In this document: positions 1-60,901 of the stretch, in pieces
How the letters are laid out: the number at the start of each line of letters is the position of its first letter
Numbering within the stretch: the stretch's first letter is position 1
The notes under the pieces: generated by a model
Databases searched by the model: none
Seen by the model: the letters and a program-made list of their open reading frames with translations, nothing else
Told to the model about the DNA's origin: nothing
Program-made: the position numbers and the translations under genes
IMG/VR virus record: IMGVR_UViG_3300017717_000004
Coordinates: 1-60,901 of that record
Direction: 5' to 3' (one strand)
Source: a virus
Taxonomy: Duplodnaviria > Caudoviricetes
Length of the DNA: 60,901 nt

Positions 1-123
1 AAAAAAAGTTTAACTGGAGGTTTTGCAGAAAGAAGGTCTAAATAGCTTATATACAACAACAACTACACATGTTGATAAAAAAGACCTAGAGAAACAAAAC
101 AAATCTAAGTCTTTTAAATATGG
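1..123. repeat. Terminal direct repeat, left copy (circular assembly overlap)
   Basis: Bases 1-123 are identical to 60779-60901, and the repeat falls inside the terS/terL junction. Confidence 0.97.
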
Positions 124-2269
124 CTATGATGATAAAAGAAACATTGTTGTAATATCAAAAAACGGAACCGTTGGTGATATAATTCATGTAAACGGTATTT
201 TTATAGGCTTACCTAAAGAGCCAAAAAACATATACTCTAGAAATAATTTAAAAAAGGAACAGTACTGGGAGGCAAAAGAGTATCCTAAAGCATTAAAACC
301 ACTTCAAACTATATTTCAATGGAATGAAATGAATAAAGAATATAAGGAAAAATGGGTTCCTTATATAGAAGAAGAGTTTGATAGAAGAGAAAATGGCTTT
401 TGGTTTAAGAATAATGGGGTACCCACATATATTACAGGCACACATTACATGTATCTTCAATGGACAAAAATTGATGTAGGCAAGCCAGATTTCAGAGAAT
501 CAAATAGGTTATTTTTTATATATTGGGAAGCGTGTAAGGCTGACATCAGGTGTTACGGAATGTGTTATTTAAAAAACAGACGTTCTGGTTTTTCATTTAT
601 GTCTTCTGCAGAAATAGTTAATCAAGCAACAATAAGGTCTGACTCAAGATTTGGTATTCTGTCTAAGACGGGTGCAGATGCTAAAAAAATGTTTACAGAC
701 AAAGTTGTTCCTATATCTGTAAATTATCCCTTTTTCTTCAAACCCATACAGGATGGTATGGATAGACCTAAATCCGAACTTGCATATAGGGTTCCAGCAT
801 CAAAACTAACAAGGAAATCTATATCAAACACAAGCACTATAAGTGATTTACAGGGATTAGATACAACTATTGATTGGAAAAACACAGGAGATAATAGTTA
901 TGATGGGGAAAAATTAGCCCTACTGGTGCATGATGAAAGCGGTAAGTGGGATAAGCCTGATAATATACTTAATAATTGGAGGGTAACAAAAACATGTTTG
1001 AGATTAGGTAGAAGGATTATAGGTAAATGTATGATGGGCTCTACCTCAAACGCACTCGACAAAGGAGGTGAAAACTTTAAAAAACTATATTACGACTCAG
1101 ACCCTAATACAAGAAATTCAAATGGACAGACCAAAAGCGGTATGTACAATTTATTTATTCCTATGGAGTGGAATATGGAGGGGTTTATTGATAAGTATGG
1201 TTTTCCTGTATTCGAAACCCCTAACAAGCCTTTATTAAGTAATTATGGAGATTATATAACACAAGGAGCTATTGATTATTGGCAAAATGAAGTAGATAGT
1301 TTAAAGCAGGACCCAGATGCCTTGAATGAATTTTATAGACAATTCCCAAGAACAGAATCTCATGCATTTAGGGATGAGTCTAAAAATACATTATTCAATC
1401 TCACTAGAATATATGAACAAATAGATTATAACGACTCATTTGCTATAAAATCAACAGTCACAAGAGGTAATTTTCATTGGAAAGCAGGAGTGAGAGATAG
1501 TGAAGTTATTTTTTCACCTGAAAACAAAGGTAGATTCTTTTTATCTTGGATTCCCTCTAAAGATTTAATAAATAATGTTATAGAGAAAAACGGAAAAAAA
1601 TATCCAGGCAACAAACATATAGGTTCATTTGGTGGTGACTCTTATGATATATCAGGTGTTGTAGGTGGTGGTGGTTCAAAAGGCTCTGTTCATGGAATGA
1701 CTAAGTTTCATATGGAAGACGCTCCTACAAACATGTTTTTTTTAGAATATATTTCAAGACCTCAAACAGCTGAAATATTTTATGAAGACGTTCTTATGGC
1801 TTTGCATTTTTATGGCATGCCAATCCTTTTGGAAAACAACAAGCCAAGAATTTTGTATTATTTAAAAGAAAGAGGCTATAGGGCTTTCTCAATAAATAGA
1901 CCAGATAAACATAGAAATATTTTGTCAAAATCAGAAAAAGAACTTGGCGGGATACCTTCATCAAGCGCTGTGATTTCTGTTCATGCAGAGAACATTGAAA
2001 GTTACATAGAATCACATGTTGGAGTTTTAAAAGATGAAGCAAGCGCTGACTTTGGAAGTTGTGGTAATATGTTTTTTAACAGAACTTTGTTGGATTGGGC
2101 TAACTACGATATCACTAATAGAACTAGGTTTGATGCAACGGTGAGCTCAGGCTTTGCTATAATGGCAAATCAATCAACTAAAAATAAAGGTGAAGAAAAA
2201 CGTAATCAAATAAATCTTAACTTTGCGAAATACAGTAACAAAGGTTTTGTTAGTGAAATTATTAAATAA
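23..2269 (+). CDS. terL: Terminase large subunit
   Basis: Walker A-like LKNRRSGFS, Walker B LLVHDESGKW, coupling motif GST, RNase H-type nuclease GGDSYD; directly upstream of the portal. Confidence 0.93.
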   Translation: MQKEGLNSLYTTTTTHVDKKDLEKQNKSKSFKYGYDDKRNIVVISKNGTVGDIIHVNGIFIGLPKEPKNIYSRNNLKKEQYWEAKEYPKALKPLQTIFQWNEMNKEYKEKWVPYIEEEFDRRENGFWFKNNGVPTYITGTHYMYLQWTKIDVGKPDFRESNRLFFIYWEACKADIRCYGMCYLKNRRSGFSFMSSAEIVNQATIRSDSRFGILSKTGADAKKMFTDKVVPISVNYPFFFKPIQDGMDRPKSELAYRVPASKLTRKSISNTSTISDLQGLDTTIDWKNTGDNSYDGEKLALLVHDESGKWDKPDNILNNWRVTKTCLRLGRRIIGKCMMGSTSNALDKGGENFKKLYYDSDPNTRNSNGQTKSGMYNLFIPMEWNMEGFIDKYGFPVFETPNKPLLSNYGDYITQGAIDYWQNEVDSLKQDPDALNEFYRQFPRTESHAFRDESKNTLFNLTRIYEQIDYNDSFAIKSTVTRGNFHWKAGVRDSEVIFSPENKGRFFLSWIPSKDLINNVIEKNGKKYPGNKHIGSFGGDSYDISGVVGGGGSKGSVHGMTKFHMEDAPTNMFFLEYISRPQTAEIFYEDVLMALHFYGMPILLENNKPRILYYLKERGYRAFSINRPDKHRNILSKSEKELGGIPSSSAVISVHAENIESYIESHVGVLKDEASADFGSCGNMFFNRTLLDWANYDITNRTRFDATVSSGFAIMANQSTKNKGEEKRNQINLNFAKYSNKGFVSEIIK

Positions 2270-2271
2270 AT

Positions 2272-4851
2272 ATGATAAATAAGCCGAAATTCAGTTCAGG
2301 TGGCGGTTTCCCTAATCAATTTGCTCCAGACCAAGAAAAAGATTCATACGAGTATGGGTTGAGAGTTGGTCAAGCTATTGAGTCAGAATGGTTTTCCAGA
2401 GATTATGGTGGAAGCAGATATGGAGAACTACGCTCTGAATACCTAAAAAGAAGACTTTACGCAAGAGGAGAGCAACCAGTAGAAAAGTATAAAAATGAAT
2501 TAGCTATAAATGGTGACTTGTCTTATCTTAATTTAGATTGGACTCCTGTACCTATCATACCTAAGTTTGTTGATGTTGTTGTAAACGGCATATCAAATAG
2601 GTTGCTTGATGTAAAAGTAGAAGCTATAGACTCAATTTCCTCTATGGAAAGAGAAACTTTTAAGCAAGATGTTATAGCTGACATGGTTGCTAGACCAATA
2701 CTTAAAGAAATCAAGGATACAACTGGTGTTGATGCTTTCAATTATCCAGAAGAACAACTACCAGAAAATTCTGAGGAGTTGGATTTATATATGCAACTAA
2801 AATACAAACAAGGTGTTGAGGTTGCAGAAGAAGCTGCTATAAAATCTGTATTTGAACTCAACAACTATGATGAAATAAAAAGAAGAATTGATGAGGATAA
2901 TGTTGTTTTAGGTATATCGGCTGTAAAGCATTGTTTTGATGTACACAACGGAGTCAGAGTGGAGTATGTAGACCCAGTTAATTTTGTCTACTCTCCTACA
3001 GATGACCCTAACTTCAATAATTGTTATTATTATGGTGAAGTAAAATCAGTACATGTTACTGAAATAAAAAAAATTAATCCTGGACTTACACAAGAAGAAA
3101 TTGAAGAAATATCTAAAATGGCAAGTAGGTTTAACGGATACAGAAGTACTCAAAACCTAACAACACAAAGCGGCTTAGACAAGTCAAATGTTTCTTTGCT
3201 TTATTTTTGTTACAAAACAGACAAAGAAGTTACTTACAAAATAAAAGACAACGATAACGGTGGTCAAAAAGCAATAAAAAAAGACTCTCAGTTTAACCCA
3301 TCAGAAGAACAACAAGAAAGATTTAAAAAAGTTTCTAGAAGAATCGATGTTTGGTATGAGGGAGTTTTAGTTTTAGGTACAAATACTCTGCTTAAGTGGA
3401 ATGTAATGAACAATATGGTTAGACCTAAGTCTGCATTTCAAAGAACAATTCCCCCATACATCGTGTCAGCTATAAAGCTATCAAAAGGAAATATTGATTC
3501 TCTAGTTAAAAGAATGATACCTTTTGCCGACCAAATACAATTAACGCATTTAAAACTACAACAAGTAGTTGCTAAAATGATACCAGACGGGGTTTTTATA
3601 GATGCCGATGGTTTAAATAGTGTTGATTTAGGAAATGGAGCTTCTTATAACCCATCGGAAGCGCTATCAATGTACTTTCAGACAGGTAGTGTTATAGGTA
3701 GAAGTTATACTGAGGATGGAGATTTTAATAATGCAAGAGTTCCAATACAAGAACTTACAAGTAGTGGCTCAAATGCTAAAATAGCAAGTCTTATTAATAT
3801 GTATAATTACCAATTAAACATGATAAGAGCCGTTACTGGTATAAATGAAGCAAGAGATGGAAGTAGTCCAGACTCAAGAGCTTTAGTTGGTATTCAAAAA
3901 ATGGCTGCTTTAAACAGTAATACAGCCACAAGACATGTTGTTTTATCTGGAATACAAATTACAAAAAGACTTGCAGAAGCTATGTCTTATAGAATATCAG
4001 ACATACTTCAATATTCTGATTTTTCTGATGATTTTGCGAAAATGATTGGTAAGAATAATTTTGAAATTATTGCAGATATTCAGATGCTACATTTACACGA
4101 TTTTGGTATTTATATAGAAATAGAGCCAGATGAAGAAGAAAAGCAACAACTTGAACAAAACATACAGCAATCTATTTCAGCTGGATTAATAGGTCTTGAA
4201 GATGCTATTGATATTAGAACTATTAAGGACTTGACATTAGCAAACTCTCTTTTGAAACTAAGAAAAATCAAAAAAGAAACTGCAGATTTAGATAAGCAAC
4301 AAAAAGTAGCAGAAATACAATCTCAAGCAAATGCAAAATCTGCACAAGCAGCTTCTCAAGCTAGAATGCAAGAAGAACAATTTAAACTTCAATCTGAACA
4401 ACAAATGGCCCAAATGAAGGCTGAGTTAGATTTACAAAAAATGCAGGCTAAACTTCAAGTTGAAGCAGAGCTTTTAAAAATAAAGCATGGGTTCGATATG
4501 GAATTAAAGAGGCTTGAATCGGATGTCATAAAAAATAGAGAAGAATTCAAAGAAGATAGAAAAGACAAAAGAACCGAAAAACAAGCCACTCAACAAAGTA
4601 GGATGATAAAACAAAGAAAAGAAAATCTTCCTGCTACGGATTTTGAAGAAAAAGAAAATAAAAATATGGTTTCAAACCTACAATCATTAGGTGGGAATAT
4701 GCCACAAATAAGCGGTATAGCACCTCAACCTCCTTTTCCAGTTCGCCAAGAGCAACAAGCTTCTATTATGAGTCAACAAGAAATGCCTCAAGAACAAGCA
4801 GCGCCTTCTCCTGAACAAATCATGAGTATGCTGGGGCAAGGTGGTCAATAA
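2272..4851 (+). CDS. Portal protein
   Basis: 859 aa after terL; PIIPKFVDVVVNG and TGINEARDG segments typical of Bacteroidota podophage portals; long coiled-coil and Q/P-rich C-terminus. Confidence 0.85.
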   Translation: MINKPKFSSGGGFPNQFAPDQEKDSYEYGLRVGQAIESEWFSRDYGGSRYGELRSEYLKRRLYARGEQPVEKYKNELAINGDLSYLNLDWTPVPIIPKFVDVVVNGISNRLLDVKVEAIDSISSMERETFKQDVIADMVARPILKEIKDTTGVDAFNYPEEQLPENSEELDLYMQLKYKQGVEVAEEAAIKSVFELNNYDEIKRRIDEDNVVLGISAVKHCFDVHNGVRVEYVDPVNFVYSPTDDPNFNNCYYYGEVKSVHVTEIKKINPGLTQEEIEEISKMASRFNGYRSTQNLTTQSGLDKSNVSLLYFCYKTDKEVTYKIKDNDNGGQKAIKKDSQFNPSEEQQERFKKVSRRIDVWYEGVLVLGTNTLLKWNVMNNMVRPKSAFQRTIPPYIVSAIKLSKGNIDSLVKRMIPFADQIQLTHLKLQQVVAKMIPDGVFIDADGLNSVDLGNGASYNPSEALSMYFQTGSVIGRSYTEDGDFNNARVPIQELTSSGSNAKIASLINMYNYQLNMIRAVTGINEARDGSSPDSRALVGIQKMAALNSNTATRHVVLSGIQITKRLAEAMSYRISDILQYSDFSDDFAKMIGKNNFEIIADIQMLHLHDFGIYIEIEPDEEEKQQLEQNIQQSISAGLIGLEDAIDIRTIKDLTLANSLLKLRKIKKETADLDKQQKVAEIQSQANAKSAQAASQARMQEEQFKLQSEQQMAQMKAELDLQKMQAKLQVEAELLKIKHGFDMELKRLESDVIKNREEFKEDRKDKRTEKQATQQSRMIKQRKENLPATDFEEKENKNMVSNLQSLGGNMPQISGIAPQPPFPVRQEQQASIMSQQEMPQEQAAPSPEQIMSMLGQGGQ

Positions 4852-4870
4852 AATGTATAGGTTTTTTACT

Positions 4871-4878
4871 TAATTTTG
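4871..4878 (+). promoter_or_regulatory. Bacteroidota -7 promoter element TAATTTTG
   Basis: Matches TAnnTTTG, 34 nt before the ATG at 4905. Confidence 0.6.
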
Positions 4879-4904
4879 CATTATAAATTTAAATTTAATT
4901 AATT

Positions 4905-6056
4905 ATGAATCAAGAAAATCAAGAAGTTGATTACAAAGTCGACTTATCAAAACCACCTGTTGAAAAAACAGAAGAGGTAAAAGAAGAAAAAGACAATACT
5001 CAGGAAGAGGTTGTTGAAGAAAATAAAGATATTGAATCCAATGATGCTATAGAAGAAAAGGCAGACGAGGTTTCAGGGAAAGAAGCTGAAGTAGTTGAAG
5101 AAGTTGAAGAGCAACCAGAGGTTTCTATCTCAAAAGAAGATGTAATTGCTGAATTCTTAACTAATAAATATAGTTTAGGGATTGAGGAATTAGATAACGT
5201 TCTTTCAAATAAAGAAAAAAAAGCTCAAGATTTACCTGAAGAGGTAGAGAAGTATTTGCAATATAAATCAGAAACCAAAAGAGGGTTGAAGGATTTTGTA
5301 AAAGCAAATGAAGATTTCTCTGAATATGAGGAGTCGACTATACTTAGAGAATATTATAAGCAATCTAATCCAGAATTAGACGACACTGATATAGCTTATC
5401 TTATAGAAGAAAAGTTTGCCGTTGAAGAAGGAATAGATACGCAAAAAGATATTAAAAGAAAAAATCTTGAGCGAAAACAAGAGCTTTATAAAGCAAAAGA
5501 GTTTTTTAAGCAAACGCAGGAAAAATACAAAGCCCCGCTTGAGTCAAGTTTGGAGGATTTACCTGAAAATGTAAAAGAAGCTGTTGAGTTTTATAATAAA
5601 TACAACGACGATACGCAAAAAGAGCAAGAGACGCAACTTAAACAAAGAGAAGTCTTTCAAAAGAAAACGTCTGAAGTTTTTTCTGATAAGTTCGAAGGTT
5701 TTGAATTTAATATTGGAGAAAAAACATTTAGTTATAAGCCTAAAGATTTAAATAAAGTTGCTAAAAATCAATCAGATTTAACCAACTTTATTAATAAGTT
5801 TTTAGATGATAACGGCTATATAAAGGACGCTAAGAAGTATCATACAGCTTTGAATATGGCTATGAACCCAGAGGCATATGCTAAGTTCTTTTATGAACAA
5901 GGTAAATCTGATGCGGTAAATGAAGTAGTTAAAGATGGTAAAAATATTGATATGAATGTGCGTTCTAATGTTGATTCGTCAAAACCTGGAACTAAATTTA
6001 GAGTCTTACAGGATTCTGGTAATTTTGGTTCTGGACTGAAAATTAGAAAAAAATAA
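4905..6056 (+). CDS. Probable capsid scaffolding protein
   Basis: Very acidic helical 383-aa protein between portal and capsid genes. Confidence 0.65.
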   Translation: MNQENQEVDYKVDLSKPPVEKTEEVKEEKDNTQEEVVEENKDIESNDAIEEKADEVSGKEAEVVEEVEEQPEVSISKEDVIAEFLTNKYSLGIEELDNVLSNKEKKAQDLPEEVEKYLQYKSETKRGLKDFVKANEDFSEYEESTILREYYKQSNPELDDTDIAYLIEEKFAVEEGIDTQKDIKRKNLERKQELYKAKEFFKQTQEKYKAPLESSLEDLPENVKEAVEFYNKYNDDTQKEQETQLKQREVFQKKTSEVFSDKFEGFEFNIGEKTFSYKPKDLNKVAKNQSDLTNFINKFLDDNGYIKDAKKYHTALNMAMNPEAYAKFFYEQGKSDAVNEVVKDGKNIDMNVRSNVDSSKPGTKFRVLQDSGNFGSGLKIRKK

Positions 6057-6077
6057 TAAACGCTAAAAAAAAACAAA

Positions 6078-7472
6078 ATGGCACAATCAATTAATTTCCA
6101 AGGAAGCGCAGGCGCTCAAATCAGTGGCAGCACTTCCTTAACTCCTGCACCAGGAAAGGCTTTGCAAAACAGCAACTACCTTTCTAATGCAGATTACACA
6201 TTTGCACAGCAATACTTGCCAGACTTATATGAGCAAGAGTTTGAGCGTTACGGAAATCGTTCTGTAGCTTCTTTCTTGCGTATGGTAGGTGCTGAAATTC
6301 CTTCTTCTTCTGATTTAATCAAATGGAGCGAGCAAGGAAGATTACACATACAAGACTCTGGTACTATTAACGGCGCTGGCGACATCGACGGATTAACTGC
6401 TCACAGTCTTCGTGTAAACCAAACAATTATCATCTCTAAAACTGGAAGTCAAGCTAAAGCTTTAATTACAGCTGTAGCTGCTGACAGTATTACAGTAAAA
6501 ACATATGCATCTTTAGACTTAGTAAACCAGGCTGGTACTGATGGAAATGGTCCTTTTGATGACAATGATGCTGTAACTATCTTTGTATTTGGTTCTGAAT
6601 TTAAAAAAGGAACTAGTGGAATGGATGGTTCTTTAGAAGCTGATTTTGAAGCTAAAGAGAACAACCCAATTATCATCAAAGATAAGTATGAGGTATCAGG
6701 TTCTGAAATGGCACATGTTGGATGGGTTGAAGTAACTACTGAAGGCGGAGCTTCTGGATACTTATGGTATTTAAAATCAGAAAGTGAAACTAGACTAAGA
6801 TTTGAGGATTACCTTGAAACTTCAATGATTGAAGGTGAGCCTGCTGCGTCTGGTTCTGGAGCTGCAACAGCTGGTTACAAAGGTACAAAAGGTCTTTTCT
6901 ACGAAGTAGAAAATGGCGGAAACGTATCAACTGGAACTATCTCAGACAGAGAAGATTTAGAAGATATCGCTAAGGTTCTTGATAAAGAAGGAGCTATTCA
7001 AGAGAACGTTATGTTCGTGAATAGAGCTACATCTTTTGACGTAGACAAAGTATTAGCTGCACAAAACAATTCTGGAGCATCAACTGCTTCTTACGGATTG
7101 TTTGACAACGACGAAGATATGGCCTTGAACCTTGGGTTCTCTGGTTTCCGTATCGGATATGACTTTTACAAGTCTGACTGGAAATACTTAAATGATGCTA
7201 CTACTCGTGGTAACATTGGAGGAATTGACGGTATCGTTGTACCTGCTGGTTCTGTTACAGTTTATGACCAAGTTCTTGGAGAGAACGCTAAGAGACCTTT
7301 CTTACATGTAAGATATAGAGTTTCTCCTACTGAAGACAGAAAATACAAGTCTTGGGTAGTTGGTTCTGCTGGAGGAGCTGCAACAAGCGGTGACGACAAA
7401 ATGGAAGTTCACTTCTTATCAGAGCGTGCTCTGTGTACGATGGGAGCTAACAACTTCTTATTAATGAAGTAA
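6078..7472 (+). CDS. Major capsid protein
   Basis: 464 aa; QQYLPDLYEQEFERYGNRSVASFLRMVGAE N-terminus typical of marine flavobacterial podophage capsids; followed by a strong terminator. Confidence 0.85.
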   Translation: MAQSINFQGSAGAQISGSTSLTPAPGKALQNSNYLSNADYTFAQQYLPDLYEQEFERYGNRSVASFLRMVGAEIPSSSDLIKWSEQGRLHIQDSGTINGAGDIDGLTAHSLRVNQTIIISKTGSQAKALITAVAADSITVKTYASLDLVNQAGTDGNGPFDDNDAVTIFVFGSEFKKGTSGMDGSLEADFEAKENNPIIIKDKYEVSGSEMAHVGWVEVTTEGGASGYLWYLKSESETRLRFEDYLETSMIEGEPAASGSGAATAGYKGTKGLFYEVENGGNVSTGTISDREDLEDIAKVLDKEGAIQENVMFVNRATSFDVDKVLAAQNNSGASTASYGLFDNDEDMALNLGFSGFRIGYDFYKSDWKYLNDATTRGNIGGIDGIVVPAGSVTVYDQVLGENAKRPFLHVRYRVSPTEDRKYKSWVVGSAGGAATSGDDKMEVHFLSERALCTMGANNFLLMK

Positions 7473-7480
7473 TAATAAAT

Positions 7481-7510
7481 GGGGAGGGGTTTTCTCCTCC
7501 CCTTTTTTTT
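7481..7510 (+). terminator. Intrinsic terminator after capsid gene
   Basis: GGGGAGGGG-TTTT-CTCCTCCCC stem-loop followed by a T tract. Confidence 0.9.
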
Positions 7511-7533
7511 AATTTAATCTAATACATAATATA

Positions 7534-8310
7534 ATGGCAACAAAAACTGCAAAAAATGCGTTTGGATATAACTCTATACTACCAAACTTAGAACAAAAAG
7601 AAAGAGTATTTATTTTAAAAGGAAATAAATCACCAATACGGCTTATGATAGCTGTAAAACACACTTCAAGAAAACCTTTAACATATTTTGACGGAAACCT
7701 AAATAGAGCACTAAGGTATGCTACAAACCAACTTAGTCCATTCCAGGACGAGCAAGACGGTGTAGCTACTATGGAGCCTATTGTTTTTGAAAATGGAACT
7801 TTAATTGTTCCTGATTTCAATGTTAATCTTCAAAAGTTTTTATTCATTCACCCCGAATATAATAAAACTTTTTTTGAATTAGACAAGGAGGCAAATGCGT
7901 CAAAAGAAGTTGAGGAAATGTATACAACATTAGACTCTCAAATAGCTGCTAAAAATTTAGATATAAATGACTTAGAAGCAATAGCTAGAGTTTGCTTATC
8001 ATCATCAGCTTCAAATCTAACATCATCAGAATTGAGAAGAGATATGATATTGTATGCAAAGAAAAACCCTACTGAATTCATGAGTTTAGTTAATGATGAG
8101 AATCTTAAACTAAGAAATATAGCTGCAAAAGCTGTTGAAATGGGTATTCTTCACATTAAATCAGACAACAGAACAGTTGTTTGGAATAAAGATAGAAAAA
8201 AGAAAGTAATTATGGCTCCATTTGGAGAAAACGTATATAGTGCTTTAGGTATGTATTTTAAGACAGACGAAGGACTTGATGTTTTACAAAAGATTACTAA
8301 CAGTCTATAA
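7534..8310 (+). CDS. Conserved phage protein of the head module, function unknown
   Basis: 258-aa ORF directly after the capsid gene. Confidence 0.7.
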   Translation: MATKTAKNAFGYNSILPNLEQKERVFILKGNKSPIRLMIAVKHTSRKPLTYFDGNLNRALRYATNQLSPFQDEQDGVATMEPIVFENGTLIVPDFNVNLQKFLFIHPEYNKTFFELDKEANASKEVEEMYTTLDSQIAAKNLDINDLEAIARVCLSSSASNLTSSELRRDMILYAKKNPTEFMSLVNDENLKLRNIAAKAVEMGILHIKSDNRTVVWNKDRKKKVIMAPFGENVYSALGMYFKTDEGLDVLQKITNSL

Positions 8311-8336
8311 TTAGATTGTATGCATCGTGAAGGGAG

Positions 8337-8365
8337 AGAGGTTGCAAATTGCGACCTCTTTTTTT
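8337..8365 (+). terminator. Intrinsic terminator
   Basis: AGAGGTTGC-AAATT-GCGACCTCT followed by a T tract. Confidence 0.8.
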
Positions 8366-8366
8366 G

Positions 8367-8374
8367 TACTTTTG
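8367..8374 (+). promoter_or_regulatory. -7 promoter element TACTTTTG
   Basis: TAnnTTTG just after the terminator and before the ATG at 8390. Confidence 0.55.
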
Positions 8375-8389
8375 TAAAAAATATATCCT

Positions 8390-9142
8390 ATGATTAATAG
8401 TGTAAGGAATACTGTTATGTTTTTGCTAAATAAAGATAACAGAGGATATGTATCTCCTTCAGAGTTTGATTTTTTTGCAAAACAAGCACAGCTTGAAATA
8501 TTTGAATCTTATTTTACAGAGTATTCAAAGGCTGTTTTTATGCAAAACAATAGAAGAAAAGCAGCAAACTACGGGGATACAGTTCAGCACATACAAAACA
8601 AAATTGATAAGTTTTATTCAAACGCAAACTTAGCATATCGTGATGTGGGACTTGCGAGTCCAAGCGTTGGTGAAGAGCAAGATTATTTTGACTTACCAAC
8701 TGATTTATATAAATTAATTAACATCACTTATCAAGGTGGTTTTGGTTCTAGCACAACTATGGGTGGCGGCGCTGTAGTTCAACCTGTTAGACCACACAAG
8801 TTTGATATGATTGTGAACAGCAATATTACTCAGCCGACCGTTACATATCCAATCTATGTTCGTAGTGCTAATACCATATATGTAAGACCTTTGTCGATAC
8901 AATCTAATATTCAGGCAAACTATATTCGAAGACCAGTCGACCCACACTGGGGTTATAACACTATTAACTCGGACCCTGTTTACAATGCAGATAGCTCAAC
9001 AAATTTTGAAATATCAGGAGAAGATGAAACAGAATGAGTTGTGAAAATTTGCAAATATGCAGGATTAAGTATTAGAGAGGCTGATGTTGTACAAGTAACA
9101 GCGCAGCAAGAGCAAGTAGAATTTACAAAAGAAAACTCATAA
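8390..9142 (+). CDS. Tail tubular/adaptor-like structural protein, interrupted by an in-frame TGA at 9035-9037
   Basis: ORF stops at 9037 but the same frame continues VVKICKYAGLSIREADVVQV... to TAA at 9142, 3 nt before the next ATG. Confidence 0.7.
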
Positions 9143-9145
9143 AGC

Positions 9146-10033
9146 ATGCCAGTTATAGGAAGACACATAGACCATAGAGAATATTATCAAAATGATGGCA
9201 ACTTGCCATTAAGTGAAAACTGGGGTACATATCAGTATTTACTCTTATCTGATATAATAAATAATTTTATGCTGTCTTATGTAGGCGACAATAAGGTTAT
9301 AAATAAGATAGATAGAAATGAAGTTGTATTTCATGCAAAAAGAGGTTTACAAGAAATTCATTATGATGCATTAAGAGAGGTAAAAGGTTTTGAGGCTGAA
9401 TTGCCAGATAACCTAAAAATGCATCTACCACACGACTTTGTTAGTTGTGTTAAGGTTTCATATGTTGGAGATGATGGTTTAACCCATCCTATTGTGACTA
9501 ATTATAACACAGCAACTCCTACAAGTTATCTTCAAGACAACACTGCTCAGAAAAACATACTTTTAGACAATAATGATGATGCTCTTACAGGTACTCCTGT
9601 AATTGAGACAAACTGGGCAAACCAGCCTGGTGATGCTAAAAAAATGCCTTCTAGAAATCTACTAGGTCAAAATTTTGGTATGGACACAGCTTCAAAAAAT
9701 AATAATGGAAGCTATGTTCTTGATAAAAACCAAGGTTTAATTCTTTTTAGTTCTGATTTAACTGGTAAGAATATTTTGATAGAATACGTTTCAGACGGTA
9801 TGTATGGCTTGGCTGATAATGAAATAAAAGTTCATAAACTTGCTGAAACCTTTATGTATGATTATATCGTTTCAAATATACTGAAACAAAAATTTGGTGT
9901 TCAAGAGTTTATTGTAAGAAGAGCTCAAAAACAAGCTTTAGCTTCATTAAGAAACACAAAAATTAGACTCAATTCTATTAAATTAAACGAACTAACTCAG
10001 ATATTAAGAGGAAGAGATAAGTGGATAAAGTAG
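9146..10033 (+). CDS. Structural (tail adaptor/ring) protein
   Basis: 295-aa ORF in the tail module with a LPHDFV motif; position suggests a ring/adaptor role. Confidence 0.6.
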   Translation: MPVIGRHIDHREYYQNDGNLPLSENWGTYQYLLLSDIINNFMLSYVGDNKVINKIDRNEVVFHAKRGLQEIHYDALREVKGFEAELPDNLKMHLPHDFVSCVKVSYVGDDGLTHPIVTNYNTATPTSYLQDNTAQKNILLDNNDDALTGTPVIETNWANQPGDAKKMPSRNLLGQNFGMDTASKNNNGSYVLDKNQGLILFSSDLTGKNILIEYVSDGMYGLADNEIKVHKLAETFMYDYIVSNILKQKFGVQEFIVRRAQKQALASLRNTKIRLNSIKLNELTQILRGRDKWIK

Positions 10034-10034
10034 T

Positions 10035-13000
10035 ATGAAAATACAGAATTTTTTTAATACAGGTAAAATGAACAAAGACGTCGATGAACGTCTTGTTAAA
10101 AGTGGAGAGTTTCTAGACGCTAGAAATATCAGAGTACTCAATACCGCTTCTAGTGATGCTGGGGCTATTGAAAATGAAAGGGGAAATGTTCAGCTAACAA
10201 ACATACCTGTAGCACAAAACCCAAAGTGTATTGGTTCTGTATCAGACGAGGCAGAAGAAAAAATATATTGGGCAGTAGTAAACAATGTTGGATATTCTTA
10301 CATATTTGAGTATGATGCGATAAACGACATAACATCAACTGTTTTGGCTGATGAGAGAACAGGTGATAGTCAGGTTTTAAATTTTGATTCAAATTATAAA
10401 ATTACAGGATTTAATGTTGTTTATAATGCATCAAAAAAATCAAAACTTTTATTATTTACTGATGGGTTAAACCCACCAAGAATGGTTGATATAAAAAGAG
10501 CTAAGGGTTATGGTATAAGTAATTTTATAGAAGATGATATTTCTTTATATAAAAAACCCCCAAGACAAGCTCCTGTTGTAAAACCTTTTAATAGTTTGAA
10601 TTCAACAGAAAACGCTGTGAAAGAGCAATTTTTTGCTTTTGGATATAGATATAGATACCTAGATGGTGGTTATTCTGCACCATCTTCTTTTTCCTACTTT
10701 CAGTTCACTCCAAAAAACTTTCAAATTGATTTTACGTCCATGGAAAACAAAGGCATGGATAATATATTTAATGGTTATAAAGTAACTTATAATAGTGGGG
10801 ATAAAAGAGTTACAGATGTTCAGCTTTTGTTTAAATACTCTACGGATAGTTCAATATTTATTATTGATAGTATTAACAAAAAAGAGAGCTCTATACTAGA
10901 TGACACTAATGAGACATATGAGTTTACTAATAAAAAAATATTTAAAACACTCCCAAAAGATGAGGTTTTTAGAATATTTGACAATGTTCCTTTAACCGCA
11001 AAAGCACAAGACTTTATTAACGATAGAATTGTTTTTGCAAACACCACAAGTCAATACGACGTGGTTGAAACTGAGGGTTCAAACGATAAAATAAAAATAT
11101 CATACGATGTTTCTTTAGATTCTGTGTCACAGGAAGGAGATGAGCTTGTTGGAACATTATCCGCCAGCGACACAAAAATAACCTTTGATTTATCAGGTGT
11201 TGATTTATTACAAGATAAAACAATAACATTTATTTTAAAATTGGAATCTGCAGAAGCTGGAACAGCGCCTGATGATTATTTTAATGGCTCTGCTCTTATC
11301 GAGTCCGCCTTTGTTATAGGTCAGGATTATGCAAATGTTACTGAACTAGTAGCGTCATCGGAGTTTATAGACTGTATAGCGTCAATGACTGGTATTTTTC
11401 AAAGTGTTGTTATAACCACACCCCCACCAAACCCATTAAATCTTGTTTATGGTTCAGTTACTTTAGATTCATCAACATCAACAACTTTTACCTTACTGAT
11501 GCCTGTTAATGTTCACACAACAGACGATACACCAGCAGACGCAACAGATAATGATGACCCAGCTTTTCAGACAGATATAAACGAAGTATTTACACTTGAA
11601 GATGGTTCAAATCTTAGAATAAAAGATACAGTAAGTAATGTATCTTTAAAATCTAATAGAAGTTTTGAAGTTGGGCTTTGTTATTTAGATTCACATGGTA
11701 GGTATTCAAGTATACTGCTTCCAAAAGAATCTTTAGGTGAGTCTATAAGTGAGGTTTTTGTGCCAATAGCAAATTCTGTAAATATTAATAAACTAAGAAT
11801 TAAACTTTTTAATAATCCTCCATATTGGGCTGATAGGTATAAATGGTTTGTAAAGGTAAACAAGGGACTTCATTATAATTTATATGCAACCATATTTTAC
11901 GAAGACCAAATCTACAGATGGATACTTTTACAAGGAGCTAATTTAGGAAAATTAGAAGTTGGAAAAAACTTAATTGTAAAGGCTGATGATAACGGTCCGC
12001 TACAACAAGAAGTGAAAACAAAAATTCTTGAAATTACAACCAAAAACGCTACAGACGAGGTGGCTGCAGGTCAAGGGTGGATTAATGGAAATGCAGATAG
12101 TTCAGGTGACCCATTAGTGGAATTAGCAGGAACATTTGTAAAAATAAGACCCAATGGATTCACTTTAGATTTTAACCCAGATAACTTTATTAATTACTCA
12201 TCAAGCAGGAGATTTGGTAGAGGTGGTGGGTCTGGTACTAATACAATCTGGATTCCAAAAGGAAGTAGTAGTGCTTTGGGCTTGTTAATATTGGGGAATT
12301 CTGGTCAATTAGATGAAGGTCTTCTTCAAAAAAAAACTAGCGCACCTGGAGTAAGCCCTATAGAGTGGTCTGATATTGCTATAACACCAGGGACTCAAAT
12401 AAAATTGGAGTTGGTTTATAGTGAAAGTGATGGTAGTCCTAATTTTAATTATTTCAAAGAATGGACTTCTAATAATGAGTATGTAAGTACACCAACAAGA
12501 AACGCTCTTCAGTTATTTTTTGATAGCGAAACAAATTTCACAAAAACAGAAGACTATGCTATGAGTGGTTATGATACAGCCACATCTATTAGGTTTAGAG
12601 TTCCTTCTCTAAATGATGAAAATGAAGGCTTCAAGTTAGTCATAGCAAAATCTAATTCGTCAATGGCAGGAAGATGGGTTATGAGAGTTCAGGCTACAGA
12701 AGGGACTGCAACTTTTGAATCCTCTAGATTAACATGTAATTTAAATCTTGTTTTAGTTACCACATTAGGAATTTTTGAAACAGAGCCAGATGATATAGAT
12801 AACGATATTTATTACGAAACAGAAGAAACTTTTTTGATTGAAAATGGCCTTCACAAAGGAAATGAGCAAGACCAAACATCTACATTACCTGCTATTTCTA
12901 AACTAGGATTTGGTAATTGCTTTAGTTTTGGTAATGGGGTAGAATCAGTCAGGGTCAAAGACGATAGGTTTTTGCCTTCTTTTGATATAAAATCAAGACC

Positions 13001-15383
13001 AAATATAGCTATAGTTGAGGGATATGAAAGAAAAGAGGATACTAATAAGCTTATATATAGTGGGCCGTTTAATGAAAACAGCGGATATAATACACTAAAT
13101 GAGTTTAATTCAAGTAGAGGTATAACAAAGTACATGGACATGAAATATGGTTCTATACAAAAGCTTTTTGCAAGGGAATCTGATTTAATAGTTTTTCAAG
13201 AAGACAGAGTTTCAAAGGTCTTGTATGGAAAAAATATACTTACAAGTCCTGACGGAACTGGTAGCTTATCTCAAATAGAACAAGTTTTAGGGCAAGACGT
13301 TCCTTTTTCTGGAGAATACGGTATTTCTTTAAATCCAGAATCTTTTGGCTTTTATGAAGGTAAAATGTATTTCTCAGACGCAAATAGAGGTACTGTTTTA
13401 AGATTGGGAGGAGATGGAATAACACCGATATCTTATATTGGAATGAAATCTTTCTTTAAAGAAAATCTTTACAATAATAAAAATAATTTTAACATAGGTG
13501 GATTTGACCCTAAATATCATCAGTATGTGTTATCAATGAGTAGCGTTCAGATGCCATCAGAACCACTTGAACTTGATTGTGCTTCTGTATTCACAAAAAC
13601 ACTTGCTGGAACATTTACATATAGTTTAAATGTAGGTCAATTCCCAGGAACTGCAACTGTAGGTTACAGCACAACAGGAACTATATCAATTTCTATTGTG
13701 TACAACGGAAATACCTATGGTAGCACAGGTTTGACTGGAACAGGAACTGTTACATTTCCTGTAACATCTAGTGATTTAGAGACAACAAATTTAGCCACCG
13801 TACAAATAACGCCTGTAGGGGTGGTTACTGCAACAATAACTCATGTTTGTCCAGTTCCAGAAACGCTTGAAATAGTTCTTATTGTTGTTAATGATTCACA
13901 AGAAGCGAGTGAAACAATTATAAATAGATATAAGCATAATGGAAGTAACGGGAATAATTATAATTCTGAATTAGATGTATTTGATTTTGATGAATTAACA
14001 AGGTTTGAGACTATATCTGGATTTATGGGAGGAGATGTTATACCAGACAATGGAGATACGGTTACTATTTCCTCATTGAAACAAATAGGAGTTCACACTG
14101 GAGATTTTAATGAGTGTAATAGTTTGGGATATCTTGTTTCTGAGGCCAGTTTAACAGTTCAAAACGTAGTAGACCAGGCCACATATCCAGCAGTTACAAC
14201 CACTACAACTTCCACAGAAGAGGAAAACATTGCAACATTTACATTTAACAGAACTAATACAAGTCAAAAATTGTATTTAGTGTGGAACTATATTGATAAT
14301 CTTCCCGTTTTAGTTAATGATACTGTGACAGGAATTGCTAATGGTGGAAGTAGTGTAATTAATGTAGTAGCTAACGACACAATTCCTTCACCATTCACTA
14401 TTACAATAGGAACACAACCAACAAATGGAACAGCTGTAGTTAATGCTAATAACACTATTACATATACACATACCTCGGGTAACAGTTTAAATGACAGCTT
14501 TACTTATATCGTAAGTAGGGGTGGAGCTTGTACTGCAGAAGCCACTGTAACAACGGAAGCCCTTGCAATTACAGTAGATACATATATTTACATATATTTT
14601 GATGATTCTGGCTCTATGAATAACACAGAGGCAGAGCTCCAAACAATGAGAGCTGGAGCCTTAAAATCCACTCTTCAGGACCTTTACGCAACAGGAGGGA
14701 CTGAATCAAGCGGTAACACAAACACAGCTACTAATGGTAGTGATGAATACGATGCTAAGGTAACTATTGTTTATGGAGCTACTGGGGGGTGGACAAATGA
14801 GAGAACTTTTGCTGCTATTGGTGATAATGACGTTAATGATTTCATAGCCACGAACACACACAACTCGTTTCCTTCAGATGCAGCTAATGTTATAGTAATG
14901 GTTTTCCAAGACGAAGCGAGTGCTGGTTATCACGATTCTAGAACTAGCGGTAGTTTTAATAATGACGCTAGAACAAATAATTATAACACAGATATGGCTG
15001 ATATAAGGTCAAGAGTTACCTCTTTAAACACCTCTAATTCATCTTTTTATAGGGGAGTTGTTTTTCAAGTAGAGGATAATTCAGGAAACCCAGACTATCC
15101 ATTTAAAGCGTTTTTGCAGGCTGTTGAAGGCGGTACTGCTTCAAACTACACAGGAACAAATGGATTAAGTGATTTGATGACAGGAAGCACGCCTACGTTT
15201 GTTTTTGAGTATGATATTGAAGACAGTACAAGCAATGATGCTACTGCTCCATTTAAGCCAGGCTCCACAACTGATAGATTTGACCAATGGCAATATTACT
15301 ATCTATATTGGATGACACACGCACTTAACACGCTAGGATATACACCAGATGGTCAAAGTTGGCCAATAATAATAGACGACTAA
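10035..15383 (+). CDS. Tail nozzle/stabilisation protein with C-terminal Ig-like and vWA-like domains
   Basis: N-terminal GKMNKDVDERL and LFTDGLNPPR, GSIQKL and YFSDANRG segments; Ig-like repeat (VINVVAND..QPTNGTAVVN..DSFTY); MIDAS-like IYIYFDDSGSM. Confidence 0.7.
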   Translation: MKIQNFFNTGKMNKDVDERLVKSGEFLDARNIRVLNTASSDAGAIENERGNVQLTNIPVAQNPKCIGSVSDEAEEKIYWAVVNNVGYSYIFEYDAINDITSTVLADERTGDSQVLNFDSNYKITGFNVVYNASKKSKLLLFTDGLNPPRMVDIKRAKGYGISNFIEDDISLYKKPPRQAPVVKPFNSLNSTENAVKEQFFAFGYRYRYLDGGYSAPSSFSYFQFTPKNFQIDFTSMENKGMDNIFNGYKVTYNSGDKRVTDVQLLFKYSTDSSIFIIDSINKKESSILDDTNETYEFTNKKIFKTLPKDEVFRIFDNVPLTAKAQDFINDRIVFANTTSQYDVVETEGSNDKIKISYDVSLDSVSQEGDELVGTLSASDTKITFDLSGVDLLQDKTITFILKLESAEAGTAPDDYFNGSALIESAFVIGQDYANVTELVASSEFIDCIASMTGIFQSVVITTPPPNPLNLVYGSVTLDSSTSTTFTLLMPVNVHTTDDTPADATDNDDPAFQTDINEVFTLEDGSNLRIKDTVSNVSLKSNRSFEVGLCYLDSHGRYSSILLPKESLGESISEVFVPIANSVNINKLRIKLFNNPPYWADRYKWFVKVNKGLHYNLYATIFYEDQIYRWILLQGANLGKLEVGKNLIVKADDNGPLQQEVKTKILEITTKNATDEVAAGQGWINGNADSSGDPLVELAGTFVKIRPNGFTLDFNPDNFINYSSSRRFGRGGGSGTNTIWIPKGSSSALGLLILGNSGQLDEGLLQKKTSAPGVSPIEWSDIAITPGTQIKLELVYSESDGSPNFNYFKEWTSNNEYVSTPTRNALQLFFDSETNFTKTEDYAMSGYDTATSIRFRVPSLNDENEGFKLVIAKSNSSMAGRWVMRVQATEGTATFESSRLTCNLNLVLVTTLGIFETEPDDIDNDIYYETEETFLIENGLHKGNEQDQTSTLPAISKLGFGNCFSFGNGVESVRVKDDRFLPSFDIKSRPNIAIVEGYERKEDTNKLIYSGPFNENSGYNTLNEFNSSRGITKYMDMKYGSIQKLFARESDLIVFQEDRVSKVLYGKNILTSPDGTGSLSQIEQVLGQDVPFSGEYGISLNPESFGFYEGKMYFSDANRGTVLRLGGDGITPISYIGMKSFFKENLYNNKNNFNIGGFDPKYHQYVLSMSSVQMPSEPLELDCASVFTKTLAGTFTYSLNVGQFPGTATVGYSTTGTISISIVYNGNTYGSTGLTGTGTVTFPVTSSDLETTNLATVQITPVGVVTATITHVCPVPETLEIVLIVVNDSQEASETIINRYKHNGSNGNNYNSELDVFDFDELTRFETISGFMGGDVIPDNGDTVTISSLKQIGVHTGDFNECNSLGYLVSEASLTVQNVVDQATYPAVTTTTTSTEEENIATFTFNRTNTSQKLYLVWNYIDNLPVLVNDTVTGIANGGSSVINVVANDTIPSPFTITIGTQPTNGTAVVNANNTITYTHTSGNSLNDSFTYIVSRGGACTAEATVTTEALAITVDTYIYIYFDDSGSMNNTEAELQTMRAGALKSTLQDLYATGGTESSGNTNTATNGSDEYDAKVTIVYGATGGWTNERTFAAIGDNDVNDFIATNTHNSFPSDAANVIVMVFQDEASAGYHDSRTSGSFNNDARTNNYNTDMADIRSRVTSLNTSNSSFYRGVVFQVEDNSGNPDYPFKAFLQAVEGGTASNYTGTNGLSDLMTGSTPTFVFEYDIEDSTSNDATAPFKPGSTTDRFDQWQYYYLYWMTHALNTLGYTPDGQSWPIIIDD

Positions 15384-15387
15384 TAAT

Positions 15388-16161
15388 ATGAGTTTAAAAT
15401 TAGGAAATAGAACAATAACATTTGATGAAGTTTATAACGTATGGACTTCTTTTCATTCATATGAACCAGAATGGATGGAAAGACTGGGTGCTAATTTTTA
15501 TACATTCAAAGGTGGAGAGTTGTATATTCATGACGAAAACGAAACAAGAACTAGTTTTTACGGTATTTCTTATGGGTGTGATGTTACTTATTCAGCAAAC
15601 AAAAACCCTTCGGAAATTAAATTATTTAAAACAGTTAATTTAGAGTCAAACTCTAATGGTTGGTTTGCAGAAATAACATCTGAACTTGAATCAGGTAGAA
15701 TAGGAACCAACTCTAATTTATTGTTTGAGGAAAAAGAAGGCATGAGGTATGGGTATATTAGAAGATATGAAACTGATAGATTAAACTTCAATAAATTGTC
15801 TGTAGTTGGTTTAGGTAACTTACAAAGCGAACCAGCTGCAAATCAATTTGCGTTAACAGATAACATACCAAATCAAGTCCAGGCAAATAATGCCGATGGT
15901 CTCGGAGGCGATGAGCTTTATTTTAATAGTGGCTCTACGCAGCTTATTGGTACTATAGATAGCTATGTTGACAATGTTATAACAGTAGCTTCAACCGATA
16001 ATGACCCAGGTGTAGGAGATTTTCTTTTTGTTGTCAAAAACGCAGAAGCAGAGTCTTTTGGATTGAGGGGTTATCATGCAAAAGTAAAATTAATAAACAA
16101 TAATACAGATTTTGTAGAGTTGTTTGGTGCGAATAGTGAGGTATTTAAGAGTTACATCTAA
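15388..16161 (+). CDS. Tail protein resembling the C-terminal part of the nozzle/stabilisation protein
   Basis: TITFDEVYNVWTSFHSY...FYTFKGGELYIH...GLRGYHAKVKL. Confidence 0.6.
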   Translation: MSLKLGNRTITFDEVYNVWTSFHSYEPEWMERLGANFYTFKGGELYIHDENETRTSFYGISYGCDVTYSANKNPSEIKLFKTVNLESNSNGWFAEITSELESGRIGTNSNLLFEEKEGMRYGYIRRYETDRLNFNKLSVVGLGNLQSEPAANQFALTDNIPNQVQANNADGLGGDELYFNSGSTQLIGTIDSYVDNVITVASTDNDPGVGDFLFVVKNAEAESFGLRGYHAKVKLINNNTDFVELFGANSEVFKSYI

Positions 16162-16167
16162 AATTCG

Positions 16168-16175
16168 TATATTTG
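16168..16175 (+). promoter_or_regulatory. -7 promoter element TATATTTG
   Basis: 32 nt before the ATG at 16200. Confidence 0.6.
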
Positions 16176-16199
16176 TATAACTATATATAGAAGAAAAAA

Positions 16200-16925
16200 A
16201 TGGCATTTTTAACAACAATGGGATTGGTAACTGGAGGTTTAGGCTCCGTTAATCAATTTATACAAGGAGGTAAGATGAAAAGGCAAGCCTCAGATATGCT
16301 TGCTGGTATAAGGGATGTTGAGTTAACTAATTTAGCAGAAAACCTAAAACCTTCTTTAGCAGCCGAAAGAACAGCAATACAGGGTATAAATCAAAGCATG
16401 TCTAATGCTGTAGATGTTGCTGGAACTATGGATGCTGCTCAAGCTATGGCTATGTTGGGTTCAGCACAAGGTCAGGCTTTTGACCAACAAACAAAAGTTT
16501 TTGATTCAATTCTTCAGAAAGAGTCTGATTTTGACGTAATGCGAATGGAACAAGAAGTAAAAAACAGAGATATACTGGAGGCGAGAAACATGGCGAAACG
16601 TCAAATGGCTATGGGACAAATGCAGGCTGGGGCTGAAATGCAAAGCGCAGCTGTAAAGGATTTTGCAACAACAGCTGTTAGTGCTGGTGTGGCTCAAGAA
16701 GCCGCACAGGCTGAGGCAGGCTTTACAGACCCTAAAGCCCTTAGATTAAGTAAAAAAGCATCTAAATTTGGCGTAGGTAAGGATAAGCTTACTGAGGTCT
16801 ACAATGCAAGTGGTACAGCAGGTCTTAAACAACTAGTAAAAGACAACAGACCTGATTTTAAAGATGGTAAATTTGCTCAGTTCTTTTCAGGTATTGGTAG
16901 TAAAATAGGAAGCTTGTTTAATTAA
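16200..16925 (+). CDS. Probable internal virion/ejection (pilot) protein
   Basis: Gly/Ala/Gln/Met-rich helical protein with a hydrophobic N-terminus, first of three genes of increasing size after the tail genes. Confidence 0.55.
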   Translation: MAFLTTMGLVTGGLGSVNQFIQGGKMKRQASDMLAGIRDVELTNLAENLKPSLAAERTAIQGINQSMSNAVDVAGTMDAAQAMAMLGSAQGQAFDQQTKVFDSILQKESDFDVMRMEQEVKNRDILEARNMAKRQMAMGQMQAGAEMQSAAVKDFATTAVSAGVAQEAAQAEAGFTDPKALRLSKKASKFGVGKDKLTEVYNASGTAGLKQLVKDNRPDFKDGKFAQFFSGIGSKIGSLFN

Positions 16926-16931
16926 TATAAT

Positions 16932-18896
16932 ATGGGATACTCAGGGGGAATATATTCAAAGCCAATTTTAGGGGGGTTTTCAGATGTTGCAAATCTATAT
17001 CTTCAAGGGAAGATGCAGGTTATCAATATTAGACAACAAGTAAGACAGCAAAGAAGTGAAGAGCTTCAGGCTTTGGCAGAACAAGCCGCTGAAATAGAGG
17101 CTACTGGTGTTTCTGAGATAGACAAGCTTTATCAACAGGGTGCAAATGACTTAAGACAAGCTGCTAGTGATGCTCATACAGCCAATATACTTGGTCGAAC
17201 TAATAGAGGCGTAGCAACTGCGCGCGTAAATAACTACACATCACAAGCCTCACAGTTAGCAAATGCGTCCACTATCATCAAAACAAAAGTTGATGAGATG
17301 GACAAAGAAATATTAAACGGAAAAGTAAACGATTATTCGAGAGCAAAGTATTTAAGAGGTTGGTTTACTGAGCAAAATTTAGTCCCAAGGTATATAAAAA
17401 TTCCAGTCGACCCCAATGACGCATCAAAAGGTTATACACAGGTGCCACAATACCAAACAATGGGCACTGAAATGATTGACGGAAAACTTCATTATAGAAA
17501 AACATCTAATTTTCTTAATACAAACACTGGGGTAGAAGAAGTTCAAACTCGATTGACAAGTATAAACGAAATGAGCAATACGCCTGATTTATTTATGCAG
17601 TTTGATGTTAATGATTATGTTAAGGAATCAACAAATGCAATAGGTCAAAGTCAAGCAGTTGATTTAGTGCCAGGACAACCTGCTGGAAGCCCTCCTCCAT
17701 TTACAAGTCAACAAACAATAACTGCACAAGGAGGAAATACTCAAATATACACAAGAGTTATAGCTCCATCAAGATTAATTCAGGTGGCTGATATGATAGA
17801 AACAGATATTAATGCTGTTCTACAGGATGATAAAAAAGTTATTTCTATTCTATCTGAATATTATAATGCAAGGGCGATTGGAGATGAAGGTTTTGGTGGT
17901 ATGAAAGACCAAAGTCAAATTAATGATTTATTTGGAGAGACAGAGTATACAGACCAATCTACTGGAGTTGTAACAAAAATACCTCAATTTTATGATAAAA
18001 ATGGTGATGGCATTACTTTAACTAATACAGATTCAAGCGGCAATATAATAGACCCAACTATAATTCAGTTGGATGCGTATAATAACGAAGAGATTACAGA
18101 CGACCAGAGGTCTATTGTGGGAGCTATACTAAGAAAGAAAATGCTTAATGCGTTTAACATAAAGCTTTCTGATTTCAAAATAAGAGATATATTAAAAGCA
18201 AAAAAACCTAAAGGTGACGAATCCTTAAGCGTTTTAGCTTCAGTTTATACAAAGAATGGTCAAACAACTACAACAGACTTTGATAATATTAACACCATGA
18301 TTTCATTAACAGAAGCACAAAACGCCAATAACACAAGCCTTACCACTCAAATATTGCAAGAAAGGAATACAAATGGTTTTACTACGAGAGGGTTTAATAA
18401 TCAAGTTGCCGCAACAGTATTTAAACCAACAAATGAGTATGGTAGTATTAACATAGGTAATGAGTTCCAGGAAGTCTTAAGTGAAAATATGCTTATTTCT
18501 GACCTTTACAACAAAAAACTGGATAAAATAAGAGGAGTAGGCTTCTCTGAAGACCCATCTGGAACTGGTAATTCTAGAATATTCGTTACTGGTGATGTTA
18601 TAGTTGCAGAGACTGAAGCGGATTGGAATCAAACATCTGGTGGTCAAAACGCTGCCTCTTCAGGATACTCTACAAACTCAAAACAACAAGTCGTAAGTGA
18701 ATCTGTTTCTGTTTTAGAAGATTCTAAGATTCAAAGATTATATCAAAATTTATATGCTAATGTTCCAGGTTTTGACGCTAAAATGCGAGGTTTAGGGTTT
18801 ACTGGGCCTACTGCAAAAAGCTCTACCTTTGGCAATAGCGCTTATGTCGATGCTATAATTACATATATTAAAGATAAGAAAAACAACGCACTATAA
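16932..18896 (+). CDS. Probable internal virion/ejection protein
   Basis: 654-aa ORF; call rests on position. Confidence 0.5.
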   Translation: MGYSGGIYSKPILGGFSDVANLYLQGKMQVINIRQQVRQQRSEELQALAEQAAEIEATGVSEIDKLYQQGANDLRQAASDAHTANILGRTNRGVATARVNNYTSQASQLANASTIIKTKVDEMDKEILNGKVNDYSRAKYLRGWFTEQNLVPRYIKIPVDPNDASKGYTQVPQYQTMGTEMIDGKLHYRKTSNFLNTNTGVEEVQTRLTSINEMSNTPDLFMQFDVNDYVKESTNAIGQSQAVDLVPGQPAGSPPPFTSQQTITAQGGNTQIYTRVIAPSRLIQVADMIETDINAVLQDDKKVISILSEYYNARAIGDEGFGGMKDQSQINDLFGETEYTDQSTGVVTKIPQFYDKNGDGITLTNTDSSGNIIDPTIIQLDAYNNEEITDDQRSIVGAILRKKMLNAFNIKLSDFKIRDILKAKKPKGDESLSVLASVYTKNGQTTTTDFDNINTMISLTEAQNANNTSLTTQILQERNTNGFTTRGFNNQVAATVFKPTNEYGSINIGNEFQEVLSENMLISDLYNKKLDKIRGVGFSEDPSGTGNSRIFVTGDVIVAETEADWNQTSGGQNAASSGYSTNSKQQVVSESVSVLEDSKIQRLYQNLYANVPGFDAKMRGLGFTGPTAKSSTFGNSAYVDAIITYIKDKKNNAL

Positions 18897-18897
18897 G

Positions 18898-21800
18898 ATG
18901 ATTGTGAACGAACAAACAACAACACCAGATATCAATACAGAATCTTCTGATGTTACAACAAATACAGCTGTGGTCGAAAATGATTCTCAGAATCAAACTA
19001 ACCCAACAGACCCGCCTATTGTTGTTGATAAAGTGGTTAATTATTTTAAGTCTAAACTTGATAAGGCAGGTAAAAAATATGATGAAAAACTTCTTTACCA
19101 ATACGCAAAAAGAAGCGACTTAAAAACCTTTATAAGAAAGTGGCATGTTTACAATGGATTTGCAAACCAACTGCCATCTCCATCAGAGGTGGATAGTGTC
19201 TACAACACTTGGATAGACCAAAACGCCATTGAAAAAAAAAATCAAAACCAGACTGCACAACAGGTTCTACAGAGCCAACCAAATGTTCAGTCTACAGATT
19301 CGGACTCACCTTCCACATCTACAGATGGAAGCTCTTCATCGGCGCCAAATACAATAAATCTCAGTGAAGAAGATTTAAATAACGCTAGTAACACCAATAC
19401 AGACGAAATAAATCTATATGATTTTGACTCTTGGAAAAAAGAAATAGAGATAAAAGGTATTGGGGGTTATTTAAGTGAAACAAGATATCTTTCCACGATA
19501 GTAAATCAAATTCCTAAAGAGGTTTTTGAAATGAATGAAAGAGATGCGGAAAGAGAATTAAAAAAACTTCTTACGCCATATCAATACGAGGTTTCTCAAG
19601 CTGTTGGCACATCTAATCAGTTAAAAATAAAAACTCCTGACGGAAGAGAGCAGATTATTGAACTATACCCCAACCTTAAAAAACAAAGATTAAATTATAT
19701 TAATGATGGTGGAGTAGAGGATTTGGTAGATAACAGGTTCAAGCAATTTAAAAACTTTTTACTTGGATATGACGATGATGGAAATGTTGTAGGTAATCCA
19801 AACCTTGTTCAAAACATGGCTGATAGGTTTTCTAACTCTAACAATATAATTATAGATATTTTTCAGGAGACTGAAAGATTTGTAACGCCTGAATTAGTTG
19901 ATTTAGAAAATCTAGCAGGGTCTCTTGGTGTTAGTGTTGACACATTTATGAAAGACGGCCTTATAGACTCAAGAAGTGTAGAGCTTGGCATCATATCTGC
20001 TAAAGCAAGCTTACAACAAGTTTATGATGATGCAATAGCGCAGGAACAAAATATATTCAATATAGCGTCTCAAAATGTAAGGTCAAAATTTAAAAACGTA
20101 TATCGTGCTTCTGGAGAAGCCGTAACTACCGAAATCAAAAAAGAAACAGCTTCTTTATTTGAGTCATACGACCCAGATAACAATATTTTTGCAGTAAAAC
20201 AAGCATATAAATATTTAGATGATATGCTTGTGGCGATAAAAGAAAAAAAAGACATAGCTTCTAAATTTATGGGTTCTGCTTTGGCTTTGTCAGGCACTTA
20301 TAAGGGTTTTGATTTAAATGACAGCGTAGGCATGATGTATGCCGTTAGAGCTGGTTTAGATTTGGGAGATATGCCATCAGATGGTATATTGATAAATGGA
20401 CTTCCTTCTTCTGCAAATAGTTTTCAAAATATAGTTACAGACCCACAAGGACTTCATGATATTATGAAGGGTAAAATAAAAATTGAAGTAGACCCAAATA
20501 GTGATGCTTATGGCGTTTTAGCTCCTTATATTTCAGGAGCTTTAAAACTACAGGATAGAAACGAGGCCTACGACTCTACAGGGGGGCTTAAAGGTACAGC
20601 AGGCCAAGCCTTAGCAAATGCTAATATAGCATATGAGTGGGTAGAAGACTTAGTTCAAGGTGTAGGTATTGGTGTTTTAGATATTGGGGCAAACACTGGT
20701 GTTCTGTTTTCAGATGCACTACAAATGATTGGGTTTGATAAAACAACAGCAGATTCAGTGGTTTTTGGAATGTATGGCCTTCCAACGACCCCAGGACTGA
20801 TATCTCCTCAAGAAGTTTTAATGCTTAAAGAATCGGCGTTGCCTTTATACGATAAGCAAATAAAAGATGCGGATAGTTTTGGTGAAATGTTGGCTTTAGT
20901 GAATCAACCATTTTCTCAATCCATACCCTACTTTGCTGCTTTTGCAGTGAATCCAGCACTTGGGCTTACTGTAACAGGAACAAGTTCTTATGGAGCATCG
21001 AAAACAGAGTTTGATAGATTAAAAATGGCGGCGCAAGATGCATTAGATAGGGGAGCAGAGCTAACAGAAAGCCAAAAGAAAATACTATCGGTTGGAGAAT
21101 GGGAAGCCAGAGGCATAGCTTTTTCAAAAGCAGCACAAGAGACAATAATGACAAGGCTTTTTACATATAGATATTTTAAAAGTATGTCTGGAGCTAAAAA
21201 TTTTAGTGGTGCCAAAAACCTTGAAAACGCAAGAAAATTAGCTGAAAGTTTTGAAAAGGTTGCTGTAAAATCAAGAATGGATGGTTTCAAGAAAATGTTT
21301 GGTGTTGATGGGAAAGCTTTACGAAATGAAATTATAGAAGAAGAAATAATAGCACTAAATAACTACACCATAAATGTAATGTGGGGTCTAGAAGAGTATG
21401 ACCAGAAAAAACTTAACGACCTTATGGTTAATACAGGTTTGATATCTGTTTTTTCTTCTACTGCTATGCAAAAGTTTGCGACTTTTGGCATGAATAAAAA
21501 AATTAGAGGAGTTGTTGATAGTACTATAAAAGGGAACATAAAACTAGACTCTGAAAGACAAGTAGTTGAAAACTACCTTAAAGCTGATGTTGATGTTGCT
21601 GTAATAGAACAAGATGCTGAAAAAAATGGAACACCATTAGAGGGAAATGACTCTTATAATTCAGCTCTTCGGATGAGAAGCAAATATCAGGAAGAGTTGA
21701 TGGATATAGAAAATGCAAAGCAAGAGCTCGTAGACAACATGAGTGAATCTGATAAAGCGGCTTATTTGGAGCTTATTATTAGGCTAGAAGAGTCTCATAA

Positions 21801-24800
21801 AATATTAAACTCTGACAAAACCAATACTGAAAAACAGGTTGCACTCGATAATATACCTAAATTACAAGAGTCATTAAGAAGTATTCTTGCGAGAAACCCT
21901 TCTGAATTAGGTTTTCATTTATTGAACAGTAAAACACAGCAAGAGTATTTTGACAAGGCTATGAATATGATTGTGAACGAGGAAAAAGATAAAGCTGTAC
22001 AAGAGGGTAAGGGGGATGATTTTTCTATTGACCTCAGCTCAACAGACCCTATGGTTATTCAAAGAGCTGCTGAGATGTATAAAAATGAATTAGAGACAGG
22101 TCTTAGAAACAACAGAGAATCCTTTTTACCAGCATCTTCATATAATGTTTTAGACCCAACCAAGTACATGGTTGATGTGACTAGGGAGGAAATGGATAAC
22201 TTCAACATACAAGCAAGTATAGAGTCTTTTAGGTTGAAGCAATATAACGCAAAAACTCTTGACGAAAAAGGTGGGAAAAAGCCAGACAACCAAAGAGAAA
22301 ATTTAGAACAGCCTAAAGTTGAGCTAACAACTGAGGGTATTGAAAGACCTGTTACAAAAGAAGATGTTTTATTGCAGCAAAAAATAGACGAGCAACAAGA
22401 GAAAAAAGACAACCTAAAAGAAGACTCTGGTAAAAAACAAACTCTAGGCGAATATAAAACAGAATCAATAGACGACATTGTAAATATTATTGAATCGTTT
22501 GCTATAAATGAAGACTTCATGGCTTCTTTGCCTGAATACCAGCAAAAACATATTGTTAAGTTTTTTAGTGATATTGAACTAGGAAAAGACCCACAATTAG
22601 GTCATGTTAGGTCTATACTAGACTCTCATAGAATTGCTACAGACATATCTGGTAGGTCAGCAGATAAAATAGAAATATTTCAAGCACTAGGGTTTAAAAA
22701 AGACGAAATTGCAAACCTTACAGTAGAGCAAATGTACGCAAAGCTTAATTCTTTGTCTCAAAAATTTGTTACAGCAGGTTTTAATGTGGGAAGCTTTAAG
22801 ACTGGATTTGGTACAGGAGATATAATTCTAAAAACATTGTTTAGAGATAAATATGTTGGAAGTAAATTTTATGACTTATTTAGAAGGGTTAGTAGAAAAG
22901 TTGACGAAAGCAGACAAACAACAAACTTACAATACAAAGAGGCTTTAAGTTTATATGAAAAATTAGTTATAAAACAAAACTCAGAAACAGGAGGCAATAA
23001 GTCTGTAAACCCAAATGATTTAGAAAACTCCTATACTCTTTACATGTTGGCAGGCGGATTTAGGAAGTCTGGCAAAACAAATGAAAAAGGAGTTGATTTA
23101 GAGTTTAGTAGATTTAAAAGCCTTTTATCACAAGAGTTGAGGTTAAGAAAACAAGAGTTTGATTCATCTTCTGGCACAAATAAAGCAAAGTATAAAAAAG
23201 AATATGAAATGTTTAAAAGGGTTTATGATGCTCTTGGATATGAAACAGCAAATAGCTATAGTGAATTAAATGCATCTGAAGCCGATATAAATTTTATTAA
23301 GCGGGTTTCTCTTCTCCAGCCTGGAGATTTAGCCTTGCGAAGAATAACTGATTTCGGAGGCAAACTAGATAACCAAGACAGAGGAACTAGTGTTCCTTTT
23401 GTAGATGGAAGTTATATTCCGATTCCTTTGTTTAAAGGATTTGATTCATCTGGCTCAAGAACGTCGTCTAAAGACGGTGGAGAAGGTTCAAACATAAATG
23501 ACGCTTCAAACCTAATGTCCATAGAGTTTGTAGAAAACCTTTCAGAAGACCTTAGACTAAACCCAGGTATGTTTGCAAAAAATGTTTTTGACAAAATGAA
23601 TGGGGCTTTAACTGACATAAATGCAAGACAGGATGTTGTTACTTTAAAATACCTAATGGACAATCCTAGATTTCAAGAATTGTTTAGCAGTAAAAAAGAA
23701 TATGATGTTTTAGCAGCTTATTTTAAAGGAAGAGAAAAGATTTTTAATAATATTGTGGCACAAGGCAACAATAATGTAGTTGAAGTATCATCTGGCGCTA
23801 AGTATATAATTCCTAAAGTTATAAGAGCGGCTTACAGCACATGGGCGGCAAGAGCACTCGCAAGGTTAGACCAAAGACCATCTCAGTTTTATAGTGCTAT
23901 TAGTGGTACTGCTCCCTACTTAAAATCTAAGTTTGCTAAAAACCATTTAAATAGTGGAACATTTAAGTTTACAGGAGGTCTTTCTACTTTAACAAACGGG
24001 ACAAAGGCTAGAACTATTGTTGGTAAGTATATGCAAAATAGCATGTTTGGAAGGGGTGATTTATCAAATATATACTCAAAATCAAGAACAGGACTTCGTA
24101 ATGCTATTCAAGCAGAATTCCTACTTGACGAAAATCAACAAATACCAACAAGCTATTACTTAAACTTTTTAAACATAAAAGACAAAGATGGCGCCATAAT
24201 AAAAGAAGTAGGAGCTGTATCTACTTTGAACAACTTTATAGATTATATTTCTAAAGGAAGTGAGCTTTCTCTAGATATATTTTTAGCAAGTGCAGATAGA
24301 GCTGCAGCTAATGTAGCTTTTGAGTCTCATTACATAGACGCAAGAGTGAAGCAAGGGGAAAATCTTGAGAATGTTGACATGACGGCGTGGTGGAAAAAAG
24401 AAAATGAAAACCCAAATACTGATGCAATAAACGAAGCTGATGCTTTAGTTGCTCAAACCATGAGACAAACAGGTAAGTTTTCTGAAGCAGATATATATAA
24501 TAACGGAGAGACAGGTCAAAACATATTAAGAGCATTTATACCTTTTCAAAGGTTTATTACAAACGCAAGAGCAAATTTTGCTAATCAAGTAGCTATATTA
24601 AATGACCCAACCATTCCACCAAGTCAAAAATCAGAAGCTAAATCAGCTATACAAGGAATAATTCAGGAAATTATGACTTTTAAAAGTGTAAAGCTTGGTA
24701 GCGCTTTAGTTACCATGAAGGGCTTTGCTGCTGGTATATTAGGATTTGGTTTGTCTGATGATGATATTAGGAGACGTGGGGGTGTTACTCAACTTATTGG

Positions 24801-25647
24801 GGCGGATATGCTTCCTGTTGAGGATAGGCCTGGCTTATTAGAATCAGGTCCAAATGAATACTCTGATTTATTTGGAGATTTACCTCCAGGACAAAAAGAA
24901 ACACTTGAGGCTGACTTTATATCCAAGATGGCTAGTAGAGAGTATGCTTCTATTGAAGGGTTTTCTTATTACATAGGAGAATATGCTAGAGAGTATGAAA
25001 ACAAATTTAAGGTTGGTAATACTTATAGTGTTTTGTCTGCAGCTATTGGTGATGTATTGTTGACAACAAAACCATTCGCACTTCCAAGTGCTGGAGAAAG
25101 TGCTCTTTTAGTTAAGCTAAATGAAATGATGGGTAATGAATTTTTCAATGACTTTGTAAGTAAAGATATTGAAAACGCAAAAACTAAAGGCGGCAGAAGA
25201 GAGTTGATACTTGAAAACTTTTCAGGAGTGTATGGTATAGGTGAAGAACAATATAATAAGGTTGTAGAGGCTTTAGATTTGTATTTTGAAAATGAAGTAA
25301 ACATCTATACAGGGGAATACGGAAATAGAACACAATATGTAGGAGGTGGAAATAATGAAGCTAGAACAAAACAATTAAGAAGCAGTATAGGGTTTTTAGT
25401 TAGCCTTAGAACTCTTGGAGAAAACTTCTTACCAGGCGTTCCTAAAGGCGATTTAATTAAAATAGGTAACTACCTACAGAGAGCTATAGAGAATGAGTTT
25501 AAGACAACTAAAAAAGACCCACTGATGCCTACAATAGATAGAGGTTCGGATTCTGGATTAATAAATGATGCCTATCAGCTACTTAAAGGTCCAAGACAAA
25601 ATAACGAGGAAGAGATAAAAAAATACTTAAAGCAATTTCAAAGGTAA
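18898..25647 (+). CDS. Very large probable internal virion/ejection protein
   Basis: 2249 aa, last gene of the structural operon; no catalytic motif recognised. Confidence 0.55.
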   Translation: MIVNEQTTTPDINTESSDVTTNTAVVENDSQNQTNPTDPPIVVDKVVNYFKSKLDKAGKKYDEKLLYQYAKRSDLKTFIRKWHVYNGFANQLPSPSEVDSVYNTWIDQNAIEKKNQNQTAQQVLQSQPNVQSTDSDSPSTSTDGSSSSAPNTINLSEEDLNNASNTNTDEINLYDFDSWKKEIEIKGIGGYLSETRYLSTIVNQIPKEVFEMNERDAERELKKLLTPYQYEVSQAVGTSNQLKIKTPDGREQIIELYPNLKKQRLNYINDGGVEDLVDNRFKQFKNFLLGYDDDGNVVGNPNLVQNMADRFSNSNNIIIDIFQETERFVTPELVDLENLAGSLGVSVDTFMKDGLIDSRSVELGIISAKASLQQVYDDAIAQEQNIFNIASQNVRSKFKNVYRASGEAVTTEIKKETASLFESYDPDNNIFAVKQAYKYLDDMLVAIKEKKDIASKFMGSALALSGTYKGFDLNDSVGMMYAVRAGLDLGDMPSDGILINGLPSSANSFQNIVTDPQGLHDIMKGKIKIEVDPNSDAYGVLAPYISGALKLQDRNEAYDSTGGLKGTAGQALANANIAYEWVEDLVQGVGIGVLDIGANTGVLFSDALQMIGFDKTTADSVVFGMYGLPTTPGLISPQEVLMLKESALPLYDKQIKDADSFGEMLALVNQPFSQSIPYFAAFAVNPALGLTVTGTSSYGASKTEFDRLKMAAQDALDRGAELTESQKKILSVGEWEARGIAFSKAAQETIMTRLFTYRYFKSMSGAKNFSGAKNLENARKLAESFEKVAVKSRMDGFKKMFGVDGKALRNEIIEEEIIALNNYTINVMWGLEEYDQKKLNDLMVNTGLISVFSSTAMQKFATFGMNKKIRGVVDSTIKGNIKLDSERQVVENYLKADVDVAVIEQDAEKNGTPLEGNDSYNSALRMRSKYQEELMDIENAKQELVDNMSESDKAAYLELIIRLEESHKILNSDKTNTEKQVALDNIPKLQESLRSILARNPSELGFHLLNSKTQQEYFDKAMNMIVNEEKDKAVQEGKGDDFSIDLSSTDPMVIQRAAEMYKNELETGLRNNRESFLPASSYNVLDPTKYMVDVTREEMDNFNIQASIESFRLKQYNAKTLDEKGGKKPDNQRENLEQPKVELTTEGIERPVTKEDVLLQQKIDEQQEKKDNLKEDSGKKQTLGEYKTESIDDIVNIIESFAINEDFMASLPEYQQKHIVKFFSDIELGKDPQLGHVRSILDSHRIATDISGRSADKIEIFQALGFKKDEIANLTVEQMYAKLNSLSQKFVTAGFNVGSFKTGFGTGDIILKTLFRDKYVGSKFYDLFRRVSRKVDESRQTTNLQYKEALSLYEKLVIKQNSETGGNKSVNPNDLENSYTLYMLAGGFRKSGKTNEKGVDLEFSRFKSLLSQELRLRKQEFDSSSGTNKAKYKKEYEMFKRVYDALGYETANSYSELNASEADINFIKRVSLLQPGDLALRRITDFGGKLDNQDRGTSVPFVDGSYIPIPLFKGFDSSGSRTSSKDGGEGSNINDASNLMSIEFVENLSEDLRLNPGMFAKNVFDKMNGALTDINARQDVVTLKYLMDNPRFQELFSSKKEYDVLAAYFKGREKIFNNIVAQGNNNVVEVSSGAKYIIPKVIRAAYSTWAARALARLDQRPSQFYSAISGTAPYLKSKFAKNHLNSGTFKFTGGLSTLTNGTKARTIVGKYMQNSMFGRGDLSNIYSKSRTGLRNAIQAEFLLDENQQIPTSYYLNFLNIKDKDGAIIKEVGAVSTLNNFIDYISKGSELSLDIFLASADRAAANVAFESHYIDARVKQGENLENVDMTAWWKKENENPNTDAINEADALVAQTMRQTGKFSEADIYNNGETGQNILRAFIPFQRFITNARANFANQVAILNDPTIPPSQKSEAKSAIQGIIQEIMTFKSVKLGSALVTMKGFAAGILGFGLSDDDIRRRGGVTQLIGADMLPVEDRPGLLESGPNEYSDLFGDLPPGQKETLEADFISKMASREYASIEGFSYYIGEYAREYENKFKVGNTYSVLSAAIGDVLLTTKPFALPSAGESALLVKLNEMMGNEFFNDFVSKDIENAKTKGGRRELILENFSGVYGIGEEQYNKVVEALDLYFENEVNIYTGEYGNRTQYVGGGNNEARTKQLRSSIGFLVSLRTLGENFLPGVPKGDLIKIGNYLQRAIENEFKTTKKDPLMPTIDRGSDSGLINDAYQLLKGPRQNNEEEIKKYLKQFQR

Positions 25648-26093
25648 TATTTATCCTTTATTATATTAATAACTTCTTGACAGTCCTTTTGATTTCTTGG
25701 TACAAATAAATCAGTACACCATCCTTTTAGATTTATATACCTTTTAAACAACTTCCAAACCAAAGGAAATCTTTCATTTGGATTGCCTTTGCATTCTATT
25801 ATATATCTTGGGGGTACTTGAGTGTCAACAAAGTCTGGAGTGTATGTTATTGGTAGTATTTTTTTATTTCCCCTATCATGAAGATATTTTTTTGTTGGGG
25901 TTTTTTCGTAAGAAGAATGGTCTGAGAAAAATGAATCAATGATTGTGAACTTTTCAGATTCGTAACCAGCTTTAATTTTATTAGCTTTTAGAAGCAGATA
26001 CATATGAGATTCTAGTTTCGACTGAAACTGTATGCCGTCTATTTTTGTTTTTTTAGAGCGAGTTATTTGTCTTCCTTTTTTATATCTTCTCAT
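25638..26093 (-). CDS. PD-(D/E)XK endonuclease (T7 endonuclease I/DUF1064-like; possible Holliday junction resolvase)
   Basis: FQSKLE...YTPDF...IECKG motifs. Confidence 0.8.
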   Translation of the reverse strand: MRRYKKGRQITRSKKTKIDGIQFQSKLESHMYLLLKANKIKAGYESEKFTIIDSFFSDHSSYEKTPTKKYLHDRGNKKILPITYTPDFVDTQVPPRYIIECKGNPNERFPLVWKLFKRYINLKGWCTDLFVPRNQKDCQEVINIIKDKYYL

Positions 26094-26095
26094 TT

Positions 26096-26542
26096 TTATT
26101 CATCTACATCCTCAAGATACATATAATTATCAATATGCATATCATCTAAGTTTTTTATAGCTTGGATAATGTTTTCTGCATATACAACCGTATCAAGATA
26201 CTTTTTAGTTTTGCCATTATCTAAAGAAACAGGAATATATTTTTTTAAATCATTTATTCCATTCCAATACAAAACCTCATTTAAAGCTTGTTCTATTTTA
26301 CTTTTATTTCTTAAATATTCCACAGCCATTTTGTTTGTTATAAAAAATTCTTTTGAAACAAGATAAACATATTCGTCTTTTACACTTACAACCTCAAGAT
26401 TTCCATTCTCATAAACTGATATATATATAAACGAATCATCTAAATATATCTTCAAATCTATGTTAATTAAAGAGTCTCTTACGAAAATCAACTCTGCTTC
26501 ACTAAGGTCTTTGTTTACGAATATTTTTTTTCTAAAGTCCAT
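26096..26542 (-). CDS. Hypothetical protein (start moved to ATG 26542, MDFRKK)
   Basis: The upstream extension in the ORF track overlaps a terminator. Confidence 0.6.
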   Translation of the reverse strand: MDFRKKIFVNKDLSEAELIFVRDSLINIDLKIYLDDSFIYISVYENGNLEVVSVKDEYVYLVSKEFFITNKMAVEYLRNKSKIEQALNEVLYWNGINDLKKYIPVSLDNGKTKKYLDTVVYAENIIQAIKNLDDMHIDNYMYLEDVDE

Positions 26543-26556
26543 AAACAAATTTAATG

Positions 26557-26592
26557 AAAAAACCCTAAGCAATTTTGGCAGAGCTTAGGGTT
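26557..26592 (-). terminator. Intrinsic terminator on the minus strand
   Basis: AACCCTAAGC/GCTTAGGGTT 10-bp stem with an A tract on the + side. Confidence 0.75.
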
Positions 26593-26671
26593 CTTATGAA
26601 TGAAAACAATGTAACAAAGAATAAAACCAAAGACTTATGGTTAGTTAGGGTGTCAAAAGTAATCTTTGTTC
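26557..26671 (-). ncRNA. Candidate small RNA of about 115 nt
   Basis: Bounded by a TATATTTG promoter motif (26676-26683, minus strand) and a terminator; contains GUUUUCAUUCAU. Confidence 0.45.
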
Positions 26672-26688
26672 ATACCAAATATATGAAA

Positions 26689-26868
26689 TTATTCATAAGG
26701 ACTATCACCCCAGCCGAACTCATAGTTAATAGTTACTAACAGAAAGTGCATCTTTACAGTATTGTAAGGCTCTTCTTCTGTTGCTTCGAATGTTTCAAAG
26801 CCAACTATCATTCCTTGATGAGGCCACCTAAATGTCATAGATAACATGTACCAGTTTTTTTCTTCCAT
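26689..26868 (-). CDS. Hypothetical 59-aa protein (MEEKNWYMLS...)
   Basis: Read by hand; starts 1 nt after the stop of the phosphoesterase gene. Confidence 0.6.
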   Translation of the reverse strand: MEEKNWYMLSMTFRWPHQGMIVGFETFEATEEEPYNTVKMHFLLVTINYEFGWGDSPYE

Positions 26869-26869
26869 T

Positions 26870-27967
26870 TTAAAAAATATGTGTTAATCTAGCTACCTGC
26901 CCAAACTTTGGGTGGTGTAAAAATCCTTCTACAGCTTTAGGGTTATGTTGGTATCCATTTCTATGATGCCAAGAATCTGTCCCACTTGGACTTCTTAGGC
27001 TTTCCACAGTAACCCCTGCGTAATCTTTTGCGTTTTTGTGATGGACATGGTGCGTGTACACATACCTATGCTTACACTTGCTCCAAAATTTATTAGCCTC
27101 GACAGCCATAAGTAGAGGTAGGTCTGGAATTTTAGCCCCATCTCCATGTGTTGTCCCTATAAGGTTTTGCCCATAACTATAATATTTTCTATGCTTGATA
27201 CTTACATCAAACGATACATTCTCACAATTTCTAAACCAAGAGGATATGACATCTGCTAAAAAGAATCCGTTTGTGTAATCGTGATTAGAAGGATTGTATG
27301 TTACATGAACATCTGCCACAGATAGCAGGCTTTCTATTACATCAACATAAAGCTTTTTAGCGTTTAAAAAGTTCTCATACCACATTCCATCGGTGTCTTG
27401 TGGTGTACCACTTGTAGTGGTTCTTCTCGGTGTATCTATATGTAATATGTCGTTCCCGATAATTAATAATATTTTTTCTATATTAAATCCTGATGATTTA
27501 CTAAGTATTCCTTTTATACCTTGTTTAACTCTTTTAACTGCTATTTGTTGATTATAATCTTCTCCTGTCTCAAAGCTTGTAGCCAACTTCCCAATATGAA
27601 CATCTGCTGGGTCTAAAACAAGCAGGTGTGGATTAGTTTGTTTATCTCTTTTGATTGGAGCGTATGATGGAGAGTGTTTATCCATCTCACTAATAATCCT
27701 TTTTGAAATATCATTATATGATATAACATTGGGTCTGACTTTTACAGAATATTCTTTTGTTTTATCCCAATATTCTTTGACCGAAGAAAAATCTATACCC
27801 CTCTGCCTACAATACTCATAAACCCCACTATGCCTTATCTTGTTTAGCTCTAATTGTTGTTCTTGGTCAAGATAAACTCTGAACTTTACTCTTCCTGGTT
27901 GAGGTTTTTTTGGTCTTATGCCAAGTGCCTTGGCTTCATCATCTGATAAATAACATCTCTTCTTCAT
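26870..27967 (-). CDS. Calcineurin-like metallophosphoesterase
   Basis: DVHIG, GNDILH, SNHD, THGD and HHVHH metal-binding motifs. Confidence 0.85.
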   Translation of the reverse strand: MKKRCYLSDDEAKALGIRPKKPQPGRVKFRVYLDQEQQLELNKIRHSGVYEYCRQRGIDFSSVKEYWDKTKEYSVKVRPNVISYNDISKRIISEMDKHSPSYAPIKRDKQTNPHLLVLDPADVHIGKLATSFETGEDYNQQIAVKRVKQGIKGILSKSSGFNIEKILLIIGNDILHIDTPRRTTTSGTPQDTDGMWYENFLNAKKLYVDVIESLLSVADVHVTYNPSNHDYTNGFFLADVISSWFRNCENVSFDVSIKHRKYYSYGQNLIGTTHGDGAKIPDLPLLMAVEANKFWSKCKHRYVYTHHVHHKNAKDYAGVTVESLRSPSGTDSWHHRNGYQHNPKAVEGFLHHPKFGQVARLTHIF

Positions 27968-28134
27968 GGCTCCATTGATTTTTTCATTTGCCGTAGGTCA
28001 TATATCAAGGAGTTTATGGTGTTTTTTCCATCTTCAAACTCTCCGTCAAAAACATGTTCATAAGCGTCGTTTAGTTTGTCGTGCATACGATTAAATGTTT
28101 TTTCAAGATAAGCTTGCCTAGATGATAGTGCCAT
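27964..28134 (-). CDS. Hypothetical 56-aa protein (MALSSRQAYL...)
   Basis: Read by hand; fills the gap and has an ATGA overlap with the next gene. Confidence 0.6.
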   Translation of the reverse strand: MALSSRQAYLEKTFNRMHDKLNDAYEHVFDGEFEDGKNTINSLIYDLRQMKKSMEP

Positions 28135-28136
28135 TT

Positions 28137-28373
28137 TTATTCTTTATCCATATGCCATAAAAGCTTTTCTCCGTCAGATTTATCAATCTGCTTTATTGCT
28201 CTGTAAAGAGCTCTTGATTTCTTTTTGGCTTCGTTTCTTTCGTTTTTACTAGAGTTTGAGCCAAGATTAGTGTAAAGACTGCAATCATATTCAAGTATTG
28301 CGTCTATCTTTTTTTTGTCACTCCAAGTCTTATAGCCAAGGATTTTTTCTGTAAATTTTGTTACATCTTCCAT
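28137..28373 (-). CDS. Hypothetical protein
   Basis: ORF in a tightly packed operon. Confidence 0.65.
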   Translation of the reverse strand: MEDVTKFTEKILGYKTWSDKKKIDAILEYDCSLYTNLGSNSSKNERNEAKKKSRALYRAIKQIDKSDGEKLLWHMDKE

Positions 28374-28374
28374 T

Positions 28375-28920
28375 TCATAAAAATTGTTTTAGGTTTGGTT
28401 TAAAATACTCAGACCCTTTCATCACCTTACCATCATTCCTTCTCAAAACTTTTCCATTTTCAAGCTTACTCATGTTTGATTTATGAACCTCTTCGAACAT
28501 TTCAAAAATAACATCTGACAATCCATGCGCTATCACAAAACCATAAAGCACATACATCATATCGACTATAGCATCTGAAACCTCAACTAAGTCCATGTTA
28601 AAAGAGGCTTTTTTATATTCATTTAATTCTTCCAATAATAAATTGTATCTTAAATCAGATTCTTCTTTTGATATTAAGACAGGGTTTTTTGAAGTCAATA
28701 AAGAAAATGTTTTATTGAATTGCTTTACCATATCTAATTTTTGGTCTTTGACCGAAAGATGCTTTTCAATATAAAGAGTTGCATCCATTAACTCTTCTTG
28801 AAGATGCTGAAGAAAGTTATCAGTTGAGTTTTCATCAAGAGTAGTGTTGTATTTTTCTATACCCCTTATACTCCTGTCTGTGTACTTGTTTTTTACTGAT
28901 TCTACTATTGAGTCAAACAT
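28375..28920 (-). CDS. All-alpha NTP pyrophosphohydrolase (MazG-like) with an extra N-terminal domain
   Basis: EELNEY..EVSDAIVDMMYV..EVHKSNMSK..DGKVMKG; N-terminal KYNTTL..LQHLQEELMDATLY. Confidence 0.8.
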   Translation of the reverse strand: MFDSIVESVKNKYTDRSIRGIEKYNTTLDENSTDNFLQHLQEELMDATLYIEKHLSVKDQKLDMVKQFNKTFSLLTSKNPVLISKEESDLRYNLLLEELNEYKKASFNMDLVEVSDAIVDMMYVLYGFVIAHGLSDVIFEMFEEVHKSNMSKLENGKVLRRNDGKVMKGSEYFKPNLKQFL

Positions 28921-28959
28921 TTCCTAAACTTTATTTTTAGGAAATATACTAATAATATT

Positions 28960-29259
28960 TTAGATAATCAATTTTTCTTTAAAATTTTTCCTAACTTTAA
29001 CTAAGTCTGTATACTTTTTTGTGTTTTCTTTAAGTAAATGAACTAGCTCGTGAATGATTCCTTCATCTGACAAACAATCATCGGTTGGTATGTCTTTTAC
29101 CCAACAAACATATACAGCAAAATGTAATGCTGATACGATGTTTTCTAAGAACTCATCATCTTCCATACTTAAAAAATCATAGTACGTTAATCTTACTTCT
29201 TTTTTATTGAAAGCATATAGCTTATCTCCTATCTTGTATTCTTTTGGCAATTTCTTCAT
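28960..29259 (-). CDS. Hypothetical protein
   Basis: ORF in operon. Confidence 0.55.
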   Translation of the reverse strand: MKKLPKEYKIGDKLYAFNKKEVRLTYYDFLSMEDDEFLENIVSALHFAVYVCWVKDIPTDDCLSDEGIIHELVHLLKENTKKYTDLVKVRKNFKEKLII

Positions 29260-29443
29260 AAATTTCTATTATTTTGTTTTGCATTTGTTTTTGCTCTGTT
29301 TTCCAATTATATGTTTCAGAGCCTTGTTTTTTTCTTCCATTATAATCAACTTCTACCTTCATATGATTTCTATCATACACAACAGGGTAAACCTTTACTC
29401 CGTTTTTAAAGCATATTGACATTTGTTCGTTTATTTCCTTCAA
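29222..29443 (-). CDS. Hypothetical protein
   Basis: ORF coupled to the upstream gene. Confidence 0.55.
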   Translation of the reverse strand: MKEINEQMSICFKNGVKVYPVVYDRNHMKVEVDYNGRKKQGSETYNWKTEQKQMQNKIIEIYEEIAKRIQDRR

Positions 29444-29838
29444 AACTTACATTTCTCATTATCCCATCTTCTTCCCAAATAGTTTAGGAAAGATGTTAAT
29501 TTGTATTTATTTTTTGTTTTACCCCATTGATACCTGTGAAAATATTCTGTAACGTAACAAGCGTCTAATGGTATATTGTCGTTCACATCATAAACATCCT
29601 CATATTCTACTTTTAAGACAACACTTTTTTTGGTTCTCCATGAAGATGATATTCTTTCTAACAACAGTCTCTGTCCAAGAGGTATATCTATTCCTTGTTT
29701 CTTAACCTCTATAAGAATTAATATATCATTATCAAACTCTAAAACAGCATCTATGTCACTAGGATGCATTGCTCCATTCTGAACGCCTGTAAAGTCTATA
29801 GCCCTTACTATTTCTTTACTGTTTCTAATTAAGGTCAT
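29440..29838 (-). CDS. Small PD-(D/E)XK-fold protein
   Basis: PSDIDAVL...LIEVK motif. Confidence 0.55.
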   Translation of the reverse strand: MTLIRNSKEIVRAIDFTGVQNGAMHPSDIDAVLEFDNDILILIEVKKQGIDIPLGQRLLLERISSSWRTKKSVVLKVEYEDVYDVNDNIPLDACYVTEYFHRYQWGKTKNKYKLTSFLNYLGRRWDNEKCKF

Positions 29839-30169
29839 CTATTAATCTTATTTTCACATTAGACCACTTACCTCCTTTAATTTTGTAATCCACTAAAAAA
29901 TCTATTCTTTTAACCCACCTCTTATTCATTCTATCCTCAACAGTCCATTCTCCATCCATATCCCCTGCTCCTTCAACGCAAACCTTAGCGCCGAATACAA
30001 ATCCGTATTCTTCTAGGTCTCTTGATACAGCAATCCACCTATGTGAGCCAGGTGATTGTGAATTTATTGTTTTTAGTGATGCCGTTGTTAAATAATCGGC
30101 GTTACATTGTTTGGGGTCGGCGTGATAAATTGTAGCCGTTACCATAATTCCTAATAAAATTGTTTTCAT
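29825..30169 (-). CDS. 3D-domain (MltA-like) cell-wall protein
   Basis: TATIY..IAVSRDL..FGAKV..VEDRM..RIDFLV pattern. Confidence 0.7.
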   Translation of the reverse strand: MKTILLGIMVTATIYHADPKQCNADYLTTASLKTINSQSPGSHRWIAVSRDLEEYGFVFGAKVCVEGAGDMDGEWTVEDRMNKRWVKRIDFLVDYKIKGGKWSNVKIRLIDDLN

Positions 30170-31929
30170 TTGTTTATATTTAATTGTTCAAATTCTAAAT
30201 CTAAGGTTTTTGTAACCTCATAAGGGTTGTTTTTATCCTCCATCCAATTAGTGTTATCCCAAGACACGTTTCCGTTGTCCATCTCAGTATACCTACCATT
30301 GTTCACATTCCACGAAAGTTCTGTGTGTGCTTGGTTTTCACCTAGATTAGCAAACTTAACCTTCAGCACTTTAACTTTTACTGTCGCATTTTCATAATCT
30401 CTATGAACCAGAATTCCATGCGGACTCATGTCATAAAATTCCCCACCTCCTTTAACATCATAAAAAGTAGGCTCTATTAACTTACCCTTATCGTTCTGTG
30501 GTTTAGTTGGGTGTGCCACAATTATGCATATCACATCATTCTTTTTACAAAACGTATCTACTTTATTAAGGTATGCGTTTGTGTAGTCTGTAATGCTTAA
30601 GTTTAAATTGTTTTTATCCCTTATCTTGTTGTAAGGGTCAATTACAAGGCACCTTATACCCACTCTTCTGACTAATTCCTCTCCCTTTTTAAGAACCTTA
30701 TCTAAATCAAACCCATCTTCATAGTCAATAAAAAAAAAGTTTTTATTAATGTGTTCAACACATTTCTTCCAATCTTTCTTCTTTGTTTCTTCATACTTTG
30801 GAGTGTTTCCGTATATTTTCCTCACTAACTTATCTACATGTAGGTATTGTGGATAGTTTTCTGTTGAAGCGTATGCAGTTTTCCAATCATACATCATATT
30901 GTATCCTATTGTCATTTGGTCTACAAAGTCAGACTTACCGCTACTTGGAAAACCTGTAACAACTATAAATTGCTTTGTGTATGTTGAAAATATACCATCA
31001 AAACTATCTAAGCCTATTTTAAAGCCATTCTTTACACCATTTCTATAGAAATCATCAAGTTCCCCAACCATATCAGAAACCCTTAATACGTTTTCTATTG
31101 GACATGGCGTCGCATCATCAATAACTTTAAACAAAGCATCCTTACCATATTTAAGTAAATATTCGTTTGCATCCTTACAGTCTTTAAGGTCGCATAAATA
31201 AACTTTTTCTGAGCCGAATCTTCTTATTAATTCTTTCTTTCCGTTTTCACCTGCTTCATCTGAATCCACACAAATGTATATCTTCTTCTTACTCTCGAAG
31301 TGATAATAGAAATCGTTTAAATAATCTAAATTAACTTGGCCGTTTGCAGTAAAGCCATTAGGCACACTAACAACATTCTTTCTACCACATTCAACAAAAG
31401 ACAAGCAATCAATTTCACCCTCAGTTACTATACAAGTGTCAGAATCAATAATAGAATCCATATTGTAACACATCTTTCTAGCGCCCTTATATAGTTTAAA
31501 GTTTTTTTGTGAATCTCTATACTTTACATTAACAACCGTATTGTTGTATATGTAGTTAAACATTATAACTTTAACTTCTTTACTTACCTGTGGCATATAT
31601 TCAACACCCGCAGTAACACCGCAAGACTGTAGTGTTTCTTTTGATATACCTCTTGAAACAAACCAATCTAATACATTATTTGTTGGCTTATATGTCTTTT
31701 CAATTACAGGAATAACATAGTTGTCGTCTTTTGCTTTTTCATATGTGTGAAGCTGTAACACCTCTCCACAATGTTGACATGTTCCAAGACCCCTGTCCCA
31801 ATCCAACATCAAGCACTTTTGGCTTTTCTTTTTTCTTGTATGACTACACTTTGGACATGTAGACTTCTTTGCTCTTGTATCTAATTTGAATACATTGTAA
31901 TCTTTTATTTCGTAGCCGTTAATATCCAT
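30166..31929 (-). CDS. Primase-helicase (T7 gp4/Twinkle-like)
   Basis: Zn finger CPKC..CQHC, TOPRIM EGEIDCLS and DSDEAG, Walker A GFPSSGKS, IDPYN, VAHP. Confidence 0.92.
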   Translation of the reverse strand: MDINGYEIKDYNVFKLDTRAKKSTCPKCSHTRKKKSQKCLMLDWDRGLGTCQHCGEVLQLHTYEKAKDDNYVIPVIEKTYKPTNNVLDWFVSRGISKETLQSCGVTAGVEYMPQVSKEVKVIMFNYIYNNTVVNVKYRDSQKNFKLYKGARKMCYNMDSIIDSDTCIVTEGEIDCLSFVECGRKNVVSVPNGFTANGQVNLDYLNDFYYHFESKKKIYICVDSDEAGENGKKELIRRFGSEKVYLCDLKDCKDANEYLLKYGKDALFKVIDDATPCPIENVLRVSDMVGELDDFYRNGVKNGFKIGLDSFDGIFSTYTKQFIVVTGFPSSGKSDFVDQMTIGYNMMYDWKTAYASTENYPQYLHVDKLVRKIYGNTPKYEETKKKDWKKCVEHINKNFFFIDYEDGFDLDKVLKKGEELVRRVGIRCLVIDPYNKIRDKNNLNLSITDYTNAYLNKVDTFCKKNDVICIIVAHPTKPQNDKGKLIEPTFYDVKGGGEFYDMSPHGILVHRDYENATVKVKVLKVKFANLGENQAHTELSWNVNNGRYTEMDNGNVSWDNTNWMEDKNNPYEVTKTLDLEFEQLNINK

Positions 31930-32662
31930 TCTGTATTATTTTAAATTCAAACCCTGGTTGGTCGTAGTTTTTTTTATCTCTATTTAATTCATCTTCACTA
32001 CCTGTTTTAAGGCTTTGACCTTTCCATTTCCACTTAAAATTACCTGTGTTTTTTGCTTGGTCTTTGTTATATTTTAGCCAATTTACAAAGTGTGATTTAT
32101 AATCTTTGATTGTTATCTTTACATCATCAGTCATGGTCAAATGATTGTGAAAAATCTTCAATGTTTTTTCAAGACCATCGTTCGATATTTGATTTTGCAT
32201 ACAGACAACCTCTCTCCACGACATTCCATCAAGACATTCTTTTAGAAAAATATTATTATTATTTTCTTGTATTATTATTTTCTTATTTATGTTTGTCTTT
32301 GGCTTGTCTTTTGTTTGTCGTTTGCGTGTCGATTTCTTTTTTTGTACAGCACTTTCTATTTGATAACTATCATAGTTACAGATAGTTACCTTTGTATACT
32401 TGTTAGTCGTTTGCGTGTCGATTTCACCTGTTTTTGTAAGGCGCTTTAACGCAGTTCTTATTTGTCTTACAGGTATGTCGAGGTCTGAAGAAAGCCTGGA
32501 TAGCGAAGTTATATATTCACCTTTAGATACAGGCCTTCCCATGAAACGACAATTGTCGTAACAAGCATTTAAAAGTAAATGTATAAATAAATTTTTTGTA
32601 TTGGAGTCTTTATACCACTCCCAATCCAGAATCCTCCTGTGTAGTTTTATGTATCCCTTCAT
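31919..32662 (-). CDS. Replication initiator/replisome organiser
   Basis: N-terminal GYIKLHRRILDWEWY, HTH (SLSRLSSDLDIPVRQIRTALKRL), low-complexity linker containing DNA repeats. Confidence 0.75.
   Translation of the reverse strand: MKGYIKLHRRILDWEWYKDSNTKNLFIHLLLNACYDNCRFMGRPVSKGEYITSLSRLSSDLDIPVRQIRTALKRLTKTGEIDTQTTNKYTKVTICNYDSYQIESAVQKKKSTRKRQTKDKPKTNINKKIIIQENNNNIFLKECLDGMSWREVVCMQNQISNDGLEKTLKIFHNHLTMTDDVKITIKDYKSHFVNWLKYNKDQAKNTGNFKWKWKGQSLKTGSEDELNRDKKNYDQPGFEFKIIQNGY
32291..32425. repeat. Iteron array and probable replication origin inside the initiator gene
   Basis: TGTC at 32294, 32305, 32316 and 32327 (11-bp period); 20-bp exact repeat at 32317-32336 and 32406-32425; AT-rich tract at about 32240-32290. 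Confidence 0.7.
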
Positions 32663-33182
32663 TGTTTATTCTATCTAATGTTACAACCTCGTTTACTTTA
32701 TCTGCCAATATATCAACAAGGTTTTTGTTTTCATATAAGTTTTCTGTTATCTGACTATATTTAAGCAAGAAGTTTAAATCCTCTTCTTCATATATTTTTC
32801 TTACAATTCTTTTTTTGTAAATGTTTGCTTCGTCAAACATATATTGTTCGTAGTCAGCGTAAAATTTTATTTCATTTTCTAGCTCTTGTAATTCTTTTCT
32901 AAAATCCTTATCAACGTCAGCTATATCTTTAACCACCCTAACACTATAAAGTATTGTTGCGTGATTATGGGGACTATTCCTTCCCCTAACCTTTGAATAA
33001 TCTCCGATTGCTTGTAGCGATAGTCTTGTAAATTTTTGAGCAAAATAAAAAAACATTTTTCTTAAGTCAGCAACTTCTCTTCGCCTTGTATCCCTAAACA
33101 GATACCCTTTTTCTTTGTCATGCCGCCTTTCTATTATATCTGATATAATATCAAGGGTTTTATATTGTCCTTCTCTATTCAT
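32610..33182 (-). CDS. Protein with a DnaA C-terminal (domain IV) HTH (start moved to 33182)
   Basis: TRRREVADLRKMFFY..LSLQAIGD..NHATILYSV. Confidence 0.7.
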   Translation of the reverse strand: MNREGQYKTLDIISDIIERRHDKEKGYLFRDTRRREVADLRKMFFYFAQKFTRLSLQAIGDYSKVRGRNSPHNHATILYSVRVVKDIADVDKDFRKELQELENEIKFYADYEQYMFDEANIYKKRIVRKIYEEEDLNFLLKYSQITENLYENKNLVDILADKVNEVVTLDRINNEGIHKTTQEDSGLGVV

Positions 33183-33196
33183 TGTATTGTATTTAA

Positions 33197-33261
33197 GCTT
33201 GAGGGGGGGTAAAACTTTAGGATTATGAAACCTTATATTAACAAACCCCCCCTTATTCAAG
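33197..33261. other. Intergenic GC-clamped stem-loop
   Basis: GCTTGA-G7-T pairs with A-C6-(TTAT)-TCAAGC. Confidence 0.6.
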
Positions 33262-33269
33262 CCATTAGA

Positions 33270-33602
33270 TTAAAATGGTAAGTCTTCTATAACTTCATTA
33301 TTCATGGAGTTTTGACTTACTGTTTGAAAAGGCTCACCGCCTTCGTTATCCTTCTGCCCTTTTACAACTTTTCCGTCTGTCCAAATCACAGACCCATTAC
33401 CTAAGTAATGTTTTGGTGCTTTGTTTTGACGCTCGTCTTGGTCTTGAGCAATAGTAATTGATACGTTTTTCCCGTATCTTGATTCATCATTAATAGAAAT
33501 AGTAATAGGTATATAACTATCTTTCTCTCCTTTAATGATTTTTTTCTTGTCGATTTTCTTCAATTCTGAAGCCTTTATCGACGCATTGATAAGTGTAGAC
33601 AT
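33270..33602 (-). CDS. Probable single-stranded DNA-binding protein
   Basis: Small beta protein with YLGNG motif and acidic EDLPF C-terminus; next to the exonuclease/annealase genes. Confidence 0.65.
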   Translation of the reverse strand: MSTLINASIKASELKKIDKKKIIKGEKDSYIPITISINDESRYGKNVSITIAQDQDERQNKAPKHYLGNGSVIWTDGKVVKGQKDNEGGEPFQTVSQNSMNNEVIEDLPF

Positions 33603-33685
33603 AAATTTAATTTAAGATTAATAAAATGATTATAATTATTGCATATGCAATTGTTTCAGCTATTCTACTTAGCTTTCTGTCTTTG

Positions 33686-34498
33686 TTAAATCTCGCCATA
33701 GACTGTAAAATTTTCAAGTCTGTGACTTTTATTAACAAAATATTTTAAATAATTCTCTTCAGCTTTTGATACCTTTTCTCTACCTCTGTCATAGGCATCA
33801 TCAGAAACTTCATACAAACCAACACAACCTGTTCCTTTTTCAATAACAAGGAACTTCATTGGCTTTTGAAACATTGTTGAGTATATAAAGGCTTGACTAT
33901 CGTAATTATAAGCCTTGCTGCTATACTTAAAACCTCCAAGCGAACTTGATGTTTTTATATCAATCAAACAATCTTCTGTAACAATGTCTGCTTTACATTT
34001 CCATAAAACATCGCTATCTGTGTGTCCCATAGTTCCAAAATTTGGGACTTCATATTTAGATTTTTTGTTGTTTAAAAACTGCTTTACTGTTTCGTTCTTT
34101 AAAGAGGTGTCAACTAAAAGATTTAGGTCGTCCCATTCTTTTTTAAGAAAAATTAAACCACCTGCCTCAGCTGAAGCTTCTTTGTACTTATTAGTGTTTC
34201 TTGTAGAGGCTTCAATATAATTGTCGTTTTGAGTTTTTCCAAACATAATAAGTTCGTGAAAGGCTCTACCAAACATTAAATTAACACTATCTTCTCTTGG
34301 CTCAGAATACTGCGTTGGGTTGTTTATAAGCTGACTAATGTTAGAGTTTGATAAAAACTTACCACCATAGTCCCCATAATAATGCTCATCGCTTGAAAGC
34401 TTTGCCAAAACTTCTTCTCTATTTCTGTATGTCCAATGCTGTCCAGCTGTCATTCCATGTGGAGTTGAGTCCACTATGTAATCCCCTACTTTTTCCAT
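33686..34498 (-). CDS. RecE-like PD-(D/E)XK exonuclease
   Basis: FGRAFH, KCKADIV..DIKTS, YDSQAFIY. Confidence 0.8.
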   Translation of the reverse strand: MEKVGDYIVDSTPHGMTAGQHWTYRNREEVLAKLSSDEHYYGDYGGKFLSNSNISQLINNPTQYSEPREDSVNLMFGRAFHELIMFGKTQNDNYIEASTRNTNKYKEASAEAGGLIFLKKEWDDLNLLVDTSLKNETVKQFLNNKKSKYEVPNFGTMGHTDSDVLWKCKADIVTEDCLIDIKTSSSLGGFKYSSKAYNYDSQAFIYSTMFQKPMKFLVIEKGTGCVGLYEVSDDAYDRGREKVSKAEENYLKYFVNKSHRLENFTVYGEI

Positions 34499-34890
34499 GA
34501 CGCATCCTTTCTTTTAAAGTCGTCGCTTTCATCTTCAGAAAAGACACCCAACTCGTAAAATCCTGTTAACTTAAGCACTGCACGAGACATTGCCCTTTTT
34601 TCTGCCATTTCCATTACATACCATGTGTTGCAATTTCCGTCCCTATGACTTGTTCCTTTTAGTGCTGAACCAAAAGTTTGTATTGTGTTGCCACTTGCAT
34701 CTGCATTTGCTTTTACAACGCAGTAATTTGGTTCGCAATTTATCACATCATAAGTGATTGTGATTTTTTCAACTGCCTGGATTCTGTCAATCCCAGACCT
34801 TGTGATGATTATGTAATGTTGATGCTTGAACACATCGTCTTTGCTTAAACCATACTTTTGGTATAAGGCTTTTAGTTTATCTGTTTTCAT
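34486..34890 (-). CDS. Probable single-strand annealing protein (Rad52/Erf-like fold)
   Basis: EMAEKRAMSRAVLKL..FSEDE motif adjacent to the exonuclease. Confidence 0.55.
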   Translation of the reverse strand: MKTDKLKALYQKYGLSKDDVFKHQHYIIITRSGIDRIQAVEKITITYDVINCEPNYCVVKANADASGNTIQTFGSALKGTSHRDGNCNTWYVMEMAEKRAMSRAVLKLTGFYELGVFSEDESDDFKRKDASWKK

Positions 34891-34912
34891 TCTTACTATA
34901 TTTAATTATTAA

Positions 34913-34920
34913 CAAATTTA
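34913..34920 (-). promoter_or_regulatory. -7 promoter element TAAATTTG
   Basis: Upstream of the recombination/replication operon start at 34890. Confidence 0.55.
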
Positions 34921-35346
34921 ATTTATATTTTGTTGATATCCTAATTTTAATTTAAATTCTTTTAAAACTTTTATTTCTTTATTAGCTATTTTGTAATGAT
35001 ACTCTTTGTTTTTTTCATTTTTTTTAGCAATAGCTATTTGCATATATTCCCTGTTTGTTTTAATTCTTGTTATTGAATTTTTTATAAAAAGGTTGTCGCA
35101 AAATCTTTCAACACCATACACTTTCATTTCTATTATTTCATGCATATTTAACGGCCTATAAATATCTGTTGAGGTATCATAAGCTTCGTAATTGTTTTGG
35201 TCGTCAATTGAAATACAAATCCTGCGATAATATATTTTATCGTTTTCTATCACTCTTTTTTTTTCTTGGCTTAAATTTTCTATAAAGTTCCAACAAAATT
35301 TAAGTATTTTGTTTTTATTTTCAGTAAAAAATTTTTTAGCTGACAT
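34918..35346 (-). CDS. Hypothetical protein (likely start MSAKK)
   Basis: ORF in the early region. Confidence 0.55.
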   Translation of the reverse strand: MSAKKFFTENKNKILKFCWNFIENLSQEKKRVIENDKIYYRRICISIDDQNNYEAYDTSTDIYRPLNMHEIIEMKVYGVERFCDNLFIKNSITRIKTNREYMQIAIAKKNEKNKEYHYKIANKEIKVLKEFKLKLGYQQNIN

Positions 35347-35569
35347 TTTCGTCTCCATCTTCCATAAGTGTTTTGAGTTTAAATATTTTTTCATCGAGTG
35401 CGTCGCATAGTAATTTTACATACTCAGCATCTTCTTTTTCTCCATAGTTATTTTCTGCCTCCCAAACATTATGAAGAAACTTACTACTTTCTTTTGTTAG
35501 TTGTAGGAGTTCTGTTAACTCTTTTCTAAGTGCTTTGTTTTCCAAAGACAATATTTCATTAATTCCCAT
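35336..35569 (-). CDS. Hypothetical protein
   Basis: ORF in the early region. Confidence 0.55.
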   Translation of the reverse strand: MGINEILSLENKALRKELTELLQLTKESSKFLHNVWEAENNYGEKEDAEYVKLLCDALDEKIFKLKTLMEDGDENVS

Positions 35570-35714
35570 GTCTACTTAATTTAATTGTTTCTATTTCTCC
35601 ATGCTCGGCACTATCAACATAGTTTTGTGCTGACTTTTCGCATAGCGTTGTTACTGTTCTGTTTGGCATTTCGCCACCATAGTACAAGTGTACTTTATAC
35701 ATTGTTTCATTCAT
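35559..35714 (-). CDS. Hypothetical 51-aa protein (MNETMYKVHL...)
   Basis: Read by hand; fills the gap between neighbouring minus-strand ORFs. Confidence 0.55.
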   Translation of the reverse strand: MNETMYKVHLYYGGEMPNRTVTTLCEKSAQNYVDSAEHGEIETIKLSRHGN

Positions 35715-35720
35715 ATCTTT

Positions 35721-35924
35721 TTATTTTAGTGGGACTTGAGTCCAAGAGTTTTGTTTTTTATATTTTGTTATCTTGCTTTCAAGCAACTCTATGTACTTCA
35801 TAAAAGCCTCTATGTAATACACATCATCTGTTTTTAATTCTTCAAGGCGATAGCCATTAAAGTAATTAAACCCATCATCTACCTTGTCTATTAAAATAGA
35901 TTTTTTTGATTTCTTTTCTGCCAT
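35721..35924 (-). CDS. Hypothetical protein
   Basis: ORF in the early region. Confidence 0.55.
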   Translation of the reverse strand: MAEKKSKKSILIDKVDDGFNYFNGYRLEELKTDDVYYIEAFMKYIELLESKITKYKKQNSWTQVPLK

Positions 35925-36240
35925 TTTTATTAAATTTAATTTTCTTTATTACTTTGTACTTATCTTCTAACTCATCATTGACATAGTCAATAATTATGTT
36001 TTTTTCATATGGTTCCAGGTCGCACCATTGTTTAAATGTTGGTGGTCGCATAGTAGTTTGTTTTGATGTTGAGCAAGAGGTAAGCAAGAGTATTGCTATT
36101 ATAATTATTATACCCACATAACTAAAAACTGTTGCTTTCAAGTTCCTACTATATTGTTCTTTACTTCTACCTTGATAATCGATATCTTCATCATCGTATT
36201 GTCTTAGGTATTCTTTTCCGTTGTTTGTAAAATGTTTCAT
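35875..36240 (-). CDS. Hypothetical membrane protein
   Basis: Internal hydrophobic helix ending in lipobox-like LLLTSC. Confidence 0.55.
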   Translation of the reverse strand: MKHFTNNGKEYLRQYDDEDIDYQGRSKEQYSRNLKATVFSYVGIIIIIAILLLTSCSTSKQTTMRPPTFKQWCDLEPYEKNIIIDYVNDELEDKYKVIKKIKFNKNGRKEIKKIYFNRQGR

Positions 36241-36245
36241 ATCAA

Positions 36246-36608
36246 TTAAAGTTCTGCGTTAAAATATAAACAATCTTCATTTTCATTCTCGTCAAACCAT
36301 ACTTTCATTTGCTCTCCAAGATTGTAGTCTGCATATTCTGACAAGTCTTTTCTTGTCACCCCATGTTCTTCCATAATTTTGTCATTGTAGCCATTTACTT
36401 TTTCAAACATATTTTTTACTTTATCTACATGACCTCTTGATTTTATTGATGCAAGTACCCTAACTATATCTTTATAGCTTTCTCTGTTTACACAATATTC
36501 TATGTAACCTGATGAGCACTCAAAAGCACCAAATCTTGTTCCCGCATCACTGCTTTGCACTGCAAACATAAATTTTCCTTCTATGTCGCCACTATAATAT
36601 CTTCCCAT
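36246..36608 (-). CDS. Hypothetical phage protein
   Basis: MGRYYSGDIEGKFMFAVQSS N-terminus. Confidence 0.65.
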   Translation of the reverse strand: MGRYYSGDIEGKFMFAVQSSDAGTRFGAFECSSGYIEYCVNRESYKDIVRVLASIKSRGHVDKVKNMFEKVNGYNDKIMEEHGVTRKDLSEYADYNLGEQMKVWFDENENEDCLYFNAEL

Positions 36609-36613
36609 AATTT

Positions 36614-36850
36614 CTATTTTTTAAAGTTTTCAATTGTAAAGTTTACTAATTCTATTATTTCATCGGAATAAAATATTGCATTAACTTTTGATAAATCATC
36701 CGAATATTTTTTATCTATACCAAAAGCATGTCGCATAATTTCTGTATGCTTATTTGCAATGTTGTCTATTACTTCATAAGTTTTTTCAAATACTTTTGAG
36801 TTTTTTTCATTGACCATAAGGTCTGAATGTAAATAATCTTTTGTTGCCAT
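36614..36850 (-). CDS. Hypothetical protein
   Basis: ORF preceded by promoter-like TAACTTAG at 36869-36876. Confidence 0.6.
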   Translation of the reverse strand: MATKDYLHSDLMVNEKNSKVFEKTYEVIDNIANKHTEIMRHAFGIDKKYSDDLSKVNAIFYSDEIIELVNFTIENFKK

Positions 36851-36940
36851 ATTTTTATTAATTATTAACTAAGTTACGATTTTTTTTGTTGATAACCTAA
36901 AGTTTTTGTTGTTATATTCATATATTTTGCAATTTTTTTC

Positions 36941-36979
36941 TCGTCGCATCGTCGCATCGTCGCTTGTCGCATCGTCGCA
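36941..36979. repeat. Tandem repeat of TCGTCGCA, about 5 units
   Basis: tcgtcgca tcgtcgca tcgtcgct tgtcgca tcgtcgca. Confidence 0.9.
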
Positions 36980-37005
36980 TGATTGTGAACAACGAATGAA
37001 AGAAA

Positions 37006-37054
37006 AGAAAGTAGGGTAGCGTTTGAACTTTGTTCTTAACTACCCTATCTTTCT
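37006..37054 (-). terminator. Stem-loop, probable minus-strand terminator or structured 3' UTR
   Basis: AGAAAG-TAGGGTAG pairs with CTACCCTA-T-CTTTCT; inner GAAC/GTTC stem. Confidence 0.5.
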
Positions 37055-37169
37055 ACTCACACGAAAGAAATATTGCAAGTATTATAACTATCCATAGCAA
37101 TATGTTTGCTATTTTGAATATTATAAATACTGCATTTGTCTTTATGCCTATCCATTTTGATTTTTTCAT
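37053..37169 (-). CDS. Small membrane protein, 38 aa (MKKSKWIG...LAIFLSCE)
   Basis: Read by hand; hydrophobic helix; starts 4 nt after the previous stop. Confidence 0.5.
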   Translation of the reverse strand: MKKSKWIGIKTNAVFIIFKIANILLWIVIILAIFLSCE

Positions 37170-37173
37170 ATTT

Positions 37174-38958
37174 TTAATTTATATATCTTACTTCTAAATT
37201 TGTTTGTGATTGAACGTATTCTTGTATTTCTTCTTGTGTACAGTCTTCGTGCATATCATAACATTCAGTACTGTCATCTTCATACTCTATTTCAAAAGTT
37301 TGTGTGTTACTTTCACTTACAAACCCTTTGATAGGACATTCGAATGCATTATGATACCAACATCCGTCATAATCAGAATAATATAGTTCATCTGTATGAT
37401 AGTAGTCTCCAGAGTCTTCATCCATAGCCATATCATCAAAATCTTCAGTTACATATCCATCTCCTTGAAGTTCAATAGCTGTTTCATATAGTATGTCTTG
37501 GTCTTGTAATTCTGAATATACTGTATCGTCATTGTGATAATAATCTCCCTCACTTTCAACCCAAACAGCGTCTTCTTGGTGAACTCTATTTCCGTCATGA
37601 AGTGTAACCATATTTTCGTCATGTGGACCACCCTCAGTTGATTCTAATGTAATATCTCCACTTGAATTACATAGTTGAATTTCATCTCCATTTAGGTCAT
37701 CAGTATATTTCATAGTGTCCATATATGGATACTTTCTGTTTTCAGAGTTTTGTAGTGTAACAGTTAATTCTTTATCCACAATAGCACCAATACTATTTAC
37801 CATACGATAATCGTGATAGTTTTGTTTGTTTTTGTGTAACCAACCATTTTCTTTTGCATATGATTGAAATTTAGCAATAGCTATATCACTACCATATATT
37901 CTATCCATAAATATATCTCCTCCATCTGTATACCATAATATAGCTCTTGCTACAGTTTTATTGTCATTATCTAAAGCCCTAACCATTTTTACTTTATCTG
38001 GATTTTCTGTGTAAATTTCAAAGTAATCTTGACATTCAATGTGTTTCATACAAGAGTTACTTAGACTACCTATGTTTACACTTTCACTATGATTTTTATA
38101 GCTGTATGTAGAAGCAATATCCATACCCTCAACAACTTCCAATTTAAAATCAAAGACATATAAAGATTTTATTGTATTTGACATTTTTTCAATTGCACTA
38201 TCAGGACAGTAAATATTAGCTTGTTGTAGCATTTTACGAATACCTTTACCGTATTTGATATTTTGTCTTGCATCCTTTATCCATTTCTGATTATTATTCA
38301 TAACAGTACGTTTGTGTTTTGGTGTATACGTCATTGTACCGTCTGCTGTGATTGTGAAATGTCTATCGTGATTTATATCATATGCGTATTTTCCTGCTTG
38401 ATGTATAGCATCTTGTACCCAATATATATTATCATCGTTTCTACTAAACCCTAATATTCTATCTGTTAGTGATGCTGACAATAGTCTTGTACCATTAAAA
38501 CTATTTGATTCATAAAACAAATTGGTGTTTTCGTACAAGTTAATTCTATTTGCGTCATACAAGTATAGCTTTTGTGCTTGATACTTTGTATTTTCTGCTG
38601 TAACTTCAGATGCAGTATCCTCATCTATAGGTCTACCGTCAGCAAATTTCTTATAGTATATAAATGTTTGACGCATATATTTTTCTCCAATCATATAGTT
38701 TTTTAAGTCTATCATTAGTCTTAATAATCTTTCTTTTGGTAATATACACATTATAGGTGTATCGTGATTTTTTCCCCAATTAGTGTAAAACATTCTGTAC
38801 ATTTCGTTTGATTTGTACACAGATGTTCTACTTCTTAGTGTGAATCGATTCAACAGAGTTACATTGTCATCTCCTTTACCGAAGTATTTTTTGTCCAAAC
38901 CACTTTTTATTATTAGTTGAACAATATCTCCTACTGATATTTCAATTTTACTATGCAT
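37174..38958 (-). CDS. Large uncharacterised protein with an SCM..ARAILW..MDRIY domain and acidic C-terminal repeats
   Basis: 594 aa, 2 nt downstream of the peptidase gene. Confidence 0.75.
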   Translation of the reverse strand: MHSKIEISVGDIVQLIIKSGLDKKYFGKGDDNVTLLNRFTLRSRTSVYKSNEMYRMFYTNWGKNHDTPIMCILPKERLLRLMIDLKNYMIGEKYMRQTFIYYKKFADGRPIDEDTASEVTAENTKYQAQKLYLYDANRINLYENTNLFYESNSFNGTRLLSASLTDRILGFSRNDDNIYWVQDAIHQAGKYAYDINHDRHFTITADGTMTYTPKHKRTVMNNNQKWIKDARQNIKYGKGIRKMLQQANIYCPDSAIEKMSNTIKSLYVFDFKLEVVEGMDIASTYSYKNHSESVNIGSLSNSCMKHIECQDYFEIYTENPDKVKMVRALDNDNKTVARAILWYTDGGDIFMDRIYGSDIAIAKFQSYAKENGWLHKNKQNYHDYRMVNSIGAIVDKELTVTLQNSENRKYPYMDTMKYTDDLNGDEIQLCNSSGDITLESTEGGPHDENMVTLHDGNRVHQEDAVWVESEGDYYHNDDTVYSELQDQDILYETAIELQGDGYVTEDFDDMAMDEDSGDYYHTDELYYSDYDGCWYHNAFECPIKGFVSESNTQTFEIEYEDDSTECYDMHEDCTQEEIQEYVQSQTNLEVRYIN

Positions 38959-38960
38959 AA

Positions 38961-40115
38961 TTATAATTTTTTAAGTTTGTTATCATCTTCATAAAACCTG
39001 TTACCGTCTATATCAGCATTAACATTGTCGATAATTGTATCTTCAATAGTATATAGTTCTTCTATATCGACGGTTTCCATATGTTTTTCATCTATAATGA
39101 AATCATCATACTCAACATCAACACTTGTATGACAGTTCATACAGTAACATACGTCATCATATTCTTCGTACCATACTTCGTGAGCACCACAGTTAGGACA
39201 CTCTGTTTGTAGTTTACTTGTCCCAATTGTGTCGTGTACATTAGATTTTTGTGATTGTGAATTATCCCAAGCATCTTTGCTGTATCCGTCATAGTAGAAA
39301 TCATCATAATAGTCATAACCACGCCCATATGCTCCATACATAGCTGGTGAATATGATATGCGATTCCCCTCGATTTCATATCTGATACCGTCTTGATTTA
39401 CTTTGTCAAATATTTCAATACACATTTGTTTTGTTGCATTTACTTCACTTATTACAATGTATTCATTGTCTGTGTGTGGGTCGTAATATCCACAAGACAT
39501 ATTAGCAACTTGAACTTTTGTTTTTTCTGCTATTTCTCCAACGTCAGTAATACCACCAGCACAACATTTACGATTGTATTTTTTTAGTATACTTTCTATT
39601 GACTCTTGAAAGCTTTCGTCTGATAGTTTAGTGCCAGAAATACTTGTCACAAAATCATCAATACCACGTCTATCACATTCCAACACAACGTTGCTGTCGG
39701 CAAAGAAACTGAAGTCAGCTTGACTTGAACCTTTGCAACCAACTTCTTCGTCTTTGAAAAAGACAGCTTTGAAGTTATCATAGTGTTGTAATAGTGATAG
39801 TGTGATATAAACGCCAACTTTGTCATCTCCACCAATACCATATCTTTTACAGTTTGTTCTGTCAATAGCAAGTAGCTTGTCGTCAATTTTGACAAGTTCG
39901 ATGTTGTTGTTGATGTCGTGAACAGTATCAATATGGCATACCATTGTTGGATATAAATCTGCGTCGCCTTTTGCAACATAGATGTTACCATAGTTGTCTG
40001 TTGTGAAGTCAAGTTTCATACTTCTGACTTTCTTCTTGATGAATGATTCCATTCTGTGGGACTTGTACGATTCTGTTTGGATTCGCATTGTGTCCAGTAA
40101 TAAATTGTTTTTCAT
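38961..40115 (-). CDS. M20/M28-family Zn metallopeptidase with C-terminal Zn ribbon
   Basis: CHIDT, GGDDK, DEEVG, CDRRG, GYYDPH; CPNC..CMNC. Confidence 0.85.
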   Translation of the reverse strand: MKNNLLLDTMRIQTESYKSHRMESFIKKKVRSMKLDFTTDNYGNIYVAKGDADLYPTMVCHIDTVHDINNNIELVKIDDKLLAIDRTNCKRYGIGGDDKVGVYITLSLLQHYDNFKAVFFKDEEVGCKGSSQADFSFFADSNVVLECDRRGIDDFVTSISGTKLSDESFQESIESILKKYNRKCCAGGITDVGEIAEKTKVQVANMSCGYYDPHTDNEYIVISEVNATKQMCIEIFDKVNQDGIRYEIEGNRISYSPAMYGAYGRGYDYYDDFYYDGYSKDAWDNSQSQKSNVHDTIGTSKLQTECPNCGAHEVWYEEYDDVCYCMNCHTSVDVEYDDFIIDEKHMETVDIEELYTIEDTIIDNVNADIDGNRFYEDDNKLKKL

Positions 40116-40138
40116 TGTGTGAGTTTATTAATTGTTGT

Positions 40139-40345
40139 CTACTCTTTAAGGTTTTCGACTGCCCCTATTTTGTTTTGTAGATTTAGTAAGGCTAACTTGT
40201 AACCATAGTTCTTAGCTAATTGCATTAGCAAAAAGTCATTACTACCGTTGTTTGCTTTTGCGAATTCATTTAGATATTCTTCTGTAGGTGTAGCTACTAT
40301 ACTCTTGTTCAGTTTTTCTAATTCTTTTCTGATATATTTTTCCAT
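40139..40345 (-). CDS. Hypothetical protein
   Basis: ORF in the early region. Confidence 0.6.
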   Translation of the reverse strand: MEKYIRKELEKLNKSIVATPTEEYLNEFAKANNGSNDFLLMQLAKNYGYKLALLNLQNKIGAVENLKE

Positions 40346-40349
40346 AATA

Positions 40350-40655
40350 TTATATTTTCATTGTGTGATAATATTGTATAAAGCTTGTTGTATATAGCGC
40401 ACCAATAAATAACCAAACAGGCGAAGTGAATAGTATTTGTGTTGTTGAAAAACTACTTATGATATGTGATAGTAGCGCCATACTACTAAACACAAACAAC
40501 CAATACATAAATGATATGAATACTTTCATATATGTGTTGAGGTTTAGATTTTCTGTTGTCGTACTATCAGCTATAGTGATTGTGATTGCACCGTTCCTAC
40601 TTTTTTTCTGAACGGTTGTGATGCCTGTAGGCAAAGTTTTAGTGATTGTTTTCAT
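40350..40655 (-). CDS. Hypothetical membrane protein with two TM helices
   Basis: Two hydrophobic segments in the C-terminal half. Confidence 0.6.
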   Translation of the reverse strand: MKTITKTLPTGITTVQKKSRNGAITITIADSTTTENLNLNTYMKVFISFMYWLFVFSSMALLSHIISSFSTTQILFTSPVWLFIGALYTTSFIQYYHTMKI

Positions 40656-40827
40656 GTGAATTGAATTTTAGATTATTGATTTTATTTTCAAGTCTTGTGA
40701 CTTGAGAGTCTGCAAAGTCAATACGACCTTGTAGAACCAACAGTTGATTTATCAACACATCTCTGTGTATAATCCAGTCAGCCTGTTCGTTTTCTTGTAG
40801 TATAATTGCTTGTGTATATGTAGCCAT
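40639..40827 (-). CDS. Hypothetical coiled-coil protein (start MATYTQ)
   Basis: ATG in an A-rich context just downstream of the tRNA; the longer track ORF runs through the tRNA. Confidence 0.6.
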   Translation of the reverse strand: MATYTQAIILQENEQADWIIHRDVLINQLLVLQGRIDFADSQVTRLENKINNLKFNSHENNH

Positions 40828-40841
40828 AATTATAAATTTTG

Positions 40842-40915
40842 TAGCGCCTGTAGGATTCGAACCTACATTTGCATCGTGAAAGGATGATGTCCTAAACCAA
40901 TTAGACGAAGGCGCC
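40842..40915 (-). tRNA. tRNA-Glu (anticodon TTC), CCA not encoded
   Basis: GGCGCCT/AGGCGCT acceptor stem, D loop with GG, anticodon loop CTTTCAC, T arm GTAGG-TTCGAAT-CCTAC. Confidence 0.92.
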
Positions 40916-41040
40916 AGATAGTGAGAAGTAAGGAAACTCACTTATATTAACTAAACATACACATTGACTTACTTTTTTATATGATTTGCGTCGCATCATT
41001 GGGTGTGTATTTCCCCTTTTGCCAGCAAGCGAAGAACAAA

Positions 41041-42069
41041 CCAAATGCCCGTATTCACGAGCATCGGTTGCCTGTATACTATTCAGGTCTTTCTTCAGCC
41101 AAACGGTCAACCACTTCTTCTACTGTGGATTCACGTTCTTCTGTTGCAACTAAGAAGCCTAACTGACTGAACACGCTATCAGGTGTGTTCAAGACTGGCT
41201 CTTCTGCTACTGCATCCATTTTCTTTTCAAACAACCACTCTGGAATTGTTACTTGTACCAATTTCTTTTTGGCATCAACAATGCTGAGTTGTGATTGTGA
41301 TTTAGGCATATACACTCTATCAAATAATTTAGTGTTACCTTGTTTGCAGTTCGATAAAACAATTGCTTTACCTGAAGCGTGAATTTCCACTAATGTGGCT
41401 TTGAATGTTACTGTTGTTGAATTTGAATTTTTCATTTTATGTATATTTAAAAATTAATACCCAACGAATACAAATGCTTACTTGATATAACCGAGGCCAG
41501 ACTTCAATTGTTTTCAAATATTTTCATGAAAGGCTTTAGCCGCTTCGAAAAAATTTTAAAAGAATTTAAGCTGGGTTGAAAACTTGCCAAGCTTCGATAA
41601 AATTTTTAATCAAAAATTTTTCAAGGTTGAGCAACCGAAGGGGATACCAAGTAAGCATTTGTAAATTTGTATGGGATTTTTAATACATAAAATAAAATTC
41701 CAACGGCAGTAATATTCAATTCCATAATAGAAATTCAGGCATTCAAGTGAAGTGATTGTTCGGACTGCATACAAATCTATCTATCTATCTATTTATTTAT
41801 TTGATTGTGTGTATGGCTTAACCAATCACAGCTCTATCTGATGAACCAAAAAGGAATACCAACAAGTGACAATAACAGAGTTGTCGATTAATAAAATGGG
41901 TGTAGTAGTATATGCAAGTCCTGACAACAGCTGATGACTTTCATACAGTTATGGTTATTAGTGACATAAGGTTGTGAAACCAACAGTTGAAGTGGTGACA
42001 TTATGTTTAGGTGAAAGACAAGGATAGGATAGGTTATCGAATGATTGTGAATACGAGCATTACCATTGG
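41041..42069 (+). repeat. Giant imperfect inverted repeat (arms about 41041-41488 and 41644-42069)
   Basis: Collinear helices, e.g. 41469-41484/41648-41663 (16 bp perfect), 41401-41419/41701-41719, 41286-41297/41823-41834, 41207-41222/41893-41908, 41044-41060/42045-42061. Confidence 0.9.
41079..41435 (-). CDS. First gene of the early arm: small beta-barrel-like protein with acidic tail
   Basis: GKAIVL..YMPKSQ..VTIPEWL motif and E-rich C-terminus. Confidence 0.75.
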   Translation of the reverse strand: MKNSNSTTVTFKATLVEIHASGKAIVLSNCKQGNTKLFDRVYMPKSQSQLSIVDAKKKLVQVTIPEWLFEKKMDAVAEEPVLNTPDSVFSQLGFLVATEERESTVEEVVDRLAEERPE

Positions 42070-42103
42070 GATGAAGGGGGTGGGTATAGGAAGGGGTGCC
42101 AAA

Positions 42104-42143
42104 GGATACCGTAGGTATCCGCCAAAGCGAGAGAGGCGAAGCC
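42104..42143 (+). other. GNA-triloop minihairpins
   Basis: GGATACC-GTA-GGTATCC at 42104-42120 and GGC-GAA-GCC at 42135-42143. Confidence 0.7.
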
Positions 42144-42358
42144 GAGCGAGCGAGATAGATAGTATTTGTAAATTGACATAGGTATAGAAAAAAGCTAAAA
42201 AAAATAGAGTAATGAACGGATAGAAACAACCCCCATATAATATATAAATCAATTTACATAACGATAGTGTAGGTAAAAAATATAGATTACCTAAAACCTC
42301 AGCATATGCGTGGCGTATTTTTGAAAACAGTTAAAGTAATATAAATAGGTCATCATTA

Positions 42359-42759
42359 GTTTACATTATTGCGCCACATATTTACATCGGATAATTAAGT
42401 ATATTTGTAAAAAATAAAGTTATGCCAAACAAAAAGAAAAACGATTCAATACCTCAGCCAACATACAAGAATATAAAAATGTTTGCTAATATTAGAAACC
42501 AAAATATGGGGTCGAACCAACCAGTCACAAAAAACGACTCAATTGTATATAGACAAGGTTTTGATTTTGGGTTAAAGCATCAAGGCGGCATGAATCCTCC
42601 ACCAGCAAATGAAAACTTAATGTTCCGAGGGGGAAGATGGGAAGGTCAAAACACTGAAAATCCAATAAAGAACGCTACAAGACCAAACATCATTACAAGA
42701 GGTATGAATGCCATAAAAGACTTCTTTAACGATTAGTTGTTTACATTTTTGCGCCACAT
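42359..42759 (+). repeat. 21-bp direct repeat GTTTACATT(A/T)TTGCGCCACAT at 42359-42379 and 42739-42759
   Basis: One mismatch; each copy precedes a TATATTTG motif (42400 and 42772). Confidence 0.85.
42422..42736 (+). CDS. Hypothetical protein
   Basis: 104-aa ORF downstream of the promoter motif at 42400-42407. Confidence 0.6.
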   Translation: MPNKKKNDSIPQPTYKNIKMFANIRNQNMGSNQPVTKNDSIVYRQGFDFGLKHQGGMNPPPANENLMFRGGRWEGQNTENPIKNATRPNIITRGMNAIKDFFND

Positions 42760-42782
42760 TGTTTTTTTTTGTATATTTGTAT

Positions 42783-42878
42783 ATGAAAAAGATAAAATGG
42801 TCTGTCGTATTGGTTTGGGTGAGTATATTTACAATCTCTTATTTAATATGGTCACCTATTTTAAAATTGATTTTCTAA
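42783..42878 (+). CDS. Possible 31-aa membrane peptide (MKKIKWSVVLVWVSIF...)
   Basis: Read by hand; follows the promoter motif at 42772. Confidence 0.35.
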   Translation: MKKIKWSVVLVWVSIFTISYLIWSPILKLIF

Positions 42879-43011
42879 TGTGGAAAACAAACTATAGTAT
42901 AAATGTCGAAATTGACAACAAAGTTGGCGCAGGAAATTATTGGACTCAAACATCAACCTGGGACAAGGAATTTAATACAAAAATTACAGCAAAAGATTGA
43001 TGAACTTGAGC

Positions 43012-43116
43012 GACAAGCAAGTGACAAGCCAAAGACACGCAAAACAAGCTGATTTACAGGTGATATACGTCAGTTTTTTAGCTTATTAAAAAAAAAGAGG
43101 CTAAAATCGACATGCC
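43012..43116 (+). repeat. Second iteron-like array upstream of groEL
   Basis: GACAAGCAAGT-GACAAGCCAAA-GACACGCAAAA (11-bp period) plus AAATCGACATGC at 43104; units match the reverse complement of 32291-32336. Confidence 0.7.
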
Positions 43117-43168
43117 TATATAAAAAGAAGAAAAGAAAAGAATAAAAATTTAATATAATAATACATAA

Positions 43169-44764
43169 ATGATTGAAAAAAACATAGTTTTTGGTTCTGA
43201 TGGCAGGAAAAAACTAAAAAAAGGCATTGATACCCTTGCAGAGGCTGTTTCCTCTACTTTAGGTGCTTCAGGAAAGACAGTAATTATTGAAGACCAGTTT
43301 GGAAACCCTCATATTACAAAAGATGGGGTAACAGTAGCTAATAGTATATTGCTTTCAGACCCAGTAGAGAACCTCGGCTGTAGCATTTTAAAGCAAGCTT
43401 CACAAAAAACAGCGTCGGAAGCAGGAGATGGTACTACAACTTCCTGTGTTTTAGCAAAATCCATGATAGATAAGTGTTTTGACCAAATAAATAGCGTTGA
43501 AAATGTAACTCAAGCTAAAGAAGGTATAGAACATGCCGCTAGATTGGTGGTAAAAACACTCGAAAAAATGAAAACTGAAGTGACAGACGAAAAATTACTT
43601 CAAGTTTCTACTATTTCGGCTAACGGAGATGAGTATATTGGTAAGATGATAGCAGATGCCTATATAAAAGTAGGTAAAGATGGTGTTGTAACAATGGACG
43701 AGTCCACCACAGGCGAGGATTATACCGAAATAACTAATGGAACCAAAATACAAAGAGGGTATGGTACTCCATTTAGCATAAACAACCTTAGAAATAAGTC
43801 AGTAGAGTTTCAAAACCCCTTAATTGTCATTAGTGACATGAAAATTGACATGCACGAACGACTTCATTTTGCGTTTGAGGCCTCAATAAAGCAAAAAAAG
43901 CCACTTTTAATCATTTCAGACCTAGACGACAGGGTAAAATTGTTTATAGCACAAAATATAAACAAGAAAAACCTTACGGCTAACTTTTTAACACCTGAAG
44001 GTATAGGTATAAAAAGATTTGAACTACTTGAAGACCTTTGTATGATGACTGGAGCTAGAATGATTTCAGAAATGTCAGGAGATTCTTCTCAAAATATTGA
44101 TGCATCTTATCTTGGCACCTGTAGACAGATGATTTCAAACTCAACAGAAACCGTTTTGGTGTTTGATGAGGCGGAAAACAAGAAAAAAGATGAGGTTATT
44201 GAGTGGTTAAATAAAGAAATACGATTAAGTGCCAATAAAACCGATAAGTGGCACTTGCAAGACAGATTATCTAAATTAGCTGGTGGTGTAGCAACCATAA
44301 AACTTGCTGGTAACTCAGAAGTTGAGCTGAAAGAGAAGAAAGATAGGGTAGATGATTCCATCCATGCAACAAAAGCAGCCTTAGAAGAAGGTATTGTTGC
44401 TGGTGGAGGGGTAGCCTTATTAGACGTACATAGAAAAATTTCCAAAAAATCTCCGAGAAGCAACTCTGATTCTTTTGTTTGGGGTTATAATATATTAATT
44501 GAGTCTCTGCCGAGTGCCTGGGAAAAAATCATAGAAAACTCAGGGCAATCAACAGAACACAAGTATATTGTAAGTAAAATGGAAAACAGAACCATCAAAC
44601 ATGGATTAGATGTTAAAACTGGTAAGTTTGGAAATATGATAAGAATGGGGATTATTGACCCCTTTAAAGTAACTAAAAATGCTGTTTTAAACTCAGCATC
44701 AGTTGCATCAATAATACTGACGACATCATGTGTCGTCTCAAACAAGAGAATAAATAAAAATTAA
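43169..44764 (+). CDS. groL: Chaperonin GroEL (Cpn60)
   Basis: ITKDGVTVA, AGDGTTT, KLAGGVA, GIVAGGG, GIIDP; no GGM tail. Confidence 0.97.
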   Translation: MIEKNIVFGSDGRKKLKKGIDTLAEAVSSTLGASGKTVIIEDQFGNPHITKDGVTVANSILLSDPVENLGCSILKQASQKTASEAGDGTTTSCVLAKSMIDKCFDQINSVENVTQAKEGIEHAARLVVKTLEKMKTEVTDEKLLQVSTISANGDEYIGKMIADAYIKVGKDGVVTMDESTTGEDYTEITNGTKIQRGYGTPFSINNLRNKSVEFQNPLIVISDMKIDMHERLHFAFEASIKQKKPLLIISDLDDRVKLFIAQNINKKNLTANFLTPEGIGIKRFELLEDLCMMTGARMISEMSGDSSQNIDASYLGTCRQMISNSTETVLVFDEAENKKKDEVIEWLNKEIRLSANKTDKWHLQDRLSKLAGGVATIKLAGNSEVELKEKKDRVDDSIHATKAALEEGIVAGGGVALLDVHRKISKKSPRSNSDSFVWGYNILIESLPSAWEKIIENSGQSTEHKYIVSKMENRTIKHGLDVKTGKFGNMIRMGIIDPFKVTKNAVLNSASVASIILTTSCVVSNKRINKN

Positions 44765-44768
44765 AATT

Positions 44769-44924
44769 ATGGTTATATCGAATGAAATATTTGAATCTTA
44801 TAGACTTCAAAAAAGGAAAGAAACAAAAGCAGCAAACCTTTTGATTACAAATGGTTATACTGTATTAGACGAAAAAGGAAAAGTCCTAACTAAACAAAAA
44901 TTAGGCGTTGAAGGCAGTTGGTAG
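44769..44924 (+). CDS. Hypothetical 51-aa protein between groEL and groES
   Basis: Read by hand (MVISNEIFESYR...). Confidence 0.5.
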   Translation: MVISNEIFESYRLQKRKETKAANLLITNGYTVLDEKGKVLTKQKLGVEGSW

Positions 44925-45186
44925 TTTTATTATTGTAAAAGATGATGAGGTGGTTCAAAAAAATGAACTGGGACTCATTATAACTGAAAAATCAGATAAT
45001 AACATAAGATATGTTATAGGTCAGGTAGTAACTGTTGGCGAAGATGTCAAAGAGGTTAAGCCTGGTCAATTTGTTTACTTTGACAAGATATCAGGCTCTG
45101 AGCTGAGGATTAAAGGAACTAAGCTTAAGGCTATTAGAGAAAAAGATGTCGTTGTAACAATGGATGATGTTAACACCGCTATTTGA
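44908..45186 (+). CDS. groS: Co-chaperonin GroES (Cpn10)
   Basis: Mobile loop ELGLII, GQVVTVG..VKPGQFVYF, IREKDVV; TTG start; next to groEL. Confidence 0.85.
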   Translation: MKAVGSFIIVKDDEVVQKNELGLIITEKSDNNIRYVIGQVVTVGEDVKEVKPGQFVYFDKISGSELRIKGTKLKAIREKDVVVTMDDVNTAI

Positions 45187-45913
45187 TTATGAATCACATA
45201 GAATAATAATGGAAACCCCTTTTATTTTTAAAGGGGATGATTATCTGTATTTTCCAGAAGGAGTTGATTTTTACAGTTTATATAGAACAAAAAGAAAGAT
45301 AAATTCTTTTTCAGAACTTGAATATATTGCAGAGAAGTTTATTCATTTAAACCCTGAATTTAAACTATCTCTAATGACCTCTTTATTTAAAATTCTATCA
45401 GACAGAGACTCTGGACACATAATTAGAACATATACCTCATTAAGGGTTGAGGCTATGGTCACAAGAGTTTACAATAAGAAAAAGGTGCCCTATTGTAAGA
45501 GAAAAAGAAAAATAATATTCAACCCCTCTAAAATGATTGATAGAAAAACTAAAATGAAAATAGTTGGCTCTATTATTGGGACAAAAAAAAGACCTACTAG
45601 CTCAGAGATTGACCAAGTTATTGAAGAGATGTGGCTTGAAAAAGAAAAGATTACACTAATAAAAGTAGCAAAAAAACTTCACACATCAAGATATCTTGTT
45701 TCTTGGTACTTTAATGAAGAAACAAAATCATCAATCAAAAAAGCTAATCTAGATATTAAAAACGAAAATTTAATAAGTAGAGCGATAGAAGCTATTGATT
45801 TTTTAACAGACAAAGGCAACGCACTGAAGATGAGAGAGTTAAAAAAAATAACCTCTATAAGAAACTATTCTCTATTAAAAAAGGCAGTTTTTATGTATCA
45901 GAATGAAGATTAG
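45164..45913 (+). CDS. Hypothetical protein, possible C-terminal HTH
   Basis: ITLIKVAKKLHTSRYLVSWY. Confidence 0.55.
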   Translation: MMLTPLFDYESHRIIMETPFIFKGDDYLYFPEGVDFYSLYRTKRKINSFSELEYIAEKFIHLNPEFKLSLMTSLFKILSDRDSGHIIRTYTSLRVEAMVTRVYNKKKVPYCKRKRKIIFNPSKMIDRKTKMKIVGSIIGTKKRPTSSEIDQVIEEMWLEKEKITLIKVAKKLHTSRYLVSWYFNEETKSSIKKANLDIKNENLISRAIEAIDFLTDKGNALKMRELKKITSIRNYSLLKKAVFMYQNED

Positions 45914-46367
45914 ATGCGTTCATTTTTTCAATAACCTTTTTATATATCTTATCAGCATAAGATGTCTTTTTGAATATAGGGTTAGAACGAGGCTCTTCTG
46001 ATATAGGCTCGTCATTCATAAGTTTTTTATAAGTAAGCAAACATATTGTTTTTGCTTTATGTGTAAGCTCCCATATTTTTGCTCTTCCATACTTCTCACC
46101 TCCAGGTCTCCATTCTTTTATTAAATCTTTTTTTACCATTTCATAAAACCTTCTTTTATCCCAAGACATTGTGTTTCCGTAATAATTAAAATCTTCTTTT
46201 CTGAAATAAGGTAGGTCATACAAATAAAGCAACATATCTAACTCCATTGAACTTATGTTATATTTTCTTTTTATGTAATATTTCACAACCCTCCAATACT
46301 TTAAAAAATTATATTGTCTTTCTCTAGGTTGTCTTTTAATAATTTTTCTTTTATAAGATTTTATCAT
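45891..46367 (-). CDS. Probable winged-helix DNA-binding protein (start MIKSY)
   Basis: YNISSMELDMLLYLY..YEMVKKDLIKEW..WELTHKAK resembles a MarR-like wHTH; lone minus-strand gene in this arm. Confidence 0.55.
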   Translation of the reverse strand: MIKSYKRKIIKRQPRERQYNFLKYWRVVKYYIKRKYNISSMELDMLLYLYDLPYFRKEDFNYYGNTMSWDKRRFYEMVKKDLIKEWRPGGEKYGRAKIWELTHKAKTICLLTYKKLMNDEPISEEPRSNPIFKKTSYADKIYKKVIEKMNASNLHSDT

Positions 46368-46385
46368 AGATTTAATTATTTGGGT

Positions 46386-46418
46386 CAAAAATACGAAAAA
46401 CATTTTTTGGTATCTTTG
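46386..46418. promoter_or_regulatory. Divergent -7 promoter pair
   Basis: TATTTTTG on minus (46386-46393) and TATCTTTG on plus (46411-46418). Confidence 0.6.
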
Positions 46419-46442
46419 CCTTATAATTTAAAAAACATCATT

Positions 46443-47231
46443 ATGCCAACTAAGTTGCCAAAAAGACTAAGACCATACACTGCAGGTGTAAACAAGCCCT
46501 TCGGAAAAATGAAAGGAAGGGGAATTCAATATAGATATTTATCAAGTCAATTTACTCCATATGAAGGAAGCAAACTTGTTAACAGACCAAAAGGGGGAGG
46601 AGTAGTCTCTTCTAATGCTTTTGCTAGTGGATATCAATCTTATAACAGCGTAAGTGGAAACACTCCAGGCTCTCAATACGATATTAAAAACCCAATGAAA
46701 GGTCCTGAGGTTAGAATGAGTCAAAGAAGTGGTGGGAGCTTTAGCGGAGTTGGTGGTAACAGACCTTATCCAGGAAACAGAGCCTCTCTCAAGGCTGCGG
46801 ATAGAGGAGCTAAAGCGACAGCAAAAGCCTATGACGTAATGGAAAAGGGATATGCTAAAGCAAAATTCCTTGACACTAAGGGAGATATAAAGGCAAGAAA
46901 CATTCTTTCTAAAATCGACGAGAACACGAGCGAAAAGAAGAAAGCTCGATTAATGAAAAGAGCTCAGAAAGTAGACAAGAGGCTTGATAAGAGAGCACAA
47001 AGAGTCTTAGATAGAAAAATGAATAAGGCTGGAAAAGACAAATACAGAAAAAAAATTGGAGCTGCTGGAACTGATATTCAGGGGATGGCTAATTTCATGT
47101 ATGGTAAATTTTTAGAGCGTTCGGAAAAGCTTACTAGCAAAATGAACGCACCAAAAACATATATGCCTAGAACAAGCAAAGCAACAACTACAAACAGTAG
47201 ACGAAGAAAAACTACGTTTGAAAGAGATTAA
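46443..47231 (+). CDS. Basic K/R/G-rich protein (start MPTKLP)
   Basis: ATG 32 nt after the promoter motif. Confidence 0.6.
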   Translation: MPTKLPKRLRPYTAGVNKPFGKMKGRGIQYRYLSSQFTPYEGSKLVNRPKGGGVVSSNAFASGYQSYNSVSGNTPGSQYDIKNPMKGPEVRMSQRSGGSFSGVGGNRPYPGNRASLKAADRGAKATAKAYDVMEKGYAKAKFLDTKGDIKARNILSKIDENTSEKKKARLMKRAQKVDKRLDKRAQRVLDRKMNKAGKDKYRKKIGAAGTDIQGMANFMYGKFLERSEKLTSKMNAPKTYMPRTSKATTTNSRRRKTTFERD

Positions 47232-47233
47232 TC

Positions 47234-47398
47234 ATGGCAAAAGAAAAAAAGAAAAAAGGTAATAAGATTTGCCCAGCTGGTATAGCTTGGGCAAAAAGAA
47301 CCTTTGACACATATCCTTCTGCATATGCAAATATGGCTGCAAGTAAATATTGTAAAGACCCTAATTACGCTAAAGGAGCTAAGAAAAAGAAAAAATAA
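47234..47398 (+). CDS. Small basic protein with YPSAYAN motif
   Basis: Read by hand, 54 aa. Confidence 0.7.
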   Translation: MAKEKKKKGNKICPAGIAWAKRTFDTYPSAYANMAASKYCKDPNYAKGAKKKKK

Positions 47399-47517
47399 TG
47401 GACGCAAAAAAATTGAAAGAAATATCAAGTCAGTTAAAGAAAGCATCTGCTATGCACAAAGCTCAAGCAGGTAAGATTGATAGATTAATAAAATCTATGT
47501 CAAAGAAAAAGAAATAA
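47398..47517 (+). CDS. Small basic protein (LKKASAMHKAQA)
   Basis: Read by hand, 39 aa, TAATG coupling. Confidence 0.6.
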   Translation: MDAKKLKEISSQLKKASAMHKAQAGKIDRLIKSMSKKKK

Positions 47518-47521
47518 AAAA

Positions 47522-47866
47522 ATGAACAAAATACCACCATCTATTCTTCAGTCAAATAGCACAATAAAGCAGAAGATTAAAAATCAAAAGGCTACTGAAA
47601 AGTTTAAAAATAAAACTATAGATATTCATTTTTCAGATACTAATTACGATAACACTATTGGAGCTAGTAAATTAAAAATGAAAATCTCAAAAAGGGGAAG
47701 AGGTACTGAAAGATTTAAGGAGGTTATGCAGCAGCCAGATGGAAGCTACATGCTATACACTATGAACAATAGTGGGGTTGCAAGAGAAAAACAAATATCA
47801 GAAAGAAGAGCCAAGGGCTTTATAAGAAGAATGCAAAAAGCTCAAAAAAGATTACAAAATAAATAA
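47522..47866 (+). CDS. Basic hypothetical protein
   Basis: ORF in operon. Confidence 0.6.
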   Translation: MNKIPPSILQSNSTIKQKIKNQKATEKFKNKTIDIHFSDTNYDNTIGASKLKMKISKRGRGTERFKEVMQQPDGSYMLYTMNNSGVAREKQISERRAKGFIRRMQKAQKRLQNK

Positions 47867-47874
47867 TTCAAATT

Positions 47875-48108
47875 ATGTGGAAATTAACAAAACAATATTT
47901 TAAAGACATGTGGACTGCTTTATGGAGCAAAACAACGATAGATGAAAAAGCTATAGCCACTGTAAAAGAAATTAAAAAAAGATATAAGCTCACAGCTCAA
48001 GAACTTGCAGATGTAGCAAATGCTATAAAAGAAGTTGGTAATCAGCTAGGTGATATTGACGACGCTGTGAAAGGAAAAGCTAGAAAAGGTAGAAAAGCTA
48101 AAAAATAA
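47875..48108 (+). CDS. Hypothetical protein
   Basis: ORF in operon. Confidence 0.6.
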   Translation: MWKLTKQYFKDMWTALWSKTTIDEKAIATVKEIKKRYKLTAQELADVANAIKEVGNQLGDIDDAVKGKARKGRKAKK

Positions 48109-48111
48109 AAT

Positions 48112-48417
48112 ATGCCAGATTACGATAAAATAGGTTTTAAGAATACAGCTATAGATAAGCTCAACACGTTCAATAGGTTTAATAAGAATAAGATTCCGTT
48201 GAAAAGAAAGAAAACAGAAGAAGATAAACAAAGAGAACAAGCTATTACTTCTTATGCTTCTACTTTAACCGCTAAGAATACTGGACCTACTCTTTTGGGT
48301 GATGGCTCCGCTATGACATATGCCGCTAATGTAGTAGGCACAGGTGTAAAAGCGCTATTTAAACTGGCTGCAAAGAATGTAGCAAAAAAAGGAGTTGTTA
48401 AAAAAATAAGTCAATAG
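48112..48417 (+). CDS. Hypothetical protein
   Basis: ORF in operon. Confidence 0.55.
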   Translation: MPDYDKIGFKNTAIDKLNTFNRFNKNKIPLKRKKTEEDKQREQAITSYASTLTAKNTGPTLLGDGSAMTYAANVVGTGVKALFKLAAKNVAKKGVVKKISQ

Positions 48418-48671
48418 TGGGTGAGCTTAAAAAATGGCGTGACGAAAAATGGGTTAGAATTGGCACAGATGGTTCTATAAAAGGAGCATGTGGCACAAGC
48501 AAGAATAAAAAAAATCCAGATAGATGTTTGCCTTTAAAAAAGGCTCAGTCAATGACTAAAGCTGAAAGAGCTAAAACAGCAAGAAAAAAGAAAAGAGCTG
48601 GAAGAAAAGGAAAAACTGTAGTTGCAAACACAAAAGCAGGTAGAGTAACTAAAAAATATACAAAAAGATAA
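48417..48671 (+). CDS. Small basic protein (LKKWRDEKWV..CG..CLP)
   Basis: GTG start coupled to the upstream stop. Confidence 0.65.
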   Translation: MGELKKWRDEKWVRIGTDGSIKGACGTSKNKKNPDRCLPLKKAQSMTKAERAKTARKKKRAGRKGKTVVANTKAGRVTKKYTKR

Positions 48672-48673
48672 TT

Positions 48674-49234
48674 ATGGCAAATATTAGTACATATATACTC
48701 GATACAGGTATAGATATAAATGACAAGGTAATTGGCACAGACGGAACAACAGGAGAAGACCAGGGTAAAACTAAAAACTTCTCTGTATCTGCACTTAGGT
48801 CTTTTATTGGCTCAGGAGGGAACTTTGTTACTAAAAAGATAACAGTAAGTACAGCGCAATTAAGAACAATCCACACAGGTCCTGTTGTTCTAATAGACCT
48901 TACGGATAATGAAGTTGCCGATGTTGTATCAGTTATTATAAAAACAAGCAATCAAACTTCTCAAAATAAATTAAATTTCCCAGACGCATTAACAATAGAA
49001 CCAGCTATATCTAACAACACCTCTTATAACTACCCTATAGCCGCTGCTTCATTAAATAACACATCAAATATTGTTTACAAGCCCATAGTTGCGGCTGGAG
49101 GTACAGACCCTGGCCCTATTGTAGGTGATGTTAGATTTAAAAGCACCAGTTCATCAAATGCGCCTACAGAAACAGGCACCGCAACTACAGAAGTAACTAT
49201 TTGGATTACTTATCAAATAATAGATATATCGTAA
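48674..49234 (+). CDS. Probable virion accessory/decoration protein
   Basis: N-terminus paralogous to 53861..54562 (MANISTY..DKVIGTD..TKNF). Confidence 0.55.
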   Translation: MANISTYILDTGIDINDKVIGTDGTTGEDQGKTKNFSVSALRSFIGSGGNFVTKKITVSTAQLRTIHTGPVVLIDLTDNEVADVVSVIIKTSNQTSQNKLNFPDALTIEPAISNNTSYNYPIAAASLNNTSNIVYKPIVAAGGTDPGPIVGDVRFKSTSSSNAPTETGTATTEVTIWITYQIIDIS

Positions 49235-49524
49235 TGGCAGACAAAAGTAAAATGAAATGCAATGTTGTTAGAGCAAGCGACAGAGCAGGAAAAAAGAAAA
49301 TGGTTAAAGCTTGTGCTAATGGAAAAGAAAAGCTAATTCATTTTGGAGCAAAAGGCTATGGTCATAATTATTCAGCCGCAGCAAGAAAGTCTTTTAAAGC
49401 AAGGCATAAATGCTCATCAGCTACAAATAAATTAACGGCAAGATATTGGGCTTGTAAAAAGTTATGGGCTGGTAAGGGCGGCTCTACAAAGTCTTCACCA
49501 AGTTCAAAAAGAGGAAAATATTAA
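49234..49524 (+). CDS. Small basic protein (HFGAKG..RKSFKARHKC..ARYWAC)
   Basis: Start MADKS with TAATG coupling. Confidence 0.7.
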   Translation: MADKSKMKCNVVRASDRAGKKKMVKACANGKEKLIHFGAKGYGHNYSAAARKSFKARHKCSSATNKLTARYWACKKLWAGKGGSTKSSPSSKRGKY

Positions 49525-49527
49525 GTT

Positions 49528-49983
49528 ATGGCCAAGGAAAAGAAGAAAATAATAAACACCGACGTTTTGTTTATGCCAAAAATTAAGAGCGATAAACAAA
49601 AAAGACAGAACATTAGAGATATAAGAAAAAATAGAAGACAAAATCTAAGGAATGCTCAATCAAGAGAAGAAAAGGAATCTATAAGACAAGAGGCAAGGGG
49701 TTTAATACGACAACAAAGAGGTGGTAAAACTCAAGCTGGAGAAATAATACAAGATGTTCAAGGTGCTGCATCACAGGTAAATAAACTAAGAAAGAATATA
49801 CAAAATACAACACTTGGACAAGTAATTCCTTTAGGAGCGAGTATTATTAAAAACGCTCAAAGTTTAAATGTAAAGAAATTGACATCAAACGCTAAAGATG
49901 TTGTGAGTCTTTTAACTGGAAAAAACAAAAAGGGAGCAAGTGTGATAGCCAGAAACAGCTCTGGATGTAACTGTGACTGTTAG
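49528..49983 (+). CDS. Basic hypothetical protein ending CNCDC
   Basis: ORF in operon. Confidence 0.6.
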   Translation: MAKEKKKIINTDVLFMPKIKSDKQKRQNIRDIRKNRRQNLRNAQSREEKESIRQEARGLIRQQRGGKTQAGEIIQDVQGAASQVNKLRKNIQNTTLGQVIPLGASIIKNAQSLNVKKLTSNAKDVVSLLTGKNKKGASVIARNSSGCNCDC

Positions 49984-50017
49984 TAAAAGGTATTTAGATT
50001 TTTATTAAATTTGAAAA

Positions 50018-50140
50018 ATGAAGTCAAAAAAGAAAAAGCTTACTGCAAAACAAATGAAAATAGCTAAATTAGCTCCGCCTTTTGATAAGATAACAGGTGC
50101 TGATTTTAAGAAATTAGCAAAACTAAAAAAGAAAAAATAA
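50018..50140 (+). CDS. Small basic protein (KITGADFKKL)
   Basis: Read by hand, 40 aa, after TAAATTTG at 50006. Confidence 0.6.
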   Translation: MKSKKKKLTAKQMKIAKLAPPFDKITGADFKKLAKLKKKK

Positions 50141-50155
50141 TTTAAAAAAATAATT

Positions 50156-50248
50156 ATGCCATACGGAAGCGCAACATACAGTAAAAAGAAATCTAAGCCA
50201 ATGGCTAAGAAGAAAAAAGTAGTTAAGAAGAAAAAAAAGAAAAAATAA
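50156..50248 (+). CDS. Poly-lysine peptide, 30 aa
   Basis: Read by hand (MPYGSATYSKKKSKPMAKKKKVVKKKKKKK). Confidence 0.5.
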   Translation: MPYGSATYSKKKSKPMAKKKKVVKKKKKKK

Positions 50249-50250
50249 TA

Positions 50251-50403
50251 ATGGATAGGGGTCTAGGAGATACTGTAGAGAGATTAACTAAAGCAACTGG
50301 AATAAAAAAGGTTGCAGACACTATATCTAAGAAAATGGGAAAACCTTGTGGGTGTGGAGAAAGAAGAGACACCCTAAACAGAATGTTCCCATACGGTAAA
50401 TAA
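50251..50403 (+). CDS. Small protein with GLGDTV..CGC..RRDTLN motif
   Basis: Read by hand, 50 aa. Confidence 0.65.
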   Translation: MDRGLGDTVERLTKATGIKKVADTISKKMGKPCGCGERRDTLNRMFPYGK

Positions 50404-50405
50404 CT

Positions 50406-50651
50406 ATGTTAAGTAAAACAGCAAGATATTACCGAGACAATCCTAAAGCAAGAATAAAGCATAGGAAGTCAAGCGCAAAAGCTCAAAAGAAAAAAGAAGC
50501 AGTGCGCAAAAGAGTTGAATGCAATCTATTTAATAAAAAAAACAAGAAATCGAAAAAAGGAGACAAATTAGATTGCTCCCACAAAGGTAGTCGTTTGGTA
50601 TTAGAAAGACAAAAGGCTAACAGAGCTAGGGGCGGCGGTAAGAAAAAGTAA
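50406..50651 (+). CDS. Small basic protein with a degenerate HNH-like motif
   Basis: KGDKLDCSH..LVLE..ANRARG. Confidence 0.5.
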   Translation: MLSKTARYYRDNPKARIKHRKSSAKAQKKKEAVRKRVECNLFNKKNKKSKKGDKLDCSHKGSRLVLERQKANRARGGGKKK

Positions 50652-50652
50652 A

Positions 50653-51813
50653 ATGAAAAAATTATTATGGTTGGTGCTTTTATTTAGCGCCACACTTAAT
50701 GCACAGATATTAGATAAAATATTTAAATATAGTACAGTATACGCTGCTGGTGATATTTCTAACTCAATAGAAGAAGCAGAGCCATTATATTTTGTACGAA
50801 CAAATCCCAACGGTGGACTTTACAGCGTTCCAGTTGTAGAAGATAATACACCAGAATACCCTTACGATTACAGAATAGGTTTTGGAATAAGAAAACTCGC
50901 AAGGTTTGATTATGAAAGAAAACCAAAGAATTTTTATGATGGAACAGAAAGTCAATTGGCTTTTACTGCTCCAACTTCTGCTGTTATAGGACTTGAATAT
51001 CAGTTCCATTTCGAAGAAGAAAGATTTAGAGGCATCAAATATAAAAACCATAGATATTTTGTAAAGCACACAGGAAAATATCACATTATAAAAGCAGAAT
51101 CTAGAGAGGTTGGTAGAATAAACCTCAACTACATGTCAGCTGAAGCAAGACTTAGAGTTCCTATTGGAAAAAAGTTTTCGGTATCTATGGGTGCTATTTA
51201 CCGTACTCATGAACGCCCTTATGGGTATAACCCAATTGAAATATGGCTAAACGAACTAGATGAAGATGGCTTTCCTGTAAACTATTGGTATGAGCTTGGG
51301 TTTGAATATGGTTATGACGATATATTCTACACATCTGAGGACGAGTTTGGGAACGAGACTTCTGATTGGTATTGGATAGACTCTCAAGGAAATAGAGTTG
51401 CTGATTCTGATTTAGAGTTTAGGGAAACAGTTTTTAGAAATCTAATGAATAGATATAATAGAGAGATGTGGAGTCAACTTGATTCTTTTGGTGAGATTGC
51501 TCCTATAATTGGATTTGATTTTTATCATTATAAAAACAATTTCTGGCTACATGCTTATGGTAATTATATACTTCCTCATCATAAATACCTTAAAGGAGAT
51601 GAAACAGTTTCTTATTTAAATAGAAATAACTGGGGGTTAGGTGGATTGGTTGAAGACGCAAAACTTGAACAATGGGAAGATTACTCTGCTGGATTAAGTT
51701 TTGGTTGGAAGCTGGGAAGAAATATAGGAGTTTTTGCTGAGGGCGAATACTCAAAAATGTGGGATAGTAAACTTTTCCAAACAACATTTGGAATTAATTA
51801 TATGTTTAAGTAA
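50653..51813 (+). CDS. Secreted probable outer-membrane beta-barrel protein
   Basis: Sec signal peptide (MKKLLWLVLLFSATLNA), amphipathic beta strands, C-terminal FQTTFGINYMFK resembling a beta-signal. Confidence 0.65.
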   Translation: MKKLLWLVLLFSATLNAQILDKIFKYSTVYAAGDISNSIEEAEPLYFVRTNPNGGLYSVPVVEDNTPEYPYDYRIGFGIRKLARFDYERKPKNFYDGTESQLAFTAPTSAVIGLEYQFHFEEERFRGIKYKNHRYFVKHTGKYHIIKAESREVGRINLNYMSAEARLRVPIGKKFSVSMGAIYRTHERPYGYNPIEIWLNELDEDGFPVNYWYELGFEYGYDDIFYTSEDEFGNETSDWYWIDSQGNRVADSDLEFRETVFRNLMNRYNREMWSQLDSFGEIAPIIGFDFYHYKNNFWLHAYGNYILPHHKYLKGDETVSYLNRNNWGLGGLVEDAKLEQWEDYSAGLSFGWKLGRNIGVFAEGEYSKMWDSKLFQTTFGINYMFK

Positions 51814-52106
51814 TGAGCGAAAAAGCACCTCAAATATCAGAAGACACTAAAGTAACCTTAGATTTTAAAACCATAGGAATGATAGTCGGTTTTGTTGTAA
51901 CTTTATCAGGGATGTGGTATACATTGCAGGCCGACATAGCTGAAGCTATGACAAAGCCTGAACCTGTAATAGACAGAGTTGAGTATGATTTAAAAGATGA
52001 GTTGATACGCCAAACAATAATGGACACTCAAGAAGATGTTGAAATGATTCTAGAAAAACTAGATAAGCTCGACGAAAGAATATATGAGATGCAAAAAGGA
52101 AGATGA
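51813..52106 (+). CDS. Single-TM coiled-coil protein
   Basis: TIGMIVGFVVTLSGMWYTL followed by heptad repeats. Confidence 0.6.
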   Translation: MSEKAPQISEDTKVTLDFKTIGMIVGFVVTLSGMWYTLQADIAEAMTKPEPVIDRVEYDLKDELIRQTIMDTQEDVEMILEKLDKLDERIYEMQKGR

Positions 52107-52522
52107 TGAAATATTTACTATTATTATTAAGTTTTTCTTCTTTTGCACAAACACAATATGAGGTAGTACCAAAGAAATACTGGATAACAGATTCAGATTT
52201 TGAAGAAAAAATAAAAGAAAATAGCCAATATGACGATTCTGACTCAGGCATAGTTGTTATTGAGTTCTGGGCTGAGTTTAACCAGGACAATTGTTTTAGA
52301 GAGTGGAGTGGTTTAAAAGGTGTTACATATCACAGGGTTGATGTTGCTTTAGCGCCACTCGCTAAAAAAAAGTACAGGATAAGAATGGCTCCAACTGTTT
52401 TAGTTTTTAAAGATGGTATAAAGGAGTTGTCTTACAAAGCGGGGTTGGATTTAGAATTTCCTTCAAGTATTTCTGAAATACAATCAGATATAAATAGTTT
52501 AAAAAAAGAAAATAGATTTTGA
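52103..52522 (+). CDS. Secreted thioredoxin-fold protein lacking CxxC
   Basis: Signal peptide; VVIEFWAEFN and IRMAPTVLVFKDG. Confidence 0.7.
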   Translation: MMKYLLLLLSFSSFAQTQYEVVPKKYWITDSDFEEKIKENSQYDDSDSGIVVIEFWAEFNQDNCFREWSGLKGVTYHRVDVALAPLAKKKYRIRMAPTVLVFKDGIKELSYKAGLDLEFPSSISEIQSDINSLKKENRF

Positions 52523-52731
52523 AAAAAGTATTAGTGTTGATAATTGTTTTGTTTTTAACGTCTAGCTGTGCACCAGCTAAACCATCATGGGACAGAGCTC
52601 ATCCTGACACTTTATTTGAAGTAGTTAATGTAAAAGACAGTAAAAAAGTAACTGAATTTGATAAGGGATTAATGAAGTTTTTATCAATGAGTACAGTGAT
52701 TTGGCTTTTACATGTTTTAACAACAAAATAA
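52519..52731 (+). CDS. Lipoprotein with C-terminal hydrophobic helix
   Basis: Lipobox LTSSC; C-terminal FLSMSTVIWLLHVL. Confidence 0.55.
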   Translation: MKKVLVLIIVLFLTSSCAPAKPSWDRAHPDTLFEVVNVKDSKKVTEFDKGLMKFLSMSTVIWLLHVLTTK

Positions 52732-52741
52732 AAATTAGAAT

Positions 52742-53347
52742 ATGGCTTGTTGTGGAGTATGCTTTACTATGAAGCAAATTAAAGATGCAGTTAAGGGATT
52801 AGGCCACAAATGGTTTGAGTCTGGTCAATATAACGTAAATATTGTTGGGGTTAGAAATTCTGAAACAGAAGACAATGTGACTAATAAATTTGATGACTGT
52901 ATAACTGTTTCTTATAAAGATGAACAAGATGAGTGGTGTTTTCACTGCTTCAAAGCAACAACTGACCCAGGTAAGTATTGGGTTGAAAATATTATGAATA
53001 AAAAAGGTGTTGCCATATTAAAAGAAGGTCAGTATTCTGGCTCACATAAAATCAGAAAACACCAGGGCAAGTATAATGCACTTGGACAAAAATTACCCAT
53101 GACTGTTTACAGAGATAAAAATCTTAATGAGGTCTATGATTTAGAAACCTTAGATAACGGCATATTTGGAATAAATATTCATAAAGCTGGCAAAAGTTCT
53201 ACAAGAGTTGATAAGTGGTCTGCTGGATGTCAGGTCATGGCTAATAGCGACGACTTTGAAGAGTTTATGTCAATAATGTATAATGCAAAAGAGGTTTGGG
53301 GAAACTCATTTACTTACACTCTTATTAATTCAAATGATATATCATGA
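52742..53347 (+). CDS. Probable endolysin with YkuD/L,D-transpeptidase-like fold
   Basis: TTDPG, GINIH..WSAGCQV (His/Cys); next to the holin-like gene. Confidence 0.65.
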   Translation: MACCGVCFTMKQIKDAVKGLGHKWFESGQYNVNIVGVRNSETEDNVTNKFDDCITVSYKDEQDEWCFHCFKATTDPGKYWVENIMNKKGVAILKEGQYSGSHKIRKHQGKYNALGQKLPMTVYRDKNLNEVYDLETLDNGIFGINIHKAGKSSTRVDKWSAGCQVMANSDDFEEFMSIMYNAKEVWGNSFTYTLINSNDIS

Positions 53348-53808
53348 GCACAAAACCTAAAAAGAAATTCAAAGACACTACGGTGGGAAAACTGCTTTTG
53401 GGAGCTGCGGGGATGATAAACCCAACACTTGGCAAAGTTTTAGAGGGGGTAACTTCACCTAAAGAAGCTATTGCAGAAATAACTAAAGCAGATGTCTCTA
53501 ATGAAGATAAAATCAAACTACAGCAGCTTATATATGAGCAACAAAATAAAGAAATAGAATCAATAACTTCAAGATGGCAAGCAGATTCTATGTCAGACTC
53601 ATGGATGTCTAAGAATGTTCGTCCAATGGTTTTAATATGGTGTATAACTATATTCTCAATGGCTGGTATATTAGATAGTGTTGAAACAATACCATTTCAA
53701 ATAAACGCTTTGTGGAATGACACTTTCGAAAAGGTAATGATGGCTGTTGTTTTAGCTTATTTTGGAGGACGTACAACAGAAAAAGCAACAAGCTTATTTA
53801 AAAAGTAA
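53344..53808 (+). CDS. Holin-like protein (3TM/GTA-type)
   Basis: RWQADSMSDSWMSKNVRP, TM helices, AYFGGR. Confidence 0.7.
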   Translation: MSTKPKKKFKDTTVGKLLLGAAGMINPTLGKVLEGVTSPKEAIAEITKADVSNEDKIKLQQLIYEQQNKEIESITSRWQADSMSDSWMSKNVRPMVLIWCITIFSMAGILDSVETIPFQINALWNDTFEKVMMAVVLAYFGGRTTEKATSLFKK

Positions 53809-53835
53809 TTAAGATAATTGCTTTGTATTAAATCT

Positions 53836-53843
53836 TATCTTTG
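53836..53843 (+). promoter_or_regulatory. -7 promoter element TATCTTTG
   Basis: 25 nt before the ATG at 53861. Confidence 0.6.
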
Positions 53844-53860
53844 CATAAAGAATTTATTAA

Positions 53861-54562
53861 ATGGCTAGAATAAGTACATACGCAATAGATACTATTGTAA
53901 CTGCACAAGATAAATGGATTGGTACTGATTCAAATGGAACTGTAACTAAAAACTTTACCGCATCTGATGTAGCGGCTTTCTTAAATACATCATCATCCAT
54001 TGAAAGCACAGGCACAAGGTTTAAATTTAAAAGAACAAGTGAAAGAAGTTCAGGTTCTTTTGTTTTATCTACTGATGCAGGCACTAATGTTTCTTATTCT
54101 TCAGTATCAAATATAGAAATTAGTGTTACTGATGCTGGAGACACAAATGTGTCGGCTATGTACACACCCCTTGTGGGTTCTATAGTTTTGATTAGATTGG
54201 CTTCTAACCCATCAAGTTTTGGTGTTTATAAGTGGTCTAGTGCAAACATAAATAGCCTTAACGCATTGTTTTATGATGTCACTCTAACCTACCAAGGTGG
54301 AAATGGTGGCTTGGAATCTGAATCAGATTATTTAATATCTTTGCTAACGTATGATGTAGATAGTATTGATAAGAATTTTGTATTTACTCAAGCTACTCCG
54401 TCAAACACCTGGAGTGTTAATCACAACCTAAATAAATTTCCAAGTGCAACTATTGTTGATACAGCTGGAACACAAGTAATAGGAAAAGTAGAACACACGG
54501 ATGTAAATAATTTAACAATAAGCTTTGCTAGTTCATTTGCTGGAAAAGCTTTTATAAACTAA
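53861..54562 (+). CDS. Virion structural/fibre-associated protein
   Basis: C-terminal WSVNHNLNKFPSATIVD..FAGKAFIN domain. Confidence 0.6.
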   Translation: MARISTYAIDTIVTAQDKWIGTDSNGTVTKNFTASDVAAFLNTSSSIESTGTRFKFKRTSERSSGSFVLSTDAGTNVSYSSVSNIEISVTDAGDTNVSAMYTPLVGSIVLIRLASNPSSFGVYKWSSANINSLNALFYDVTLTYQGGNGGLESESDYLISLLTYDVDSIDKNFVFTQATPSNTWSVNHNLNKFPSATIVDTAGTQVIGKVEHTDVNNLTISFASSFAGKAFIN

Positions 54563-54571
54563 TAATAAAAA

Positions 54572-56368
54572 ATGTCTGAAATTAAGTATTTAAGCAATAT
54601 TTCTCTAGAAAATCTAGAGCTTAGAAATGCAAAAGTTCATGTTGTATCCTCCGACCCAACTTTAGCAGGAGCAACATATGAAGGTAGGATTATATATAAT
54701 TCAAGTGAAAATGTTTTAAAGTTCCATAATGGTGGCTCAAGCAACTACTGGGTTTCTTTGTCATCTGCATCTGGTGATATAGAGTCTGTTACAGTTACGG
54801 CTGGCAGCGGTCTAGGTGTTGCAAGTGGTAGTGAGACAAGTTCTTCTGGAGATTTTTCTGTAGCACTTGAGGTTAATGTTGATGACACTACGATAGAAAT
54901 AAATAGTGATACTATTCGAGCAAAAACAGCAGCTATTGCGGATGGGGGTACAGCTTTAGCTACAGCAGACCAAATACATACTTTTGTTACAAGTTTTAAT
55001 TATATAGATGGGAATGAAACTATTGCACTTACTGGTGATGTTACAGGCTCAGGAACAACATCTATAGCTACAACTATAGCTTCTGCAGCTGTTCATCATA
55101 GCATGTTAAATGATGACATTATTTCTGGTCAAGGAGCTTTAACATCAGGATTAGTTGCTACGGATGAATTTATGATAAGTGATGGTGGTGTTGTTAAGAA
55201 AATGGATGTTAGTGTTCTTGAAACTTACATGCAGAACAACCTTACATTCACTACAAATAGCGATGTTCTTCAAGGTATCAGTGCTGACACGGCAAACGCA
55301 GATAGATTTATTACTTCTGTAGCAAATGCATCTGGTGCTCAACAAGGGCTTTCTCATAGCACATTAAAATATAACCCAAGCACAGAAACTTTAAAAGTAA
55401 CAAACCTTGTTGTTTCTGGAACATCTACAACAATAAACACTGAGACTATTGCTCTTGCTGATAACATTATTACTCTTAATAGCAATGCTTCAGGTACTCC
55501 AACTGAGAATGCAGGTTTAGAAGTAGAAAGAGGTAGTTCAACAAATGTGTTATTAAGATGGAATGAGTCAAATGATAGATGGGAGTTTACTAATGACGGT
55601 TCGACTTATTACAATATTCCTATAAGTACAGAATACAATAACTACCAACACCCAACTCACCCTGGCGATGATATTGATATTGACACTACAGCTCTTACAG
55701 GAGCGGTTGTTATATCTGATTTAGATATCAATATTACTACAGACACTCTTGGTCATGTTACAGATGCTAATGCAAGTGTAGCCACAAGAAGCCTTACTTT
55801 ATCTGATTTAGGATACACAGGTTCTGCAACAGCAGACAACTATGGTGGATGGAATTTAAAACTTGATGGAAGTAATACCACAGGTGGTGCTTCTGTAACA
55901 AGTGGAGAAGAAGTAGAATTCCTAAGCACAACTTCAGAGCATGGCGGTGTTACAATTTCAAACCCAGCTGCTAACGATTTAGAGTTTAATGTTGTTCAAG
56001 GTAGCACAACAAAAAGAGGTGCTCTTGAATTAGCAACAAACACCGAGGCTGCAGCTGGAACAGATACTGCAAGAGCAGTGACTCCTGCTGGTGTAGCTGC
56101 TTTTGTAAGCGCAACTAATTTTGCGGTTATATTACAGGCTAGTGAAAGCTCTGTTACAAAAGCTACTAATACTTATACAGTAACACACAACTTAGGTTCA
56201 AGAGATGTAATAGTTCAAGTCTATGATATTTATGGAGACGGAAGCACTATAACTTATGATACTGTTCATGTGGACGTGTTGAGAGCAACAACAAACACAA
56301 TAAAAGTAGGATTCGCCGCTTCGGTAACAGACGGACACTTTAAAGTATTGATTACCAAGGTGGCATAA
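54572..56368 (+). CDS. Tail fibre protein
   Basis: S/T/G/A-rich; AGLEVERG, ELATNTEAAAGTDTARAVTP fibre repeat, THNLGSRDVIVQVY. Confidence 0.75.
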   Translation: MSEIKYLSNISLENLELRNAKVHVVSSDPTLAGATYEGRIIYNSSENVLKFHNGGSSNYWVSLSSASGDIESVTVTAGSGLGVASGSETSSSGDFSVALEVNVDDTTIEINSDTIRAKTAAIADGGTALATADQIHTFVTSFNYIDGNETIALTGDVTGSGTTSIATTIASAAVHHSMLNDDIISGQGALTSGLVATDEFMISDGGVVKKMDVSVLETYMQNNLTFTTNSDVLQGISADTANADRFITSVANASGAQQGLSHSTLKYNPSTETLKVTNLVVSGTSTTINTETIALADNIITLNSNASGTPTENAGLEVERGSSTNVLLRWNESNDRWEFTNDGSTYYNIPISTEYNNYQHPTHPGDDIDIDTTALTGAVVISDLDINITTDTLGHVTDANASVATRSLTLSDLGYTGSATADNYGGWNLKLDGSNTTGGASVTSGEEVEFLSTTSEHGGVTISNPAANDLEFNVVQGSTTKRGALELATNTEAAAGTDTARAVTPAGVAAFVSATNFAVILQASESSVTKATNTYTVTHNLGSRDVIVQVYDIYGDGSTITYDTVHVDVLRATTNTIKVGFAASVTDGHFKVLITKVA

Positions 56369-56377
56369 ATTTAATTT

Positions 56378-58543
56378 ATGTCAATAAAATTCAAATCCAG
56401 GGTTGATGCCGAGCAAGACTTAAATGTTTATAATGCTCTTGTAGTAAAGGCTAATGAATCCTCCGTATCAGGCATTAGGCTTGTCCATGCGGGAACAACA
56501 GGGTATATAGAAAACTCAAAAGGAAAGACTCATTTTATGGGTTCTAGTGGAGGCGATGGCGCTCCTCAAATCTATATGACTTTTGACGACACCAATAGTA
56601 GACGCGTTGGTATAAGCAGTCAAGACCCTGCGTTTTTATTTGATGTGGGTGGAGCTATAGGTCTTCAGGGAAGTCAAGGCTTACATTTTGAGGGAAGCAC
56701 TGCAGGCGTAGGGCCAAACATTATATCAAACACATCTCATGACTTAAAATTTAGAACAAGAGGAACTTCTTCTCCTTATTCTAATGCCGAAAGAATGACT
56801 ATTCTTGCCTCTAATGGGTATGTGGGTATCAATAATACTAGCCCAGACAGTACATTTCATGTAGGCGGTAATGTTAGAATAGACACTATAAGTAATTTAA
56901 CTTCTCAGGGCTCAAAATTTTTAATAGCTGATTCAAATGGAGAGGTAAAATATAGGTCTGCATCTCAAGTGTTGAGTGATATAGGCGCAGGCACAGGAGG
57001 TGGTAATGTATCTAACACAGGCACTCCAGCAAACAACCAATTAGCTATATGGACAGACGCAACAACAATTGAAGGGGTTTCTAATTTAACTTATAATGGA
57101 ACCACTCTTAATGTTGATGCACAAGTAGACATAGATGCAAGTGGTGTAGCTTGCGAAATAACGTCAAGTCAATCCAAAGCTTTAGTATTAAGGGGTGGAG
57201 TTAATTCTAGTAATATACAAGAGTGGGGGACAGCTTCTGCATTGACCATATATTCTGTAGTTGATAATAATGGTAATTTTGGGATTCGAAATACAAATCC
57301 TGGTAAACCACTTGATGTTACTGGTACAATAAGAACCAGTACAGATTTGATAGTAGGTGAAACAGGGCAAAATGGATATATAACCTTAGCTCAAAGCGAC
57401 TCAATCGGAGATACTAGAAACTCACAAATAATGTTTCAAAGGGCGTTAGAGTTTAGAAGTGACGGTGGAAGTACTGATAATATATTACGTTTGGAGCACA
57501 ATGGTGATGTGTCTATTCAAAATGGAAGTTTATCAGTAGGAACAGACAACACAGATGCTACAGTAACAATAAAAGGCACAGTTGGTTCTGTAGCACACAC
57601 TATACAAAATTCAAATGAAACAACTTTCCGTTTAAGTACAGCTGTAGAAAGCTCCGCTACTAATACAGTAGTGTTTAGACATGGTTTATATTATAATACC
57701 ACTGAAAATACAAGTATAGCATTCTTTAGAGGAGGTAGTACTACAGGAGGTTTTATGTCGTTCCAAACTAATAACGGAACAGAAAGAATGCGTATTGAGT
57801 CTGGAGGAAATGTTGGTATACAAACCACATCTCCTAATGCCACACTGCATGTGGATTCGCCAAGCACAACTGCTGCAAGTTTAACTTTTGGGGCTTCATG
57901 TGGTCAAATTTTTCAAAATGAAAATTCTGAACTTGCAATAGGATTAAGTAATTCAAGTCCATATAATTTATGGATGCAAGCAAGAAAAAGCTCAAACGCA
58001 GCAAGAAACATAGCCTTACAGCCATTAGGTGGAAATGTAGGAGTTGGTTTTGATGCAGCTAACATTTCAGAAAAACTACATGTTAATGGAGTTGTAAAGG
58101 CTGATGGTGGGTTAAAAGGATATGTTCCTGCTTTTCATCATGGTGGTTTCTATCATAGTAGCTCATCAAGCTCTAGCACTGTATATTGGATTCCAACAAA
58201 CTATATTGTTGAAACAACAAGTAACCAATATTATAACACCTGGATTGCTCCTTATGATGGAAGAGTAATAAAAATAATAATGAGATGGGCTAGTGGTTCA
58301 GCACCTCAAGCAACAAGTGTAACTTTTAGGTGGGCAAAGAACGGAAGTACTCAGCTAACTACATTCGCAGGAACAGTAACAAACGCGGCCAGCACATCAA
58401 TGAAGGTTGTAAAGGAGTTTGCTAATACAGATATTACTTTTAGCGAAGGCGATAAATATAAGCTTGGTTTTCAGACAAACGGAGGTAATAGATATTTGTA
58501 TGGTTTTACATACACTGTAGTAATAGAGTATAATAAAGATTAA
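56378..58543 (+). CDS. Tail fibre/receptor-binding protein
   Basis: Repeated G(N/Y)VGI..P...LHV and ERMRI motifs. Confidence 0.8.
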
Positions 58544-58544
58544 T

Positions 58545-59105
58545 ATGGCTAGTATAAATGACAATATAAGAGGTAAAAAATTATTTAAAGAAGGCAGTTC
58601 AGGGGCGTCAGCTTCTAAAGGAGGTGATGGAGAAATAACTATTTCTAAAGAAAAATCAGATGAGCTTGCTGCTTTAACAGATATTAGTGATGTTTTTAAT
58701 GATGATGGATTGTATCAATCTAATAAATTTTTACTAAAACAAGTTGAAGATTTAAGAGCTGATGTTGAAGAGTTGCACGCTTTTATAAAAGATGCTTTTG
58801 GTAAAGACTCTTCATCTGCGGCATCACAAGGTGCTAAAGGAGATACTGGAGCTCAAGGTCCAAAAGGTGACACAGGAGCTCAAGGTCCAGCAGGTTCAAA
58901 CGGTACAAATGGTAGTGATGGGGCTAAGGGCGATACTGGTGCACAAGGACCTCAAGGAATACAAGGTGCTACTGGACCTACAGGACCAGCTGGTGCTGAT
59001 GGTAAAAACGGTAGTGACGCTTCTGTAAGTGGATTTAAAGGTCAAAGAACAGTTGGTAAAGAAACCTGGACTTTTGAAAATGGTTTATTAAAAACAGTAA
59101 AATAA
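58545..59105 (+). CDS. Collagen-like repeat fibre protein
   Basis: Long Gly-X-Y run ([22 protein letters not shown]...). Confidence 0.85.
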
Positions 59106-59111
59106 TATATT

Positions 59112-59450
59112 ATGGCAAAAACATATACTTGGGAAATAAAAGCATTGGATGTTCATAAAGAAAAAGATTCTCTTAATGACGTTGTTTATCAAATACACTA
59201 CAGATACAAATGTGTTAGTGATGATGATTTAGACGAAAATAACAATCCTTACATAGCCTCCGTACCAGGAAGTCTTGATATTGGAGAACCAGATTCTGAA
59301 AACTATATAGAGTTTGATGACTTAAAAGAGTCTGATGTTAAAGCTTGGCTTAATGAAGGCTTAAATGCTGAAGAGTTAAAAACCGCTCTTTCAAATGAAA
59401 TAGATGAAATGGTTACACCAACTATAGAAAGAAAAAATACTCCTTGGTAA
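59112..59450 (+). CDS. Probable tail-fibre assembly/accessory protein
   Basis: TYTWEI..VVYQIHY..FDDLKESDVKAWL..PW. Confidence 0.55.
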   Translation: MAKTYTWEIKALDVHKEKDSLNDVVYQIHYRYKCVSDDDLDENNNPYIASVPGSLDIGEPDSENYIEFDDLKESDVKAWLNEGLNAEELKTALSNEIDEMVTPTIERKNTPW

Positions 59451-59467
59451 TCGATTCTTATTTTTAG

Positions 59468-59475
59468 TATATTTG
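59468..59475 (+). promoter_or_regulatory. -7 promoter element TATATTTG
   Basis: 32 nt before the ATG at 59500. Confidence 0.6.
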
Positions 59476-59499
59476 TATATAAATTAAATCTTAAATAAA

Positions 59500-59763
59500 A
59501 TGGCAAAAAAAACAAAATCAGTGCCTGTACAGGCCTCAGTCGTTATTGACGAAAAAATCCTCAACCAAATAAAAGAGATTAGAAGAACCCAATCTAACTT
59601 ACAGTTGGAAATTGGTTCTCTATCTGTTAAAAAACATTTAATACTACACCAACTCCATGAAATAGGGGATAATCTGCAAAACATAATGAAGGCTCTTGAG
59701 GAGCAGCATGGAAAAGGCACTTTGAACTTAGATACAGGAGAGATAAAATTAGATTCCGAGTAA
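59500..59763 (+). CDS. Small coiled-coil protein
   Basis: LEEQHGKGTLNLDTGEI C-terminus. Confidence 0.65.
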   Translation: MAKKTKSVPVQASVVIDEKILNQIKEIRRTQSNLQLEIGSLSVKKHLILHQLHEIGDNLQNIMKALEEQHGKGTLNLDTGEIKLDSE

Positions 59764-59764
59764 A

Positions 59765-59989
59765 TTGCAGATAAGAAAAATATCCATAGGAGCTGATTAT
59801 AAAGGAAGTGCGATGCATTATATCTTAGGCCAGTCTGTGCTTAATGGTAAATATGAAATTCACCTCATTGAGTTTAGTTCTGAAAAAGAATCTTTTCTTA
59901 TACATATCGAAAAAGATAATGAACTTTACTTATGGAAGGAATTTAATAAAAACATTCCTGTTTCCATAGAGTATAATATACATTTTTAA
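59765..59989 (+). CDS. Conserved hypothetical protein
   Basis: IRKISIGADYK..MHY..WKEFN..PVSIEY; TTG start. Confidence 0.65.
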   Translation: MQIRKISIGADYKGSAMHYILGQSVLNGKYEIHLIEFSSEKESFLIHIEKDNELYLWKEFNKNIPVSIEYNIHF

Positions 59990-59990
59990 A

Positions 59991-60548
59991 ATGCAATCTC
60001 CGTATTATTTTATAGTCAAACCACTTGGTTCTGAGTATAATAATGAGATTGAAATCGCTGGTCAGCAAGTGATTGTGAACTCGACTGTCGAGAATCACGA
60101 GCATGTCAATAGACACGCTGAGATTATTTATGTGCCACAAAGACATAAAGGAGAGATATCAAAAGGCGATTCAATTATTGTTCATCACAATATATTTAGA
60201 ATATATTACGATATGAAGGGTAACCCAAAAAAATCACCTAACTATTTTAAGGACGGATTATATTTTATAGATGAGTTTCAGTTTTATCTATATAATAACG
60301 GAAAACAATGGAATGCCGTTGGAGACAATTGTTTTGTAAAGCCAATCACAAAAGAAGACACTTATTTATATGAAGATTCTTTAGAAGATAATACTGGTGT
60401 AATTGCTTATGATAATTACAATTTAAATAAATTAGGTGTTTTTAAAGGCGACAAAGTAAACTTCAGAAAAAATAGTGAATACAAATTTACTATAGGCGAC
60501 GAAGTTTTGTATAGAATGAAAACTAATGATATATGCGCAATATTATGA
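59991..60548 (+). CDS. Tandem GroES-like protein
   Basis: Two repeats: FIVKP..AEIIYVP..ISKGDSIIV and CFVKP..TGVIAY..VFKGDKVNF..LYRMKTNDI. Confidence 0.6.
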   Translation: MQSPYYFIVKPLGSEYNNEIEIAGQQVIVNSTVENHEHVNRHAEIIYVPQRHKGEISKGDSIIVHHNIFRIYYDMKGNPKKSPNYFKDGLYFIDEFQFYLYNNGKQWNAVGDNCFVKPITKEDTYLYEDSLEDNTGVIAYDNYNLNKLGVFKGDKVNFRKNSEYKFTIGDEVLYRMKTNDICAIL

Positions 60549-60823
60549 TAGATTCTAAGGAAATAAAAGAAAGAATTATAAAAGCTGGTCATGAGGCTGT
60601 AAGACAATTAATTAAAGTTGCTGAAGAGGAGATTATAAAGCCAGACCCAGAAGATGAGCTGGCTGCAGATAGATTAAAAAACGCTGCTGCAACAAAAAAA
60701 CTTGCAATCTTTGACGCTTTTGAAATATTAAACAGGATTGAAAATGAAAAAAATATGCTTGAGAATCCTGAAGAAGAGAAAAAAAGTTTAACTGGAGGTT
60801 TTGCAGAAAGAAGGTCTAAATAG
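60545..60823 (+). CDS. Probable terminase small subunit
   Basis: Helical 92-aa protein whose 3' end overlaps the terL start across the circular join; ATGA coupling upstream. Confidence 0.6.
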   Translation: MIDSKEIKERIIKAGHEAVRQLIKVAEEEIIKPDPEDELAADRLKNAAATKKLAIFDAFEILNRIENEKNMLENPEEEKKSLTGGFAERRSK

Positions 60824-60901
60824 CTTATATACAACAACAACTACACATGTTGATAAAAAAGACCTAGAGAAACAAAACAAATCTAAGTCTTTTAAATATG
60901 G
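60779..60901. repeat. Terminal direct repeat, right copy
   Basis: Identical to 1-123. Confidence 0.97.

Follow-up and report, generated by a model that had tools for sequence, protein, structure and literature searches.

A putative small RNA gene of marine flavobacterial phages with a conserved core complementary to gene start regions

Only a handful of RNAs, all of them chromosomal, are known to act in post-transcriptional control in Bacteroidota, and a 146-nt gap between two genes of a flavobacterial phage raises the question of whether a phage of such hosts carries a small RNA gene and, if so, which messages its product might recognize. The gap lies in IMG/VR record IMGVR_UViG_3300017717_000004, a phage genome of 60,901 bp with a G+C content of 33.8%, the whole of which was analysed and is called the window here. 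It separates a 59-aa gene (26689..26868) from a 148-aa gene with its ATG at 26542, both on the minus strand, and the 148-aa gene is followed by the gene for a DUF1064-type resolvase. The plus strand encodes terminase, portal, and structural proteins up to 25647; a minus-strand block running from about 42.3 down to 25.6 kb encodes a primase/helicase, a PD-(D/E)XK nuclease, a MazG-like protein, a DNA repair exonuclease, and the resolvase; and a second plus-strand block lies beyond it. Among cultured phages, Baltic Flavobacterium phages and Tenacibaculum phages come closest, with likeness at the protein level only, and the phage is likely a marine flavobacterial one with hosts in the same bacterial family as Flavobacterium psychrophilum. 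A single tRNA gene, tRNA-Glu (anticodon UUC), is located within the minus-strand block at 40841-40915 (minus strand), and a GroEL-type chaperonin is encoded at 43169-44764 on the plus strand (PHROG 5725, E = 1.6e-132). Two plus-strand genes are very large, 10035-15383 (1782 aa), whose product matches a PHROG of virion structural proteins, and 18898-25647 (2249 aa), which ends 10 nt within the convergent resolvase gene (25638..26093, minus strand).

The original prediction placed in this gap a minus-strand unit with its own promoter motif, a 5' stem, an unpaired segment, and a terminator, and proposed that its RNA is antisense to start regions of phage genes. All of its coordinates and letters match the sequence, and the parts of the unit, together with a second box behind it, are as follows.

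26557-26683, minus strand: whole unit, with -7 box, 5' hairpin, exposed segment, and intrinsic terminator; about 115 nt
26683..26676, minus strand: -7 promoter box TATATTTG of the Bacteroidota sigma-A type, recognized by its sequence
26613..26670, minus strand: predicted 5' hairpin with a large loop, stem arms AACAAAGA (26670..26663) and TCTTTGTT (26620..26613), from folding
26596..26612, minus strand: exposed segment ACAUUGUUUUCAUUCAU, with the core GUUUUCAU at 26607..26600
26592..26557, minus strand: intrinsic terminator, 10-bp stem AACCCUAAGC-12 nt-GCUUAGGGUU-UUUU, loop UCUGCCAAAAUU, U-run 26562..26557
26546..26553, minus strand: second box TAAATTTG, 3 nt ahead of ATG 26542 of the 148-aa gene

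According to PMC6847099, the -7 box of Flavobacterium johnsoniae spans -12 to -5; with the G of the box at -5, the RNA is therefore predicted to start near 26671 and to be about 110-115 nt long. The 126-nt minus-strand RNA folds in silico into two hairpins, the 5' hairpin and the terminator (-29.7 kcal/mol, z = -5.06), and none of 200 shuffled sequences was as stable; the 5' hairpin of this phage alone has z = -2.27. The 18-nt segment at 26613..26596 (minus strand) reads UACAUUGUUUUCAUUCAU. Its earlier description as unpaired is apt for the relatives, in which the GUUUUCA(U) core is mostly unpaired (probability at least 0.6 in 25 of 28 versions), but not fully for this phage, where the exposed segment is only half accessible (mean unpaired probability 0.54) as its UUCAUA can be sequestered by UAUGAA at the 5' end.

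Intergenic small RNA genes are usually identified, as described in PMC7366714, by a terminator that follows a promoter box without any conserved frame in the intervening sequence. Boxes of the form TAHHTTTG are commoner in non-coding DNA, 17 of 61 falling within the 7.8% non-coding share of the genome, and most of those within 30 nt of a start end 14-26 nt ahead of the start codon, in contrast to the box of the unit, which is 133 nt from the next start codon. The sigma-70 consensus does not fit the host, as a scan with it returned 89 promoter-like sites against 93.9 expected. Among 13 hairpin-plus-T-runs genome-wide, the terminator of the unit is the fourth strongest and one of about four strong ones; it is also the sole such element on the minus strand between 25.6 and 42.3 kb. 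A terminator scan with a loop limit of 8 nt missed it, its loop being 12 nt long.

Relatives were gathered through the exonuclease gene, which yielded 80 IMG/VR loci, and the gap could be aligned by blastn in 34 of them. Three conserved islands stand out in the gap alignment, namely the TAnnTTTG box, TTTGTTTTCAT followed by the hairpin and T-run, and TTAAATTTG directly before the next ATG. A covariance model, R1, was built on the conserved string and the terminator. In the covariance search of relatives, which had been proposed as a check on the prediction, R1 found a single copy in the 60.9-kb genome and one, in the corresponding position, in each of 50 of the 80 loci (L001-L046, L048-L051), which represent 36 distinct versions of the unit; nine of the positive loci were outside the training set and have quite different flanks. 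The 30 loci negative for R1 are the most distant ones, and the core and terminator are absent from the 21 distinct sequences checked among them.

Within the positive loci, the terminator stem is paired in 94.8% of cells, against 24.6-75.0% with slid partners, and five pairs have changed on both sides (covariation). The 5' hairpin persists with unrelated stem sequences between subgroups, with a median z of -2.4 and values below -1.64 in 22 of 32 units. Among these 32 distinct units, the -7 box reads TAnnTTTG in 27, where it lies 68-114 nt upstream of the U-run, and TATCTTTA in five, and the RNA in relatives would be about 68-116 nt long. TGTTTTCA is invariant across 27 aligned units, and the core of the 36 distinct units reads GTTTTCAT in 29, GTTTTCAC in three, GTTTTCAA in three, and a degenerate form in one, so that GTTTTCA is kept in 35 and is followed by T (29), C (3), or A (3). 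The 12-15 nt loop of the terminator (26571-26582, minus strand) keeps CUGCCAAAA, or CGGCCAAGAAA in two types, above the covarying stem in L001-L014, L029, and L034-L037, and a loop so long and so conserved is unusual for a plain terminator. The loop complement TTTTGGCAG has no exact second site in the genome, and its one-mismatch sites occur at chance frequency (27 against 22.5 expected).

The same comparison bears on a coding explanation, as the plus-strand ORF from 26596 had been named as the feature that might be conserved in place of an RNA. On this account, selection would act on a tiny plus-strand ORF beginning at the complement of CAU (Met-Lys-Thr and onward), or on the 47-codon ORF from 26596, and the complement of the core is indeed always an NTG start codon followed by AAA AC. 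The opposite-strand frame, however, ranges from 3 to 73 codons with a median of 7 and does not exceed 15 codons in 29 of 36 units, yielding peptides such as MKTK, MKTM, and MKTNNKE before the stop; the 47-codon frame, which lacks a Pfam match, is found in this phage only, and the plus strand carries no promoter box there, which makes a coding function extremely improbable. Frames on the same strand differ between the window and L024, the two units compared by inspection. The plus-strand ORF is thus not what is conserved; the comparison favours the minus-strand unit with its own -7 box, 5' hairpin, exposed segment, and terminator as a putatively non-coding element conserved in relatives.

A conserved terminator at this position could also belong to an ordinary operon end, in which the hairpin and U-run close the long minus-strand transcript, the RNA features serve as a 3' UTR stability or processing element, the upstream box is weak or silent, and transcription of the last two genes begins anew at the box at 26553..26546. 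Consistent with this, the unit holds the only strong terminator of the minus-strand block, and the second box ahead of the next ATG is widely conserved, as T(T/A)A(A/C)ATTTG is found 1-4 nt upstream of the ATG in 40 of 80 loci. Four oligo-dT metatranscriptome runs contain near-identical phage fragments at depths of 0-10 from both strand blocks, with contig ends and gaps that are unreadable as RNA ends; one contig, 26509-26748, covers the end of the upstream gene, the entire unit, and the sequence beyond the terminator, and may derive from DNA. An operon end leaves unexplained why a -7 box just past the stop codon is kept in 27 of 32 versions, why a 5' hairpin is maintained through complete sequence turnover, and why a 7-8 nt exposed core is invariant, and we regard it as a possible but rather unlikely account of the whole unit. 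A small RNA gene and an operon 3' end are compatible, since the RNA could arise both from its own promoter and by processing.

The position of the unit also invites a cis-acting explanation. The terminator ends 14 nt ahead of the next ATG, and the order of promoter, short RNA, terminator, and gene resembles that of the promoter-proximal terminated RNAs of lambdoid phages; the unit might accordingly be a regulated leader of the genes for the 148-aa protein and the DUF1064-type resolvase, acting as an attenuator or as a promoter-proximal terminator that is read through with a phage factor. By inspection, the folds and the alignment reveal no conserved pairing that would compete with the terminator, and the short versions have no spare sequence for it; the partial repeat ACCCUAA of the 5' loop is likewise missing, by inspection, from the short versions. 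The downstream starts vary (AUGGAC, AUGAGA, AUGAAU, and others) and lack complementarity to the core, and the downstream gene has its own box, so that a leader function appears distinctly unlikely. Primase/helicase, exonuclease, and resolvase genes in the neighbourhood would suit a replication-origin transcript, that is, a primer or activator RNA. The efficient-looking terminator argues instead for a discrete, released RNA, the core has no link to replication, and inspection of the sequence gave no sign of an origin, leaving this reading very improbable. Mimicry of a tRNA anticodon loop and an anti-terminator repeat were each considered and dropped, as neither is conserved by eye.

If the unit is a small RNA gene, its most constrained part suggests what the RNA might recognize. 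The core GUUUUCAU is the exact complement of AUGAAAAC. The string ATGAAAAC occurs 13 times on the two strands of the genome, once as the complement of the core itself and three times at gene starts, all of which are in the minus-strand block. The matches between the segment and gene starts are listed here.

30159..30170, minus strand: start of gene 29825..30169, 12-nt match; signal-peptide-like N terminus
40645..40655, minus strand: start of gene 40350..40655, 11-nt match
34882..34892, minus strand: start of gene 34486..34890 (GAAUGAAAACA), 11-nt match; best conserved candidate target
35698..35715, minus strand: start of the 51-aa gene 35559..35714, 17 of 18 nt with one bulged A, and an extra pair at 35715

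These are the four starts named in the original prediction, and each match is borne out by the sequence. Whether they exceed the AT-rich background could be judged against three controls, in all of which matches of at least 11 contiguous nt at three starts are rare: 0.25% of 2000 shuffled seeds and 0.1% of random genomic 18-mers reach this number, and none of 72 antisense copies of other gene starts equals it.

Comparison with relatives separates the four starts. No other non-self duplex in the genome is as stable as that at 35714 (-22.7 kcal/mol, against a genome mean of -7.8 and a standard deviation of 3.0), and this match had been the strongest one named. It proved specific to this phage: in the five relatives examined, the match is missing throughout and the cognate duplex reaches only -10.8 to -12.5 kcal/mol, and gene 35714 was rejected as a conserved target. 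The two sites, 35698-35715 (minus strand) and 26595-26613 (plus strand), form an 18-nt inverted near-repeat with one base missing, in this phage only, and relatives have ATGTAT or ATGTAC where this phage has ATGAAT; the match is peculiar to this phage and could be due to a recent, concerted change of the two sites, or else to chance. For gene 30169, used as a control, ATGAAAAC is present in 25 of 35 homologues, which show no lineage matching to the RNA (9.22 nt for cognate against 9.20 nt for non-cognate pairs, P = 0.50). At gene 40655, ATGAAAAC is kept in three of four relatives. A count of ATGAAAAC at ORF starts in loci with the RNA (17 of 349) and without it (5 of 205) was set aside, the ORFs not being independent.

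Gene 34486..34890 (minus strand; 134 aa), called gene 34890 from here on, is the first gene of a unit with a -7 box TAAATTTG at 34920..34913 and overlaps the next gene, which encodes the PD-(D/E)XK nuclease. Its product has no Pfam family and no PDB relative, and searches gave only a weak PHROG match and weak Atlas leads to annealing proteins. A TAnnTTTG box is found 22-35 nt upstream of gene 34890 homologues in 12 of 15 lineages, and the gene therefore appears to head a transcription unit with a short leader, its message being predicted to start near 34908 in the window. The string ATGAAAAC at its start is kept in all five relatives first examined. The flanks of the core and of this start carry matched strings that differ between lineages, with GAAUGAAAACA in the window, UCUUAUGAAAAC in the L216 type, (A)AUAUGAAAACA in the L215 and G003 types, GAUGAAAACA in L227, and AUUAUGAAAA in L240 and G013; in the last two, a C in the target is replaced by a U that is still able to pair with G.

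Permutation of the partners measured how far each RNA fits the gene 34890 start of its own lineage. Among 10 lineages, none of 100,000 permutations was as good as the observed pairing; among 16 lineages, P was 0.00055; and among 12 lineages, with one kept per close pair, P was 0.002 by length and 0.02 by energy. When the 15-35 ORF starts of the available sequence were ranked in each of 10 phages, gene 34890 came first in six, second in two, and third in two. The lineage effect is nevertheless small, with a mean contiguous match of 9.9 nt for cognate and 9.0 nt for non-cognate pairs (a difference of about 1 nt), and the cognate target is strictly the best in only 4 of 12 lineages, with three lineages retaining the 8-nt core only. 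Lineage matching is thus a suggestive sign, drawn from sequence comparison, of pairing between the RNA and the 34890 message rather than proof of it. The ATG-AAA-ACA starts may also be explained by a conserved Met-Lys-Thr N terminus in AT-rich genomes, and homologues of gene 34890 carry ATGAAAAC in 4 of the 23 loci without a detectable RNA, which indicates that the Met-Lys-Thr start is independent of the RNA. An association of RNA presence with this start (12 of 14 loci against 4 of 23) was dropped as evidence, as it is confounded by relatedness.

Lineage matching also bears on the possibility that the unit is a small RNA in which GUUUUCAU is not a pairing seed but a protein-binding site, serving as a decoy or sponge that captures an RNA-binding protein of the host or of the phage, or a component of the ribosome. 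The core is short (7-8 nt) and U-rich with freely varying flanks, the loop CUGCCAAAA is also conserved in the long-loop versions with no exact complement elsewhere in the genome, and the protein RbpB binds small RNAs in Bacteroides, according to PMC11697453. A pure protein site does not predict that the flanks fit the cognate 34890 start better than non-cognate ones, and there is no candidate protein, which together make this alternative unlikely.

From the conservation, structure, promoter box, terminator, and complementarity observed here, we infer that the unit is transcribed and that its RNA pairs with messages in the cell and represses them. The reading we prefer, with a probability of roughly 0.5, is that the replication and recombination module contains an independent small RNA gene, the seed of which pairs with start regions to lower translation. 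Host RNA polymerase would start at the Bacteroidota-type -7 box and end at the intrinsic terminator, releasing an RNA composed of the 5' hairpin, the exposed segment with the core GUUUUCAU, and the terminator hairpin. The exposed segment would pair with AUGAAAAC and flanking bases at the starts of selected messages, covering positions -3 to +8 of the 34890 message and probably other AUGAAAAC starts too. The host presumably relies on an unstructured, A-rich start region without Shine-Dalgarno pairing (PMC6847099, PMC7366714), and the duplex would keep the ribosome away from the start codon and the codons just after it, reducing translation. Output of the 34890 protein would fall and, through coupling, so would that of the downstream nuclease. 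The conserved target is most likely gene 34890, the first gene of the promoter-led unit that includes the PD-(D/E)XK nuclease, and further phage genes and possibly host genes starting with Met-Lys-Thr may be targets as well. We know of no chaperone for such pairing, and this was counted against the mechanism.

A broader form of this proposal, close to that of the original prediction, is that the RNA represents a class of phage "anti-start" riboregulators for hosts that do not use Shine-Dalgarno sequences, in which GUUUUCAU would mask the AUG and the next five bases of many Met-Lys-Thr messages, including those of the phage recombination unit and of host secreted and membrane proteins. The complementarity of the core to AUGAAAAC and the lineage matching at gene 34890 speak for this idea, but the 35714 match is absent from relatives and the 30169 start shows no lineage matching. 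The last core base also varies (U in 29, C in 3, A in 3, and degenerate in 1 of 36 units), so that the pair with the A of AUG is not maintained in every unit, which was counted against the preferred reading. We consider so general a class improbable; if it did exist, a single RNA of about 70-115 nt would reshape host translation in infected marine Flavobacteriia.

Several described systems resemble the proposed RNA in part. GibS and FopS of Bacteroides thetaiotaomicron are base-pairing RNAs that, as described in PMC7366714 and PMC11697453, pair over the start region of the first gene of polycistronic messages, block initiation, and repress translation, and their size of about 65-70 nt is like that of the short versions of the phage RNA. 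They differ from it in being chromosomal, in controlling glycan use, and in having the seed at the very 5' end, whereas the putative seed of the phage-borne RNA lies between the 5' hairpin and the terminator; unlike theirs, its core is the complement of AUG and the following five bases, and it has no FopS or GibS match in Rfam. VpdS of Vibrio phage VP882 and PreS of lambda are short RNAs that phages transcribe from a dedicated promoter to a terminator and that pair during infection with both phage and host messages (PMC12197685; 10.1101/2024.10.31.621285). As presented in PMC12197685, VpdS and PreS need Hfq and act in Proteobacteria that use Shine-Dalgarno sequences, unlike the setting considered here. 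Rfp18 and other small transcripts of F. psychrophilum are structured, have TAnnTTTG promoters, and are predicted to pair with several messages; by the description in PMC9723704, they are chromosomal, unlike the phage RNA, and Rfp18 has its pairing region in a stem-loop. Lambda OOP and P22 sas are small terminated phage RNAs that control the translation or stability of phage messages, but they are encoded opposite their targets and are fully complementary to them (PMC12197685), whereas some 8.3 kb separate the present RNA from its best candidate target, with which it has only 9-12 nt in common.

A scan of 25500-27500 against Rfam at E values up to 10 gave six matches, all far under the gathering scores, and no Bacteroides small RNA was among them. 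Searched by blastn against 50,697 phage records, the 171-nt region returned chance matches only (16 records, E at least 0.5). Cultured Flavobacterium and Tenacibaculum phages possess the exonuclease and gene 34890 but group with the loci without the RNA. A pattern scan of bacterial genomes found at least 120 stretches over unrelated phyla; R1, applied to 80 of them, scored 37 bits at best despite the motif pre-selection, and five inspected stretches had no common -7 box or context. These bacterial matches are treated as chance, with no convincing host copy among the stretches listed, and the small RNA lists of PMC9723704 and PMC7366714 could hold a related host RNA. Searches of the literature turned up no description of a Bacteroidota phage that encodes a small RNA, and the word starts "Bacteroid" and "Flavobacter" are absent from a 2025 review of phage small RNAs (PMC12197685). 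The RNA would thus be a new family of a known kind, an intergenic trans-acting small RNA, the gene being well supported by comparison and the mechanism moderately so. The family is short, abundant in marine viral contigs, and equipped with a clear seed that lends itself to testing and with a specific candidate target. It would open a way to study start-site regulation where there is no Shine-Dalgarno sequence to mask, and would show how marine flavobacterial phages time their recombination genes.

Start regions of this phage carry further motifs. Boxes of sequence TAAATTTG at 26546-26553 (minus strand) and 50006-50013 (plus strand) stop just 3-4 nt short of the ATGs at 26542 and 50018, and with their G at -5, transcription would begin from or next to the A of the ATG, giving leaderless messages; such messages are rare in Flavobacterium, at 5.5% in F. 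psychrophilum according to PMC9723704. The box at 26546..26553 is either the promoter of a leaderless message or part of a TTAAAT start-context motif of the phage. TTAAAT is present in the 30 nt upstream of 12 of 72 gene starts, compared with 2.1 +/- 1.4 in random 30-mers, and AATTAAAT is present upstream of 6 of 72, compared with 0.2 in controls. The TTAAAT motif always begins at -16 to -9, occurs before the candidate targets 34890 and 30169, and could be a phage-specific start-site or promoter signal for a host without Shine-Dalgarno sequences.

What the first reader, a model, noticed from the sequence alone, without database searches (positions are those of the whole stretch)
41041..42069. 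About 1-kb strand-specific fold-back in which a non-coding shadow copy pairs with the entire first early gene
Seen: 41644-42069 is a degenerate reverse complement of 41041-41488, which covers all of gene 41079..41435 and both flanks. Helices stay collinear over about 440 bp: 41469-41484/41648-41663, 41434-41444/41683-41693, 41401-41419/41701-41719, 41286-41297/41823-41834, 41245-41256/41862-41873, 41207-41222/41893-41908 and 41044-41060/42045-42061. The right arm has lost the ATG and carries many small indels, so it does not code. Among the helices I aligned by hand, about 12 substitutions give G-T pairs on the + strand and 2 give A-C; helix choice may bias this count. Inference: neutral decay of an inverted duplication should not favour one strand. 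This suggests selection for folding of the + strand, which is the template strand of the gene rather than its mRNA. The element lies where the early and late arms diverge, a plausible site for the genome end. It may be a device for expressing or protecting a gene while the DNA is single-stranded during entry or replication. I know of no described equivalent of this size in a tailed dsDNA phage.
Basis: partly seen in the sequence, partly recalled or inferred. Interest (0 to 1): 0.93.

Follow-up and report, generated by a model that had tools for sequence, protein, structure and literature searches.

The report
Gene-sized one-strand fold-back in phage
A group of uncultured marine phages keeps a non-coding mirror copy of its first early gene, so that one particular DNA strand can fold back on the whole gene next to what looks like the genome end, which hints at an undescribed use of single-stranded DNA in a tailed phage.

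Summary
Window 41589-42061 is a non-coding inverted copy (P) of 41044-41536, which holds gene G (41079-41435, minus strand) with its upstream region and terminator. The arms match at 324 of 401 aligned positions; the score is 323 against 45+-9 in shuffles.

The same fold-back is present in all 4 clades of relatives that carry G. The arms co-evolve. Within a genome G-P alignment scores are 293-381; across clades they are 59-128. An independent MAFFT/RNAalifold analysis gives 301 pairs, 106 with changes on both sides, against 52.9+-4.4 in shuffles.

Transition mismatches strongly favour G-T wobble on the window + strand, which is the template strand of G: 23:9 here and up to 50:4 in relatives. 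Base composition does not account for this.

Two new facts place it at a probable genome end. Five family contigs end within 45 nt of a conserved motif at 42032-42051. A polar octamer, GATTGTGA, occurs 14:0 on the + strand here and 90:1 in relatives, and it is densest just left of that motif. This resembles the Chi arrays of some phages.

Best reading, about 0.4: a single-stranded-DNA fold-back of the 3'-ending strand that keeps G transcribable. The function is not shown. Notes from this scan report two look-alike cases on other DNA.

The parts
41044..41536 (+). G arm of the fold-back. On the + strand it is the template strand of gene G plus about 100 nt upstream of its ATG and 35 nt past its stop.
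   Evidence: Local arm alignment, converted from locus coordinates 1965-2457 of the reverse-complemented stretch 40000-43500; global alignment.
41079..41435 (-). Gene G, 118 aa, the first gene of the leftward block. It is a real coding gene under purifying selection. The model shows a small beta-barrel, a helix and a disordered acidic tail. Function unknown.
   Evidence: ORF; 6 homologues; dN/dS about 0.2; no Pfam family and one weak PHROG hit; AF2 pLDDT 69.6; no fold match with E <= 0.001 and best Z 4.3.
41044..41065 (-). Terminator-like hairpin directly after G. It forms the outermost helix of the G arm.
   Evidence: Terminator scan. The stem sequence differs between clades while the hairpin is kept, as seen in the sequences printed.
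41537..41588 (+). Apical loop between the arms.
   Evidence: Gap between the aligned arms. The region is 87-96% identical between the window and clade B, while the P arm is 42-76% identical.
41589..42061 (+). P arm: a non-coding inverted copy of the whole G transcription unit.
   Evidence: stops in all frames and 26 indels. P arms of all clades share derived features that G lacks, so the duplication is single and old.
41662..41669 (+). TAAATTTG, which matches the TAnnTTTG -7 box of Bacteroidota promoters (consensus recalled). It lies at the inner end of the P arm and points outward. In the fold-back it sits on the surrogate non-template strand about 45-50 nt before the ATG of G.
   Evidence: An exact box at the equivalent place in 4 of 4 clades (TAAATTTG, TAGGTTTG, TATATTTG), and none at the mirrored place of the G arm. 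It is partly unpaired in the DNA fold of 4 of 4 genomes. Caveat: the motif occurs 110 times in the window.
42032..42051 (+). Conserved motif GGTTATCGAATGATTGTGAA at the outer end of the P arm; a probable genome end or terminal-repeat boundary.
   Evidence: Contigs of L019/L023 and L020/L034 start at 42036 and 42033. The L007 contig ends at 42039. The L041 contig ends 37 nt to the left, and L003 about 45 nt to the right. The motif is also kept in relatives that lack G.
42052..42400 (+). Conserved non-coding block: a G tract, hairpin 42104-42120 with a GTA loop, GCGAG repeats and an A-rich stretch. It is shared with relatives that lack G.
   Evidence: Alignment of 6 loci. The stem is GGATACC/GGTATCC here and GATTTCC/GGAAATC in L013 and L017. 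It is 86-98% identical to clade B.
41293..41300 (+). A copy of the polar octamer GATTGTGA inside the G arm, antisense to the conserved SQSQ codons.
42043..42050 (+). A copy of the polar octamer inside the end motif.

Best explanation
Shown: a conserved fold-back about 1 kb long, specific to one strand. On the window + strand the whole transcription unit of gene G (upstream region, coding sequence, terminator) pairs with a non-coding mirror copy, P. P diverges in sequence at about the neutral rate, yet it stays about 80% complementary to the G of its own genome. Its departures are mostly G-T wobble on that strand.

Inferred (most likely mechanism): the + strand is the strand that ends 3' at a genome end lying at about 42032-42040. 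When that end is unwound or resected 5' to 3', the + strand is left single and folds back. The agent would be a host AddAB/RecBCD-type enzyme that meets the polar, Chi-like octamers, or a phage exonuclease. P then serves as a stand-in non-template strand. It supplies the TAnnTTTG -7 box that the G arm lacks, so the first early gene could be transcribed from single-stranded DNA, as at Frpo/ssi-type promoters but covering the whole gene. The paired 3' end could also cap or prime the end.

The strand-specific maintenance is shown. The genome end, the Chi-like role, the single-stranded state and transcription from it are all inferred.
For: 1. The fold-back is found in 11 of 11 loci examined that carry G. 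Local scores are 113-381, against 41-77 in shuffles.
2. The arms co-evolve. Within-genome G-P scores are 293-381. Cross-clade G-P scores are 59-128, P-P 44-169 and G-G 279-323.
3. On an alignment not fitted to the structure, RNAalifold finds 301 pairs. 89.5% of cells are paired, against 80.3+-0.5 in shuffles (0 of 500 reach it). 106 pairs change on both sides, against 52.9+-4.4 (0 of 500) and 23-39 when partners are slid.
4. Wobble on the template strand against wobble on the sense strand: WIN 23:9, L007 25:10, L013 31:7, L011 50:4, L010 49:4, L009 39:4, L003 39:1. These exceed the composition-based expectation, with p from 0.023 down to 1e-8.
5. Four-fold degenerate sites of 20 long ORFs show no strand skew (G 7.2%, C 7.5%), so a general mutation bias does not explain the asymmetry.
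6. That strand folds better in 7 of 7 genomes with RNA parameters (-381 to -468 against -311 to -345 kcal/mol). It also folds better in 4 of 4 with DNA parameters.
7. An exact -7 box lies on P only, in 4 of 4 clades, in a partly open stretch.
8. Contig ends cluster at 42032-42051.
9. The octamer GATTGTGA is 14:0 on the + strand here, with 1.3 and 1.0 expected, and 90:1 in 18 related loci. It is spaced 747, 1462, 2787, 3690, 5059... nt leftward from 42040, and there is none in the 17.9 kb to the right.
10. This is the pattern reported for Chi in phages LLS and MD8, where the active orientation is on the strand whose 3' end is at the right end (PMC12315714, passages read).
11. Relatives without G keep the end motif and the octamers but have no fold-back. 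This ties the fold-back to G itself.
Against: - Nothing here shows single-stranded DNA, and tailed phages inject duplex DNA.
- The termini were not mapped. Most family contigs, including the window, run across the motif. Fourteen virome runs hold all sampled 31-mers of 40700-42500. So the site is at best a terminal-repeat boundary or concatemer junction, and assembly breaks caused by the repeat itself are not excluded.
- TAnnTTTG occurs 110 times in the window on both strands. The box may simply be an ordinary duplex promoter that reads rightward through P.
- Each hairpin still has 40-53 transversion mismatches and 21-31 indels.
- Recent single changes in P within clade A often break pairs: 18 turn a Watson-Crick pair into a transversion mismatch, 7 into template-strand wobble and 2 into A-C.
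- In the window itself the asymmetry is modest (p = 0.023).
- Whether the octamer is the host's Chi could not be tested. The Chi of Bacteroides fragilis AddAB was unknown in 2010 (PMC2887965, passage).
- The fold of G gives no functional clue.
Confidence: 0.4

Rival explanations
1. RNA hairpin. A + strand transcript starts downstream of G, runs antisense through G and on through P, and folds into a long imperfect duplex. This duplex would control G (antisense masking, RNase III processing) or act as a structured RNA.
For: Tolerance of G-U wobble and compensatory changes is the classical signature of RNA structure. With RNA parameters the + strand is favoured by 70-150 kcal/mol in 7 of 7 genomes. 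RNA-library contigs cross the terminator of G (40939-41196, 40982-41250), which an antisense or read-through RNA would also do (no strand information).
Against: No exact TAnnTTTG box pointing that way is conserved downstream of G in the 4 clades. The only conserved box lies between the arms, so its RNA would contain P alone. Rfam finds nothing except the tRNA. The polar octamer and the contig ends are DNA-level features on the same strand, and an RNA reading does not explain them.
Confidence: 0.2
2. By-product without a function. An old inverted duplication of the G unit is kept similar by gene conversion or template switching between the arms, for example when the + strand transiently folds during replication. 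G-T pairs persist because they escape correction.
For: Within clade A, 12 of 18 columns that vary in both arms show the same split of genomes, at dS of only 0.02-0.17. This is fast for point-by-point compensation. The phage encodes RecE-like and SbcD-like nucleases. One RNA-library contig joins 41296 to 41831 on opposite strands at the homologous spot, as a recombinant between the arms would.
Against: About 470 nt of useless DNA has been kept in all 4 clades across saturated divergence (dS 1.2-2.4). Arm identity is about the same everywhere (0.795-0.82 in full-length arms), with no long identical tracts as recent conversion would leave. P-specific differences are conserved across clades. Conversion alone gives no strand asymmetry. 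Even this reading needs the + strand to fold in vivo.
Confidence: 0.15
3. P is simply the promoter and leader of the rightward genes. In duplex DNA the conserved box drives a non-coding RNA through P toward 42422 and groEL, and pairing with G is irrelevant.
For: The box is conserved and points outward in 4 of 4 clades. Further rightward boxes lie at 42316 and 42400. P (41831-42045) occurs in one RNA-library contig.
Against: This does not explain why P tracks the G of its own genome or why the mismatches are strand-biased. Relatives without G run the same rightward genes without any such leader copy.
Confidence: 0.1
4. Silent-cassette or invertible switch. P is a donor for patchy conversion into G, which would diversify it, or recombination between the arms flips the central segment.
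For: The opposite-strand joint 41296/41831 in run X15 is the junction an inversion between the arms would give. The arms covary in patches.
Against: G is under purifying selection (dN/dS about 0.2), and its dS equals that of neighbouring genes (0.60-0.71 against 0.63-0.77). P is full of frameshifts, so conversion tracts would mostly be lethal. The joint is one contig at depth 2.2 and may be a template-switch artefact of cDNA synthesis. Neither idea predicts the wobble bias.
Confidence: 0.05

Closest known systems
Frpo / ssi single-stranded-DNA promoters of conjugative plasmid leading regions, and from recall the minus-strand origin of filamentous phages and the sso of rolling-circle plasmids
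   Same: A single DNA strand folds so that a stem mimics duplex promoter DNA, which lets host RNA polymerase read genes on the strand that is single-stranded. The element is strand-specific and sits before the first genes to act (PMC11541004, passages read).
   Different: Frpo elements were sought in intergenic regions of 50-350 bp and cover only the promoter. Here each arm is about 470-490 nt and covers the promoter, the whole gene and the terminator. One arm is the gene itself. The host is a duplex-DNA tailed phage with no known single-stranded stage. The box is the Bacteroidota -7 type, not -35/-10.
Chi-rich lambdoid phages LLS and MD8 (Zheng et al. 2025, PMC12315714)
   Same: An octamer is highly over-represented, almost entirely on the strand whose 3' end is at the right genome end, and concentrated near that end: 20 of 23 sites in LLS and 32 of 32 in MD8. 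Here the counts are 14 of 14 in the window and 90 of 91 in relatives.
   Different: There the motif is the known Chi of the host. Here the host and its Chi are unknown. No fold-back over a gene is mentioned in the passages I read.
Hairpin ends in podovirus replication and packaging: the T7 concatemer 'hairpin' end (Chung, Nardone and Hinkle 1990) and N4 3'-end hairpin priming
   Same: A fold-back of one strand next to the terminal repeat or at the 3' end of a linear phage genome. For T7 I saw only the title, in a reference list. For N4 I read one sentence in PMC3896407.
   Different: From recall, those involve short palindromes, have no gene in the stem and carry no co-evolving pseudo-copy. 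Relatives here that lack G keep the end motif without a fold-back, so end processing alone does not need it.
Hairpin-RNA genes formed by inverted duplication of a target gene in plants and flies (recalled, not checked)
   Same: An inverted, decaying copy of a gene that pairs with gene sequence over hundreds of bases.
   Different: Those hairpins are made of two non-coding copies apart from the target and work through RNA interference. Here one arm is the working gene, and the favoured strand is antisense to its mRNA.

Membership tests
Frpo/ssi-type single-stranded-DNA promoter | The DNA strand that carries it is single-stranded in the cell when it acts | not testable with these tools
   No probing data are available. 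Only indirect hints of an adjacent DNA end and a polar octamer on the same strand.
Frpo/ssi-type single-stranded-DNA promoter | An intrastrand stem that rebuilds duplex-like promoter elements in front of the gene | tested here: inconclusive
   An exact TAnnTTTG lies on the P strand about 45-50 nt before the position paired with the ATG, in 4 of 4 clades. It is flanked by the best-kept helix (41469-41488/41644-41663, 95%) and is partly unpaired. The motif is common, 110 in the window, and no -33 element was identified.
Frpo/ssi-type single-stranded-DNA promoter | The folding strand is the template strand of the downstream gene | tested here: met
   G is on the - strand. The wobble bias and the energies favour the + strand in 7 of 7 genomes.
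Frpo/ssi-type single-stranded-DNA promoter | A short intergenic element (50-350 bp searched in PMC11541004) upstream of the gene | tested here: not met
   The arms are about 470-490 nt, and one arm is the gene itself with its terminator.
Frpo/ssi-type single-stranded-DNA promoter | Sequence similarity to the known Frpo/ssi elements | not tested
   No reference sequences were on hand. Rfam has no match in 40500-43200 apart from the tRNA.
Chi-array phage genome end (LLS/MD8 type) | A short motif far above chance, nearly all in one orientation, on the strand ending 3' at one genome end | tested here: met
   GATTGTGA is 14 on + and 0 on -, with 1.3 and 1.0 expected. The 11-mer with up to 1 mismatch gives 11 matches against 3.06+-1.55, all on +. 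The count is 90:1 in 18 related loci.
Chi-array phage genome end (LLS/MD8 type) | Clustering toward that genome end | tested here: inconclusive
   Spacing widens leftward from 42040, and no copy lies in 42052-60070. In 7 relatives no + strand copy lies to the right of the end motif. The end itself is inferred from contig ends only.
Chi-array phage genome end (LLS/MD8 type) | The motif is the Chi of the host's RecBCD/AddAB | not testable with these tools
Structured or antisense RNA hairpin | One transcript contains both arms | tested here: inconclusive
   RNA-library contigs carry no strand information, and none spans both arms. No conserved promoter was found for such an RNA.
Structured or antisense RNA hairpin | Pairs kept by compensatory and G-U changes | tested here: met

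The most novel reading that the evidence does not exclude
The host's own end-resecting helicase-nuclease switches on the phage's first gene. The enzyme enters at the right genome end and meets the Chi-like octamer at the foot of the hairpin. It then spares the + strand, which folds into a gene-sized quasi-duplex. The mirror copy in this duplex supplies the promoter, so gene G is made from resected DNA and the end is capped. G would be a small barrel protein with an acidic tail, perhaps an anti-nuclease or a binder of single-stranded DNA. This would be a nuclease-triggered single-stranded-DNA gene cassette in a tailed phage. Notes from this scan suggest that other phage groups may have it too.
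Probability: 0.18. Interest if true: 0.95.

Novelty: new variant of a known kind. Interest (0 to 1): 0.85.

Why it matters
If one strand of a tailed, duplex-DNA phage folds back on a whole gene, single-stranded DNA would have a programmed role at the start of infection, or at genome ends, in this kind of virus. So far that role is known for conjugative plasmids (Frpo) and single-stranded-DNA phages.

The finding also gives a directly testable candidate for the unknown Chi sequence of marine Flavobacteriia-type hosts. It offers a rare case in which a protein-coding gene and a non-coding partner co-evolve base by base. This constrains how fast the gene can change.

The full-text searches I ran turned up no description of a gene-sized, strand-specific fold-back of this sort. 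Supplements were not available.

Tried and rejected
**Searches for relatives and known families**
- Cultured relatives: blastn of 40900-42450 and tblastn of G against 50,697 phage records found nothing.
- The nearest cultured GroEL phages (Elemovirus, 38.8% identity) are not syntenic.
- Rfam finds only the tRNA.
I used the search for related loci instead.

**Virion RNA polymerase idea (N4- or crAss-like)**
- The 2249-aa ORF has no PHROG, Pfam or PDB sequence match.
- It has no DxDxD motif (motif recalled).
- I dropped the idea.

**Mutation-bias null**
- I considered strand-biased deamination of a transcribed leader.
- Four-fold sites show no strand skew, and composition-based expectations are exceeded. 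It is rejected as the sole cause.

**Hot-spot reading**
- From I first thought the arms evolve faster than their flanks.
- The dS of G (0.60-0.71) equals that of the neighbouring leftward genes (0.63-0.77), so I withdrew it.
- The correct statement is that P diverges at about the neutral rate, while the loop and the right-hand non-coding block are conserved.

**Other ideas set aside**
- Independent duplications in each clade: rejected, because P arms share derived features such as the ATCTATCT insertion and the outer motif.
- Diversity-generating retroelement: the mismatch spectrum is not adenine-specific. I did not search for a reverse transcriptase.
- A fold-back as a general feature of this phage group: relatives with GroEL 81-82% identical lack G and have no long inverted repeat (scores 21-27, against 21+-2 in shuffles).
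- Other targets of P in the genome: none.

**RNA libraries**
- Three runs cover 40939-41388, the G arm.
- Only X15 covers part of P.
- No run covers the loop.
- These are contigs without strand information, and missing cover is not evidence either way.
- The X15 joint 41296/41831 is a single contig at depth 2.2.

**Fold of G**
- Foldseek found no match with E <= 0.001.
- VIA-align gave a best Z of 4.3, to Sm/SH3/OB-like small barrels, which is below a trustworthy level.

**Literature**
- I saw passages only of PMC11541004, PMC12315714, PMC2887965, PMC4925675 and PMC3896407.
- For Chung et al. 1990 I saw only the title, in a reference list.
- I read no supplements.
Full report
**What is there.** The window is a complete 60,901-bp IMG/VR virus record. 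Structural and packaging genes lie on the + strand at 1-25.6 kb. A leftward block of replication and recombination genes runs from 41435 down to about 26 kb. A rightward block starts at 42422. Gene G (41079-41435, - strand, 118 aa) is the first gene of the leftward block. A terminator-like hairpin (41044-41065) and a tRNA-Glu follow it.

The stretch 41644-42069 is an imperfect reverse complement of 41041-41488. It has 324 matches, 77 mismatches and many small gaps, with a score of 323 against 45.3+-9.0 in 200 shuffles. The helices are collinear. Local alignment extends the arms to 41044-41536 and 41589-42061. The copy, P, does not code. It has stops in all frames and 26 indels, and its identity to G is the same at all three codon positions. 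P has no other partner in the genome.

**Relatives.** L008 is the same contig as L003 and was dropped. L005 and L006 are the window's own type. L012 has the same arms as L011.

Together with the window these loci form four clades: C (the window), B (L004, L007), A (L003, L009-L012) and D (L013). G proteins are 53-61% identical between the deep clades. All 11 loci tested carry the inverted copy upstream of G. Local scores are 113-381, against 41-77 in shuffles, and the lowest is the truncated L006. Arm identity is 0.795-0.885. P is non-coding in all four clades, with 21-31 indels and stops in every frame.

P arms share derived features that G lacks. These are an ATCTATCT-type insertion and the outer GGATAGG..GGTTATC..ATGATTGTGAA stretch. 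The duplication is therefore single and old, not repeated.

**Co-evolution.** Without interaction between the arms, a G arm should be as close to another clade's P as to its own. It is not. Within-genome G-P scores are 293-381, cross-clade G-P 59-128, cross-clade P-P 44-169 and cross-clade G-G 279-323.

Between the window and clade B the P arm is only 42-76% identical in 50-nt bins. The loop is 92-96% identical and the non-coding block to the right is 86-98%. The dS of G (0.60-0.71) equals that of the neighbouring leftward genes (0.63-0.77), and dN/dS is about 0.2. So G is an ordinary constrained gene. P drifts at roughly the neutral rate, yet both lineages keep 81-82% complementarity.

A MAFFT alignment of seven whole hairpins was not fitted to any structure. 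On it RNAalifold predicts the giant hairpin, with 301 pairs. On that structure 89.5% of cells pair, against 80.3+-0.5 in shuffles. 106 pairs show changes on both sides, against 52.9+-4.4. In both cases 0 of 500 shuffles reach the observed value, and slid controls give 23-39.

Even inside clade A (dS 0.02-0.17), 12 of the 18 columns that vary in both arms split the genomes the same way. Ten of these are Watson-Crick in all four genomes.

**Strand specificity.** The ratio of template-strand wobble to sense-strand wobble among transition mismatches is as follows:
- WIN 23:9
- L007 25:10
- L013 31:7
- L009 39:4
- L003 39:1
- L010 49:4
- L011 50:4

The share expected from the base composition of the arms is 0.53-0.61. 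The observed share is 0.71-0.98, with p from 0.023 (window) down to 1e-8. Four-fold sites of 20 long ORFs show no strand skew. The window + strand is the more stable fold in 7 of 7 genomes with RNA parameters. It is also the more stable in 4 of 4 with DNA parameters and in the consensus fold (-188.8 against -123.4).

Results against a tight structure must be stated as well. Each hairpin keeps 40-53 transversion mismatches. Recent single changes of P in clade A turn a Watson-Crick pair into a transversion mismatch 18 times, into template-strand wobble 7 times and into A-C twice.

**Promoter geometry.** An exact TAnnTTTG (consensus recalled for Bacteroidota) lies at the inner end of P and points outward, in 4 of 4 clades. 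The two free letters differ between clades. The mirrored place in the G arm has none, and only a one-mismatch box lies 21-22 nt before the ATG. In the fold-back this box lies on the strand that would stand in for the non-template strand of G, about 45-50 nt before the ATG. It sits in a small internal loop in all four DNA folds. The motif is frequent, 110 in the window, so this is suggestive only.

**A probable genome end.** Relatives with GroEL 76-82% identical lack G and have no long inverted repeat. They keep the outer roughly 60 nt of "P" and the following non-coding block. That block includes a hairpin whose stem differs between clades while its GTA/GCA loop is kept.

Contigs of three such phages begin at that motif or 37 nt before it and run rightward. 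Two G-bearing contigs coming from the left stop in it or about 45 nt past its start. That makes 5 of about 20 family contigs ending within 45 nt of one site. Many contigs bridge the site, and 14 virome runs hold all sampled words of 40700-42500. A terminal-repeat boundary or concatemer junction therefore fits better than a cohesive end. Assembly breaks caused by the repeat cannot be excluded.

**A polar octamer.** The motif contains GATTGTGA. This octamer occurs 14 times on the + strand and never on the - strand, with about 1.3 and 1.0 expected. It does so in both gene-orientation blocks. The 11-mer with up to one mismatch gives 11 matches against 3.06+-1.55 in shuffles, all on +. In 18 related loci the count is 90 to 1.

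Copies lie 747, 1462, 2787, 3690, 5059, 7284... nt to the left of 42040, and none lies in the 17.9 kb to its right. Seven relatives show the same one-sidedness. This is the pattern described for Chi in phages LLS (20 of 23 sites) and MD8 (32 of 32). There the active orientation is on the strand whose 3' end is at the end that RecBCD enters (PMC12315714, passages). Bacteroides has AddAB, and its Chi was unknown in 2010 (PMC2887965, passage).

**Reading.** Three independent features single out the same strand: the wobble bias, the polar octamer, and the end that would leave this strand as a 3' tail. I therefore favour a single-stranded-DNA fold-back formed when the right end is unwound or resected. 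P would act as a stand-in non-template strand that carries the promoter box for G. This resembles Frpo (PMC11541004, passages) but covers the whole gene. Relatives without G keep the end and the octamers without a fold-back, so the fold-back serves G rather than end processing as such.

The main rivals are an RNA hairpin, a conversion by-product, and a plain rightward leader. The RNA-library contigs available have no strand information and decide nothing. The fold of G is a small beta-barrel with a helix and an acidic tail, with no reliable match.

**Earlier notes of this scan.** Notes on the same genome gave three leads: the promoter idea, the GNA-loop hairpins, and a guess that G binds single-stranded DNA. 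Two followed-up notes on other genomes describe a non-coding mirror copy of the first early gene or operon. One has a template-strand bias (a soil phage) and one a transcript-strand bias (marine T7-like phages). I did not test those. They suggest that the arrangement recurs.

**Verdict.** The strand-specific maintenance is well supported. The genome end, the Chi-like role and the single-stranded mechanism are inferred and testable.

Noticed in passing
window + strand: 8809, 18900, 21969, 25941, 30054, 32143, 34756, 36981, 38350, 39253, 40578, 41293, 42043, 60071: The octamer GATTGTGA (wider form RTGATTGTGAW) occurs 14 times on the + strand and never on the - strand. The count is 90:1 in 18 related loci. 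It is densest just left of 42040 and absent for 17.9 kb to the right. It is a candidate Chi-like or other polar signal.
   Followed up: partly
window 42032-42051; L019:1, L020:1, L041:1-53 (motif strand, reverse of the stored locus), L007 and L003 contig starts: Contigs from different samples and both directions end at or near the conserved motif GGTTATCGAATGATTGTGAA. This is likely a physical genome end or terminal-repeat boundary.
   Followed up: partly
window 42052-42400; L016:3860-4250, L018:3914-4300, L017:690-1050, L013 (reverse) upstream of its P arm: A non-coding block of about 350 nt is conserved even in relatives without G. It holds a G tract, a hairpin 42104-42120 whose stem changes in a compensatory way while the loop stays GTA/GCA, GCGAG repeats, AAAAAAGCTAAAA and an ACCCCC stretch.
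   Followed up: partly
L009:6410-6560, and the same place in L003, L010, L011: Clade A has six to eight tandem copies of a unit of about 19 nt (ACGGAATCGTTGCGGCAGT-like) between the terminator of G and the tRNA. They are iteron-like. The window has none there.
   Followed up: no
L016:2047-3838, L018:2242-3890: Relatives without G have a different first leftward gene (262 aa) in the same slot. Beside it lies about 550 nt of GC-richer non-coding DNA full of short local hairpins.
   Followed up: no
window 41296-41329 joined to 41831-42045: One contig of an oligo-dT RNA library (run X15, depth 2.2) joins the G arm and the P arm on opposite strands at the homologous position. It could be an inversion or recombinant isomer, or a cDNA template switch between G mRNA and a P transcript.
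   Followed up: no
window 26870-27967 and 33686-34498 (- strand): The phage encodes an SbcD/Mre11-like repair exonuclease and a RecE-like exonuclease VIII. Such enzymes resect ends or cut hairpins.
   Followed up: no
window 18898-25647 (+ strand): A 2249-aa ORF at the end of the structural block has no PHROG, Pfam or PDB sequence match. Its start codon sits in a copy of the polar 11-mer.
   Followed up: partly
window 40841-40915 and 43169-44764: A tRNA-Glu (TTC) follows G on the same strand. A phage GroEL follows the rightward leader, and its nearest cultured relatives are Flavobacterium Elemovirus phages at 38.8% identity.
   Followed up: partly

What the first reader, a model, noticed from the sequence alone, without database searches (positions are those of the whole stretch)
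41435..41693. Promoter motif that lines up with the first early gene only in the fold-back form (Frpo-like)
Seen: a perfect Bacteroidota -7 element TAAATTTG lies at 41662-41669 in the right arm. In the hairpin it sits opposite about 41464-41470, about 35 nt upstream of the ATG at 41435. That matches the spacing at other promoters here (4871 to 4905, 16168 to 16200, 46411 to 46443, 59468 to 59500). Its AA is bulged next to a perfect 16-bp helix. In duplex DNA the gene's own minus strand reads TATTCGTT at that position, which is not consensus. Established: sigma factors read this element on the non-template strand, and plasmid Frpo/ssi promoters form only in ssDNA hairpins. Inference: when folded, the right arm supplies the non-template strand and RNAP copies the left arm into true mRNA. 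In duplex form the same motif would drive only a non-coding sense-like RNA rightward.
Basis: inference. Interest (0 to 1): 0.85.

Follow-up and report, generated by a model that had tools for sequence, protein, structure and literature searches.

The report
Promoter in a gene's mirror copy
The promoter motif is real, but it belongs to an untranslatable mirror-image copy of a small phage gene and most likely fires away from that gene in ordinary double-stranded DNA; the unusual part is that gene and mirror copy have been kept together and kept alike in every relative found.

Summary
TAAATTTG is at 41662-41669. In the fold it pairs with 41470-41465, 35 nt before the ATG, with the AA bulged beside a perfect 16-bp helix.

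The cause is bigger than a hairpin. 41044-42061 is a 1,018-bp quasi-palindrome: an early unit (118-aa ORF plus terminator) and an inverted, stop-riddled copy, around a 155-bp apex. All 11 relatives' loci fetched show it.

The outward-pointing perfect TAnnTTTG is kept in 10 of 10 sequences from three deep lineages. None has a perfect motif before the real gene. The arms co-evolve: the AU test rejects one clade of copy arms, and exact co-changes far exceed permutations.

My reading (0.5): an ordinary duplex sigma-A promoter firing rightward. It lines up with the gene by common descent. The gene probably uses its own TAATTTTT, 21 nt before the ATG.

The Frpo-like reading is geometrically sound and its 34-35 nt register is conserved. 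It lacks an ssDNA stage and a -33 box, and nothing suggests the motif is silent in duplex DNA (about 0.12).

Metatranscriptome contigs cover only the gene body, so starts remain unknown. The scan's notes list a similar ORF-free divergence region in another genome.

The parts
41662..41669 (+). Perfect -7 box TAAATTTG at the inner end of the right (copy) arm, pointing rightward away from the 118-aa gene. The predicted duplex transcription start is about 41674.
   Evidence: A perfect TAnnTTTG sits at the homologous place in 10 of 10 sequences. The -7 box spans -12 to -5 according to passages read in PMC9723704.
41644..42061 (+). Right arm: an inverted, decayed, untranslatable copy of the whole early unit (promoter region, ORF and terminator hairpin).
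   Evidence: Local alignment scores 183 against 23.4 +/- 2.7 in 200 shuffles. blastn self-match 41044-42061, inverted, 66% identity, E = 3e-32. Stops in all three frames in 8 of 8 copies. ATG is ATA in the copy.
41489..41643 (.). Apex between the arms, predicted to fold into two local hairpins (a three-way junction). It is the best-conserved non-coding stretch of the locus.
   Evidence: Identity between the window and L010 is 90-96% here, against 70-92% in the ORF and 54-78% in the copy arm. One loop-closing pair changes T-A to G-C.
41044..41488 (-). Left arm: the real early unit, made of the upstream region, the 118-aa ORF 41435-41079 and the terminator-like hairpin 41065-41044.
   Evidence: The protein family has 6 close and 7 distant members. 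RNA-library contigs cover 40927-41388.
41463..41470 (-). Mirror place of the motif on the gene strand. It reads TATTCGTT, which is not a consensus -7 box.
   Evidence: Relatives read TGTATTTG (L009) and TGTGTTTG (L010) nearby, each one mismatch from consensus.
41449..41456 (-). TAATTTTT, 21 nt before the ATG: candidate duplex -7 box of the gene itself (last base T instead of G). The predicted start is about 41444.
   Evidence: The equivalent motifs are TAATTTTA at 22 nt (L012 group) and TAAATTTA at 21 nt (L016). The perfect promoter 42400-42407 sits 22 nt before the ATG at 42422, the same geometry.
41772..41779 (-). Perfect TAGATTTG on the gene strand inside the copy arm, 344 nt before the ATG. 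It is a possible second promoter that would give a 332-nt folded leader.
   Evidence: A sense-strand motif at -340 to -375 is present in 5 of 10 sequences. It is absent from L012-L015, and L009 lacks that DNA.
42041..42061 (+). Copy of the terminator hairpin at the outer end of the right arm, without a following T run.
   Evidence: (I2). No + strand terminator-like site was found in 40500-43300.

Best explanation
The motif is the -7 box of an ordinary sigma-A type promoter that works on double-stranded DNA and fires rightward, away from the 118-aa gene. It sits in the right arm of a 1,018-bp quasi-palindrome (41044-42061). The left arm is a small, expressed early transcription unit: upstream region, 118-aa ORF and terminator hairpin. 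The right arm is an inverted copy of that same unit. It can no longer be translated, but it has kept its promoter. Because the arms are homologous, anything in the right arm falls opposite the equivalent place before the real gene when the strand is folded. The lining-up is by descent, not by design. From about 41674 the promoter would make an untranslated, sense-like RNA that runs through the decayed copy towards the rightward genes at 42422 onward. The 118-aa gene is most likely transcribed from duplex DNA by its own near-consensus box, TAATTTTT, 21 nt before the ATG. The arms stay about 66-70% alike because short patches are repeatedly copied from arm to arm, by template switching or gene conversion in a transient fold-back during replication. 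Shown: the anatomy, its conservation, the non-coding state of the copy, conservation of the outward motif, arm co-evolution, and RNA-library cover of the gene. Inferred: which promoters fire, the extent of the rightward RNA, and how the arms exchange sequence. Still unexplained: why a compact phage keeps about 420 nt of dead copy in every lineage.
For: Host and phage type.
- The window is a complete 60.9-kb virus record.
- Its terminase matches Flavobacterium, Cellulophaga, Tenacibaculum and Maribacter phages.
- Terminase, portal and virion proteins are recognised.
- No T7-type RNA polymerase, reverse transcriptase, resolvase or integrase was found.

The quasi-palindrome.
- Searches show it. 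The + strand of 41055-42050 folds as DNA to -198.9 kcal/mol, z = -17.7.
- It is the only internal repeat in the genome apart from a 123-nt assembly overlap.
- It is present in 11 of 11 fetched loci (10 distinct contigs) as far as their DNA reaches. Arm identity is 0.69-0.77, and the outer ends lie +360 to +391 after the ATG in the loci whose DNA reaches them.
- The copy is non-coding.

The promoters.
- The outward perfect TAnnTTTG is present in 10 of 10 sequences, with different middle bases in the three lineages (AA, GG, TA). It has a canonical -33 TTG at N19 (L012 group) and TTTG at N21 (L016).
- No perfect motif lies within 60 nt before the real ATG in 0 of 10 sequences.
- TAATTTTT, TAATTTTA or TAAATTTA lies 21-22 nt before the ATG in all three lineages.

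Arm co-evolution.
- Copy arms fall into three clades, each with the gene arms of its own lineage (support 99-100).
- The AU test rejects a single clade of copy arms, p = 2.4e-5.
- Exact co-changes occur at 9 of 35 gene-variable columns (permuted mean 0.10, 0 of 5000 as high) and at 18 of 70 (permuted mean 2.36, 0 of 5000; shifted controls 3-6).
- They come in patches with shared indels.
- Abstracts in the listing (PMC7202029, PMC8604942) describe template switching that homogenises imperfect inverted repeats.
Against: - No transcript start was seen. The four RNA libraries are kept as contigs, and these cover only 40927-41388, so neither the rightward RNA nor the gene's start is documented.
- In the window the outward promoter has no -33 TTG at 19-21 nt.
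- The gene's candidate box ends in T or A instead of the consensus G, and its nearest TTTG is only 14 nt upstream, not the usual distance.
- The asymmetry (a perfect box in the dead copy, none before the live gene) persists in three lineages even though sequence passes between the arms. A plain relic model does not predict that.
- The repeat runs exactly from the promoter region to the terminator and has nearly constant length in all lineages. This hints at a function of the fold-back as a whole that this explanation leaves open.
Confidence: 0.5

Rival explanations
1. Fold-back promoter. When the + strand is single-stranded, in replication intermediates, at resected ends or in an extruded cruciform, it folds into a pseudo-duplex. 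The copy arm then supplies the non-template strand, including the -7 box, and the polymerase copies the gene arm into true mRNA. The copy arm would act as a surrogate non-template strand from promoter to terminator.
For: - The strand geometry is correct.
- The first T of the motif pairs with -35 in 6 loci and -34 in 1, of 7 tested. The box lies in a bulge or internal loop beside a helix in all of them.
- The motif is kept in the copy arm and absent before the gene in all lineages.
- The repeat spans exactly promoter to terminator.
- The arms co-evolve.
- The motif-bearing strand folds better in 6 of 6 loci: -381 to -444 against -295 to -331 kcal/mol with RNA parameters, and -198.9 against -159.1 with DNA parameters.
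Against: - The register and the extent follow equally from common descent of the arms.
- A tailed phage with a terminase and a portal delivers dsDNA, so this cannot serve a first early gene at entry.
- A 155-nt apex makes cruciform extrusion unlikely (my knowledge, not tested).
- There is no -33 box in the window's fold.
- The strand bias in folding is explained by a genome-wide excess of T over A on the + strand at four-fold sites in both gene blocks and by general T enrichment of the copy.
- The 16-bp helix is broken by two uncompensated mismatches in L010.
- No virion RNA polymerase was found.
Confidence: 0.12
2. The fold-back acts as RNA. A long mRNA isoform from the sense-strand box at 41779-41772 carries a 332-nt leader that folds over the start codon, controlling translation or offering a processing site. 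Alternatively, a + strand RNA spans both arms.
For: - The - strand also folds far better than shuffles (z = -7.7), and the start codon lies in the outer stem.
- A perfect sense-strand TAnnTTTG lies 340-375 nt upstream in 5 of 10 sequences.
- Structured 5' regions are common in flavobacteria (passage read in PMC9723704).
Against: - The sense-strand box is missing in L012-L015.
- A leader would explain only the inner 130 nt or so of the copy arm, not its full length.
- The mRNA-sense strand is the worse folder in 6 of 6 loci.
- No Rfam family matches the region.
Confidence: 0.08
3. The quasi-palindrome is a DNA-level element of replication or recombination. The AT-rich, highly conserved apex between two divergent promoters would be an unwinding or priming site, or the region would lie at or near a physical genome end and fold back there.
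For: - It sits at the strand switch, where cumulative GC skew is lowest.
- The apex is the most conserved non-coding piece.
- Conserved non-coding blocks follow the copy arm.
- Patchy arm-to-arm transfer implies that the fold-back forms at some frequency.
Against: - No initiator sites were identified in the apex.
- The scan's notes place iterons inside the initiator gene near 32.3 kb (not checked by me).
- The record assembles as a circle with a 123-nt overlap.
- Physical ends could not be examined.
- Contig ends of two relatives near the outer end of the copy arm do not coincide exactly.
Confidence: 0.15
4. A dead pseudogene with a chance motif. The copy and its TAAATTTG have no function at all.
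For: The bare motif occurs at chance frequency in the genome, and the copy is non-coding.
Against: - The motif is kept at the same place in 10 of 10 sequences, while the rest of the copy arms is only about 45-53% alike between lineages.
- The copy keeps its length and its boundaries in all lineages of a compact genome.
Confidence: 0.05

Closest known systems
Frpo / ssi single-stranded DNA promoters of F and ColIb-P9 plasmids
   Same: A long stem-loop of one DNA strand in which a promoter box on one arm would direct transcription of the other arm. The geometry here allows this.
   Different: Frpo is a non-coding sequence on DNA that enters the cell single-stranded. Its fold rebuilds both -35 and -10 boxes, and conversion to duplex switches it off (passages of PMC9849209). 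Here the DNA is packaged double-stranded. One arm is the gene itself and the other is its decayed copy. The window has no -33 box. The same box is a complete outward promoter in duplex DNA.
Hairpin early promoters of phage N4, read by the injected virion RNA polymerase (recalled, not read here)
   Same: A dsDNA podophage in which early transcription depends on extruded DNA hairpins.
   Different: As I recall, N4 hairpins are very small (5-7 bp stems, 3-nt loops) and need a virion polymerase. No such polymerase was found here, and the motif is the host sigma-A box.
Bacteroidota sigma-A promoters (-33 TTTG / -7 TAnnTTTG)
   Same: A perfect -7 box. Two of the three lineages also have a -33 TTG at 19-21 nt. 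The box lies at -12 to -5, and the median 5' UTR in Flavobacterium psychrophilum is 24 nt (passages of PMC9723704).
   Different: It heads an untranslatable mirror copy of the neighbouring gene rather than a gene.
Quasi-palindromes homogenised by template switching; large palindromes kept alike by arm-to-arm gene conversion
   Same: Imperfect inverted repeats whose arms exchange short multi-nucleotide patches (abstracts of PMC7202029 and PMC8604942 in the listing; human Y-chromosome palindromes recalled).
   Different: Here one arm is a whole expressed phage gene and the other a non-coding copy of about 420 nt. Identity is held near 66-70% rather than driven to perfection, and the pair persists in lineages whose proteins are only 53-61% identical.

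Membership tests
Frpo-like single-stranded DNA promoter | The DNA is delivered or present as a single strand when the promoter acts | tested here: not met
   Terminase large subunit, portal and virion proteins mark a dsDNA-packaging tailed phage. Single-stranded DNA during replication cannot be excluded with these tools.
Frpo-like single-stranded DNA promoter | The stem-loop rebuilds both promoter boxes | tested here: not met
   The -7 box is present but interrupted by a 2-nt bulge and a G-T pair. The window has no TTG or TTTG 19-21 nt upstream.
Frpo-like single-stranded DNA promoter | The promoter is silent once the DNA is double-stranded | tested here: inconclusive
   By sequence, the box is a complete outward promoter in duplex DNA, and it has a canonical -33 in the L012 group and L016. 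Activity itself cannot be tested here.
Frpo-like single-stranded DNA promoter | The folded strand is the template of the genes that are driven | tested here: met
   The + strand carries the motif and is the template of the - strand gene. The register is 34-35 nt in 7 of 7 loci.
Frpo-like single-stranded DNA promoter | Sequence similarity to Frpo | not tested
   No Frpo sequence was at hand. Given the different host phylum and promoter type, none is expected.
N4-type hairpin promoter | A virion RNA polymerase gene in the genome | tested here: not met
   The 2249-aa virion protein has no Pfam, PHROG or PDB match and no lead from the protein atlas. PF00940 was not found, but that search rang in none of its control genomes, so it is weak.
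Bacteroidota sigma-A promoter | -7 box TAnnTTTG | tested here: met
   It is kept in 10 of 10 sequences.
Bacteroidota sigma-A promoter | -33 TTG or TTTG about 19-21 nt upstream | tested here: inconclusive
   Absent in the window group. Present at N19 in the L012 group and at N21 in L016 (context strings).
Bacteroidota sigma-A promoter | A transcript start about 12 nt from the first base of the box | not testable with these tools
   Only contigs of RNA libraries were available.
Quasi-palindrome with arm homogenisation | Arms homologous in inverted orientation | tested here: met
Quasi-palindrome with arm homogenisation | Arms are closer to each other within a genome than to the same arm in other lineages | tested here: met
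   Identity is 64-68% within a lineage and 44-56% between lineages. The tree and the AU test agree.
Quasi-palindrome with arm homogenisation | Shared multi-nucleotide co-changes in both arms | tested here: met
Diversity-generating retroelement (template and variable repeat) | A reverse transcriptase gene | tested here: not met
   PF00078 was not found in the complete genome, and the control genomes rang.
Invertible promoter segment | A site-specific recombinase; both orientations of the segment seen | tested here: not met
   No resolvase or integrase family match. The apex is colinear in the window, L009 and L010.

The most novel reading that the evidence does not exclude
The 1-kb fold-back is a self-contained transcription unit carried by one DNA strand. 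Whenever the + strand is single-stranded, it folds so that the dead copy serves as the non-template strand, with promoter box, body and terminator, for the live gene. Expression of this gene would then be coupled to the single-stranded state of the phage DNA. That would be a Frpo-like principle in a tailed dsDNA phage of Bacteroidota. It would explain three things: why the copy spans exactly promoter to terminator, why it tracks the gene, and why only the copy keeps the perfect box.
Probability: 0.1. Interest if true: 0.9.

Novelty: new variant of a known kind. Interest (0 to 1): 0.5.

Why it matters
If the ordinary reading is right, the lesson is practical. A promoter that lines up only in the fold is what any inverted duplication of a transcription unit will produce, and it should not be read as a single-strand promoter without transcript starts.

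The locus still deserves a bench test. A compact phage keeps an expressed early gene and an untranslatable mirror copy with its own conserved promoter. The two arms exchange sequence, in lineages whose proteins have drifted to 53-61% identity. That points to a function that depends on likeness between gene and copy, and no described phage element I know of works that way.

It also gives a clean test case for single-strand or structure-dependent promoters outside conjugative plasmids. Three predicted starts about 14 nt or more apart (41444, 41458 and 41767 on the - strand), plus 41674 on the + strand, tell the models apart.

Tried and rejected
Relatives in the phage collection.
- DNA similarity for 40800-42500 and tblastn with the 118-aa protein found nothing.
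- The closest cultured or deposited relatives (MW202828.1, elemo phages, Cellulophaga phages) lack the gene.
- MW202828.1 has no long inverted repeat at its divergence point.

Distant relatives of the protein.
- The representative search gave 12 proteins at E <= 0.001.
- I could not fetch DNA around the distant ones.
- Two sub-alignments and two single proteins found no locus in viral contigs.
- Three of them found nothing in the phage collection.
- So I could not test whether distant homologues also carry a mirror copy.

Function of the 118-aa protein.
- No Pfam or PHROG family matched.
- The AlphaFold model has five strands, a helix and a disordered acidic tail, with mean pLDDT 69.6.
- Foldseek found nothing in the PDB at E <= 0.001.
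- In BFVD it found one close relative and only unnamed proteins.

RNA evidence.
- Four RNA libraries from three studies, all kept as contigs, covered 40927-41388 and nothing else in 40500-43300.
- The lack of cover over the apex, the copy arm and the leader proves nothing. Contigs show neither strand nor starts.

G-T wobble asymmetry as a sign of selection for + strand folding.
- The asymmetry is real: 199 against 53.
- I rejected it as evidence. The copy is T-enriched from A, C and G alike, and four-fold sites show the same + strand excess of T in both gene blocks.

Other ideas set aside.
- A G-rich tract at 42068-42096 as an R-loop or primer element: not conserved, since L016 has a C-rich tract there.
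- Contig ends of L006 and L010 near the outer end of the copy arm as a physical genome end: they differ by about 26 nt.
- A sliding RNA-parameter fold scan of the whole window was not corrected for G+C and was not used.

Papers.
- I saw passages of PMC9849209 and PMC9723704, and only listings and abstract starts.
- I opened no supplements. SI Appendix D5 of PMC9723704, on sigma-A motif variants, may bear on whether a box ending in T or A is active.
- I did not search the literature for a mirror-copy arrangement as such. The statement that I know no described example is recall, not a search result.
Full report
WHAT THE WINDOW IS

The window is a complete 60,901-base virus record. Its 123-nt terminal repeat is an exact assembly overlap. 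Terminase, portal and virion proteins are recognised. The terminase is closest to an uncultured podovirus, MW202828.1 (63.5% identity), and to phages of Flavobacterium, Cellulophaga, Tenacibaculum and Maribacter (87 records). A Flavobacteriia host with TAnnTTTG promoters is therefore a fair assumption.

Genes run rightward up to 25.6 kb, leftward from 41,435 down to 25.6 kb, and rightward again from 42,422. The finding lies in the 986-nt ORF-free gap at the 41.4-42.4 kb strand switch. I found no T7-type RNA polymerase, reverse transcriptase, resolvase or integrase (the polymerase search had no ringing control). The 2249-aa virion protein matches nothing.

THE OBSERVATION

- TAAATTTG is at 41662-41669.
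- 41425-41705 folds far better than shuffles on both strands: + strand -60.3 kcal/mol, z = -9.4; - strand -53.2, z = -7.7.
- The helix 41469-41484 / 41648-41663 is perfect over 16 bp.
- The motif pairs with 41470-41465, and its two A's are bulged.
- The gene strand there reads TATTCGTT.
- The four promoters quoted for comparison have spacings of 34, 32, 32 and 32 nt.
- Perfect boxes also lie 21-25 and 30 nt before other genes.
- The bare motif is no commoner than chance: 110 against 94.9 +/- 8.9.

WHAT IS REALLY THERE

The hairpin is only the inner part of a much larger object. The reverse complement of 41044-41488 aligns with 41644-42061 (score 183 against 23.4 +/- 2.7 in shuffles). blastn sees 41044-42061 as one inverted self-match (66% identity, E = 3e-32). 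This is the only internal repeat of the genome apart from the assembly overlap.

The left arm holds the upstream region, the 118-aa ORF (41435-41079) and a terminator-like hairpin just after the stop codon (41065-41044). The right arm is an inverted copy of that whole unit.
- The start codon reads ATA in the copy.
- Stops fill all three frames.
- tblastn finds no protein likeness in the window's copy.
- The terminator copy has lost its T run.

Between the arms lies a 155-nt apex that folds into two local hairpins. As single-stranded DNA, the + strand of 41055-42050 folds to -198.9 kcal/mol (z = -17.7) and the - strand to -159.1 (z = -12.3).

RELATIVES

The 118-aa protein belongs to a small, real family. 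There are 6 close members and 12 proteins at E <= 0.001 among 1.84 billion representatives.

I fetched eleven loci that encode it, from 10 distinct contigs. All 11 show the inverted copy as far as their upstream DNA reaches. Arm-to-arm identity is 0.69-0.77. The outer ends lie 360-391 nt after the ATG in the loci whose DNA reaches them. Spacers measure 117-307 nt. The duplication is therefore old and has the same boundaries everywhere.

Nevertheless each copy arm is closest to the gene arm of its own lineage (64-68%), not to the copy arms of other lineages (44-56%). A careful tree puts the copy arms into three clades, each with its own gene arms (support 99-100). An AU test rejects a single clade of copy arms (p = 2.4e-5; I named the group after seeing a first tree, and left L007 out as partial).

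Among close relatives the two arms change together.
- Exact co-changes occur at 9 of 35 gene-variable columns in five loci (permuted mean 0.10, 0 of 5000 as high; shifted controls 0-2).
- They occur at 18 of 70 columns between the window and L010 (permuted mean 2.36, 0 of 5000; shifted controls 3-6).
- The co-changes come in short patches that share indels and several neighbouring bases.

This looks like patchy copying from arm to arm rather than single compensating mutations. Template switching that homogenises imperfect inverted repeats is a known process (abstracts of PMC7202029 and PMC8604942 in the listing).

THE MOTIF IN THE RELATIVES

A perfect TAnnTTTG lies at the inner end of the copy arm, pointing away from the gene, in 10 of 10 sequences. 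It reads TAAATTTG in the window group, TAGGTTTG in the L012 group and TATATTTG in L016. The rest of the copy arms is only about half identical between these lineages, so the box is under selection.

In the L012 group a TTG lies 19 nt upstream, and in L016 a TTTG lies 21 nt upstream. That is the canonical duplex architecture. The window group has no -33 element.

No perfect box lies within 60 nt before the real ATG in any of the 10. All three lineages do have TAATTTTT, TAATTTTA or TAAATTTA 21-22 nt before it. That is the spacing of the perfect, conserved promoter at 42400 before the ATG at 42422.

A sense-strand perfect box 340-375 nt upstream, inside the copy arm, is present in 5 of 10 sequences and absent from L012-L015.

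In Flavobacterium psychrophilum the sigma-A box lies at -12 to -5, the median 5' UTR is 24 nt, and 5.5% of mRNAs are leaderless (passages of PMC9723704). The predicted starts are therefore:
- 41674 on the + strand for the outward box;
- 41444 on the - strand for the box at 21 nt;
- 41458 on the - strand for the mirror place;
- 41767 on the - strand for the far box.

THE FOLD-BACK PROMOTER IDEA

Its geometry is sound. The + strand carries the motif and is also the gene's template. In 7 of 7 loci folded, the first T of the box pairs with position -35 (six loci) or -34 (one locus) before the real ATG. The box lies in a bulge or internal loop next to a helix. The motif-bearing strand is the better folder in 6 of 6 loci.

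Each of these facts also follows from simpler causes.
- The register is inherited with the duplication.
- The strand bias comes with a general T enrichment of the copy.
- The same excess of T over A on the + strand appears at four-fold sites in both gene blocks: coding-strand T 0.455 and A 0.393 in rightward genes, A 0.46 and T 0.374 in leftward genes.

Measured against what defines Frpo (passages of PMC9849209), this element falls short on three counts. The DNA does not enter as a single strand. The fold does not rebuild a -33 box. Nothing suggests that the box is silent in duplex DNA. In L010 the 16-bp helix carries two uncompensated mismatches.

I therefore rate this reading at about 0.12. 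It is not excluded, and it is the only reading so far that explains why the copy runs exactly from promoter to terminator and why only the copy keeps the perfect box.

EXPRESSION

Twenty of the 24 listed runs hold the stretch or a part of it. Fourteen DNA runs hold all of its sampled words.

In four RNA libraries from three studies, the contigs that match 40500-43300 at 99-100% all lie within 40927-41388. That is the gene body and its 3' region, up to just before the tRNA-Glu at 40841-40915. This fits an abundant, real mRNA. Contigs show neither strand nor ends, and the lack of cover elsewhere proves nothing.

WHAT I CONCLUDE

The motif is most likely an ordinary duplex promoter of the mirror copy, firing rightward into an untranslated RNA. 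No + strand terminator-like site was found up to 43300, so this RNA may also serve as a long leader of the rightward genes. The gene most likely has its own weaker promoter close to its start.

The remarkable part is the persistent, co-evolving mirror copy and the very conserved apex (90-96% between the window and L010, above the ORF itself). Their function is open. Besides the fold-back promoter I considered three other readings.
- An RNA leader (0.08).
- A replication or recombination element (0.15).
- A functionless relic (0.05, contradicted by conservation).

I excluded a diversity-generating retroelement and an invertible promoter, because the genome has neither a reverse transcriptase nor a recombinase and the apex is colinear in relatives.

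LIMITS
- Only three deep lineages are available.
- The host is not known.
- The temporal class of the gene ("early") is assumed from its position.
- All promoter assignments are by sequence.

Noticed in passing
window 40841-40915 (-) and 40927-41388: A tRNA-Glu (anticodon TTC) lies 128 nt after the terminator-like hairpin (164 nt after the stop codon) of the 118-aa gene. RNA-library contigs of three studies begin at 40927-40982, just upstream of the tRNA's 5' end. This suggests read-through and processing at the tRNA. The listed ORF 40639-40941 overlaps the tRNA and is probably not a gene.
   Followed up: partly
window 42023-42050, 42100-42160, 42190-42240: Non-coding blocks beyond the copy arm are conserved across all three lineages. 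The hairpin GGATACC / GGTATCC (about 42104-42120) is replaced in L016 by a different but again complementary pair of arms, followed by a shared GCCAAAGCGAGAGA stretch. No Rfam family matches.
   Followed up: partly
window 42370-42379 and 42750-42759 (+): Two perfect rightward promoters (TATATTTG at 42400 and 42772) share an upstream word, TGCGCCACAT, that is also kept in relatives. It may be a regulator site or an extended -33 region of an early promoter class.
   Followed up: partly
whole window: At four-fold degenerate sites the + strand has more T than A in both the rightward and the leftward gene blocks. This strand bias is independent of transcription direction and may reflect one-directional replication or single-strand exposure of the + strand.
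   Followed up: partly
window 41079-41435 (-): The 118-aa protein has no known family. Its model shows five strands, a helix and a disordered acidic tail. It has a conserved PEW motif, and only 12 related representatives were found among 1.84 billion proteins.
   Followed up: partly
window 18898-25647 (+): A 2249-aa protein at the end of the virion module has no Pfam, PHROG or PDB match. Its counterpart in MW202828.1 is 3859 aa.
   Followed up: partly
L005 (MW202828.1) 43745-45160: The closest deposited relative has five copies of a perfect 16-bp palindrome (GTGTCGTTAACGACAC) spread through its early region, in place of a long inverted repeat.
   Followed up: no
window 40136-40168 (-): A sub-threshold Rfam match to DUF805b RNA (32.5 bits against a gathering score of 35.6, E = 1.3e-6) lies between two small leftward genes.
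   Followed up: no
L006:1 and L010:1: Contigs of two independent assemblies end within about 26 nt of each other, just outside the outer end of the copy arm. This corresponds to roughly 42040-42095 in the window. It could be an assembly break or a hint of a DNA end.
   Followed up: partly
window 1-123 and 60779-60901: The 'direct terminal repeat' of the record is an exact 123-nt overlap, as a circular assembly gives. The true ends are unknown.
   Followed up: yes
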